Position numbers and translations under genes: made by a program. Under the pieces are notes generated by a model that did no database searches, was not told the origin of the DNA, and saw nothing but the letters and a program-made list of their open reading frames with translations. DNA of 62,920 bases, the filler included, from Sluysia triapertura (lineage: Eukaryota), in NCBI GenBank assembly GCA_046118255.1. It is 5 parts of 5 records of this genome, joined end to end, with 100 filler letters (N's around TTAATTAATTAA, not from the genome) between each part and the next. Parts side by side here need not be neighbours in the genome. Positions count along the whole stretch, not along the records: positions 12,153 to 23,757 come from JBJNIA010182890.1; 4 more parts are not named here. The stretch is one strand, 5' to 3'. Positions within the stretch are counted from its first letter, which is position 1. Each line of letters opens with the position of its first letter. Shown in pieces: positions 1-62,920 of this stretch.

Positions 1-784
1 ATCTCGCATTTATTTTATATATTTAAGGTTATAATAATTATATATAATAATAATATAATAAAAGCAAAAATATATTAATAATAAATGTAGCATAATAATA
101 TTTAATGGCTTCCAATCCTCTTAATTAAATGCAAAGATAATCATTTGGCTGCCAAGCTAGTATGTATCTGATTGGCTATCAGGATTACTAAAAAAATTAA
201 ATAAACAGGCAATTGAATTAAAATTAATAAAGAAAAATTACAGAAATTTACAAATATCAAAATATAAATCAGAAATAAATTATTGAGTCAATGCAATCAC
301 ATAGTGGAAAATGCACTAAGTACTCACCCAAACCCAAATATAGAGTTGTAGATGAATTTCATATATTTAATGCAATCAAACTTATCGACGATTGATATAT
401 AAATTAATAAAAAATAACATGAGACATGAACCATGAATTAGTTGGGTCACAAATACCAATGACGAATAGCTTATAAATCCTAGTGATGAACTTGATCTAA
501 GTATCATGTCAGTTTATTGGCAAGATCCAAATTCAGCATTGTTTTATTTTAAATTTCTGATGCTTATACTTATGAATTACATGAAACAAACAATGTGACT
601 AAAGTTTAGTAAGATAATCGACACTATTTAGATTTAATTGTTTGTCAATTCAGAACTGAAGTACTACAATTTCCGAATAGCGACAACGAATTAATCTATG
701 TTAGGAGCGATGTAATTAAATATTTCTTGTATAAGTACTTATATAAAGAGCTGAAGAAAAAGAAAATTTTTATAAAAATTTATA

Positions 785-1945
785 CTGCTGTGGTTTTATA
801 CAGCAAAATAAAATTGAGCAGGATCCGGTTATACGAAAAGTTAATAGGAAAACTTTTGCTAGAACTTTATCATTTAGACGGTCCTACATAATATCAAATA
901 ATTTATTTAATGTAACTTGCTTCAACGATTAATACAGCCATTAATCGTTCTATTAACACAACGATTAACACAAAATAAACATAACCATTAAATAGATGTG
1001 CATGAATGAATAAACAAATTATAATATAAAAAACCATTGTTATAAAAGAAGAAGTAATAACAGAATTTATAAATGCTGTGATTTTCCTTAATGCTAAATC
1101 TACGGCAAAATAAAAAATTGAGCAGGGTCCGGTTACAGTAAGCGTTTTACAATTAGTAATTGGTACCTCTGTAACTTATAAGTTAAAAATCTTACTTAAA
1201 TTACTTAAAAATATCACTTTTAACACGTTTAGAGGGTCTTAAACTTAAAATATTACAATGAATAAAAACTCAATTAACTTTTGAAGTTTATTAAATAAAA
1301 TACACACGTAGATTAGATTATAAGACAAGACAAAATGAAATAAAATGTAATTAATATATTAAGATCTAAATCCTTGTGGGATATTCGATCTTATCGTTTT
1401 TGAAGTTTAAGTGTAAAATTTCCCCTCAATATGTCGGGGTCTTTACTAAAATGGATATTATAACTAAACTTGTTTTTAGGTGGATTTTAAGATTTTGATT
1501 GTAGGAAATCAGAATCACTTGAACAATAAAATAATTTACTCTTGCATAGAACAAAAATCAGTTGATTAAATCCTTTGACTGCAATCCAATCTGAGCTGTT
1601 TTATGCCAAACTACAATTAGCACTGATAAATTAGCTTGACTAAAAATTTCCAAAATGGCTGACTGATTAAAATGAATGTGTATTTAAAATGACTGAATAA
1701 TTAAAATGGCTGAAAAATTAAATGGCGATTTTCATTAAACTGATGCTAGTTTATATACTAGTCATCCGCCAATGAAAATCGATGGAATTTCCTAGAACAT
1801 TTTAGACCATTCTAGAAGCTTCTATTCTATTTATAGAAGTGAATTTTCTTTTTTTGAAAATTAATATTTTTTAGGTGTTATTTTGACACTTATAAATAAT
1901 TTTAAAACATTTTGTGAGATTTTAAAGGGTCATAATGGCAGACCT
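785..1945. repeat. Dispersed non-coding repeat (family C), copy 1; possible LTR/terminal region
   Basis: Collinear blocks shared with 41035-41700: TGCTGTG..TTGAGCAGGGTCCGGTTACAGTAA, GAGGGTCTTA, CCCCTCAATATGTCGGGG, AATCGATGGAAT..TTCTAGAAG..GAATTTTCTTTTTT. Internal duplication 785-832 vs 1075-1140. Confidence 0.7.
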
Positions 1946-2063
1946 GACATACAAAACGGAAGTCAAAAAATCTATTGTAATATCTAAAGCAAGGTTTCAC
2001 TAACTACAAATTTATTCAACAATATTTTACAATAAGTAAAACATTTAAATTGAAGATTAAATA

Positions 2064-2205
2064 AAATATATGTAAGGTCCCCCTTTTGATCTTAGTGTTA
2101 TTCGAATGCAATACTTTTATAACTACCATCAGAAATATATGTAAGGTCCCCCTTTTGATCTTAGTGTTATTCGAATGCAATACTTTTATAACTACCATCA
2201 GAAAT
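2064..2205. repeat. Perfect tandem duplication, 69-bp unit x2
   Basis: TGTAAGGTCCCCCTTTTGATC... starts at 2071 and again at 2140. Confidence 0.95.
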
Positions 2206-3024
2206 GAGTCCCAATCCAATTTCCACATTATAAGTACTAAATATATGTTAAACGTAAAGGCCATTTATTATAATTACAATATATCCAACGAAACTAATTA
2301 AAATTTAAATAAAAGTAATAAAAGGAAGTAATAATGATGATTGACTTTTTATTGGATTCATATAAATTATTAAATTATGAAATGATTGTAATTAAAATAA
2401 TATAATTAAACAATTTGGCATTAGCTAAAAATTTGTAAATAAAAATGTTATTATTTAATACTAATCTATGAAAAAAATCAATATAAAATTTATTGTTTAT
2501 CAGAAAATTCATTATTGAAATAAATGTTGATAAAAATCAATAATAAAACTAAAATATTCATAATTAAAATAAAATTATTTTGTTTTTCCTAATATTTTTA
2601 CTGAGATATAATAATAGAATTTTCTTCATATATTTTTGAAACATTTAATTAATAATTTACTGAAGCAGCTAAAGAAAACTAATGAAAACGAATATTTTTT
2701 TGTGTTTAAGGAAAGTTAAAAAATAATATATAAATTTTATTAAATGAAATTGACAAATAAAAGAATAGGAAATTAATTATTTATTTTTTATAGTTTGAGA
2801 ATAATCACTTTTAACAAAATAAACGAAATAATATAAATACTTTATTAAAAAATTCAAATTTTACTGCATAAAAACATGTTTTTACGAAATTAGTTAATAG
2901 AAATAATGTTAATATCTTACTAATAATATTAAAAATGTTGATATCTTGCTAGTATATATCTTGCATATATAGCTGCGTCTTATACAAATAAAAAATAGAT
3001 AAGTCAAAGAAAATTATAATGCAG

Positions 3025-3310
3025 CTTATGCTGGAATTTATCAAAACTTTCAATTTTCACTTCACAATCCTCAGATAACTTTTACTCTACTGATGTTACA
3101 TTTCTTTTCATAAAATTATGGACCCAATAATCACTTTCCTTAAATTCACTTATTTCTAGTCATTTTGCAATTTTTTTAGCTTCAAATTTAATAGACAAAA
3201 CCGAAGCTTTTATATTTTCTTTCAGTTGATTTAAAACCCAATTTTTTAAATTCAATCTCAAGGATTTTTCTTCCGCTCTGCTCATTTTGTTGTCTCCATC
3301 TTCATTTATT
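3025..3310 (-). mobile_element. Degenerate pogo/Tigger transposase fragment (CENP-B-type HTH)
   Basis: Minus-strand translation with shifts: LEIE..KNWVLNQ..SVLSIKFEAKKIAK*LEISEFKESDYWVHNFMKRN..KLSEDCEVKIESF. This resembles the HTH_Tnp_Tc5 pattern F.AS.GW...F..R. Confidence 0.65.
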
Positions 3311-4014
3311 CCACAATGTCTACCTACTTCTCTATTTTCATTAATCTCTGCATATTCTATTATTTCAAAATTTTCTTGGCTGTATATGAGTTATGTACAT
3401 ATATGCATATTTTTGTATTTATAAGTGTATTTATATTTTATTGTAAAAATTTATAGAATATTATAATTATTATAAAAGTTTATAAAATATTATAAACTTA
3501 TTACAAAATTAAAAAATTTAAATATAAAATTAAAGAAAAAATAAATTAATGGAAATCCATTATTACAATAATGGATTTGCCTTTCAGTGTCCATTAAATA
3601 AAATGAATTAAAATGAAATAATAACCCATTAAAATTAATGGATTTTTAGAAGCAATTAATGTAGAAAAAAGTAACGTAATTAAAATTAATGCATATTAAT
3701 AGTTAATAAAAGTATTTCGCAGTTTCAATGCAATTGCTAATTCACAGTCTATGATAGAGTGATTTCACAAAAGGATAAGTCTCGCAGTTGATAAATTACA
3801 CAGTTCTTAATTCAAGATTCTAAGACACTGAGTGGGCGGCATAATTTATTTACGGTCTAAATTGAATATTAAATTATACCAAAATCTCGTGGTTTAAACT
3901 GAATATTAATTATTGTGAATATATCTTATACAAAAGCTTTAGAAGATATTATAGATTTTAACATTGGTGTTGGAGATAAACTAAACTGATTTTCGACATT
4001 TTTATTTTCAATAA

Positions 4015-4510
4015 TAATGCTGAGCTTTTCTTATTTAGACATACGAATAAAATAGAAGATTTTCTTACGGTAAGTCCACCAACGTACCAGCCTTACCAGT
4101 TAGGGTTAGCCGCTGGATTTAAATGAAAAAATCTTTAAATTAGAGGTTAGGATTTTATTCAATTATTAAACCTTCACTTGCTTAGTTTAGTTTAACAATA
4201 ATTAAACACAAAGTCCTTATAGCTATTGAGTTTATGTTCAATCCGATTAAAAGGATTGGTAAATAACAAAATTCAGTAAATATTCACTCTGACCTATTCA
4301 ATTTAAATTTATGAAGTTTAAAATGAGAGATTTCTTAAATGATTAATTAATAAATGTTAAACGATAATTTACGTAGATCCTATTAAAAGAATCTATAACA
4401 ATATATTGAGTTTACGTTTCCGAGGACTTCGGAGGACTTAAATCTACGACTGATTTTAAAATATATACAGTTACGAGGATTCGCTATAGGAATCTTTTAG
4501 TAATAGTTAT
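4015..4510 (+). repeat. Dispersed repeat (family D), copy 1, with dyad motifs ATCC-N8-GGAT
   Basis: TCCACCAACGTACCAGCCTTACCAGTTAGGGTTAGCC matches the reverse complement of 54800-54900. A partial copy lies at 49955-50040. Confidence 0.75.
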
Positions 4511-4947
4511 TAAATGAATAAATTACTTAAAAATATATTAAGAAAAAACAATTAGTTATACAGTTATGATAAACGTAAAAATGTGATATATTACAATATT
4601 AACTGAAAAGTTAATAATGATGCTATAGGATTTTAAAAATGAGTTTACGACGGAACCCTTAATTGGTTCCACAATAAAATTATAAAATTAAATTTTGAAT
4701 ATTTTACAATAGTATTTATAATGTACCAACCTTACTAAAAAACAAACTAACGATTGATAAATTTGTTTAATAAAAGTTTTTTGACCACTGTTATCAGGAA
4801 CACCAGATCGAATCCAAAGTTTTTTTATCTGTGTAATCTTTTATTTGTAAAGCGATTGTTTTTATATTAATTTCAGTCGTCCTTGACGACTCTGGACAAA
4901 CAAAACTATTTAATTTTATAAAAATACAAAATTAACAAGATTATTAA

Positions 4948-5176
4948 CCCCTTCCCGGTTTATGCCATATATTTACGGCATAACTAAAACTGACCAGAGC
5001 ATAAAATGCCGTATATATACGCACCAAAACAATCAAACGAAAAATATGTGTAATCTTCGTAATATTTATAAAATGACGTTGAAAATATTTTTATACATTA
5101 CTTTTGTTTTTTTGTTAATAAAAAAAATAGCCAGTTTTCGACCGTACAGTTGAAAAATAAATAAACCGGGAAGGGA
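4948..5176. mobile_element. piggyBac-type MITE (229 bp)
   Basis: TTAA (4944-4947) + CCCCTTCCCGGTTTAT ... ATAAACCGGGAAGGGA + TTAA (5177-5180). TIR match is 15/16 with a TTAA target duplication. Confidence 0.88.
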
Positions 5177-5250
5177 TTAATAATGTTGAACCTATTCTAT
5201 CATTCTTAGTTTTGACCCTCACTCTACCATTATTCTTCGCCAGTCCCAAC

Positions 5251-5298
<48 letters not shown>

Positions 5299-5340
5299 TT
5301 TAGAATAATAATAATAATAATTTTAATAATAATAATGATT
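5251..5340. repeat. (AAT)n microsatellite
   Basis: Direct reading. Confidence 0.97.
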
Positions 5341-5574
5341 AAAATACCATATAACAACTATTTTCTTAAAATATTTTATTTACTTTACTTTTCTGAAATA
5401 TATTTACATTAATTATATTTAAAAATACATTAATTACATAAATTAAAATATTACAATATTATATTTGTACTTTTATTACATTTGTTACATTACATTTTAT
5501 TACATTACATTATTAACATAAATAAAAATAATGAATTTAATTTCATTTTTAAGAATTTAATTGATTTTCATTTT

Positions 5575-5910
5575 TCACGCCCAATTTTCTAATGAATAAT
5601 GTTTTAAGATTCTTATTCTCAAACTAACCATTCTATAAACATTTCGAACTCATATATAGATTCTCTTCTTTCATAACAACTTTCTCATATTCAATTCATT
5701 ATATTAGCATCATTCTAAGTTTAAAAGTGTCAAAATTTCATAATTAAGAATTTGACTTTAGTCAATATTAAGGTTTTCCTTGCATGAACTCGGTCAAACC
5801 ATACCTTCATAGAAAGGTCCTTTCAAAACAAGTATATACACAGTTTCAAATTTAACGTAGCATTCCGCATTTAAAAGTTATCCACAAAAACGTACTTTTC
5901 TTAATTAATT
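5575..5910 (-). repeat. Dispersed repeat (family A), copy 1; decayed coding sequence on the minus strand
   Basis: TGCATGAACTCGGTCAAACCATACCTTCAT and flanks are shared with 35835-36170 and, more diverged, with 11248-11450. Confidence 0.85.
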
Positions 5911-6370
5911 AATTAAGATTTTAATTAATAAGATTTTTAAACTTAATATTATTTTATGTTTAAAGGTTTTCTTAAGGTTTTAAAGTTAATAAGGCATTAA
6001 GGAGGGTCTAGATGTTTTCACCTTCACCTCTCTGATTCCTTTTTCTACATCTTCATGTTAATTATTACCATACTAAACTTATATTATAAAGTCTCCAATT
6101 CAAACAGTTATAATTTATTCATTTAAATTATTAGCCAATTCCTTACAGTTGTTTAATTTTATCTATCGAAAATAATAGGAAATCATGGAAACAAAATATT
6201 ACAATTAAGAAATTATATGATTTATGTGAATTTTATAACTATTTTCATTGTATTATGTCTTTTATAAATTTTATTATGATAAATGTTATAGATACTTTTC
6301 ATTTTATAGTTGATAGTCGTGCAAAATTTTATTTATGTACATAAATTTTATTATGAAATATTTAAGAAAA

Positions 6371-6482
6371 AAGCAAAGTTCTTTCTGTTTCAGAAATATT
6401 ATAGTGAATGATTTACCTTAAGCGCTTTTGAGTACTTTCGCGGTAGATATGAGCGCAATATAAATTAATATATTATTATTAT
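6371..6482 (+). repeat. Dispersed repeat (family B), copy 1, with GC-clamped hairpin
   Basis: Near-identical to 13115-13239. A diverged inverted copy lies at 35571-35670. Confidence 0.9.
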
Positions 6483-7791
6483 TATATTATTTTAATCTTT
6501 TTATTGATAATTTAATTTAATATTTATTAAATTAATTTAATAAATATTAAAATTAATACCACTATTACACAATATCTATAAATTCGTTACTATTATATTA
6601 CTCATTTTATTAGTCATATTATTATCATTATTATTCTAATTTTATAGTAATATTAATTATTTATATTATTATTATATTGTTATTATTGTTATTGTTATCA
6701 TTTATATTAATCTTATTAAAATTAATTTTTTATTTCACTTAACAGTAGCAAATCAGCTACTCATTATTAATTATGTCGTCCTTATCTTTAGTATCACTAT
6801 TACAATTGCCATAATCATTATCGTCTCACTCACCATTAGCAGTGACATTACGCAACCGCACTTCACAATCACAATTTTCATCGTCATAATCATCATCATA
6901 ACTATTTTTAGTGATTTCATTGAAAGCCCATGAAATTTAAATTAATATTTGAAATTCATTGGCAAAGCTTATAAAAATATTTAATTCATTTTTTGTGTTT
7001 TTGAGCAATTTGATAGTTAATTAAATTGTGATTGACTTACTTTAAATGGAAAAAATTTACTCAAACAACTTTATACTAGTGTGTCGGGAGAGACCAAGAG
7101 TAAATATAATGGTAGATTCTGTGAGAATCTATCTCTTTAATATGAAATCATTCAATATACAATTTAAAAGGTGGTGTTTTGAAAGCAATAGCACTATTAT
7201 TGCTTACCTTTACGACTCTATCGAAGATAGTAATAACGAAATCATGCTAAGAGAAGTAATGTCCAGGATCCACTCAAATCCACAAAACAAGAACCAGTTA
7301 TGTTGCTTTCTCCGGCTTAGTATGTAACATAAGAGGCCTGAAGAAGTTATTCACAATTATCTGACATTTTTAAATGTTTTTTATTTTAAAATTAAAAGGA
7401 AGTAATATGATGAATCATTAAATGTAAATTTATTGATTTTTTATTTAATAGATGCTTAAATACGTTTATAATAGTGTAAGAACGCTTTGAATCACCACAA
7501 CGAATGTCTTAAATATTTCCAGTAAATTCTACCAAATTTTGAAACCAGAATATAACAATTTATGCAGAATCCATAATGACAGTAAAATAGGTGATATGTT
7601 ATAAATCGTTTGTTTCAAAAATATAGTCAGTTACCAGAGAATGGCACAGCACTGTAAGATTATGAAATATCTAAGAGAAATACAAAGTTATTTCTATTTC
7701 AGAAGTATAATGAATGCTAAATTTTTAGCGCGTTTGACTACTTATTTGAGTAGGTATTTTCTCTACATATATTAATTTTATTTTTATTTTA

Positions 7792-7792
7792 C

Positions 7793-7847
<55 letters not shown>
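7792..7847. repeat. (TTA)n microsatellite abutting a splice acceptor
   Basis: Direct reading; ends in TTTAG at 7846-7850. Confidence 0.95.
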
Positions 7848-7850
7848 TAG

Positions 7851-8047
7851 ATTCATTCGTATTACACTTGTCTTAAACTTGGCGGAAATGAAAATGCTCA
7901 AACAGCCGTATCAGCAGCAGTTAACTATACATCATTACCAATAGCATTATTTCGAGACGAATTTTCTTGGAAACGATTTGCAGACATACTTACCAGTAAT
8001 TCTATGGTATATTCAGATGAAGAATTAACTACACATTTTAATAATTG
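7851..8047 (+). CDS. NPRL3: NPRL3-like (GATOR1 subunit), penultimate exon
   Basis: Acceptor TTTAG at 7850, open frame IHSYYTCLKLGG...HFNN, donor GTCAGT at 8048. The split codon TG+G joins in frame to the exon at 9265. IHSYYTCL corresponds to LHTYVCL of NPRL3 (from memory). Not in the ORF track. Confidence 0.65.
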
Positions 8048-9264
8048 GTCAGTATTTTATGTTTTGGTTTTTCTGAATCCATTTTCCGTTTAAATATTTA
8101 ATTACTGTAAAGAAAGTATAAATTTTAGAATAAATTGTTTTTAATATACTTTAATTCACTTAAGAAAAACTTAGACATTTGAAAAAGAGGAAAGAAATAT
8201 TTAAAAAATACCATTCAAAAGTTAATGAAATAATAATAAGATGGAAGAATGGAGCTTACCACTCTTAATTCATCAGGAAAGGAGTTACAGATTAAACAAA
8301 AACACCACAGAAGTGCAAAAATGTGAATTAAAACAATATGAATTTAAGAACAGAATAAATAAAGCAGATGAAAATATGGCCAAAATATGACTATAATATG
8401 AAAAAATTGGTCATGCACAAGAATACGTAAGATTATAAATACATATTTTATTATAGAATAAAATTAGCTTTCGGGCAAATTTGGCTTTAGAGGAAAATTC
8501 ATTGCGGAAAAATTATTGTAGCTTAGAATATGGAAAACTTTTGGCTGTAATGTAATGCCAATGAAAAATACTACGAAAGAGAGTATTTTTATTGTAAAAG
8601 GCATAATAAAAATTAGATATTTGATATTTGTTTGGGTAATATTTGATTGTCGAACAGCTGATATTTGGAAAAATATTGCGAGACATTATGAAGCAAGTAC
8701 GATATCTGGAAATTAGAATTCTGCCAAAGTTACTAAAATAAAAAATACAAGTTCCTCATTCTTTCGCTTAAAATATTTTTATTTTTTATATTGAAATAAA
8801 AAAATATAATTAGGAATAAATTATAATTCATCCAGTTTTGTTAATTCTTTATGGAGACTTTGTAAGAAAATTTTAAAATTTTATTTGCATTTCCATTTCT
8901 GAAATCAGAAACGAGTGAGTATCACGATTTTACAGATAGTGTTTTGTGGCGGTTAAAGTTAAATATTAGTTAAAGTTTTGTGACAGTGTAAATAATTAAG
9001 TCACCGATTAGAAACGTAAATCAGAATAATTTTAAAGAATTAGAAGTTCTATAAAGTTTACGAATAAAAGTTTGTAAGTTTAAAGTTATAGCATTTAAAG
9101 TTTTATTACTTTACGAAAGAAACAATGTTTGAAAATAAAATGAAACAAGCAATAAAATATTGTCTACATTGTAGGTATATAAAACAACAATGTATCACCT
9201 ACAATAAAATATTTTGAAATTTTATATAATTAAGGAATTAATTAATATATTTTTTCAATTAAAG

Positions 9265-9505
9265 GGAATTACTTGGACCAGCTAATATCACTTTGATGAC
9301 AGAAGTGTTACCATTATGTGATGGCGAGCACCATTTGGATTCAGTCATATTTGATGTAGCCAATAATCAAGAAAGAAAACTATCCGCAACTAAGTACTCT
9401 CATTTGGGCTTCTGCATTTTGAAATTACTTACGCAACTCAACAAAATGTTCACTAGAACAGATGCTCCTGAACCTGCTACCGCTGTATTTGTTGGAGTTC
9501 AGTAG
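9265..9505 (+). CDS. NPRL3: NPRL3-like (GATOR1 subunit), last exon
   Basis: Acceptor AAAG at 9264. LPLCDGEHHLDSVIF...TRTDAPEPATAVF* resembles the NPRL3 C-terminus LHYFRGRHHLEEIMY...VTTHEDPVIAVF. Confidence 0.72.
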
Positions 9506-11247
9506 GACACGTAATTAGTTTAAGTGTGATTTAATTTGCTTTGATTTTAACAACCGGTGCTTTTATATTTGTGTATTTGATTATAAATTATTTATATTGA
9601 ATTTATTAGATTAGATTATAAAATGCCGTAACTTGTACATTGTATTAGATATTATGATTCAATTTATGTGGCTGACTAGTAGGTTCTTATAATTACCAGA
9701 AAGAATTTGATAACATTTTTATATAAAGTATTTCTTAAACCTGTCGCGCCGACTTTATTTATGCAATTTATATTTTAAATAAAATTATGATTTAATACAA
9801 AATAAATTGATATTTTCGAAATTATTAATTTTTTGGTTCCAATTTGGTACATAAAATCCTCTTGACACACATTTCTTATGAGTATTTACAATTTCACTGT
9901 TTTTTGAAAATTTAATGGGACATATATAACCCACTGGGTGCGAGATAGTTAAGGTATTGTATTACCTTTATTTAGTATGATTAAATCAATGATAGTTTCA
10001 GGATAGGTTTCCCAGTGTCATTTCAAAGAATTGAAGCAGGTATTCCGGTAACTTATTTTCAAAACGAAGAAGTAACTAATTCTAATGATTGGATGACTTA
10101 AAATTTGAACTTTGTAACTTAAAAATAAATTGGACAGGGAGTCCCAAAAATTAGTTTTTATTTAACTTAAAAATTATTAAAGTAATAAAAAATGAGAAAA
10201 ATTACTTATCAGAGATTTACGGCATCTAACACCACGGTATCAATAAAAGTGGCAGCTTAATATTGTAAAGGAGAAGTGGAAAAGTAGTTTTAGACAAAAT
10301 AATATTAAATTAGATATAAAAATTAAACTTTAAAATTATTAACAATTTAAAAATTTTGTTTGAAAATAAACCAATTTTTAAAAACTTAAATTATGGAAAA
10401 TAACAGATTTTTAATTATACTACTTGAAAAATGAATATTTGAAAATTAGTTTTATGACAATTTATGCGAATAAATTAATTAAATTGTATGTGAAACAGCT
10501 ATAAAATAAATTAAATAGCATGAAAATAAACAAATTCGAATTCAAAATAAAAAATGTATAAATAGAACTTAAAAAGCAGAAATAAATTTACAACAAATTT
10601 AGTCTACAGTAAATTTGCTTACACAAATTTAGTCTATAAATTTTGTTTTCAAGAGGGAATTTTGCCTAGGTAGTGAATTGAGAGATATTCATGCAGCTCA
10701 TTTGGCCATAATTTGGAATTTATTGGAACAGTTATCATCCATAAGTTTTGTAAGTTTATTATGGTAGGTTTTAACTTCTTTAAGGAAGCAATAAAATATA
10801 ACTAAACTTTTATGCTTGCTTAAGCTAAAAACAAAATCATATAAAAATTCATTTTCAAAAGCAATAGAAGTTCTATTGTGAGAGAAAGCCCTCTGTTGTT
10901 ATACATTATTATTTTTTGCAACCTTAAGATAAAGATATAAAAGACTTGCAATACTTTTAGAATTACGTTAACATTATTGTGTACTAATAATTATGTTACA
11001 AAATTTTTCGACGATTCCCTCTCATACATTGTAATTATCCAATAACTCCAAAATAAAACATTCCCTTGCACAAAACATTTGATGATTAGACCGACAATTA
11101 CATGGTATGAGCGACAGTGCGTAAAGATTTCATTAATATTCAGCCATTACTTTCATCTATTCTACTCGATCTTCTCATATTAAAATAACAATAATTGGTA
11201 TTGTCAGCACGTATAAAAATAATGAATTTAACTTTAGTTTTTTACTC

Positions 11248-11450
11248 AATTTTCTAATGGAAAATGTTTAAGGTTCTTATCCTCAAACAGATTACTTCTA
11301 GATTCTCCTCTTTCGTGGCATCATCTCATATTTATTATCATCTCATATTCATTATATTTTCGTCATTCTAAATATGAAAATTGCGAATTAATTAAAATTT
11401 AAGTTTTCTCGTGTGAACTCGATCAAACCATATCATCATTGAAAGACTTT
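11248..11450 (-). repeat. Family A, diverged copy
   Basis: AATTTTCTAATGGAAAATGTTTAAGGTTCTTATCCTCAAAC...GTGAACTCGATCAAACCATATCATCATTGAAAG. Confidence 0.75.
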
Positions 11451-12052
11451 TGCTAGTTTTTTTCTTAAATTGATAATTAAATGATAATTACATTAAATTA
11501 TAATACTAATTTGTACTCAACGTGAGGTTCTGTAAATGTTTGCAAAACCTAATTCTAAATCATTTTAAAATATTGACTCTAATTTTAATTCTTATAATAG
11601 TTTATTTATCTATTATAATAATTTATCTGATCAACCAATTCAAGGAAAAATATTGTCTTTTAATTTCTTAGCTTGGCTTTAGAAATATTCTAAATTTTAC
11701 TTCTTGTAATACCTTAAGTTTATAACTCCTTTTAATGCCTTAAAGTGCACTATTTTGTTCTTTTAGGGGATTATTATAGTGCTTTAATAATTCTTATTCG
11801 ATTATTTCCGTTGAACAAATTAATTATAACAATAACTCTATTTGTCAACTTTATTTTAGTTTAAATTAATTTAACTTTAATTTACTTTCAATTATGATTT
11901 TTGTAATTCAATCGATGTATTTTAAATCTTTCTTTTAACTAAATCTTTAATCATTTCTAAATTGAAATAATAAAGAAACTTTAAGTCAATAATGCATGCA
12001 ACTAAAATAATGAAATAAAAATGATAGTTACACAGACGCTAAATTCATAATA

Positions 12053-12152
12053 NNNNNNNNNNNNNNNNNNNNNNNNNNNNNNNNNNNNNNNNNNNNTTAA
12101 TTAATTAANNNNNNNNNNNNNNNNNNNNNNNNNNNNNNNNNNNNNNNNNNNN
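12053..12152. other. Artificial contig linker
   Basis: N44-TTAATTAATTAA-N44, which gives stops in all six frames. Confidence 0.99.
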
Positions 12153-12570
12153 GTACCTTAATGCTTCTAAAGGTTTTTCAAGTCCATCTCAAACCCTTAT
12201 ATAGGTCTTTGGAACCTTAAGATATTCTTGAACTGTTAAGATTATTATAAATGTTTTCTCCTATTTCAACAATGTTTATAATAATTCATTTATTACTTCT
12301 TATCAATTCGTCCTTCATTTGTAATTCCATATGTTTTTTACTCGTCTCCTAATCCAAAGTTGGACAATCCCAACAATTTTATAAAACAATGGTTTGACAC
12401 TTATCCTAATTTGAATTTTTATTTAATGATAAACTCAATACATTGTTTTTAAAATAATGGTTTAAAAGAATTAATGTAAAAATATATCCATGGTATACAT
12501 TGAAAAGTTAATGTGTAGTTCATAAATTTCCTATATATTGTTTAGCTTTTCACTAAAAGTAGAATTAACT

Positions 12571-12808
12571 TAACATTTAATTCTCAATAATTAAATTTTT
12601 CGTCTACTGTTTAAGTTGAAATTATACTGTATGAGATTATTATTATTAATTGGATTTATCTACGAACATTTACTAATGACTAAAACCAGAATTGATTTAA
12701 CATTTAATTCGCAATATTTAAATTTTTGATCTGCTGCTTAAGTTGAAATTATACTGTATGAGATTATTATTATTAAGTGTATTTATCTACGAACATTTAT
12801 TAATGATA
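12571..12808. repeat. Imperfect tandem duplication, ~127-bp period
   Basis: TTAAGTTGAAATTATACTGTATGAGATTATTATTATTAA...ATTTATCTACGAACATTTA occurs twice. Confidence 0.9.
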
Positions 12809-13114
12809 AAGAAATTAGCTTAAATAAAATAAGATAAGTGAAAATAATTAATTAATAAAATTAGATTGTTTCTGAGACTCGTAGAAGCATGATTTTTCAC
12901 CATCAGTATCAGAAAAGTCTGTTGAATTTATAAATATATTTTACATTATTATATTTTAATGACCATGTAATCATGCATTAAATATGTATTTAAAAATTTA
13001 ACTATGTATTTATACTTAATAACAAAAAAACTTATTTATTGTTGTATTTATAAGTTGTATACCGTTTATGTTTCAAGAAATAACTTACACGAGTTACTGG
13101 AAAATTATGAATTA

Positions 13115-13239
13115 TTTAAGAATAAGGCAAATTTCTTTCTACGTCAGAAATATTATAGTGAATGATTTACCTTAAGCGCTTTTGAGTACTTACGCAGTAG
13201 ATATGAGCGCAATATAAATTAATATATTATTATTATTAT
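13115..13239 (+). repeat. Family B, copy 2
   Basis: CAGAAATATTATAGTGAATGATTTACCTTAAGCGCTTTTGAGTACTT..GC.GTAGATATGAGCGCAATATAAATTAATATATT, shared with 6391-6476. Confidence 0.9.
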
Positions 13240-16127
13240 CATTAAAAGTGAAAAGTATATAAAATAATTAACATATGGTTTTAATGCCATTTGAGGATGT
13301 GATTTTTGTCAAACATCTAATAACAATAATAATATATCGCCAATAATGATTATGATAAACATTTCAAAAATAATTCAATAAGAAAAAATGAATATTGCCA
13401 ACTGACAAACTATTTCCATTATATAGTGATTATGTTTAATTTTACTGTTATTATTATTAGTAATACGTTTTTGATACATTCATAATACAAATCCGCCAGA
13501 CATTTCCATTTAGTATTTGTAAATAAACTATAAAAAAATAACTTCGATATAATAAATAATTTATCAAATAATTAATTCAATATCGAAATAATAACTTGAT
13601 TTTTAAAATTTATATTTTATTATAAATTAATGTTGAATGCAAAATAAAAATTAAAAATATAATTTCAAACAGATCTAATCTCATCGTAAAGAAGCTACGT
13701 GATAGGTTAATTACCGATAGTATTGTCTCTACTGTGATTTTGTTGTACTTCTAATTTGACAAGAATATATCTACTTATTTCTAAATTTAGTAAAATATCA
13801 GTAAAAATTATATATACATATATAAGAATTGTTATTCCTATTTAAATGATGTGAGTACTTAAATTTTGACACCAAAACTCAAAACTCAAAAATGGAAATG
13901 AATATAATTGTTAATTATTTCTTTTGGTACCGGTTAAATAAATCATTAATCATAAGTCGCTTAGAAGTTAAGTATTAATGACCAAAACATATAGTAAGGG
14001 GAATAAAAATATTCGGAATATCTTGGTATATTTCCTTTAAAAAGATGGCATGGTTTATCACATGTGACAATACAAAAAAATTAAATAAATATAAATTTCT
14101 ACAATGATATCCTTCTTACATTTCCAAAAACTAAAGAATTCAGGATAAATTTTGCTCATTTAATGCTGAAACAAAAAGAAATAATGTTTCAGTCTGTTGT
14201 ATTTTCAGTTAGACGAAAATGGAATTTAGGTGGATCTGATGTTATACAGATTAATTTTGTTTGAAAATCTTTGATGGAATGAATTAATAATAATGCTAAT
14301 AAGATGAGATAAAAAATGTTTAAATACACGATAACCTATCTATAAAGTTTTTATCACACGCCAGTCACAAAGCCAAAAGTTATTACTAATAGGTTGTCTG
14401 ATAATAATACTTCAATTGACCAATACACTTACTCGATTGAAATAATATGGAAAACACTAGTAAGAGGTCTAACATAGATGCATAATAGTCTAACAAAAGA
14501 TATATATTGCATAATTCAATAACTCAAATGCTGATTATTATTTTTAATCATGAGCCTTCTTAAAATGTTAAACATATAGTTTTGAAAATATATACATTAC
14601 GCTTTTATTATTATCAAATTATTTTTATTTATAATGATAATAATAGTATTACATGAAAATAAGATATACAAAAGTAAAAATAGAATTTTACTTTTACATA
14701 TTTACTTAGTAGAAATACGTGAAATTAAAATAAGAGGAAAGTTTGATAATCTACCACTAAACCTTCATACAAAACCACTCATGAAATACAACCTTAAACC
14801 TGTGCATTACCATTTGATCTATTTTTTGCTATCTCATATACTTTCAATTAAATTAACAATAAATTAAAAAAATAAAATACTTGCATAAAAACCAAAAATT
14901 ATATTTAAAACCAATTAAAAATAAAAACATAAAAATTAATAGTAAAATAACACAATGAAAAAGAAATCGGTTTTTAATATTAGGTTGTCCCAAAAGATTT
15001 CGAAATTTGCTACTATTTAAATAAAATAACAAAAATAATTACATTGTAATTAGTTACTTTTTTGCTGCAAATTATACAGCTATTGAAGTTGGTAAAATAA
15101 GCTCTGTTTTAATATTAGTTTCTTAAGTTAATATTTAATTTGTTTAAAATTCGTCATATATTGTTTTGGAGAAATTTTGAATGGTTATAAGAAAATCTAT
15201 TTGACTAAAAAATTTGCTTAACATTAACTAAACGTCATGACAATAAAAGTATTTCAAAGTTAATAATATCTATAATCCGAACCAATCACATGATAAACAT
15301 TAATCTTTATCAGGTTATCCAATATTAATTTTGTCAATGAAAAACTAAATAGCCAATTAACCATACAGTTTTAGATATACTTTGAGGTGACCTCGATGAA
15401 TTGAAATGACAAAAACAAATGAATTTTAGTGACAAAAACGTTCTTAGAAATAAACTAAAACATGATTTATTAAGCTTTTCAAGCACGGATAGCGAAAAAT
15501 AAATCCATTTGACGAAATACAAACAAGACTTAGTTTGAACTAGAGGTGAGACTGGAAACATCTTAAATCCTCTATTTATCACACACGCACATTTAGTTTT
15601 CGGTTAAATTTCAAAGTTCATTTGTAACACTTTGATGGACGTACAAATGTTACGGAATACCGCTTTATGATGACGAGATAAATGATTAGAACTAAACTAA
15701 AAACAGGAAAGCTAAGGTTTAAACACATTGCACTTTTTTCACTCCTTTATGACATTGCAAGACTATAAAATTATATATCGATAACTTTATTCGATAATTA
15801 TTTACAATGTCTTTTGGTGACAAATCGTTCGCATTAATGAATTTATTTTCTTTTAATAATAAATGTGTCTACTAATAATAGAGCAGGTTTTAGTAGTAAT
15901 TTTTAAATACTTTTGGAACAATTTAATAAAATAAATATATTAAAATATTTAAACAATGACTCAATAAAAAAGCTATTAAAAATGATATAAAATTTTCTGG
16001 TCTATTGCAAATGCATTTAAACATATTATATTGCATTAAAAGTTATTTTATTTATATTTATATGCATGGACTTTATCTGGATTTCTTAATTTATGTTATT
16101 TTCGATATTTATTTCATATACCAAATA

Positions 16128-17167
16128 CGTGGTGTATTCAATAAGTATCCAGACCGTATCAGGAAGATTAAATTAATATTTAATACTCCAACATTACTTA
16201 TATTGGGTATTATCAGTATAGTTTGTTTGAATAGATCATATATGGATTACTGCATAGTACCGTTTATTCAAAATTAGTTTCTCGTGCTGCACTACGTTAA
16301 ATACTGAATCACGATAAAGTTTTTTGTTTTATCACTAATAAACAAATCCCGAATTTACTAAAGATAACTTATGATAACGAATGTTCCTCATAAACTAAAA
16401 CCTCTGATAGAATCTGTCAGTTCAAGACGTGTTAGAGGTAAATGTTAAATGATGAGAAACTTGGTTGGGTGAGTAACATTAGTGATAAAAAAAAACGCTG
16501 AATCACCACCAAGAACCTGTCACAAAAGCTCCATGTGAGTGTTGAAATTGTGCAAGCAATCTTGAATGACTTTGAAATCACGATAATCCTAGTATGGTTA
16601 CGAATTTAGTAAAAGAGAGGTCATTTAATATCGCCGTGTGCTTAGACCCTAATCGAAGTAACACTGCTTATTAGAATTTGTATCTGTATATACTTTTTGC
16701 CATTATGATGAGCACGTTAACGTTATAAATGTTAAGCGCAAAAGCTCGTGGCTATGGAAAATGTTTTCGATCTATTATTGGTATATTAAATGTTGAAATT
16801 GATTCTAATAATCATAATTTAATTATAATTAACCTTCATGTTTATAAACGCCGTTGTAGATCCTAATTAAAAAATATTACTATATTACACAATACGTCAA
16901 ATCACAAAAGAGGTCAAACAATGACAATAGTTGAAATAAGTGAGTCATCCTTGTTACAGCTCCACTGGCGCACCTAGTGATTTCTATTTCTTCAGACATT
17001 TAAGAGTAAAAGTCTTTGAAAATTTAGATAAAATGAAAGATACGATAACAGTTTAACTTACCTTTCAGAACCTTATCTCTTTATTTAGTTGAACAATGAA
17101 AAGTGTGGATAATGGCGGTTATATTGTTTTTTTAGAGTTTAATCAAAAACTTATTGAATATACCACT
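16128..17167 (+). mobile_element. Degenerate mariner transposon with both TIRs
   Basis: TA + CGTGGTGTATTCAATAAGT ... ACTTATTGAATATACCACT + TA. Internal remnants of YSPDLAPSDF (..LAHLVISIS / APSDFYFFRHL near 16960-17000) and KCVDNGG near 17100. Confidence 0.85.
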
Positions 17168-18051
17168 TAAGTAACCGGTTTCTGGAAGTTGAATTAGGTC
17201 ATTTCTTGCTTTCATAATAACAATATTAATATTAATAAAATAATCTAAATAACATTCACTAAAAAAATAAAATTACGCTACATAATTATTATATCAAATT
17301 ACTTCACATTTCTTCAAGTTATTATAAAATACCACATAAATTTAGTCAATGAAAACAAAAATGACTAATATACTATTTGATGTATACTTAAATTGACAAA
17401 CAAGTTTAAATTACAGAAGTGGAATCAGAAGTAGATGATCAGATAATTACCACCTTTCTATGCAATTACTATTTGAATCAACAGACAAATTGAGCAAATA
17501 CACTATATCATTTAAGCTTTAGTTTTAGTAAAAAAATTTTCCGTTGCTATTTTACCTTATAAAGGCTTTCGTCTTTCGGCTTATATTATTTTTACAGTAA
17601 CATTGTAACTTCAATTATTATTATCATTATAATTATTATTTAATATTATCCATTTCATTAGATCTCAAAGTCTTACAAACTGTTCAAATTCTTTCTACAA
17701 ATACCTCTAAATACAACTGTTTTGCGTAGTTAACTTATTGTAAAAATTTTAATTTTAGAATAAAATTAACTTTCAAAATGTAATTTTTATAAGTAATGAT
17801 TTTGTAAATATGAATTTACTTAACAATTTTTCTATATGCAAATCTAAATAATTGTAAATATTTAAAAAAATTCTCTGAGCTAATGAATTTTTGAAACATT
17901 GACATAATAATAAATAATAAAATATTTAAAAATAAATTATATAAAAATTTAGAATGTTTGTATTACTTTGAATGGCATCCAAATACCAGACAAGTAAAAA
18001 TTTTGAAATAATAATTTGCCTATTATTTAACAACTTATTTAATAACTTATA

Positions 18052-18065
18052 CATTATTATTATTA

Positions 18066-18120
<55 letters not shown>

Positions 18121-18145
18121 TATTATCGTCATCATCATTATCATT
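18052..18145. repeat. (ATT)n microsatellite
   Basis: Direct reading. Confidence 0.97.
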
Positions 18146-18250
18146 AAAAATGTAAATAATAGACAAAGTATTATTTAAATAATTTATTTAATTTAATTCA
18201 AATAATTTAAAGTTTTAAACTGTTCTGATTAATAAAAACAAATATAATTT

Positions 18251-19150
18251 TCATAATTCATCAGAATGCCTCTTCATTTTTATATATTCATTTCTTGAAA
18301 GACCTTGAACACAAATAGCTTCATGATCATACTTATCTGGTAAGCAAATGTTTACGAGTTGAAAAAATTCTTCAAGAGCCATATGATCAGGATAATTTTT
18401 ACGCCTACAGAGAAGATTTTTCACTTCTTTATAATAATTAGCAGCATAAGGCCAAAATACTCGTTTCTCATTAACCCTTACTTGAATTCTAAAACCTTGG
18501 CGTTCTTCATCAACCATATGTGGACAATAATACATATCTAATGCCAAATTTCCAGCAAATGGTACCATATTGGAAACTCTAAATGTAGAAAAACGTTTTG
18601 ATGAATCTGATAATAAAGTCACACGAGTATTGTATGCAGGTGCAATCATAGGTTCTGATTGATTGAAAAGGCCGAGCGTAGTAATTGCAGGAATAAGAGT
18701 TTCAGCATGACCAAACCACATAGTAGCTCTATAATATGGTTGCCAAAGTAAATAAGAATTTAAGCATCACTTTTTTTGCTAAAGTGTATTGTTGTAACGC
18801 TGCTTTATAACTTCGAGCTGCTGCAATAATTTCCTGTAATATTTGTGAATATAGTGCACATGACTGCATCCAATTTACATCTGCCGCATAACTTTTCATC
18901 CAATAATGTTCTAAATCGTAGAGGTATTCTAGGATAGGAAAATGATGTGGTTCAAATAAAGAGCACAATGGGGACGATTAAATCGGAGAAAATGAATCAT
19001 TTTCTAGCAATACTGAAAGACCATCACCAGCTGGTGTTTGCTGCGATACTGGACGTTTTATAATTATTTAATTCTGCTACAGCACGTTTTGTATTTCGAA
19101 AATTACTTTCTCCAGATGGTACAGACAGACTTTGTTCAAAACTGATGAAA
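18251..19150 (-). pseudogene. MINPP1: Multiple inositol polyphosphate phosphatase 1-like, 3' half; apparently disrupted
   Basis: SPLCSLF...LEYLYDLEHYWMKSY...SCAL, FGHAETL and FRVSNMVPFAGNL...YYC match MINPP1 motifs. There is an in-frame TAA at 18978-18980, a frameshift near 19070, and a ~42-nt GT-AG intron (about 18729-18770) that does not restore phase. The N-terminal RHG exon is not in the contig. Confidence 0.8.
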
Positions 19151-19474
19151 TATGCATCGATGGATCTTGCTTATAGAAAAGTACAAATTTTCCGGTATCA
19201 CAGTCAGATATATTGCGTAGTATAAAAAAAGAGAAAGAAAGATTGATAATAAAATAAACGAAAAAAATAACAGAAAAAGGAAATAATAATGATAACAATT
19301 ATGTGGTTATTGTGTTTATTAATACTGAAATACTTATGTTGAAATTTATTACGAAATTTATTATGAGAATTATTATAAACGTTGTTATTTGATATTATAC
19401 AACAATAATGACTATAATTATTTTATATTTTAATACGATTTGAATTGTAATAATAATAGTGATAGTCATGATAA

Positions 19475-20575
19475 TTAGATGTGATAGTCATGTTTGATTT
19501 TGAATGAGTTTGGTAGTTTGTTTAATAGTTTGTGTATATGTGAAGTGTTTTCATGTGATGAAATGTTATGGACTTTGTGTGATGAATTCCCCACACTCAC
19601 CAATATATTAAAAAGAGAGATGGAATCCTTCGTGTGCTGCTCACAAGTAAATGACTTTGGCACGAAGGTATAAAGCATGTGTAAGAGTCTTCGAGTTCTG
19701 GAAATTGGATTAAGAGTTGTATAAGATACCAGGCTGGTGCAGGTCATATTTACGACACCTTGCAACCAACCGTATGGAATGCCCAATGTTCTGATTATGA
19801 GTTCTGGGTGAAAAGACACCAGAACTTTATTGTACAAAGAGATCATCCAACACTTTCGGATATCGTTGATGTCCTTTGCGATGCTTATATAATTTTCCTT
19901 TAGGCCATGATCGATAGTTAAATAATTTTTTATTCTTATCCTTGGCTTAATTATTTCAGTCATATGGAATGTCTGGTGATAAGGCATCATACACATTTTG
20001 ATAATCTGATGCTTATCTCTGAAATCCAGAATGCATTGCGCACCTATAAAAGCTAAATGCGATTTTTCAGATAAGGAAATTTCTGGAGTGTGCGTAAATG
20101 CAATGTACATAGAATTGGTATCCGAGGCGTATAATAATGGATACTTATCTAAATTAGGCTTATTTTCTTCTAGCGCGAATAAGACTGCAAAAGTTGTTGG
20201 AAGCTCGACTGGTTCTACATATATTCTGCACTTGTCCGAAGCGTTGGTAATATATAAGGAAGAATAACTCTGGATACGAAATTGTAATGGTACGAAATCG
20301 ACACGCATAGTAATCTTGATGTTGCCCCTTGCTGCAGCAATTAAGATCGTCTGATTATTCTCGGGGTATCCTTGCAAAAGATTAAGTACTAGAGGCACTT
20401 CTATTGTGTTCACACGAAAAAGGTGAGTAATGTAAGGCTCGTCTAATTCATTTTGGTTTAAAGAATGTTATAGGAGAATCATTTTGGTCACAATATCTGT
20501 CAATGCCGTTATAGAAGGAAGAAATGTTGTTTATTGTTTTTGCATGTGGCATAGACATGTTTTGGTACAAAGTTT
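19475..20575 (-). CDS. Orphan frame (~365 codons; 312 aa from the track's GTG), probable mobile-element accessory gene
   Basis: Long ORF in AT-rich DNA. The same frame extends to a TTTAG acceptor at 20576 through two TAA codons. No recognisable domain. The last ~38 codons plus downstream sequence recur at 32260-32550. Confidence 0.65.
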
Positions 20576-20806
20576 CTAAATAATAATAATATACATAAAG
20601 CAAGTGAAAAGGTATATAAACAAATGGAAAAAGTAAAATACGCGTTAGTTTAATTTATATTTTATATTTTTTATTTATTTAATTACAAAACCTTATGTTA
20701 CTTTTAGGAGTAAAAAAGAAATTAAACAATCCTAATTATGTTTTTTCTTAATAAATGGATTGGCTATTTTATTTTTATGATATAGTCCTGCTCGTTTGTA
20801 AAGACG

Positions 20807-21196
20807 TCATCTTTGACGACGACGTCTGTTATGCCTCTGAGACTTCGTCAAACCAGAGGGATAGTTTGGAGGAGGTACTGCTATTAAGTACTGTTTGTTA
20901 TTTTTCTTAGTTTGATTTGGACGATGGATTATGACCTCCTCTACCTCAATGTGTTGATTATGCAAATAATCTGGTATTTTTTCTAGAGTATAAGACAATT
21001 GGTATTTTCCTTTATAATAAGTGTGAACTTCCTCTACAGGTGTTCTACACATTGGACAATTCATAAAATCTGTAGTAGTATGATGAAAAAGGGTAATGAT
21101 GCATTTGAAGTGAAATTTATGTGAACAAGGATGGGTGTTTATGTAATGTTTGTGGATTGAATGTTGGCAGAATGGGCAGCGGTGAAAGTGTATATT
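20807..21196 (-). CDS. RING-H2 (C3H2C3) finger protein exon with Arg-rich C-terminus
   Basis: Extending the track ORF upstream to the acceptor TTTTCCTTTTTTAG gives NIHFHRCPFCQHSIHKHYINTHPCSHKFHFKCIITLFHHTTTDFMNCPMCR, with all eight ligands. It ends GLTKSQRHNRRRRQR*. Confidence 0.88.
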   Translation of the reverse strand, partial: NIHFHRCPFCQHSIHKHYINTHPCSHKFHFKCIITLFHHTTTDFMNCPMCRTPVEEVHTYYKGKYQLSYTLEKIPDYLHNQHIEVEEVIIHRPNQTKKNNKQYLIAVPPPNYPSGLTKSQRHNRRRRQR

Positions 21197-21419
21197 CTAA
21201 AAAAGGAAAAATATAATATAATATAGTAATATTATTTTAAAGTTAGTTAGTTGATTAATTAATTAGTAAAAATAATATAGTTATGATCCTAAGTATGTAC
21301 GTTACTATAAAACTACGAAAAGTATTAAACAGTAATGTTTATAAAGTTAGGTGACCGGCTGGACAGAGAATAACCGTCGACAGCGATCACTCGTAACTGT
21401 TTATATGTACTGTTTAATC

Positions 21420-22370
21420 CTATACTTTAATTGTATGTGTCAGTCTACGAGGTATCCTTATACACATTTTTATGGCTTCAGTCGTAAGATTGACTGCAAG
21501 CGAAGCATAAAGTACGAATATGATAATGCAAAGCTGAATGTTGATTTTAAATTCTTTAATGTCATAATTGTGTTTGAAAATTTTAGAGTTAATTAAGTTG
21601 GTTTTATTAATTTTATTAGATATTTTAGTTGTGATATTACTTATTGTTTCCTTAATTTGTATGGACTTACTTAATATATTCTTATCTATTTCAATTTCAT
21701 TAGTTGTAATTTCCTTAACAATAGGTATAACGAAATTATATGGTTTGGTGATCGTCCAGTCGTTTGCTTTTATTGATTCATTAACTTTAAGTATCCATAC
21801 ATACATAACTGAAGAGAATGACTCAGGATAATAATTTAGTGTAGTGGTATATTTTGGTGGAATTAGTACTGTAATAGTTTCTTTATCCGTTCTATATCTT
21901 ATTATAATTGAATTATTTACCAAAGGATTTGTTAATTTGATTAAATCGATTTCGTTAACTAATGCTGTTATGGAGCAGTTTAACCATTGTTTGCTAAATT
22001 TATCATAAAATTCGTAAAGCAATGTTTCAATCCAATAGTATTGAGTGTGTATTATTTTATCTATCAATTCCATTGTTATATTGACTCGATATAATTGGGA
22101 TTCAAATAGTTCTTCACATGTTAATACCCAATATTTCGAAGTTTTAATTGGTGTCGTAGAAGTGGTACAAAATTTATTAAAACAACAAGTAATGGATAAG
22201 CTAGTTAATTCTTCATCTTTTTGTTTAACTATTGCTATAATTGCGTCAGTCTTTGGTTGAATATTTACTTGTATATTATTATAGAATATTTTCTTAATTT
22301 ATCTATTATTGTTTTGGAGGAGTCTATAGTTGATATTAAACATATACATAGTAACACTGAAGATATTTGA
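21420..22370 (-). CDS. Envelope-like type I membrane glycoprotein ORF (frameshift after putative signal peptide)
   Basis: Frame is open 22298-21420 (293 codons): Cys cluster ITCCFNKFC..TC, several N-x-S/T sequons, amphipathic I/K/N segment, hydrophobic LCIIIFVLYASLAV and a short basic tail. Signal-like ISSVLLCICLISTIDS lies in an adjacent frame at about 22320-22367. Confidence 0.55.
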
Positions 22371-23757
22371 AATCCGCTATAATGTGTTGGTGATCTTACA
22401 ATTGCTATAATCTTTCTCCCCACGCTCTAGTACATGCCAGCAGTTGGCGCGGGATTCCATTTCTGTTTTTAACATATTATGCAATAGGGACGTGTCATTT
22501 TTGCCACAGGTGGTTCAAAATAAAAAATTAGATGTTACACCTTGCTCTACCTCTTCACTTTCTTCTTCTTCAAAAAATACTAAAAACACTTAAAAAATAC
22601 TAAAGCACACTTAACAATAAATTTAACTTCGATACACCAATTTTACATGAACACTACAAACAAATCACAAAAAACATATACGAGTCTCCAATCATCAAGA
22701 AAAGATAAAGAGATCCGCCTGCCACCGATAAGTCTCCGGAGGTGAATTCGGATGAAATCAAAACAATAGATATCAATATAAGCAAACTGATTAATAGCTC
22801 TCGACGATGAGGAAGAATTAGTTGATATCGATTTTGGTCATTTATCATCAGCACTTAACCCTGATGAATTTTTTGATTGTAGTGATGACATTATCGATCT
22901 GACTTTTTAACTTTTTAAATTGAAGACCAATTTTATTGGTCAGGGAAGGTGTTGTCATGATTGATTGAAAATAAAATATTGATTTGAACTTTGAAGTAAT
23001 ATTTATAATTGTGTGCAAAATATTTATAATTATGTGCAAGTTGTGCAAATTATTGATTTTATCCATCATTTATATTTGTAAAAAATTATATTTGTTTTCT
23101 GGATTTTACAAATTTTACAATAATAGTTAGTCATTTTATTTAATATTTAGTAATTTTATTAAATTTTGTTAATATAATCATTTTATTGAATTTTATTAAT
23201 GTAATTTTAAAATAATTAGGAATTTTATAATTAATTTAAATTATTTTGATGTTTAAATTTGACCTTCAAGGTCGACCCGCAAAAAGCAAAAAACATTTAA
23301 CTACACTTATTTTTGGTGAAGATAAATTATATTTTATAAAAGAATCAATACATTTTTGCGGATTGATCCAGTATTTTAAAAACTCTGTTTTTAAAGTATC
23401 ATTGTAAAATGCAACTAAAATCTTTTGTTATTGATTGGATCTTTTCATAGATCCGAAGTAAAATCTTTTTTAAAATATAAAATATTTTAAACATTAATAA
23501 ATTCTCTTACAAAATATCATTTATTATATTATTTTTTAATTTTATACATATATTTCATCTTTGATAATACATCTTTAAGAAAATCTTATTTTTGTTATCT
23601 AAAGTTAATAATTAATAATTTTTAAAAGGATCCTTTTAATAGGATAAAGTGTAGTGGGTATCTTGAAAGATTCGGTTACTTTTAAACTTTTTATGTTTTT
23701 ATAATTTTTTGGTTTTAGAAAATTAGAGTTTACTAAACTTGAATAACTAATCAATTT

Positions 23758-23857
23758 NNNNNNNNNNNNNNNNNNNNNNNNNNNNNNNNNNNNNNNNNNN
23801 NTTAATTAATTAANNNNNNNNNNNNNNNNNNNNNNNNNNNNNNNNNNNNNNNNNNNN
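23758..23857. other. Artificial contig linker
   Basis: N44-TTAATTAATTAA-N44. Confidence 0.99.
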
Positions 23858-23919
23858 ATTTATATTATATACGTAAAACTTGTTGTAATGATGAAATAAA
23901 TGTTTTAAATTCAATTCAT

Positions 23920-23982
23920 CAACTGCGCAGACGATGGTCCCTGGTTCGATCCCCGGTCAGTCATTTTTATGAAGTATAACAG
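23920..23982 (+). repeat. tRNA-derived repeat, 3' half (B box)
   Basis: CAACTGCGCAGACGATGGTCCCTGGTTCGATCCCCGGTCAGTC-ATTTTTATGAAGTATAACA; B box GGTTCGATCCC. Confidence 0.75.
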
Positions 23983-26180
23983 CAACGATATCAACAAATG
24001 AAGATCCATTCAATTAGCAATCATCTGAATAGACAGATTTATATATACAACTAATAGCTTTAAAATTACAACTGAAATCATCGTACCATATCTGAATGCA
24101 GACTATGAATACAATGAACCACGTGAATGAATTCTGAATCAATGTCTAATATTTAACTTTTGAAATTAATTATCATTCTGCTTTAATCATATCTGTTGCC
24201 ACTTCAGTATGATAAGTTAGAATTTTTACCCTTGCTTTTTCAATAAGGTTTTACCTTCCTGACGATGATAAATGTTAAATTTCTATTATTAGTTTTAAAG
24301 ACTTCTCCGATGTAAGACGTTGTAATTAACGTGCCATTATTTTTCGAAAAGTTTCAGTACAGGTTCCTAGCAACGATTCTGAATGGTTTTGAAAATACCG
24401 AGTAATATAAAAACATTCAAGAAAATCAATAACTCTTAATATTTAATTTTTACAGTTGGACATTTCATCAAATATGTGACTCTGAATTCTTTTCATTCAT
24501 TTTTTGCTCAACACTTGCATTAATTTTCAATAAAAATTTAATTTGCAAAACATAATTAACATTGATAATCGTTAAGTTCATTATCGGACTAAAGGTGTCA
24601 GTAATTACAACTATAATAATGACGGTACGTGTATAAAAAATTACAATATATTCCAAAAAATTATTTTTAAACTTGTTTTGTCACTATATAAAAAATTCAT
24701 TTATCTACCTGTACTTATTGTAAGCGTTTTAAATTTTGTTGAATCACATATTCCTTTAGTTTAAAATTTTGTATATTTTATGTAAATATTACATGCCATA
24801 AAAGTAATGCAAAATATGAATTTCAGAATCAAAAATGTAAAAGTTAAATACATATAAAATTCAGTATTCACTTTTGTTACATAAATACGTAAAACATATT
24901 TTGATATTTAAATATCAAAAATATTGTATCTTTATTTAGTATTTTTCTTCATTATACATTTAGCTGTTTTAAAATAAATTTCAATAAAACGATGTATTCC
25001 TTGTAGATTTAGAAACATATTTTAAAATAAATTGAACCCAATAAAACAACCCAAGCAAAAGAAACTGATATCAGACGTTTTTAAAACCATTTATTATTAA
25101 ATCACTTTCACTTTACTTATTTCGTTTTTTCATATTTTTGTCGTTTTTTATTAAATATCAATAATTTTAACATAAATTTAATTGAAATCTTATACACCGT
25201 TTCATTATTTTAAATAGTACCATAATTTTCAGATTTATTACATTTATTATTATTGAAAGCTAGACTAAGAAAAGGTAATGCTTTGTAAAATGATTATCAT
25301 AATCTCTACTGCATTAAATAAGCACGAATGTTTAATATTCAAACTCATCATTCCTATTCAAAAATATTTAATGGTATATATACTCATATTAGTATATATT
25401 ATGAGTACAATAATTTGTTTTAGAAATATAAAATACAAAACAAATATATGTGACCTGATCATTAAATATTAAAGTACTTACATCATTAAATAATCTTTAA
25501 AATGAACTTTAAGTTCACAAAAATTATATTATAGTTAGTAATCTTTATGAAAATAAAATTATTTGTTAGTTACACACACATTTCGATTAAAATTTAACAC
25601 TTAGGACATCGCGATATTTACGAATTTAGTAAAAATACAACATTTTTGTTGTTTAATTTCGTATTTCATTTAATACAATATTTATCTAGAATTATAAATA
25701 TTAACTTTTAAGCGATAGAGTACCTCAAGTTGTAATTTTGAACAAAATATCTTGACTAAATAAATAAAATTTTCTGTAAATGTTAGAAATAGAATATTTT
25801 TATGATATTGTGTAAATGCAATAAATTCGTATTACAAATTATATCATAGAAAATTAAAAATATAATACAAACAAATCGGGCAAAATTTAATCTGGATAAA
25901 CAAAAGATGAAATTATTTACACATGGACAATACTTATTAATAAAAAATAATTGACTATAAAATCTCTAAAACTTTATGAAAACCAACAAATAAAGTTTAA
26001 AAAAAATAGTTGAAAATAAAGAAAGTAAAATTTAAAACATCGACTTAGTAATAGATATAACTAAAACATTTAATAATCATGTCAAAATTTACGCATTATC
26101 AAAATCAATGAATTTCTAAAATAAAAAAATAAAAATCAATAATAGTCACCATTTTCTAAAAAAATGTAGTAAGGTTTCAC

Positions 26181-26181
<1 letters not shown>

Positions 26182-26239
<58 letters not shown>

Positions 26240-26268
26240 AATAATTATTATTATTATTATAATAATAA
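26182..26268. repeat. (AAT)n switching to (ATT)n microsatellite
   Basis: Direct reading. Confidence 0.95.
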
Positions 26269-26479
26269 TTTAGAGTACATCTTGCGCTTCTGTAATAGTT
26301 GATTTTCTTTAATTGTCAGAAGGATAATGAATTGTTAGCATAGTTTTTTGAAGATCGAGATAACTGCTATTCTTTCGTATTTCGTATAATATAATTATAG
26401 TGATAATAGATAATTTCATAAATTATAATTTCGTATAGTAATAAAATCACATTAATAATTTCATTATAATAATTCATTA

Positions 26480-26602
26480 AATTGTTAGACTTCGTAAAAG
26501 GGACCATCGCTGCGCAGTTCGAATGCTCTACCACTGAGCTATCAGCCCCGTCTAACAGTTTTATTTTATTATTGTCAATTTTACCAAATAGCACTTTAGG
26601 CC
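26480..26602 (-). repeat. tRNA-derived repeat, 5' part (A box), tRNA-Cys-like, T arm deleted
   Basis: Minus strand GGGGCTGATAGCTCAGTGGTAGAGCATTCGAACTGCGCAGCGATGGTCCC. Shares ~55-bp 5' flank and 3' flank with the copy at 60991-61116. Confidence 0.8.
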
Positions 26603-26629
26603 TTTTACCTCAACAAAATTAATCTCCGG

Positions 26630-26960
26630 TTTAAGATGATTTTAATTAATCATAATGTTTTTAAACTTTAATTTAATGCTATTTCTATTTAATCTTAGAT
26701 TAAGATGATTTTAATCGATCATAATGCTTTTAAATTTTAATATCATATTACTTTTCTCTATTCTATCTAATCTTTAATTTAAAATGATTTTTATCGAATA
26801 TAATGTTTTTAAATTTTAATCCTAATTTTATTTAATTAATCAACTGTGATAGTAGGGTTTAATGTTTATAAATTTTGATTTTATATTACCTCTATACAAT
26901 CTCACTTTAAAACAATTATTCTATAAAAACATTATGATTTCAATCATGTTTTTATAATAA
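26630..26960. repeat. Degenerate tandem array (~70-bp unit TTTAAGATGATTTTAAT..CATAATGTTTTTAAATTTTAAT)
   Basis: Units at about 26630, 26699 and 26778. A related array lies at 30335-30640. Confidence 0.75.
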
Positions 26961-27286
26961 TTAACATTAAAATAACTGAAGATTTATATGAGCATTACCT
27001 TTACAGTATGTTTTTTCATTTTTATGATTATTTTCTTTTCTTTTGTTTACATCTTAAATTAAATGTACTTTTGAAATGTTTTTTTCGTGATTTTAGATTT
27101 TTATACTGATTCTTTTTAAGTTATTAATATATTTTAGTTTTACATTAATTATTTATTTAAGATTTATTTTATTAAACAAATTTTAGTTTAATTTTCTCAC
27201 GGTAATAATAAAAATAATAATAATAGTAAATAATATCACATCAATATTTTAATAAGTCTTAAATTTTATTTTGTTGGATCTTTAAG

Positions 27287-27778
27287 GATGTTAGTATTCA
27301 AAATAAAGAATCACCGAAATTGACATTATTGAACCAAAACTCAGGACCATCGTCTGTCTGTGCTGATTGCGACATAAATCCCAGTGAGTGGATCTCAAAA
27401 CGTCTACTAGTTCAATTGTGTACTAGTTGTGCCAGTTTACATATTGATAAAGGAATCTCTTTAGAAATGGTATATCTTAATACTCAATTACGCAGTTGTA
27501 CAATATTGAAAGAATTATATGAATATGTTGGTGGAAATCAAAAATTAAATAATGAATTCTGGTTGGCTTTACCTTATCGTCATGAAATACATCGAGAAAC
27601 AATATTACTGGGTGATTTCGGAAACTATATTGTAAATAAATATTTGGCTAAAATGTATATATACGAACAATACAAAACTAAAAATTTCTTATTGTGGAAA
27701 TCGAATTTGTTGGATATGAATCATGGATCTTTGTTTCAGTTCTATCAGAAATGGTTTTCATTGGTCAGTACCAGTTAG
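27287..27778 (+). CDS. Divergent ArfGAP-domain exon lacking the catalytic arginine
   Basis: CADC-x16-CTSC zinc finger with the conserved W, then GGNQKLNNEFW and YIVNKY. The canonical C-x2-C-x3-H-R reads CTSCASLHI. In-frame AG acceptor at 27285-27286. Confidence 0.8.
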   Translation, partial: DVSIQNKESPKLTLLNQNSGPSSVCADCDINPSEWISKRLLVQLCTSCASLHIDKGISLEMVYLNTQLRSCTILKELYEYVGGNQKLNNEFWLALPYRHEIHRETILLGDFGNYIVNKYLAKMYIYEQYKTKNFLLWKSNLLDMNHGSLFQFYQKWFSLVSTS

Positions 27779-30334
27779 TTGTTAATGATTATTATATAAA
27801 ATCGAGTAATGCGTATTTATATGCATAATCTGGAACTTCAAAACATACTTCGCTTCATTAAATAGATCCGAAATAATGATATTTAAGGACTGTTTCTGTT
27901 GTAAAGATGAATTTAAAGTAAACTTCTGAAATCTCATTTTTTAAATATAATAAATATGCATTGACATATTAATATTATCAGTAGACGATAAATGGTCATG
28001 CATTATTTTTAAAAAGATTATCTCATATTATTTCTGGTTTGATTCTAGTTTTCCCAGTGGCGGAATTTGCGGTTCCAATTTCTATGCCACTGCCAACATG
28101 TTTGTTTCTCGATTTAATTAGTCTATGATGGTAGTATAATCCATCTTATTTCAGTTATTCATTTCGTAATTATTTACATTATTATGATTCATTTATCATT
28201 TATCAGCCATTAGCTCTAGAATCTGCTTAATAAAGAACTAAGTAAATTTTTAACGCAACGAAAGCATGCTTAGAAAATCTCTTGCAATAACATTTAAGTT
28301 TTATTTTCATGAAGAAATGTGGTATTCGTTTTTGAACGGTTAATGTACTTTTCCATTTTTACAGCGATTATTATCGATCTTGGTTTTAATATCCATTTCT
28401 TACCATGACTAGCTATGAGTATTTCGTATTATTTTATTTATATTTGTGTTTCCTTTCGCCTCCAGCAAAAATTTTCTTCAATTATAATTAGTTTCTTATT
28501 CACACTACGAATATTACTAATATTACTAATGATACTAATATTTCATTTAGTTTTTCTTTGGTGGTTTTTAAACTTTTTTTATTACAGCAATGAGTCAAAT
28601 TGTGTAAAAGTTTTCGTTTCAGCTGTAACAGTTATTCTTCAATAATAAATCATCGAAGCAATAATTAAGAAAAGCCTGACTGCTAAATTTAATCCAATAT
28701 ATATTACCATTTTGCCAAATATTTGTTTCAACCTTCATGTTATTCTTGAAAAGTTGTTTTACTTGGGTCATTAAATTTAGAAATTGCTTTTGAGTTTAGT
28801 TACAAGTTAAGTCGACATATTACACGATTATGCCTTAATATATTTAAAATTATTCAAAAGTGTATTTAAAAATATTCATTACTGTATTTAAAATTATTAA
28901 TATTGTTAAATTTAGAAAATGATTCAAACTTAGTAATCGTTCTTTGCCGAACTTAAAATGACTCCGGATTCTTTCTTATATTAATGAATTTATATATACT
29001 TTATCTATACTTATAATAAATGTAAACAATTAACTTTTCGACACCAACTTAATGAAATGTTTTTGACAAATTCTCAATCAAAATCTCACTTTTCAACAAT
29101 AGTTTAAGCTGTTTCAATTATAAATTATTACTCGTTTACAATTGTTTAAAGACATTTAGTAGTTGATTTATCTTATGAACTCTTTATTATCTCGTTCTAT
29201 AAATAATGTTTACGTCTTAGCCTTATTTTATATAAACACGTGAGCTGATGACCTGAAATGGAAACGCGAAAGTAAGTGTTTATTTTGCAAAATTGAATTT
29301 CGTTTTAATGAAAATACTCAAATTTAGTTATCGTAGAAATATTATTTCAACTTAATAAAGTAGTTTGTTTTTTCTCTTTTGGGCTCCCCTTCCAAAAACC
29401 AACTACAAATCACAAAAACACAAGTCGAATTTATGAAGATTTATTAAGAGAAACTTTTACACATTTTTTTACAGGTAATATGATTATAAATCAATTCAAG
29501 TATCGATATAAAGTTTATTAACAGAATGCTTATAACAAACAAATGCTTTATAAAATTTATTTTTGCAGGTAATATAATTATAGATTAGTTCAAATGCTTT
29601 TATAAAATTTATTGAATATTTATAGCAATCAACAGAATTAATTAATTCAAATACTTTTATGAGGTATTTTATGTTACGCTTATTCTGAACGAAACAAAAT
29701 TAGTAACTATTACTTACTGCAATATAAATGTACAAAATATAATCCAATCAATGTCTCGTCTATTTACCAAGTAGAGTAGACTGAAGTCCAAAATCTCTGT
29801 AATTAGTAGCAAGATTTTTCTTTCTTTTAAAGTCATTTCCAGTAGCAAATCAATAAAATTCTTGTATAAGTACAATGAGTGTGTTTTTGTGGAATTTTTA
29901 TCGCTATTTATACTGCTATTTACTACAACTATCTTTAATGCTATTTATTATTATTTTTGCAATAATCAATATAATCGTTAATAATTTTATCAAAATTCAT
30001 AGTAGAATAATAATTTTTTGATGTAATATTTTGTAATAATTGTATAAACCACTTGGAACTGTTATTGTTTTTAATACTTTCTTGGAGCACATGACTTGAT
30101 CTCATTATTTTAACAGCTGCATTTTATTTTAAAGTTGTAGTTATTAAAAGACAATGCATTATTAAAAATTATTAAATTCAACAATTACACCTCTAATTTT
30201 CCCTAATACACAAACTAAAATGATAAATAAGAAATGTAAATAATATTTTAAAATATTAGGATGTTTCCTAATATTAAGAATTTTAAAAATACACTTAAGA
30301 TACCTCAGAAAATAATAAAATTGGATTTTAAATA

Positions 30335-30640
30335 TAATTTAAGATAATGTTTTTAAGATAATTTTGATCGGGTTTTATGTTCTTAAAATTTGATTTCATA
30401 TTACTGTTATTGATTCTTAATTTAAGATGATTTATTGACTACAATAATAAGGTTTGATGTTTATATATTTTAATTTCGTATTGTATTTATAGGATCTTAT
30501 TTTAAAATGATTATATACACATTTTCACTTTAAATTTAATTGTTATTTGTTATTAAATTTTGAATTTATTTTAACTATATGTAATCTCATTTTAAATTGA
30601 TACTAAAGCATTATAATCTTAATTTTTAACCAATATTTTA
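30335..30640. repeat. Second degenerate array related to 26630-26960
   Basis: TTTAAGATGATTT..ATAATAAGGTTTGATGTTTATATATTTTAATTTCGTATT aligns with 26840-26920. Confidence 0.7.
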
Positions 30641-31392
30641 TTAAAATTAATGTATAAATATTATATTTTATTAAAAATTTTTATTTTATAAATTATTCTA
30701 TTAAAACTGAGTTTAATTAAAATGAAGAATGAGCAGTATGTCTATATATTATATTACAATATTTTGTAAGTAGTTTTTACCTTACTTGCAAAATGAATTC
30801 TTCGATGTGTCCGCCTATAGAAAACGTTTTCTAAGAATAGACGAATCTGTAGGATTTAAAAGATAATTTATAAGAAATCGTTATACTAATGGTCGATACT
30901 ACAATTAGATTAGATGGACTGTGTGTTGTCTATTTATTCTTGTTTTCTGATCATGTTTAATTAGATTGATTTCCTTTTTATTTAACTAAATAACTAAATG
31001 AAAATATGAAGAATTTATTACGAATTATCAAAAGAAAACTAATATTACAACTAAGGTAACTTCAGTGTTATATAAAGCAATATTAAGATTACTCTTAGTT
31101 AATAATTTTTAAATGTGACTCCTTACACACATACGATTTATCTTTAAAATCGTATAATAATTATGTGTTGGTTTGTATTGGTTAGTATTCATTTTTTGAT
31201 TTATACTTTATTAGAATTATAGATTTTCTTGTTTTCTCGACACTTTCATCTGTTGTATGACCTTTTTTCGACTTGCTAATTAGGTATTCTTCTTGCGATC
31301 TCTTTTGTGTTTTTTCTTTTACTTCTTAATTTTGTACAATTATATATACCATAATTATGTATAAGTTTCAGTGTTGTATTTTATATGTTCAG

Positions 31393-31970
31393 ATAAACCA
31401 GCTGATGATATTTTAACAGATGTAGAAAAGTCTTTAGATAACAATAATATGGCGAAAGTTTTCTTTTACATTCAAAAAAGCAGTATAGAACCAAATTTAA
31501 ACCATTGTAAGCGATTTATTTTCAATGTAAATTTCTTTCTTGGTACCACTGAATGTTGTTTACCAGTAAAGATATTCCAAATCGAATTTTATGATAAATT
31601 TCTGTTAATTCAAACTGAGTGCAATTTATATATTAATCAAAAATACAAAAACATTACTTGTATTACTTATGACAGTATTGCCGCATTGTATGTCGATACT
31701 ATTAAATTACCATTTTTAAGCAATCGAAAAGGTATTCATTTGATAGTATTACCACCAATTTTGGTGTCATTTTCGAACATACATTTAATTACAGTGGACA
31801 ATTTATTTATTTATGAACAAGACCAAATCTCAAATAATACATCTTTAACAAATAATTTAAATAATGTGAAACTTTTTTTACTTGAAATGTTATTAAATGA
31901 ACCAAATCAACATATTTATAACGATATTGATGCTTACTTATCATTATATAGTGGTTCTGATTTGAAATAG
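31393..31970 (+). CDS. Orphan terminal exon (~192 aa), unknown function
   Basis: 600-nt open frame in AT-rich DNA; TTCAG acceptor at 31392; beta-rich-looking sequence with no recognised motif. Confidence 0.6.
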
Positions 31971-32114
31971 ACTAATGATAATAATAGAATCACTGATGTA
32001 ATACATCTAATACATCTAATGTAATACAGTAAAAGCTATATATATGTATAAATGAAGATGCTTTTCCAATACGTTGTCTTTACTAAAAGTCTAACTTTAG
32101 CAAAATTGCTTTTC

Positions 32115-32115
<1 letters not shown>

Positions 32116-32182
<67 letters not shown>
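32116..32182. repeat. (AAT)n microsatellite
   Basis: Direct reading. Confidence 0.97.
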
Positions 32183-32185
<3 letters not shown>

Positions 32186-32259
32186 AAAGGTAAAAAAAAG
32201 ACAATTAATAATAATGATAACAATTGTATAATTACTATATTAATTAATATAAAGTTGGT

Positions 32260-32550
32260 GATATTTATTACGAAATTTTATCGTGAAAATTATTACAAAA
32301 GTTATTATAGAAGTTATTATTTGTCGAATATATTATATAACGATAAAGATTATAATTTTAACTCGAATTTTGAAAAGATATAAATCGTAATAATAATAAT
32401 AGTTCATGATTGTTAAATGAGATGATCGTGTTTACTTTTGAATGAGTTTAATAGTTCGTTTAGTAGTTTGTGTATGTAGGTATCGTTTTTAAGTGATGAT
32501 TTGTGCTGAACTTTATGAAATGAGTTATAGTGAATATTGTGTGATGAATT
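32260..32550 (-). repeat. Diverged copy of 19340-19588
   Basis: Translates NSSH...YIHKLLNELLNSFKSKHDHLI* versus NSSH...HIHKLLNKLPNSFKIKHDYHI*. The downstream sequence ATTTATTACGAAATTT is also shared. Confidence 0.85.
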
Positions 32551-33938
32551 ATGATGGATACCGTATTTATAATTGACCAAGTTACAGGCCCCCCACTATA
32601 CGTCCTAAGACGTTTATTGTAACCTGACACTGCAAAAAAATATTTTTCCGTAGGTTAAGTGATAGAAAAACCAGAGCAGATCTAATCCAATAAAAAGGTA
32701 CTATTTTTCTACCGAATTGTTCTGCCTATCCTCCACATCTTTTTACATTTATTCATCATATTTCTATTTCAGCTTTTATTCTCCTACTACTCCGACATCG
32801 TCATATTACCAGCTACTCCTTCAAAATCAAGAAAATTCAGCGTCTGCCTACTCTAAAACTCGCTACGATGTTTGAAATCCAACATACCATCAGTGTCCTA
32901 GTCATCACAATTGAATCTAAATTCCGCCGTCATCGTCCATTTGTTCACCAACGCCTAATCACCTCAGTCATTACTGAGACAAATATCAATTGATTTTTCA
33001 GATTCGTACATATTTTACTTATTTTGTCAATTGATATGAAGACAAGTCTTACAAAGCGCTTATAAATACACATAAATTCTTATTTCCACATTATTATTAG
33101 TACTATTATCAGATAATCTAACATCTCTACTAGATTCTATTTTGCTAAATTGTTACTTTAACATTAAATTATTTGTTATTACATTTAGTAGAATTAAAAC
33201 CAAATCCAAATTGTAAATTAGCATCTGATAAACACTGACATTATAAATAAAATAATATATATTGTAAAAAAAACTTTCTAAATTACCCTATTGAATTTTT
33301 GATATTCAAAAATGAGAAATTTACAAAATAGTTTATTTGTAAATTCATAAAATATATTTCATCAATATCACAATTAGATATACATAAATCATATTATAAT
33401 ATCATGAATCAGTAAGACAATGCTTATAAGAAATGTTTTGAAATATTACAATTAAAATCATATTTAAATCAAATTGTTTGTAGAAAGATTTTGTTTTAAA
33501 CGCTGTACAGTAAAGAAAAATGTCAATGGATTCAAAAAAAACAATTTACAATTTATTTGTAAATATTTTCTAAATTATAAAATTATATTAAAATGTTTAA
33601 GAAATGTAACCACAATTTTCTTTACTGTTTAGTAGACAAAAATAATTCGAAATAGATGGCTTCCAAGTATGAAATCACTATATTGTTTTATGAAATTAGA
33701 TATGTATATATACACTACGGCAGATATATATTGTAACCATAGATTTTTTAGAATATATTTTAAAATTATGTATAATCAAGTAAGATAATTCAGCTAGTTC
33801 ATTTTATCTGCATTATGCAGATAAAATAAACTTATAATTATTTTAATTACTAATTTTAATGAAAAATTTTATCATCTAATATTTAAAAGTTCCAAAATTT
33901 CTCCATTGCATATAAATAGTAAAATGAAAGTTAAAACT

Positions 33939-34745
33939 TTAAGGATTACTATTTTGTTGATCTAATAAAGCATTATCATTATTTTCTACTGCTAAATTTC
34001 TGTTATTTGTTAAAAACAATACACTGGACGTGTTACTGCGATTTAATACAGGTTGTGATATATGCCCTAATGAATCATCACTTTCCCAAGGCCACAAATT
34101 ACTTATTGTCCGTTCATCTTGACGACTTACTCTGTCATTATAATCAACATTATTGTCATAATTTGTTGACAACAATTCAACATTATTATTTTGTAAATTA
34201 AGCCAATCTTGCCACATTTCAGGAGTTGTGTAATAGGAATTTGTATTTTGAACAACCCAAGATGATTCAACATTTTGTAACACTAATTTTCTATCTTTAA
34301 TTAATTCATCGCGATTTTCAACAGCATTTTTATCAAACAAAACTAAAATATCTTTAATAAAATTATCAATAATTTTAGTACCAATCACAAATTCGGTGGT
34401 TATACGACAAATTGGACATGTATCTGCATGTAAAAACCACATTCTAATACAGTAAGAACAAAATATATGACCGCATGGTAAAATACAACTATCTAAATAA
34501 ATTTCTTTACAAATTCCACAATCTAAATTTTTTTCTAATTTATTTTTTAAAGAATCATATAAAGTTGTTTTAATTGATTCAGTGAGTAAATCTTTTATAT
34601 TATCATAATCGTCAGTTTGTGTCGATTTATCTGAATTAGTTTGTTTAAGAATTTTAATTTTTTCTGATTGATCTTCAGTCCAACATTGGATACGGAATCT
34701 TTTTCTTGATTTACTACTAGATTCAGATAACGAATTTCTATCCAT
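33939..34745 (-). CDS. Intronless RING-HC (C3HC4) E3 ligase, RNF8-like, without FHA domain
   Basis: LEKNLDCGICKEIYLDSCILPCGHIFCSYCIRMWFLHADTCPICR...IIDNFIKDIL...RDELIKDRK resembles the RNF8 RING plus post-RING helices (FCSYCINEW..CPICR..VLDNCINKMV..RIVLIRERK). ATG to stop is 268 aa. Confidence 0.88.
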   Translation of the reverse strand: MDRNSLSESSSKSRKRFRIQCWTEDQSEKIKILKQTNSDKSTQTDDYDNIKDLLTESIKTTLYDSLKNKLEKNLDCGICKEIYLDSCILPCGHIFCSYCIRMWFLHADTCPICRITTEFVIGTKIIDNFIKDILVLFDKNAVENRDELIKDRKLVLQNVESSWVVQNTNSYYTTPEMWQDWLNLQNNNVELLSTNYDNNVDYNDRVSRQDERTISNLWPWESDDSLGHISQPVLNRSNTSSVLFLTNNRNLAVENNDNALLDQQNSNP

Positions 34746-35188
34746 GTATATATTGAAAATTAATTGATTGAAATTTAAAAAGATCGATTAATTAATTAAG
34801 ATAGTATTTATTTTAATACTAAATTTTAGTTTATTATAAATATAAATTGTTTTTAATATCATATTTTATACTTACTATGTAAATTTATATTTCAACGAAA
34901 AATTAATGTTTTCATTAATAAATTCTCAATGTAAGTATTCTTTAAATAATCTTTAAAAATATTCTTCATTAATCAATAAGTATGTAATTTAATAAAAGTT
35001 GTATGCACAAGAAATAATTTATATATAAAAGTGTTGTATCAAAACTATGACATATCTACTTATTCAATGTGTACGTGTGTTTGTGTGTTTGCAGTAAATT
35101 TAACTTATTGAGTTGTTATTGGTTATAAAGATGAAAATTAGTGACCATATTACTTAAAGTTAATGATTTTTAATTTAAAACTAAAGTT

Positions 35189-35381
35189 ATGACAGAAATA
35201 ATTAATAATGACGCTGAAAAATGGGATCATTGTTCATATTTAATTAACTCAAGTGATTTATTAGTAACTGAAGAAGAAAAACAATTATTTCCATTTGACA
35301 ATAATCGACAGCAATCAAATTCAGATAATATAGATATTTATTTAACAGAAACTAAAGTTGATACGCTGAAATTTAATAATG
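35189..35381 (+). CDS. Probable first coding exon of an unknown gene
   Basis: ATG at 35189, acidic open frame, donor G|GTGAGA at 35382. Confidence 0.5.
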
Positions 35382-35570
35382 GTGAGATTTTCTTGATTGT
35401 TAAACAATAATAAATTAAATTAAATTAAAATTTTGAAATTTATTATTTGTAATTTTGCGACAAATTAAAATGCTTGATTAAGTAAATAAAATAAGATTTT
35501 AATAATCAAAATTTAATGATTAATCATTTAAAAACAAAACAAAAGTATTTATAAATTATTATATATTAAT

Positions 35571-35670
35571 AATATATTAATTTGTATTGAGTTAATACAT
35601 CTTTAAAATAAGTACTGAGTGCGCTTCCTATAGTATTTCCGAAACAGAAAGAACTTTGCCTTTTTCTGAA
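35571..35670 (-). repeat. Family B, diverged inverted copy
   Basis: Reverse complement reads AAGGCAAAGTTCTTTCTGTTTCGGAAATACTATAG-GAAGCGCACTCAGTACTT...CAATACAAATTAATATATT. Confidence 0.7.
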
Positions 35671-35834
35671 GCATGTCACCTAGGTTATTATAACTGTGGG
35701 TTCTAATGACATTCATTTTGGTTTCCGAAATTTTTACTATTTCCAAGAGATTTTCAGGATTTTGAACCAATGTAATTCTTCAAAATAAGGTGTCACACAA
35801 CTTACTTTAATTTAATTGATTTTCTGTTTTTCAA

Positions 35835-36170
35835 ACCCAATTTTCTAATGAAAAAATGTTGAGGTTCTTATTCTCAAATAAACCATTATGCAGATATATC
35901 AAATACATATATAGATTTTCCTCTTTCATAGCAATCATCTCATTCAATTCATATTTTCACCATTCTATGTATTAAAAATTCAACATTCCATAATTAAAAA
36001 TTTATTAAATTTTGACTTTTCTCAATATTAAGGCTTCCCTTGCATGAACTCGGTCAAACCATACCTTCATCGAAAGATCTTTTTAAAGCAAATACATATA
36101 CAGTTTCTAATTTAACATGGCATTCCGCATTCAAACATTATTCACAAAAACGTACATTTTCTTAATTAAG
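35835..36170 (-). repeat. Family A, copy 3
   Basis: Collinear with 5575-5910. Confidence 0.85.
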
Positions 36171-36312
36171 TTAATTGTTGTGTTTTTCAATAAAATTATT
36201 AACCCTTCTTTATCAAAACTTAAATCAAACAAAACTGAATCTCGATATATTTTATAAATCAAATATTATAATACAAACCTTTATATCACAATTATAAATA
36301 TAACAATAAAAC

Positions 36313-36412
36313 NNNNNNNNNNNNNNNNNNNNNNNNNNNNNNNNNNNNNNNNNNNNTTAATTAATTAANNNNNNNNNNNNNNNNNNNNNNNNNNNNNNNN
36401 NNNNNNNNNNNN
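36313..36412. other. Artificial contig linker
   Basis: N44-TTAATTAATTAA-N44. Confidence 0.99.
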
Positions 36413-38814
36413 GATTGACTTGAAATTAATCTCCTTTTGCAACTTTCAAAATATTCTTTATGCGAGACAATGGACGAAACTTTACGAGGCTGAATAAAAC
36501 TATATTTATAAACGCATGAAATAAAATTATATTAAAAAAATCTCAGGTACAATTTATAACATTGTATAATATTAAAATTTTATTCTCATCAACAATTTAA
36601 AACATTTTTATTAATGATTTAATTCTGAAATTCTTTTATCGATGATACATGTTTATCTGGTTGAAATATTTTGTGACCTACCAAACTGTTTTTATGTAAA
36701 TAAAATTCATTTATTAAAAATTTCCATACTACTATAACTATTTCTTTGATATGATTTTTGAAATTTGTATAGGTTTTGTCACTAAATCCGTCTATTATTT
36801 AGTTATTGATAAATCACACTATAAAATCGTAATTCTGAACTAGAATACAAAAATCACGATTTTTTCTAAATTTTATGAAATAGTGGAATGTAATTTAAAT
36901 TATTTTACTACATATTTACAAAATACCTTCTCGCTCATGTACATTTTTATATAATAGATTTAAATTTTGAATATTTAATTTACCGAAAAATATTCGAAAT
37001 ATAGGATATTTTATTTTAATTTTTGTTTTCAGTTTGAATTTAAATCATTATTACAAATATCGCTAAATTGTTCATAATCTTTTTGTAAAGGTATTTTTAG
37101 AAAAATTTAGTAGTATATTATTAAATTGATTAGTATTTTATTAAATAAAAATTAATGTAGTTGAAATTATTATAAATATATAAATATTAAATATTTAAAA
37201 TATTTAAAATTATTATTATAGTAATAATAAATAAAATCATTATATTAAAATAAATAAATATTTTAAATTATTAAAAAATTTATTGTTATTATTAAAACAT
37301 TTAAAATATTAAAAATTTATTATTCTTATTATTAGCATTATTAAAACAAATAATTGGTTGTTACTATAATTATTAATAAACTTAGAAATAATATATAAAG
37401 GACAAATTATACATAAAAACAATACATATTGTTTACGTTAGCTATTCTGTTGTTTAATTGAAGAATATTATAATTCATATAAATTATTTTGAAGAAATTT
37501 TAATTTATAAAGGAAATAGAAAACTGATTTATTTCTACAGAAGCTGTTGTTAATCAAATAATTATACAGAAGACAGAATACTAATTTGTTTCCGCAACAA
37601 CTTTTGTTAATCAAATATTTGAAAGAAGTTATTTTGAAGAAATTTTAAACTATCAAGAAGATAAAAAATTAATTCATTTTTGTAGAAATCGTTAGTGTCA
37701 GTATTTTTTAAGTTAAAGAATTTAGATCAATTATAAAATACACTTAAAATTTTTAATAATTTAGTAAAATTTTATATACAACATAAATTAATTTTTAAAA
37801 TCCAAATCAGAAAATATTAATTGATAAATTAATATTTTTAACACTTTATATACTACTACATTATATATAAATTTATTAATTGATAACCTTATATATACTT
37901 TTGCTTCTATTCGAATAAATATTCTTGTACATATTGGGCTACCATTTTAAATTATTTTAATAAACATTTTTGTGTATCTGTCGAATTTATCATTTTATAT
38001 ACATTTTGTTTCTATCAAGTTGTTATTTCCTATAATTTATTTAAATAAACTTTTAGTGTTTGTTGATTTATTATTAACGTCTAACATTTGTTAATAAATA
38101 ATACTTGGAAAAGGTGCATTTTCTTTAATTTTGAAGAGAATAAGTTTGAAACAATTAAATTAATATTGCATAATAATTATCCAACAAGTAATTCATCAAG
38201 TTATTTCGTTAGCATCTCGACGTATTACTTTGTAAGGATTAAGGATAACATAAGCAAAAAACCTCCAATATTTATCTTTCTTTAATGCTGCAAAATCTAT
38301 GTGCTGGCCCTTAAGTGAATAAGTCCAATATCATAGAGGACTCGCGTCAAAATAAGTCTTAATTTAATTTAATTACTTAACTAAATTTCCATAGTTGGTA
38401 TTAAATCGAGATATGACTGTATATATAAATCGAGAGAGAGAGAGAGAGAGTAACATCCAATATGGATAAATATTGAATTGACAAACTATGAATTGCCACC
38501 TGTTATGCTGTATAAGAAAAATACAAATTTTGATATTACTTGTTGTGGCCGTAAGGCGTTAATTATTATTAATTTTGTTATATTGGACAAGACTATTGAG
38601 ATAAAAAGTTTAGCTTATTACGATATTTGGATTTAAGATCCTGGAAATTGTTATTAAATTTATCGATTAAAGAAAATGTGCGATTTATTAAGAATTAACT
38701 AAATAAATGAAAAACATGATGGAGATTAATAACAAAAAATAAAGATAAATAATTAAAATCGAAATATTTTGAGAGTAAACCACTAACATTAATATAAAAA
38801 TTTGAGCTCGTCGT

Positions 38815-39518
38815 TTAAACAGGATCTTCCCCAAACACTCTGAGCCCATCGACAAATACACAATTATCGACTTGATTCAAAATGAGATTTCTGGATGCAT
38901 ATAATTTTAAAAAACGTTTAAAACGTTCGATAATTTCAGGTTCTCGAAGAAAATCTGGGTCTGGATCCTTCATTTTAGATCTGGTCGCATATCTTATTTG
39001 TCTAAATGATAAGTTCTCAGATAGCTGAAAACGCATAAGATTCTTCAATGATGAATCGAATCGTATTAACTTACAATTCGAATTATAAAGCTCATCAAGG
39101 GGTACAAATTTATCAACACTTATAATTCATTGCTAAATAATATATTATGCGTTCTAAATCGTTTAATCAATCACTGAAATACAAAAAACAGGATATTCGT
39201 AATATACTCTTTGTTAAGATGAGTTCCAGAAGCAAAATCCACTACATCTGGATAAATAGCTAATTTTATTTTATAATGGTTTTTCAAACTAAAAAACTCA
39301 AGACTATGAATATGAACTCTTAATTTGTTTATTTCGAAATTTAAATTGCTAACTTCATCATTTATAATTTTTATTTTAGCTGGAATCTCCTTCAAACCAC
39401 GTAAGACATTACTAACAGTTTGTTCTGGATACTCTAATCGTTTGCGTTGCAATGAATTGATAAGCAGACTATCTGCAGCTATCACAGTTAAACTCAGCAT
39501 CATGATAATTGCAAACAT
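38815..39518 (-). CDS. Putative two-exon secreted orphan protein (~214 aa)
   Basis: Signal-like MFAIIMMLSLTVIAA. A 56-nt GT-AG intron (39174-39119) joins the two track ORFs in frame (..VFH|VDKFVPLDELYNSNCKLIRFDSSLKNLM..). Confidence 0.5.
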
Positions 39519-40100
39519 TCATGGTACATAAGTAACAACTCTGGCTACTTTTCAAAAAAATTCATAAAAATATGCTTAAAAAATAAAAATCAAATTTTTT
39601 ACCTTTACCATAATATTAAAACAAAATTTTTGAAATTTAAACAATTTTTAATAATAAAAATACGAAAATCTAAAAATCATTGATAAAATACCATTGATAA
39701 ACTGGTTTTTCGATAAGTGAGTAGGAAAATTTCTAAAACTTGTATTATAATCACCTGATCCGTTTATGATTTAATAGAAGGTTTTAATCGACTGAAGAAA
39801 ATTATATACACTAAGAACAGTACAATTTGCAGAAACAAGTATCAAAAAAGATACAAATCCAATTAACAATAATTAACAATAATAGTTTTCTTTTGACAAT
39901 ACTTAATAAGAAATGACTTACATAGTTCAATCAAGAAATTGAAATAATACTTATTGTCGGGATGAATGATGAAAACAAAACTATAACAATACTGATCATT
40001 TAATGTTTGACAAGTTTATAAAAATTAAATTAACAAATTATTTTCCAATCCATATACACTGCCTTCATGCTACATTTGTACAAGGTAACTATTTTACTAC

Positions 40101-40641
40101 AGGGTAAGGTTGCTTAAGTCGTACCATATGAATTTTGCACAAACTACGGCGACAACAGCATATACATCGGTAATTAAACATACATCTGAGCGAGCTAAGT
40201 TGTGTGACATATTATTATTTACCGTAAGCAAGTCACGTTGTAAATTTTCTCATTAAGTAAGTTTATAGGTTATAATTTGTACATAATTCTAGTAACATTT
40301 CGAAAATTTAAAAAACAGATGAAATAGACCAAATTCATATGTATAAAGCTGAAAATATTTTTACATTACGAACATACTTTCTGAAAATTAGTAATACAGA
40401 TATTAGGCTATAGGTGGTACGACTTAAGAAACAAGTTGACTTAGTTGTACCGAAGTAAACTTTTAAAGAATTAGTTTCATTACGTGAAAGCAAATAGATT
40501 TTTCTAATTTAGTTATAATACATAATACCAATATTAACAAAGTGTAACAAAGAGTAACACATTTAGTTGCTATTTATTTGATAAATCCTAAGTTTTAAAC
40601 AGTTCTTTTCGTAAGGGGTACGACTTGAGCAACCTTACCCT
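40101..40641. mobile_element. Non-autonomous DNA transposon (MITE), ~540 bp
   Basis: TIRs AGGGTAAGGTTGCTTAAGTCGTACC (40101-40125) and GGTACGACTTGAGCAACCTTACCCT (40617-40641), 24/25 match. An internal partial TIR copy lies near 40415. Confidence 0.88.
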
Positions 40642-41034
40642 ATGCTGCTGAATATATATAATTGCAAGAATCCACAGTGTAAATTTTGTAAAAACATTTT
40701 AAATAAAAGAACATTTTTAAAAACTTAAAAATAAAACGTTTTAATAAATCTTAAAACATGTAAATTTTAACATTGCACTTTGTAATACCTAAATATCCAC
40801 GAATATTTATCTTATAACTGCAAGGTTAAAAAACATCTTTTTAAACACCAAAAGCATCCAGAAACGTCTCTAATTAACAAAGCAGACATCGGTAGCTATA
40901 TGCAAAAGCAGAAATCCATAGCACTTAATTAACACTTAGAAAATATTATGAATCGAATGTAGACGTCAATAAAGCATGAAAAATATACCAAAAAGTGAAT
41001 ACTAACTAGCAAGGCGGATATAAATAAGTACATA

Positions 41035-41700
41035 GTGCTGTGGTTTTTCTAACACAAAATATTTTTTGAGCATGGTTTGGTTACAGTAAAGAGGGCATTC
41101 CTGTAACTGTATAAGCTATTCCTTTATCAAAATAACAATACTCCTTAATGAGGGTCTTATCAAATGCTCAATTATCTACCTAATTAACTGTTTCAAAAAA
41201 CTTATTAATTTAACTAAAAATTCTATTTCTAATGAAATTATTATAACAATGAAATTTACAAAATTCCAAAATCCCAAATTTAAAAAATGACAAAAAGATT
41301 TACGTATAATGAAGACAGAAAATTAATTAAATTTTACAATTGAAACCTCAGGATCTTTAAGTGTTATAAAATAAATTTAAGTGGATTTTGCCCCCCCCCC
41401 CAATAAATCGGGGAAACTTAATAATTTTCGTAATTAGTATCACCTTAATAAAAATAGCTTACGATAAACATGAAATGGAAAGCAGGTCCTGATTGAATAA
41501 AGCTGCCACCAGTATTGATTGTTAATTGTTTGATTGTCGATCGATAAACCAAAAAATTTGCAAACCAAAAATAAATGATAAAAAACAAAATGGCGAATCG
41601 ATGGAATATTCTAGAAGTTTCTATTCAATTTCTAGAAGCGAATTTTCTTTTTTGGAAAATAAATATATTAAATGATTTTAAAGTGTTATAATGGCATTTT
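41035..41700. repeat. Family C, copy 2
   Basis: Collinear with 1075-1945. Confidence 0.7.
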
Positions 41701-42477
41701 ACTACCTAATAATAGAATGAAAATGTGGTAAAAATGCATGACTGCAATAAACTAGTGCTTAGGGAAAATTGGCGACGCATTACATGAAAATTATTATAGA
41801 AATAAAACTGTTACAGTGAAATGTCGAATATTGACAGGGCGATTAGAAAAAGGATTTCGTCTGGTGGAAATTAGAAATTTATTGGTTGAAAAATCAGGAC
41901 TAGACAAAAATAGTATAATAACAAAATTTTGCTCAAAAACTGCACTTTGATCAAATGAAAATGTTAATTTTCGCATTGGTCTCGAATTTTGATCTTGATC
42001 AAGTAAATGCATAATAAATTGAAGAAATACAATGAATCTCGTACGTTTCTGGCTAGAATTGTGCTAAACTATGATCTTTAAGTAGTTCCAACAATTTGTC
42101 ATCGAGAAAGTAGTAAATACAAAAATGTCTGGAGGATCAAGACAACACTTTAAAGTGCTAATAATGAATTTACTTTTAAATACATTAAACAATTTGCTGA
42201 AAATTACATTAGTCTTATAAGAATCACAACTGTCTTCGGACAAAAAATATTTTAAATATCTGGTAAATTTTATTCAATACAGCTTAGGATATAAAAATCA
42301 TTTAAGCTGTACATTAATTCGAAACTTAATGAAAGTTTGATTGAAATTTTTCAAGTACATAGAAGTATTTGACAATATCTTTTTAATAATTATTATTTTA
42401 TATCATTCGCATTACAATGTAAAACATTTTAAGTTTAAAATTAGATCATTAATTTTTCATATATTTAAAAAATTTTA

Positions 42478-42714
<237 letters not shown>

Positions 42715-42777
42715 CTATAAAAATAAATTTAACATTAATATTAAATTTAATTACTTTTTAAACAAATTAATAATTTA

Positions 42778-43089
<312 letters not shown>

Positions 43090-46000
43090 TTATGCGAAAC
43101 CCTAATACAAATTAATAATAGCATGTATTGTAAGCATCCTGGACATTTTACGCATGCAAATTCCGAGAACCTTAATGTTATATAATAACAATTGTGTAAT
43201 TTCGAAACAACCACTCAAAGCATATGGATAAAGTTGTTAATGTTAAAACTATTTATTTCTCAGTGATTTCAAATTACTACTGATCAATGAATATCAAAGA
43301 AATATAATTAAAATACCGAGGACTGTAGAAATAATTTTAAACGAAAATATTAATATGGATAGATTTTATTAAAAAAGTAAATGACATGGTCGACAATCTA
43401 CTTGAGATAATTTTTTGTAATAGAGACCTGATAATTTTTTGTCAACAAACACTGTTCGCAACTAACAACATACTTCCTTAATCTTTAGTGTACGAATGTT
43501 ATAAATGAATAACTATAGTAATATTTTTATGAATAAAAAAATCGTCCCATAGACAGTAGATGATTTAACTAGGCAGCGTTGAGTTTAAAAAATCGGTTCA
43601 AGCACACTTTGCAGTTTTCATAAATTCGTAGACCAAAGGTTGAAAGTCAATAATTTCCGAACCATCATATTGCGAACTAACAAGAGCAAACAAGGATACT
43701 GATATATAATAAAAAATGAAATCAATTGTAAAAATAAGATTCAACCATTAAATAAAGGTTGTATTAGTAATGGATGCAACAGTAACAGCCCAATAAAAAA
43801 TATAGTAATAAAATAGAAATTTAAAGTCGTTTCGATGTAATAAAAGAAGCTACAGAATAATTGCAAATGAATAAATGTAAGATTAGTATTTTTACAATTA
43901 AATATTAATTATTTTGATAATTTAACACTTAATTACAATTATTTTTATATTATTTTCAAATATAATAAACCAAGAACATTTAAGTTATACCTAAATAATG
44001 TAGATCAGAATGTGCAAATAATATAAGTGTATGATAATTCAGTAAGCAGCCCTCCGATTATGTCTAGATAATGCGAAGTATAATAAATCAATAAGTTACT
44101 TCTAAACAGCGTTCAAATTATATTGTAATATAAACCGATTAGTAACTTTAGTAATACATTACTTTTAGATTATATCGTGATACAATCAACACCACTTACC
44201 TTTTTTGTATTTTTATAAACGTAGTAGAAGAAACCTTTTAGTCACTATTTCAATCAAAAACTAACAAACTGTTCAGTGTACTAACATTGCAAGGTAAAAG
44301 TTGCTTAAAAATTATAAATTCATCTTAAGATGAGTGATATGTTTTAAATTCATTTAAAATTATAGTTTTAGTTTATAATTTCACATCAATACATTTAGTT
44401 TCATCAATATGCGCTATTTTAATAATTATGAAGATAACTAATTCTAATTATACGCACAATTGCTAAATAAAGAAAATTTATTTAACATAAAACATATTTC
44501 TATACTGCCTTTCGTCTTTTATAGCATGGAATGATAAGAGAAGATCATCCTTTGCAGCTAAGTTTATAATGTGTTGGCCACTAATTTTTCATTACGTAAA
44601 CGGAATGTGATTAACGATAATAATTATTTTCATATTTTTGAATTCTTAATACAAAACTGTTTTTATATTTTTATAATTTATAAATAAAATAAATTTTCAA
44701 AAAAAATCTTTGACAGCCAGTGAGTGTATTTTATTTGAGAGATTATATGAAATATATGTGAGAAAAGCCATTAAAAAGCTGGCGCCACTTGCGTCAGTGC
44801 TGATTTCAAAATTAATAAAAATATATAATTTTTCATAATATATATAATCTTCAATAAAATGGCATAAATTGTGAATAGTCGTAAATTTAATATTCTCTAT
44901 CAAAGAGTAATATAGTGTAGAATACTCTAAAATAATCTTTTTTTAAACAAAAGTAATAATAATATTTTTATTCATTTTATTTGACTCAAATATTTTTCTC
45001 ACAAAATGGTTTAAAAGCAAAAACGATTTTGTAAAACATTGTCCTTATTTAATCTTCTAAAACAATATATAACATGACCTGCTTAAACCTGAGAACATTG
45101 GTTCATCTACTCGTAAAGAAATAACTTATAGATTGAGTTACTTTACTTAAATAAAAATTCGTTTTTTAGTGATTTGTAGTAAATAAACAAAAATATTTGT
45201 CGTTTAGCAGAATTTTTGTTCAACACTTTTCAATAAATATAACATGAATACTTAAAAACTGATTACGAACCACACATTGAACACCATCGTTCTCAAAAAA
45301 GCTCAAAATAATAGCATAATTTAAAAATTATTCTTTAGCGCTCAATAGATCATTTTATATCATTCCTTATGGAAGCAATAACTTTTTTAATAACAATTTG
45401 ACTTAGTTAATATTGAATTATTTGAATAAGATTTTTGTTAATTAATTTAAGTTCAAAATTTTTCTCATTTTCAGGATTTAAAAATGTACTCAAATCAATA
45501 AGTAAATTATTAAAGTACGCAATAGCACCACAAAAATCTTCTGGAATCACATTCTTAAACATTTGACCAATTTCACCTTTATTTGTCGCGATAACATAAC
45601 ACTCTAGAGTGCTTTTATAAATATATCATAAGGTTGTTCCACCAAATATTTGCAAATCTCTAGTTTTCGTTTTGATTTCTATCCGAATTAAATATTATTT
45701 CCTTGCGACACTTAATAGTCTTTCATAATAAACTTGATCGAGAATTTCGAATGTTTTAAACCGAGTTTGTTTCAAAGACCTTTCTGATATCTAAATTGCG
45801 ATGGAAGTGCGGCCAGGTTGGTCTATCAGTATCTTTAAGTTCTAAACATCATCGAACCTTCTATACCAAGTTGCAACTATATGCCACTTTGCATATCATG
45901 TTTTTCAATAATACTGGAACAAATACCATATTACGATTTTTTCCATATCTAATTTATTGAAATTTCAAAAATCTCATGTAACGTGTATTTAAAAATTATA

Positions 46001-47855
46001 TTACAAAAAGGTACACTGCTTATGGGACAGCTAAATATTAAATTTCCAGCGCATTTCAGCAAATAGTTAAGTGTTCAGTCAGCCGTGCTAAAACACAAAG
46101 CGACTAAGTATCTGTATACATAAACCATAAAGACATAAAACTACTTCGAGGAAAAATTTTGAAGAATTAATTGATGCATTTATATCAAATGTATACGAAA
46201 ATACGAATAAGAATTCATGGTTAATTTCGGTTTATGAAAAAACCACCAGATTTGTCTAAAGAATTAAAACTCTTAATGATCATTCAATAATTCGCATTGC
46301 GAAACTTAAAAAATTATCTAACATATTTGAAAACTGAAAGGAAGATTTACAAACTGAGGATATTCACTTATTTCTCAAGAGTTAGGCAGTGATGATTTAT
46401 GTTATAATCGTTTTACATCTAAAATTTTTAGTCTTTATATTGGAAAAGTTTTTTATTTTTCGATATTAATTCATAAATTCAAGATAAATAACCTGGAATA
46501 TGCAAACAAGCAGTTATTACCATTTGTATTTATAAAATTTTATGCAATAACATTGTACTACCATAACTTGGTATTCTGGATCACGAAATTTTCATAACAC
46601 AAAACGAGAAAAACCTTATTTACATATTTCTGAGATTCATTTAGCGCGGTATGAATTAATCGCGTTTAATGTAGATGTTTAATAAATAAGAGAATAACCG
46701 CAACATATCGTCGATTAGAAGCCTATCATTTGATAGTGAAACTGAAGATGGCAACCATGTGATAAATTCAAGTGATAACCAGAGACCGAAAACGTTAAAA
46801 TTGGTATGTTTCAAATTACAATTTCGAATTATCAAATTCTGATGTGACGAATTTACTCTTTACAAATTTTAAAATTACTTTAAACATAGATTAGTAAGTA
46901 TTATGGTGGGTGCGGTGATTAAAATAAATTTTTAATGTTTAAATAAACTTTAAACATAATAAATTTCATCACTTGTTTTTCACATACGTACGAGATTTTT
47001 CATGTAAACGATGATCAAAGTGAGATTGAGAATTCTAAGTATTATATCATTCTTGTTTTGGAGCAAAAATCAATTTTACAAGCAACTTAAATGTAATTTA
47101 GATTTTTATTCAAATTTAAAACTTAAAATTCAAAGGTAAAAATTGTCTATCAAATGTCTAATAAATTAATGTCTGTCTAATTGTATTATTTAACCTTATT
47201 TAAGCATATTGTTTCTATTAAAGAATCGACTGATACAAAAGCTTTAATATAACTAGTAAGACCCTCACAGTATTCATCCATCCCATGTACCTTGTAAATA
47301 ATTAATACTAGGTCACTTGGATTACATTTTAATATAACAAGTATTTTAAACAATTCACAGAGCATATTCTTTGTAAAAATATTTCCACAATCATGCACAG
47401 AATGAAGTGCCATTATTGTTTTCTTCCTCTTCTTTACTCTTTAAACTCGGTTATCTTTTGCTGGTAAATAACGCTTTTCTTTCATATTTTCAAATTTTTT
47501 TAAATCGTAAACATGAGTATTTCAATATGATTGGGTTATCCTAAGTTTTAACAATATTTCGAGATGTTGCATATAGTCGCACATAATCCCAAGATGAACA
47601 CAGATTATTAATTTTTTTATTTAGGAGGAAAAGAAGTATAAAATATTGATATTACAAATATTAACAAAAAGGTATTAATATAAAATTGCGCAAATGCACA
47701 TAAAATTTGTAAAGTGGCAAATTATAATTTTAAATGTTTTTTACTTTATGAAACATGCTTAACACATTAATATTTTAAAGAATTAATTAAAATGTTTTTC
47801 AAATTTATTAATTTTTTTATTATTCATTTTCAATAAAAATAAGATTCTACTAGTG

Positions 47856-47857
<2 letters not shown>

Positions 47858-47898
<41 letters not shown>
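47858..47898. repeat. (CTA)n microsatellite
   Basis: Direct reading. Confidence 0.95.
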
Positions 47899-47900
<2 letters not shown>

Positions 47901-48579
47901 TTTAATCACAAGGAGATTGTGTTATCAACTAATAAAAGTTGTTTTGACATCACACACATTTTGTGTGAATGGCCATTAAACTGATAGTGTTGTCTGCTTT
48001 TTTAAATAACAGAAAATAACATGATTTATTAGTATTGCATATGTGAACATTTTATTTTAAGATATATCGACAAATAGTTTTAAACCAAAATATCAAATAC
48101 AAAAAATTCTTAATATACGATTTTTTAACAAATTTTGCATATAATTTTTAGCATAATAATCACACTAATATACAGACATACAGATACAATGAATGTGTTC
48201 ACTATGTCATTTTTAATTAGTAATTGAGCTATTTGGCGGGACCTATGCCCCGGGAGTGTTTATTAGAAATTTATTGGGTTATATCAACTTTTAATCATAT
48301 AAAAACATTTCAAAAAATAATTCATTAAAATTATATAGTTATAATTTATTCGTTTTTATTTTTAATACTTTTTGCGAATTATTCACTTGAAGTTGTAAAT
48401 GTTAAGTTGGCAAGAATTAAATTTGTAGTTAATATTTCCAGCTTTAACAGCTTATTATTTGACATTGGTTTAATATTTTACCGTTCTGTTTTTTGTTGGA
48501 AAGTTACATATCTCACTTGTTTAAAGAAATCATTGTAGATCTAAAAGATACTAAAATTTTTTTACAAATTTTGTTGAAA

Positions 48580-49074
48580 ATGGATCGGTCGGAAATTAGC
48601 ACTTTTATGAAGTGAGTTATTACATGCAACCACGGCACCGCAGACCACTCCAAACATTAATAGCGTATTTGGCTTTTGGATTAAATTGATTTACTAAATT
48701 TCATACAAGTAACTTTAGTAACTTTAGTCTCTCAAATGAAACACGCGAACATCTGGGTTAATAATGAGAAACTAAAGACCATCACTGAGTCTGACCCATT
48801 TTCGAATGACTAGGAATTATCGTTGAAATTTGGTGTTAGCAAACAAACAATATTAACTCATTTAACTCAAATCGCTAAAGTGAAAAGTTGGATTTCAGAT
48901 GAAAAAAGGAAACAAAAGCATTCGGAAGCTTACTTGATATTGCTTTCTCATCACAAATCTAAACCATTTTTGAATTGAATTGTCACTTGTGATAAGAAGT
49001 TGATCCAATATGACAATCGCATGCTTTCAGCACAGTGGTTGGATGAGGATCTATCACTACGACACCCTCTAAAG
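48580..49074 (+). mobile_element. Degenerate mariner transposase, N-terminal half
   Basis: MDRSEI..NINSVFG..NEKLKTITESDP..ELSLKFGVSKQTILTHLTQI.KVK..PFLN*IVTCDKKLIQYDNR..SAQWLD, i.e. the IVTGDEKW..YDN motif. Confidence 0.88.
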
Positions 49075-49157
49075 CAGGGTTCTTCAACCTGGGTTCCGCG
49101 GAACCCTAGGGTTCCCTGGAACGTTGACAGGGGTTCCGCAACTGATTAAGTCAAAAC
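49075..49157 (+). mobile_element. hAT (Charlie/Buster-type) element terminus inserted into the mariner
   Basis: Starts CAGGGTTCTTCAACCT after 8-bp CTCTAAAG (NNNTANNN target preference). Subterminal palindromes GGGTTCCGCGGAACCC and GGAACCCTAGGGTTCC. Truncated by the contig end. Confidence 0.75.
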
Positions 49158-49257
49158 NNNNNNNNNNNNNNNNNNNNNNNNNNNNNNNNNNNNNNNNNNN
49201 NTTAATTAATTAANNNNNNNNNNNNNNNNNNNNNNNNNNNNNNNNNNNNNNNNNNNN
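49158..49257. other. Artificial contig linker
   Basis: N44-TTAATTAATTAA-N44. Confidence 0.99.
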
Positions 49258-49260
49258 TTC

Positions 49261-49276
49261 ATTATTATTATTGTCA

Positions 49277-49333
<57 letters not shown>

Positions 49334-49424
49334 AATAACCATTGTAATCATAATTTTTAAACTAAACTTTTTATAACTTTAAAATTTTCAAATTATCGAA
49401 ACATTATTATTATTATTATTATTC

Positions 49425-49455
<31 letters not shown>
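49261..49455. repeat. Two (ATT)n microsatellite tracts
   Basis: Direct reading. Confidence 0.95.
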
Positions 49456-49457
<2 letters not shown>

Positions 49458-52400
49458 TTGAACATTATTTATAATAACACCTTATTAAAAATACGAAATT
49501 TAAAACAATGAAAAATTAATTATAGGTTTAAATTATAATTGATTATTAAAAATTTATAGGTAATTATTTAATTATTAAAGTGTCTCAATTTTAAAAACAT
49601 TTAAATAAAATATTGACCAATAATATTCATTTTATAATCAAATAAGAAAATTCAATATAAAGTGACAAAAAAAAGAATTTTATTTGTACAAAAATTAAAA
49701 TAATAAAATGCAAATAAAATATTGATTTTAGTCAGAAAAATATTTAAACTTAAATAATAGTGCTTAAACTTATCATTCCATGCATTAATATCAGTATACT
49801 GATAGAATAAGGTAATTGAAAAAGTAATCGTAAAGGTAATTATCTATGTAGATATCAAAATATTAAATAAATTAAAATTAAAAAAACAATAATCAATAAA
49901 TATTAAATTAATGTTTCTTAATAATTTCTACAAATGAGAATTATTATTTTATGGATATGCTAGGTTTTTTCTTAACTTGGTCTTATGAATAAAAATAAAT
50001 AAATAACTTACTAGTCTTACCGGTTAGGGCTTTTATAATCTTAAGGTTTAAGAAGGTTAACCTGTGTCAACTAAAAATTTTCTGATGATTTTATGCTTGG
50101 GCTTAAATCAACAAAAATTTAACCAGAAAAATTAAATCGGAATTTTAATTAGATTCAAAAATGAACCTCAAAATGAATTCAAATTTAGTTGTCAATAATT
50201 GAGATTTTAATTAGGTTCTAAAATGAACATCTGGGTAAATTCAAATTTTAATTAATAATAAATTAATATGAAATTACATTAAATGAAAAATGAGGTTAAA
50301 ATAAAATAAAATATACAAGTTTAACAAGATTATTAGCAAATAATCTTAAGATAATATGTTTAACAATATTATTTTAATTAGCTACTTTGGTAAATAGTAG
50401 CTATAAAAGTTTAAAATATGCAATATTAAAAATTGCAAAGGATTCTTAATCAATTAAACTAACGATAAAAAGATATAATCTTTTTGATTTTAGTAATACG
50501 GTTCTGGAAGGTGGATAGAGGTCAAAAAATCGAAAGAAGGAAGTTCTGGAGCGCGAATTAGTTTTCTTGATTGATATCAAAAATTTTTAAGAATTTTTTA
50601 TTGTGTTTTGTATTGTGTTGATTTGGCCTAGTGCTTGGTTTTAAATATTAGAAGTACGACCTTGAAAATCAATAGTTATTTTAAACAAAACGATTTTTTA
50701 AATAAATAAAAATATAAACAATTTCTGTATACCCAAAAATTATGTTAAAAAATAATTTATAAAATAATTTACTTACTTTAAAATTATAATCCGTTATTAA
50801 ATTTATTATTCAAAATTATTTGATTAAATGAAATGAAATAAATCTTATATAATGCAAGTTAATATTAAATGAATTAAAATACTAAATGTGTATGCATATT
50901 AACATAAATCAATATTCTAAATATAGTTGAAATTTACATGCATCACTGGATTTAACATAATTAACAGATAATTATTTTTATTCCTTAAATCATGCAAGTT
51001 TTTTCTGTTACAAAATAAAAATTTACTTTGAGTCCATCTATAATCTATGATTTAGGTTTCTCAGAAACGACGTCATTGTAAGATTTTAATACTGCATTCT
51101 GTACTGAATCTCTTTCTTTGGTATTAATCTGTTTTTAATTTTTTTGTTAACTGATGTATCTATGTCGATTCTACTCTATCGATTGTCTTTCCAGTTAATT
51201 TATTTATACTTTATTTAATGCGTTGCAAATCCATTATGTCTTGCTACTTTTCTACGTAACCTTATATTCTTTAATGTTATCGTTACTAAAATCAAGATAA
51301 TTAGACACAGAAAGAAAATAAACGATAAGCATGTATACAAAATATTTTATGCCATAAACACTAATGTGTAATAATAATAATAATATAGTATTAAGATAAA
51401 TACTTAATACTTCAAAGTTATAAATACTTTTCACTAACTTTAAGCATAAAATTTTTTAACCTTAAATTGGGAATACCTTACAAACGGAATTGGTTAAAAT
51501 TGTATTGATATTCAAATGGAACAGATCGAATTGTATTGAGTTTTAATGATGTTCCTCAATCCGTTTGTTAATGCATAACCAACAATGGGATCGTAGAATG
51601 TTGATATCTATACTTCTCTTTCAATGCGATTGAGAAATTGAGTTTAAAAGTAATTGAGAAAGGGTTCGATGATAGTTATGGAGCGTATCTCCCATGATTA
51701 TTCCCGAAGTTGATTGAATTTTAGCTAGACGTTTTTCCTTATATTTTTAATTTTTAGTTGACTTTGTCGTATTGAGAAATATAAAATTTATTCTTTAATT
51801 ACGTGTGGAATTTTTCTTTTTTTACAAGGAGTACTACAACCAATTATAATTTTTCTTTTATCAAGTAATAATAAATATTTACAATTATAAATTATATTAT
51901 TATTAGTCTCATCGTTATTTCATTATCATTATCATTATTTTATTTTGGCGTGACACCTTTCACGTCTCGTTAACACTAAATTTATTAGTATCTATCCGTG
52001 AAATTCAACAATTGTGAGTTCGTAAGTTTTCTTTAAAAATATTTATTGAGTCAAGAGATAATAATAGTACCAGGCACGACAGTAAAATAGTTTTATATTT
52101 TTATTATCGTCATAAACATTTCTAAAATATTAATTTCTTGCTGCTTTATGAATAATATTTATTTTGCCTTTACAAAAATTTATTGATGTACTAATTAATA
52201 TTTTATTATTATTATTATTATTAATATAAATATAAATTATATATTACAATATAAATTATTTAAATTATGAGAATTATTTTCATTGATATAATACGTTTTG
52301 CAGGTTTATTTTATGATCAGTTTGTTAAATGTTTTTTTTAATTTATAATCAGTTTAATAAGTGGGACCTTTGAAGTGAAGGTTAGTTTTAAGAATTAGAA

Positions 52401-54529
52401 CTCAATTAAAATTTCATCTTTCAATTTCCGAAGCATATTCCACATGAAATTATATAATTGAAGTGCAGCATCATTTATCATAACTGTATAATTGAAGGTG
52501 ATGTCGAATTTTAATAGGATTACTAAAATTCATTTAATAAGTTAAATAAATGGCAATTAAACATATTATAAAAAATAGGATTCTAAACAAATGCCGTAAA
52601 TGTATTTAAATTAATGAATAAACAAATAATGTCATTTAGTGGTGATTACGAATTGGTATAAATAAAATTTTAACATGATAAAAATAAAATCTAAACTACT
52701 GAATAAAACACAAATAGTTACGAGTATTAAACCAATATTATTAATATTTCAAAATTGATTAAATTGGATATTATAATTCAAATCGATACTTTCAAGGTGT
52801 TGAAGTTATCACACTATTAATTTTCACTTTAAATGGAGTAATAATTAAATTACAAATTTTGAAAAATTTCTTGCAACTAAAACGTGTACAAATTAAAAAG
52901 CAACCAATAAAGACCAATCATTATTTTGTGTATGGTGGTACAAACAACAAATAAAAAGAACAGTCAGGTCTAAATTCTGTAAAATTAGAAAAATCACCAA
53001 ACTTAAATTTTTGATATTGTTTTACAAATATAAAACTAAATTAATATTTTATATAATTTTATTCAAAACCAATCGCAATATTAGTCTGATCATAGTACAA
53101 TTGCTATCGATAATTTTAGAATGATGTCGACCTTTAAATATGTTAATTTTAATCAAAATCAAACCCAACATTTATACTATCATGATGCAGTCGTTTTGGA
53201 ATGACTTTGGGCTCCTTAAAACTTTATTATAATTTTAGCAGTTGCAATAATTATTGAACTCCGCTTTAGCTACATATTCACTGTAAAAATCATTTTTTAA
53301 ACGGAATCTTTTCAATAAACAATTAAAAAACGAGCATGAATTAATTTTAAATCGCTTAAATTCTATTTAATGCTTTCTGTATCACACTAATACAATGTGT
53401 ATTGATAATTATACAATTCATCAACCTTATTAAATTATGAAGCATATTTCGTAATATAGTAAAGTTAATTATTTTTTAAAAATATTTCTAAATAAAAATT
53501 TACTTTCAATCAATAATATAACAAAATAGCTAAAATTATTTTTAATAATTCTACATAGTATGATCGATAAATTCAACACAAATCAATTTGGCACATATGT
53601 TTTGATTTTACTTCAATTGATAACTTCGTTTATTTCGTCTTTTCATTTAATATTTCAATTGTATTAATTAAATGCAGTACTTTAGTAAAAGATAAATTCA
53701 AAATGTACTAAAACTTTATTAAAATATCGACACTTAAGCAAATGCATAAATACATTTAATTCATTAAAATCATAATTGATTATCATCATAAAATTTCTAA
53801 TATTTACAATATCAATTTAAAATAAAAACCATAATAAATCCAAAATAAATAAATGTAATCCTGAGTAAAATTTTATAAAAGTGCTAACCCAAAATTAGGT
53901 TTCAAGTATTTTATTATTATTACTCTTGAGATTTATACGTACATATGCATACATAATTATTTTTAAGTTGTGGACTTATTGATTACTTGATTAACAAATA
54001 ACACTGTTTGTATATACATATTGAATTATTATTTATAAATTATTTATATTGATTTTATTTGGATTTTTGATATTTTTAAATTTGGATATTTTATAATATA
54101 AGTATAATTTTAATTAAAAAAAATTTTTAAATCGAAAATTATAAATAATTAAAATATATTAATTAAAAAAAATAAAAAACGAAATTTTTTTTATTTGTTG
54201 CTTATTTTGGAGAGGTGATTTTCAAGAAAACTGTTGAGGACATTTTCGAAGTTTCAATTTGGACAGACTCTAAAATTTGTTTTTTCTTTAGTTTGTATTC
54301 ATATAAGTACTTTTTAAGAGTACTTTTTTAAAAAAACACTAAAAATCATTTGCTAAATAATTTTTCGGATCATTTAATGATTCTAGTGTAAAATCAGTTT
54401 TAAAATAAATACCATTATCTGATTAACCTTTTGACATGTTAATATCAGAAAATATTATTATAATTTCAATCTTGTACATTACATTTTTGTGTATAATATA
54501 ACTTAGGAAATTAATTTTTTGTATTTACT

Positions 54530-54905
54530 ATTTATTAACAAAAGATTCCTTTAACGAATCTTACGCAATTTATATAGTTAAAAATTCATAAAATTTATCG
54601 TGGATTTAATTTCTCTGAAGTTTATTCGAAATTATAAAATCGAAATATGATTATAAATCCGTTTAATAGGATTTATTTAAACTCATAATAAACGTTTATT
54701 AATTAATATTAGAGAAAATTTTATTTTCAATAACCCCCGCAAATTAAAATTGTATATACAAGATTAAACAACAAATTAACCTCCATATTAATTTTTATAA
54801 ATCCAATGGCTAGCCTTAATCGGTAAGTCTAGTACGTTGGTGGAATCACTGTAAGAAATCGTTTACTTTATTCTTTAAGTTAAGAAAAAACTCTAGCATT
54901 ACACA
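54530..54905 (-). repeat. Family D, inverted copy
   Basis: Reverse complement aligns with 4015-4510. Confidence 0.75.
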
Positions 54906-56032
54906 TAATTATAAAAGGTTGATCATGCAGTCAAATCAATTATCTGTGATTGGTGCTTTTATTTGTGATTTTCTAAAATGGTGAATTTCTCTTTGGAAAT
55001 TGTTTATATTACTGCTAATCAAAGAATTTATTTGTTTATTACTATTATTTTTATTTTTATTTTTTTAATAGTTTTTTCAGCTTATTCTATTCATACTGAT
55101 TTGATAATTAAATATAGTGAGTTTTTTGTAATAAAAATTTCCTATCAAGGTTGATTGAAAAAGCATTTTCACAACAATTGTTGAGGTTTTTTTACGATGC
55201 TTATCATTAAAAGACAGATCATAATAAAACAAATAGCATTTTTTAATTTCATTTTGAAATGAATAAAGTGAAAATAATGTGATATCATGATTAGTGAATA
55301 AATAAATGATAAATAATTGGATCGAGATAGAGTGATTTAGCTAAAAGAGCTAATTAACAAAAATGCTACAAAAACAAATTGTAGATGAGGCCTATAACTC
55401 TGAAAGCGGAACATTTAGCTGTGCAGTGATTCTTAGTTATAAGTTATACGTTTCTTAAGCTTAAACTTTTTAGCACTTTTAGAACTTTTAAAATAAAGAT
55501 ATTATTATTTCGTATTTATTCCATTTAAGATATAAAAGACTTAAATGGACTATTTTTGGATCATTAAACTTATAAGTAAAGTAATTGTTTAGAAAGATTT
55601 TGAAGTTTAATAATATCAGTAGTTTACTATTATTACATCTTAATTGAACATATGCATTAAATTTGGTAAATACTCGATTTAATTTCATTTTTACAAATGT
55701 AACAACTTTATTGGCAAACTTTTCAGATGTTTAAATTAGTGTTTATTGTTAATTGCAGCACCACGGCGAGGTGAAAGTTAAATTTGCACAGTTGAATTCA
55801 TTTTATGCAGTTGTCGTTTTAGCAGAGATTAAAATTACATAAATAAATCATATTAATTTTACTTATATGTATGAGTTAAAGGAAACTTATACGTTTAACA
55901 CCATGACAAAATCGGAAAAAGTTGTTTAATGAAAATTAAATTCAGAAACATTATTAAGAAACATTTACCTTCAACAAATTTGATACTTTTTTAATGTGAA
56001 ACTAATAATAATACTTTGTAACACTAATTTAG

Positions 56033-56308
56033 GTCAAATTAGAGATATTTTGTCTGCTGGCGAAGTTAGACGACCCTCATTTTCACACATAGTCCAGTCT
56101 GGATCTCCGGTTCCAGGTGGTGGTGCTGTCGAATGTGCTGCAGCTTCAGAAATGGATGCTACATTTTTCTGGCGTTTAAGTAAACTTGGTCGAATTGGTT
56201 CTAGTAAAATGAGATTTGACGATGATTTTGTGGACAGACTTAATCATCAGTTTACTGGTATTCTGTTGTTTATGTTTATCGGATTGATCGGTATTCGACA
56301 GTATGTAG
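56033..56308 (+). CDS. Innexin exon (N-terminus, TM1)
   Basis: Acceptor TTTAG at 56032; ATG at 56152, MDATFFWRLSKLG..FDDDFVDRLNHQFTGILLFMFIGLIGIRQYVG; donor G|GTAGGT at 56309. Confidence 0.93.
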
Positions 56309-56319
56309 GTAGGTTACTT

Positions 56320-56622
56320 TAATTTAATTTTAATATTTTGGTCATCAACATTTTCAAAGCCATTTAAATTTTTCATTAGTTCACATAATTCTGAAATGTT
56401 ACATATCTCAGAGTCCGAAACAATACTTTCGGACAAAATTTTCAACAACCATCGAAATGTTGTTATTGGCTTAATTTTGTTCCAAGATTTAACAGCTTCA
56501 TATATTGTATCCAACATTGTCATTTTTTTCCATAAATTCATTAAATCTTTATTTATGTTCCTTTTTGCATTTTCTAAATATTATACACGCTAATCCGCAC
56601 ATAGATAATCGGAAGTTTACTG
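56320..56622 (-). mobile_element. Internally deleted Tigger/Jerky-type element in the innexin intron
   Basis: Minus-strand end TA-CAGTAAACTTCCGATTATC. ORF LWKKMTMLDTIYEAVKSWNKIKPIT..RW resembles the Tigger/Jerky transposase C-terminus. Confidence 0.7.
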
Positions 56623-57899
56623 TATTTGCAAAACTAAATTGATGAATTGTTAAATTAACACTTGAATAATTAATTATGATTCGTGTTCTATTTTCTTTTA
56701 AATTCTAATTTAAACTTAAGCAAAATAAAATGTAATATCGTGTTCACCTATAGTGAGTGGGTAACCTTAAGAGTTTTAACAAAAGTTTAAATATTTTAAT
56801 TGTGACGGCTTTAAATGGAATTTTTATAAGACGTCATAAAAGTTTTAACGTTTCCTGTAATTCTTAAATGTGAAGATCCTACATCTATGATAAATAAATC
56901 CGAAAATCTTAAGTGGTAAAAATATTTGGTTAAAACCGATTTTAGATACGTTGTTAAATGAAAGGACTTACAGATGAAATCATCTGTCTGGTTTGAATCT
57001 AAAATTAAATTAATAATAAAATATTTGAGTTAAAAATTAAATTAGTATAAAGAATTAATTCAATTATAAAATTAATTTAGAAATTAAATTAATAATAAAA
57101 ATTAGTATTAACATTTATGGAATTTATGAAATTAATAATAAAAATTATTGATAAAAATTATTAATAGAATTAATAATTGAAAATTAAAAATAATAAAATT
57201 AATGATAATTATTATTATATTTATAATAAAAGTTAATAATGATAATAATTATAATTATTCCACCATAATAAAGAATCATTTACAAAATTTCTTGGTTTAC
57301 ACGGTGATCGAAATAAATACCAAAATTTAATATTTATTTATTGATTCATCTCAGAATTTTCCACACAAAGACTTTCCATATAAATCTTGTTTTAATTTTT
57401 CTAAAGAACTTTGAAGTACAAGTAATGCGTAACCAATAAATGTTAAAAACAAGATGTTACATTTTCGATTAAAATTAACGCATTGTATTTACTATCTAAA
57501 TATCTAAAAATATTAAATGATTATTAATATTTGATGTGATGGCCGAAATAATGTTTGATTGAAAATTTGTTTCGAATTAGAACTTAAGGTCCTTGTAATC
57601 GTTAAAATAAGGGTATTCTTACAAATTATTAAAATATTATTATTCGCTTTATCGATAAAATGAATAAAATAAAGTAGTTTCGAAATGGACTCAATGTTCT
57701 TGTCATTCTTGAAATTAGAAATATTGTTATAAATTATTGAACAATTATTATTAGACTTATTAAGAAAGTAATTAAAATAAAACAGTTTCGCATGTATTAA
57801 AACGTAATATAAAAACATTCATACTGAACTTTTTTGATGTACAGTCTGACTTCTGTAGAGGCGACACGACATCGCGTCTATCATAAGACGTTTTCACGT

Positions 57900-58850
57900 A
57901 ACGCAATTTAAATTAAGTACATTGCAATAAAACAACAACTGTGCTGACATATATCAAATCAGGTGACAGCTTACAATAACTTTCACCTATTCTTAGAATT
58001 GCATCGTTGTCAGTAAAGCGTGATAAGTCTCTAATATGAATTCTTTGATAATAAAAATATCGATGCATGTTATAAGTATCCTCTTTAGGAGATAACGAGC
58101 TACTTAAAAAATAGTTTTCTAACTTTGTATTATCAACTTTATCATTATGAATGTTAATTATCAAATCATTGTTGAAAAACATGGAAGGATTATAAATATT
58201 TTTGTTAAATGTGAGCCAGGAAAAATACAAAATTTAAATTCAGTATCTTGGAAAAAACAGCATTAAAGTTATTGCATAAAACTGCTTCATAAGGTCGAAA
58301 CATTTGGTAAGTAACTTTCTTTAAAAGTACGTGTGGTGCAGTCGTACCATCGCACGTAGGGCTGAAGTCAATTGCTTTAACGATCAGCCTATTACATCAA
58401 CAATTATAAGATAAGGATTTATATCCTTATCATAACAATCATATCTTTTAGATTTAAAAATATTATCAATTAAATTGTTCAGAATTCTTGAATAATCACA
58501 AAGCAATAAAGAAGAATTAAAAGAAAGAATGAGGTAACTTGTTGAGTAGTAACTGACAGAGTATTCTGTGTTGCGATTGACATACAGTGTACACTTTTGG
58601 AATAAATTGGCTCCATTTTAAAAAACATAAAAATTGGCACTCATCCGAACAAAATGTAGACATATTATGCCGGTAATATTCAGATATGGGACGTCTGTGA
58701 AGAGTTGTTATCACGATAACAATAGATAACTCTAGTTCTACATGTGGTCTTTCAGTAAGCTTGAATTCCGATCATGGCAAATTTTAACATGTAATACACC
58801 GTGGATAATTTGAAGATCAAGTATCAACTAAAGAACCATTCCGAATTGAA
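57900..58850 (-). mobile_element. Possible highly decayed Penelope-like retroelement remnant
   Basis: ILRIGESYCKLSPDL resembles the GIY-YIG C-terminal L.I.E...I....P.LN pattern. LSTVYY and TFCSDE upstream weakly recall the RT thumb. Confidence 0.3.
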
Positions 58851-59220
58851 AAACAGTTTAATGTAGTATAACAATCTCATAAATTCATATCTATAACGGT
58901 TTTTATTGGTCGATTAAATAAAAGTGCTTTCTGAAATTAAATTTGAGTATGCATTTAAACAAGTAATTAATAATTTTTTACATAAAACTTAAATAAAATT
59001 TACATTAGAAAGACGATATCCACGGAAATAATTGTGTTGTAGACATGATCGATTATAATAGTTTAAATATTTATGATTACACTTTGAGTTTGGTGGTTTG
59101 TGTGTTATAAGATGAGGTTGTGAAATATAGAAAATATTAATATGTGGGTTTTATGTAAATACATGACTGTATGCAGTAATAAAACGTATTCTGAAACTTA
59201 ATTCATTAATTTTTGATCAG

Positions 59221-59486
59221 GTAAACCAATACAATGTTGGATTCCTCAGGAATTTACACGAGGTTGGGAAGAATATACGGAAAATTATTGTTGGGTGTCT
59301 AACACATATTTTGCTTCTATTAAAGAACGAATGCCTCCTCAAGAAGTACGCCAAGAACAAATGATTGGCTATTATCAATGGGCTCCGATTTTATTAGGTC
59401 TCCAATCACTTTTATTTTATATTCCTTGCCTGATTTGGAGATATTCAAGTCCACATTCCGGATTTAACGTACGTAGAATATTACAA
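59221..59486 (+). CDS. Innexin exon (extracellular loop 1, TM2)
   Basis: CAG|(G)KPIQCWIPQEFTRGWEEYTENYCWVSNTYF...IGYYQWAPILLGLQSLLFYIPCLIWR..ILQ|GTCAGC; YYQW signature; phase matches the previous exon. Confidence 0.96.
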
Positions 59487-60990
59487 GTCAGCTTTGGTTA
59501 TTTAATTCTATAAAATAAACAATAAATCACTGAAAAAGTTTAATAAAATGTCCAACTTATTGTTTAAATATATTAAGAGAAAAATCAATTTTTATTAAAT
59601 GTTACAATTTTTACATTAATAACGATAGAATCATACTTCATACATCTGCACTAATGACTTTTTTCTTCAATAAGCCAGAGCAAGCCATATGTTTCTATTT
59701 TATTGAGATTTTAATGAATTAAATCAATAATGATTAAAGTAAATAAAAATTATATTACATAAAAAATATAATTTGATTCTCATTGAGAAAAGCAAAATAT
59801 ACAAAATCCAAACTTTGTTAAATAAATTTTGTTATTAATTACGTGTTTTATTTTGTTTTTGAGTCATTATTTTAAATAACGCATGCTGCAATTGAATTTC
59901 GTAGCTTCTAAGGATGACTATCGAATATTACTTCTTGTAATGAAACTAAGTTACAGATCAACTAATAGTTGGATTTCTTATTACATAATTAATAATATAA
60001 TACTAAAAGAAATTTAATTATTTTGCAAAAAGTTTTAGTAAAATATAATTATTGCTATGTTGGCAAACAAGTAAAGAAAAGTTAATTAATAAAGGCTAAT
60101 TAAGTCAACTTTCAATTGTTAACTAAGATTAAACTTTTTTTATATATAATTAGATCCAAAGAAACAGTAATATTCTTTAAATAATTTTAGTATAATTTTT
60201 ACCGTCTTCTAAATAGAAAAACAATGCGTTAAAACAATTAATAAGAAGTAAAGTAAAATTAAAAATTTTTAAACGTCATTGGTTGCTTTTAATACATATA
60301 ACTTAATTAGACGAAGATATCGAACAGAGTTCATTAATTATATTGCAAATTAAACCTTTAATATATTTAAATACATTTCATTTTATATAGATGAATTTAA
60401 ATGACAATAATTTGCATAAATATTTCATGTATAATTTGAATTACAATTATTAATTTTTATTAAGTTAAATAAAAATTAAAGTAAAGTCATTGTGATTGAT
60501 AAAGTTATTATTGTGATATCCTTGTCATCGGCAATAATTTTATTATGACCCAAACTCATAAGTTTACATAATCTCATTATATTCAATAAAATCATTAATA
60601 TACAAACTGTAGCAATATTAACATTACTCTTATTCTCATCAACACCATTCCGAAAAGCGCCTTTATATGCTCTTCTATTAAAATTTTTTATTAAGGCTGT
60701 ATTTTAAAAAAAGTACAGACTGAAATTTTTCCCATAAGTCTATACTACATTTACAAATTCATATTTTAATTATTATGTATTAATGTATAAATGATTATAT
60801 TCAAATAAATAACAAGAAATCTAGCAACATATTTGCATCAGAAGACAGTTTTCAAATGAATAGTTTAGAAGATATTTTATGCTAATATTCATTTGCTTTA
60901 ATAGTCAAATTTTTCAAATTAAAAAGTTGATCTCGATATATTATACGGTTGCCAATAAAATTTGATGTAAGTTTTTGTGTCTTGGAATAC

Positions 60991-61116
60991 AGGCCTAAAG
61001 TGCCATTTAGTATAACTGAATATAATAATCTAAAATTGTTAGACGGGGCTGATAGCTCAGTGGATAGAGCGGTTCCGGGTTCGATCCTGGGTCAGTCCAT
61101 TTTATGAATTTTAACA
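60991..61116 (+). repeat. tRNA-derived repeat with A and B boxes, anticodon arm deleted
   Basis: GGGGCTGATAGCTCAGTGGATAGAGCGGTTCCGGGTTCGATCCTGGGTCAGTCC at 61045-61098, plus shared flanks. Confidence 0.8.
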
Positions 61117-62725
61117 TATGTTTTCTCAGTCGTATGAATACTTCGATATTTGCTATAAAGCAGTTTTAGCTGATTGGGTGGACGGTTAATGCTTTTGATA
61201 TCGAAAACATGTACTTAACTGATGTCTTTGACCCGATAGATAAAAATAGCATCCATCTTTTCAATTTATGTTCTAAGTCATTCTTCTAAGTTACTATTTC
61301 AAAGGTGCTGAACAAGTTGCGAATTTTATCAACTAGAAAGACGGATTATTTGATAGACTTTTAGTGTAATTTAGGAGAGCAGACTTTTAAACTGTCGTAT
61401 TTTTTATGTTTGACATTCGTTCAATAAATTTATGACAATTTTTAATGTTTTTATTTCGTTAATAAGTATTTAAATGCCTTAAGCCAAATGACAAAATTTT
61501 TAAATTTAGAGTAAACGATTTGGACCTTATATCCCATTCTATTTTTGTAACAATTAACTATAATGATACAACAGAGAATGTAATCAACATTGACCTTAAG
61601 TCCTTATCAAGCGTTAAGTTTAAAATTCAGTACATAAATTAGCCTTCAGTTTATGAACGTAAGGAACTATATAATCATAATAAATTAACGTGTCAAATGA
61701 CAACTTTCATTAGAGAAAAAGGAAATATTAACAAATTATGGTAAATCTAAAATAAAACAATATTTATCTGAATATATCTGTCAGATCGTTTGTTAAAACA
61801 TTCAAATTAAAGCACGTTTAAATTAATTAATAAACATCATATATATAATTTAGAAAAAAATTGAAAACTTTCTGGCATAATTTTATTTATCAACAAAACA
61901 GCACAAAATATACATTGATTTTCTCAATGCCCGTATTTAATTATTATCTAGTTATAAATGATATTCTCAATAAAATGATAGACAAATTTTGGAACCAGAT
62001 TTTGCTAAGCAGAACTATCATCTTTATCATCTAAATTACTACTACTTTATCAATCAAATACATTTATCACAAATACATTTAAACATTATTCTGGAATTTC
62101 TTAAATTTTAAGACTTAAAATATATTGCAAAATCATTCTAAGTGCATTACATCCAACTATCCAATTAGAATTTAGATAAGTTAAATCCACTCATGATCTA
62201 CATAATGCTGATTTTGAAGAAACAGTAAAAAACATTAGTCAGAAGTATAAAATAACGAATATTTTGAAATTACTGGTACAAACTAAATGGCATGCCAGTT
62301 AAATATTTGTATATTATGCTGAAACAGTAATTTTTCGAGGTAATTTCACACATTAAAACTACCTGCGAATAAATTCGAAAATTGGATAGTAAACTGTTAA
62401 TAATAAACTAAATAATAATAATAATAATCACAACACATTAGCAAATATAAATAAAACAAGAAATTTTTAATTTTATAAGTAAATAATTCCGGAACTAAAA
62501 TTAAAAATAACAAATTAGTTCTACTAAATATACATCTATTTATTTACTAACAAAAACTAACAATAATTAATTCATTATTTTTTATTTTTATATGTTAATA
62601 AAAATATTTAATTTAATTAACTTATAAAACATATTTATTTCGTATTATATATGGAAAATTTAATTTCAAACATTTTAAGATTAAGATTAATGACATAACA
62701 TTAAATAAACAAAACAGTGTATCAC

Positions 62726-62898
62726 TTTTTTAAAATTTTTATTAATACAATATATTTCGTTTTTTATTGTCACGATTAAAATATTGGGTTTAAAATAATA
62801 AAATATTTTACATTATTCTTTTTTAAAATTTTTCTTAATACAATATATTTCGTTTTTTATTGTCACGATTAAAATATTGGGTTTAAAATAATAAAATA
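62726..62898. repeat. Tandem duplication, ~93-bp period
   Basis: TTAATACAATATATTTCGTTTTTTATTGTCACGATTAAAATATTGGGTTTAAAATAATAAAA occurs twice. Confidence 0.93.
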
Positions 62899-62920
62899 CT
62901 CCCTCTGTCCGAAAATAAGA

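What the first reader, a model, noticed from the sequence alone, without database searches (positions are those of the whole stretch)
19340..22400. Candidate novel element: compact cassette of env-like glycoprotein, RING-H2 ligase and orphan ORF
Seen: three tightly packed, same-strand, A/C-rich frames with ~200-bp AT spacers. The RING and orphan frames each begin at a splice acceptor rather than an ATG, lesions are few, and the 3' end is repeated on another contig. Knowledge: retro- and errantiviruses express env and accessory genes by splicing from a common leader, viruses often carry RING ligases, and giant planarian Gypsy elements (Burro) are reported to carry extra ORFs. Inference: accessory region of a large endogenous virus-like or retro-element that expresses several genes by alternative acceptor use. 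No pol or integrase is visible here.
Basis: partly seen in the sequence, partly recalled or inferred. Interest (0 to 1): 0.75.

Follow-up and report, generated by a model that had tools for sequence, protein, structure and literature searches.

The report
Spliced orphan cassette with dead exonuclease
Three real, tightly spaced genes in an AT-rich animal genome (a membrane-anchored protein of unknown family, an intact RING zinc finger, and a relative of RNA-trimming exonucleases that has lost most catalytic residues) are likely the decaying accessory genes of a mobile element, likely expressed by splicing, but no replication genes or extra copies of the cassette were found and the 'envelope' label is unsupported.

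Summary
The three minus-strand frames, their 223- and 231-bp spacers and the two splice-acceptor-like sites are real.

New here: the 'orphan' is a DEDDh (REX4/ISG20-type) exonuclease relative (profile-profile 92%, E 7e-7). It lacks the ExoI Asp/Glu and ExoII Asp, as do its two relatives where they cover those sites; only these two were found among 1.8 billion representatives. So it marks a small, undescribed pseudo-nuclease family.

The RING-H2 keeps all eight zinc ligands. The 'env' is only a single-pass membrane ORF with no env similarity. Its supposed 5' extension is the antisense of a second, inverted pseudo-nuclease fragment. The repeat shared with another contig is 340 bp downstream of the nuclease domain, so it does not show that the cassette is repeated.

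Best reading (0.5): decayed 3' accessory region of a large LTR-type retroelement, each gene expressed as a spliced message. The leader is either the element's own or the host spliced leader, whose terminal AUG in flatworms would start the ATG-less RING in frame. No gag, RT, integrase, LTR pair, copy number or RNA evidence was obtained. A host operon of lineage-specific genes remains open (0.25).

The parts
21420..22298 (-). No clear start; 5' end probably lost or rearranged.
   Evidence: 292 stop-free codons, P 3.5e-12. One hydrophobic segment near the C terminus. No Pfam or NCBIfam hit, no PHROG hit below E 0.3, no PDB hit, no homologue. Not similar to an F/env profile.
21323..21419 (-). Long imperfect hairpin directly after the ORF1 stop
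   Evidence: -32.1 kcal/mol, z -6.6, 0 of 200 shuffles; 0 of 500
21197..21251 (-). Branch-like motif, pyrimidine tract and AG in front of the RING frame (phase 0)
   Evidence: Best acceptor-like site of 2342 YAG sites; phase
20807..21196 (-). ORF2: RING-H2 finger (C7, C10, C24, H26, H29, C32, C47, C50) with a basic tail; no ATG before the finger
   Evidence: Pfam zf-RING_2 E 6e-6, 26.8 bits against a cut-off of 27.3; PDB RING domains
20781..20880 (-). Structured RNA segment around the RING stop codon
   Evidence: z -4.1; z -4.0, 2 of 200 shuffles for 20735-20880
20576..20600 (-). Acceptor-like site in front of ORF3
   Evidence: One of 9 sites with a branch motif and at least 11/17 pyrimidines
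19589..20575 (-). ORF3: beta-rich N-terminal part plus a catalytically degenerate DEDDh exonuclease domain (about residues 142-282 of the 330-codon frame). Broken near its 5' end; the C terminus runs into the repeat.
19246..19588 (-). A/C-rich interspersed repeat ending in a T-rich tract; candidate 3' LTR or 3' UTR remnant
   Evidence: 71% identical to 32169-32526; no codon constraint
32169..32600 (-). Second copy of the repeat on another contig, preceded by a G-rich tract and TGTAAC (PPT/LTR-start-like) and followed by an ATT microsatellite
   Evidence: the PPT/LTR reading is inference
22393..22479 (+). Inverted, diverged paralogue fragment of the last 29 codons of the ORF3 nuclease domain, with one stop
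   Evidence: 55% amino-acid identity, E 4e-5; pS 0.55 against pN 0.27, Fisher p 0.03; no significant upstream extension
22534..22571 (-). Purine run followed by TGTAAC upstream of the cassette; possible alternative left boundary
   Evidence: One of 3 of 38 TGTAAC sites with at least 6 G in the preceding 14 nt; post hoc and weak
18251..19225 (-). Neighbour, probably not part of the cassette: decayed 3' half of a histidine phosphatase gene (MINPP1-like; name recalled) with host-like codon usage
   Evidence: Pfam His_Phos_2 E 7e-5, just under cut-off; several frame changes and stops; GC3 0.18

Best explanation
The region holds three real genes (a membrane-anchored protein of unknown family, an intact RING-H2 finger and a DEDDh exonuclease relative that has lost three of its four catalytic acids), and it is most likely the decaying 3' accessory region of a large LTR-type retroelement whose genes would be expressed as separately spliced messages.

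Shown: the frames, the RING, the pseudo-nuclease family, the acceptor-like sites, the paralogue fragment and the repeat.

Inferred mechanism: one long transcript is spliced at the acceptor in front of each downstream ORF, and a leader supplies the RING's missing start codon in phase 0. I put the element's own leader exon at about 0.5, the host spliced leader at about 0.4 and internal promoters at about 0.1. The RING would act as an E3 ligase against host factors. The dead nuclease would bind rather than cut RNA ends, as a shield or decoy in the manner of Maelstrom/EXD1-type inactive DEDD domains. The membrane ORF would do an env-like or surface job not identified here. The downstream repeat would be a remnant of the 3' LTR or 3' UTR.
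For: - Compact intronless same-strand ORFs with A/C skew.
- ORF3 third-position GC is 106/282 against 135/814 in seven host coding segments, p 2e-12; at fourfold sites 38/108 against 51/268, p 1e-3.
- Only 2 true relatives among 1.84 billion representatives, each a singleton on a short contig. Conserved host genes would be expected to have many.
- A diverged paralogue fragment lies 2.7 kb away, and there are lesions typical of decay.
- The other copy of the repeat follows a G-rich tract plus TGTAAC.
- DEDD exonucleases and short TM ORFs are known 3' cargo of rotifer LTR elements, whose ORF3s are typically expressed from spliced messages (PMC5408684, parts 1-3 of 5 read).
- Burro carries RING and ubiquitin-related cargo (PMC6431247, passages).
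Against: - No gag, RT, integrase, PBS, LTR pair or target duplication was seen; flanks read through with X gave no Pfam hit.
- No ORF is repeated at DNA level in the window. Repeats cover about 5% of the window, so lying beside one is not rare.
- ORF1 has host-like codon usage (58/284, p 0.15), and the RING's excess vanishes at fourfold sites (6/40).
- ORF1 is unlike F/env. Flatworm errantiviruses are reported to carry only gB-type env, placed between gag and pol (PMC13524379, passages).
- Spacers of 300 bp or less with acceptors are equally the signature of flatworm host operons (PMC12582326, passages).
- The genomic context of the two relatives is unknown.
Confidence: 0.5

Rival explanations
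1. A host operon of fast-evolving, lineage-specific genes (perhaps once domesticated from an element), resolved by spliced-leader trans-splicing, now partly decayed, with an unrelated short repeat inserted at its 3' end.
For: Spacers of 223 and 231 bp fit the 300-bp-or-less operon criterion used for flatworms (PMC12582326). Flatworm spliced leaders end in AUG that can start translation (PMC12582326, PMC9851317, passages). The RING acceptor is in phase 0. ORF1 codon usage is host-like. A host-type phosphatase fragment follows on the same strand. An intronless RING ORF and another orphan ORF lie on the next contig.
Against: ORF3 codon usage is unlike the host's. There are almost no relatives in public data. 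Trans-spliced genes in Macrostomum are mostly conserved genes (PMC8629364, passages). The host being a flatworm is itself inferred.
Confidence: 0.25
2. An endogenised piece of a DNA virus or Polinton-like element; such viruses carry RING ligases, REX4-type exonucleases and membrane proteins.
For: Three loci in the viral collection (one labelled as a giant-virus bin) encode REX4-type exonucleases. The best PDB match of the RING is a herpesvirus RING (E 2e-4), barely ahead of cellular RINGs. One relative comes from a metagenome assembly.
Against: No relative in viral contigs or phage records. No viral core gene nearby. Strong spliceosomal acceptors and an ATG-less ORF are less typical of such viruses (own knowledge).
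Confidence: 0.15
3. A chance pile of unrelated decayed fragments (nested insertions and an inversion), not one unit.
For: Inverted paralogue fragment, truncated ORF1, repeat joined at the end of ORF3, pseudogene next door; the three ORFs differ in codon usage.
Against: Two spacers of almost equal length, each with a structured segment at the upstream stop and a branch motif plus AG at the downstream start, look like one design.
Confidence: 0.1

Closest known systems
Bdelloid rotifer Juno/Vesta LTR retrotransposons and Terminons with extra ORF3s (PMC5408684, PMC6431247)
   Same: DEDD-superfamily exonuclease and short TM ORFs as 3' cargo, typically expressed from spliced messages
   Different: Those exonucleases are DEDDy-type with catalytic residues reported intact, and usually one ORF3. 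Here the nuclease is REX4/ISG20-type DEDDh and degenerate, lies in a three-gene array with a RING-H2, and no pol is seen. Rfam found no hammerhead in the stretches scanned.
Planarian Burro/GYPSM1 giant Gypsy elements (PMC6431247, passages; the original paper was not held)
   Same: AT-rich invertebrate context; accessory ubiquitin-related and RING cargo
   Different: Burro's cargo and env lie inside or upstream of a ~4,900-aa polyprotein. None of its listed domains (MATH, BIR, BCL2, ankyrin, dUTPase, fusion protein) was detected here, and the passages list no exonuclease for it.
REX4/ISG20-type DEDDh exonucleases; inactive DEDD derivatives Maelstrom and EXD1
   Same: Collinear fold-level similarity over the nuclease domain; loss of catalytic residues as in Maelstrom/EXD1 (named as inactive RNA binders in PMC5408684)
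   Different: About 18% identity; an extra N-terminal beta-rich part; a family motif P-[YF]-G-W after the ExoII position; no Pfam hit to Maelstrom or RNase_T
Errantivirus env / baculovirus F
   Same: C-terminal membrane anchor; weak atlas neighbours carry Baculo_F in 12-14% of members (score 0.77)
   Different: Scores below shuffles against a 25-sequence F/env profile; no fusion-peptide or furin motif; few cysteines

Membership tests
Ty3/Gypsy LTR retrotransposon (incl. Burro) | gag and PR-RT-RH-IN pol | tested here: inconclusive
   None in the 11.6-kb contig; the contig is short and no genome was held
Ty3/Gypsy LTR retrotransposon (incl. Burro) | Paired TG...CA LTRs, PPT, PBS, target-site duplication | tested here: inconclusive
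   No long direct repeat in 17000-23757. PPT-like G tract plus TGTAAC on the other copy of the repeat, and only a G-rich tract here.
Ty3/Gypsy LTR retrotransposon (incl. Burro) | Dispersed multi-copy family with conserved gene order | not testable with these tools
   No genome; no read or contig layout was obtained
Burro | env and cargo domains in frame within the giant gag-pol polyprotein | tested here: not met
   Separate short ORFs; none of the listed Burro domains in Pfam scans; dUTPase test negative
Errantivirus/baculovirus F-type env | Sequence similarity to F/env ectodomain | tested here: not met
   -7.7 bits; 400 of 480 reported shuffles (of 500) scored as well; no Pfam hit
gB-type env | Similarity to class III fusion proteins | tested here: inconclusive
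   No Pfam or PDB hit; no dedicated profile was built and ORF1 was not folded
RING-H2 E3 ligase | C3H2C3 zinc ligands with RING spacing | tested here: met
   All eight present; Pfam E 6e-6, 0.5 bit under cut-off
RING-H2 E3 ligase | E2-dependent ubiquitin transfer | not testable with these tools
   Needs an assay
DEDDh exonuclease superfamily | Homology to the DEDDh fold | tested here: met
   Atlas 27 of 30 hits RNase_T, borderline score. Directed HMM 9.7 bits, 0 of 500 shuffles; top of 762 six-frame tiles. Family profile against the REX4 alignment 91.9%, E 7e-7, controls under 1%. Only PDB hit is a PolC exonuclease domain, E 0.09.
Active DEDDh exonuclease | D, E, D, H, D catalytic residues | tested here: not met
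   ExoI D/E and ExoII D are replaced in ORF3 and P0001; ExoII D is replaced in P0002, which lacks ExoI. Only the last His and Asp align in ORF3.
Penelope-like Terminon | Athena RT and 3' hammerhead ribozymes | tested here: inconclusive
   No RT in the contig; no hammerhead at E up to 1 in 12153-20500 and 21000-36312
Flatworm SL-resolved operon | Same-strand genes 300 bp or less apart with unpaired acceptors | tested here: met
   223 and 231 bp; acceptors
Flatworm SL-resolved operon | SL-bearing reads at the acceptors | not testable with these tools
   No RNA data could be laid

The most novel reading that the evidence does not exclude
A flatworm mobile element carries an operon of accessory genes that is cut into single messages by the host's spliced leader. 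It borrows the leader's terminal AUG as the start codon of its RING ligase, and encodes a new family of dead DEDDh nucleases that act as RNA-binding decoys against piRNA/Maelstrom-type silencing.
Probability: 0.15. Interest if true: 0.78.

Novelty: new variant of a known kind. Interest (0 to 1): 0.42.

Why it matters
The firm result is a small, unannotated pseudo-DEDDh protein family with three members plus a paralogue fragment and no Pfam model. If it is element cargo, it extends the known exonuclease cargo of invertebrate retroelements to an inactive REX4/ISG20-type form paired with a RING ligase. That pairing is a candidate counter-silencing kit in animals whose stem cells depend on PIWI control of transposons (PMC8532177, passages). 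If the host spliced leader supplies the RING's start codon, an element would be using trans-splicing to express accessory genes. My searches (listings only) showed no such report, and the Oikopleura Tor paper I checked has no mention of trans-splicing. One RT-PCR can test this.

Tried and rejected
- No whole genome was held.
- Word-based homologue searches found nothing for ORF3 or for ORF1 at near and longer lengths. None of 10 window proteins is in the collection by exact match.
- Related-locus scans found nothing: viral, metagenome, phage records.
- Sequencing runs: two holders (shares 0.42 and 0.05), no RNA holder listed, neither laid; no evidence either way.
- Both single-sequence folds failed (pLDDT 33.5 and 30.5), so the viral fold search is meaningless. 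The PDB-wide fold search never ran.
- P0003 (E 7e-4) is a PKD-repeat protein and was dropped as spurious.
- A dUTPase-like N terminus was rejected: 79 sequences from 97 loci; 61 of 354 reported shuffles scored as well; the script stopped with an error after printing these scores.
- A recalled resemblance of ORF1 to Rel/IPT domains found no support.
- Homology of ORF1 to the ORF at 31365-31970 is unresolved. Six identical residues and 19 identical bases lie in frame (0 of 3000 codon shuffles share a 19-mer with that ORF, 66 of 3000 with the rest of the window), but the overall alignment is not significant and the joint profile hits nothing.
- Which 5' frame of ORF3 matches P0001 is not resolved (377 and 238 of 2000 shuffles; no BLAST hit).
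- The INT1_R3 Pfam hit (E 5e-4, under cut-off) was treated as chance.
- AATAAA/ATTAAA motifs after the stops are too common to count (21 in 3.6 kb).
- The bacterial promoter scan and tRNA scan were uninformative.
- My recollection that Tor env is trans-spliced was not borne out.
- Seven look-ups of earlier findings returned nothing.
Full report
Setting. The window is five short contigs joined by N linkers; the finding lies in the second, 12153-23757. GC is mostly 18-28% in the window and 28-33% over the cassette. Innexin and protein-kinase exons show an animal genome. A flatworm, probably a planarian, is my inference from composition, ATT microsatellites and a recalled innexin motif; no call tested it. 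No whole genome was held.

Observation. The three minus-strand frames exist at 21420-22298, 20807-21196 and 19475-20467, with a 5' piece to 20575. They are A/C-skewed and separated by 223 and 231 bp from stop to AG. Under my own simple score, the site at 21196 is the only one of 2342 YAG sites with at least 15 of 17 pyrimidines, no upstream AG and a branch-like motif; 20575 is one of 9 at a looser threshold. Both spacers begin with structured RNA at the upstream stop (z -6.6, 0 of 200 shuffles; z -4.0, 2 of 200). Ten of 97 sliding windows had z below -2, and the strongest lie at these two places.

ORF2 is a RING-H2 with all eight ligands (Pfam E 6e-6, just under the curated cut-off; 54 PDB matches at E up to 1, nearly all RING domains and mostly cellular). 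It has no ATG before the finger, and the finger's frame starts in phase 0 at the acceptor. A leader must therefore supply the start if it is expressed.

ORF3 is not an orphan. The language-model atlas pointed to RNase_T (27 of 30 hits, score 0.90, borderline by the tool's own limits). I then fetched REX4-type exonucleases by a recalled motif and built a profile from 57 of 120 loci. The rest lacked a 150-residue open frame with the last motif, and one was a duplicate. ORF3 scored 9.7 bits, above all 500 shuffles (297 reported, best 4.3) and first among 762 six-frame tiles of the window (E 0.025).

The full HMMER search of 1.84 billion representatives returned 3 proteins: P0001 (E 2e-14, 365 aa), P0002 (E 4e-4, 176 aa) and a spurious PKD-repeat protein. 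P0001 and P0002 are unnamed singletons on 1,964- and 720-bp contigs with no Pfam hit. Each also beats 300 shuffles against the REX4 profile. The three-member profile matches the REX4 alignment at 91.9%, E 7e-7, with dUTPase and F controls under 1%. Its only PDB hit is a PolC exonuclease domain (E 0.09).

The ExoI Asp/Glu and ExoII Asp are replaced in ORF3 and P0001, and the ExoII Asp in P0002. This is a small pseudo-DEDDh family. Both relatives continue about 20 or more residues beyond the last helix, where ORF3 runs into the repeat, so ORF3 looks cut at that junction. Its 5' end is broken: either its own ATG frame with one frameshift, or the phase-0 frame with two stops. P0001 does not decide between them.

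ORF1 is real but unidentified. It has one C-terminal hydrophobic segment and sequons at about chance level. There is no significant family, PDB or homologue hit. The atlas lead to Baculo_F was weak (0.77), and a profile of all 25 fetched F/env proteins scored it below most shuffles. That fragment is 55% identical in protein to the end of the ORF3 domain, with pS 0.55 against pN 0.27 (p 0.03), and does not extend detectably upstream. A second, long-diverged family member therefore sits inverted at the cassette's left edge, which suggests rearrangement or a divergent gene pair.

The shared repeat, 19246-19588 against 32169-32526 (71%), begins where the nuclease domain ends and shows no codon pattern. 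On the other contig it follows a G-rich tract plus TGTAAC, as at a polypurine tract and LTR start, and ends in an ATT microsatellite. Here only a G-rich tract precedes it. A purine run plus TGTAAC also lies at 22539, so a giant LTR holding the whole cassette is not excluded (3 of 38 such sites; post hoc). Repeats cover about 5% of the window, so an unrelated insertion is also possible. Downstream lies a decayed histidine-phosphatase 3' half with host-like codons.

How it likely works. Shown: genes, motifs, family. Inferred: a mobile origin, from ORF3's codon usage (106/282 against 135/814), rarity, paralogy and decay. The ORF1 and fourfold-site RING figures do not differ from the host. Expression would be by splicing at each acceptor. 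Retroelement 3' ORFs, including DEDD exonucleases and short TM proteins, are typically spliced (PMC5408684; parts 1-3 of 5 read). The alternative is the host spliced leader. All reported flatworm leaders end in AUG that can start translation, and operon spacers are 300 bp or less (PMC12582326, PMC9851317, PMC8629364; passages). Phase 0 at the RING acceptor fits this, but has a one-in-three chance. The proposed roles (E3 ligase against host factors, RNA-binding decoy) rest on family knowledge only.

Comparison. It works like the extra-ORF region of rotifer Juno/Vesta elements and shares a cargo theme with Burro (PMC6431247, passages). Membership of Gypsy is unproven, and the Burro layout and F-type env tests are not met. 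Flatworm errantiviruses are reported with gB-type env between gag and pol (PMC13524379, passages). PMC8532177, PMC11410931, PMC13238120 and PMC4402516 were seen as passages and gave no matching layout. The original Burro paper was not held, and Repbase-type libraries, where such an element may already be filed, could not be searched. Searches (listings) showed no description of a pseudo-DEDDh plus RING-H2 cassette.

Verdict. A real, odd, partly decayed three-gene unit. The new pseudo-nuclease family is solid. The element reading is about even odds, and the splicing mechanism is untested. Interest 0.42.

Noticed in passing
window 31365-31970 (+): 201-codon orphan ORF preceded by a long pyrimidine tract and ending about 200 bp from the second copy of the repeat; shares six consecutive residues (19 identical bases) in frame with ORF1; no family hit.
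   Followed up: partly
window 33939-34745 (-): Intronless C3HC4 RING ORF with its own ATG and host-like codon usage (Pfam E 8e-9).
   Followed up: partly
window 27263-27778 (+): Divergent, apparently intronless ArfGAP-like ORF (Pfam E 2e-9).
   Followed up: no
window 18251-19225 (-): Decayed histidine-phosphatase (MINPP1-like, name recalled) 3' half ending in an SDEL tail; its 5' half was not found in the flanks scanned.
   Followed up: partly
window 22650-22910 (+): Broken small frame with an acidic end, on the plus strand downstream of the paralogue fragment; possibly another decayed cargo gene.
   Followed up: no
window 32600-33000: GC-rich, strongly G-skewed (minus strand) segment upstream of the PPT-like tract; looks like decayed coding sequence, no significant Pfam hit in six frames.
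   Followed up: partly
window 38815-39518 (-): Two adjacent frames resembling a coiled-coil LINE ORF1-type protein (resemblance recalled; no significant Pfam hit).
   Followed up: no
L001-L003: Three contigs of the viral collection encode intact REX4-type DEDDh exonucleases.
   Followed up: no
window 19595-19600 and 21665-21670 (-): Consensus-like splice donors at the end of the ORF3 domain and inside ORF1; may be chance.
   Followed up: no
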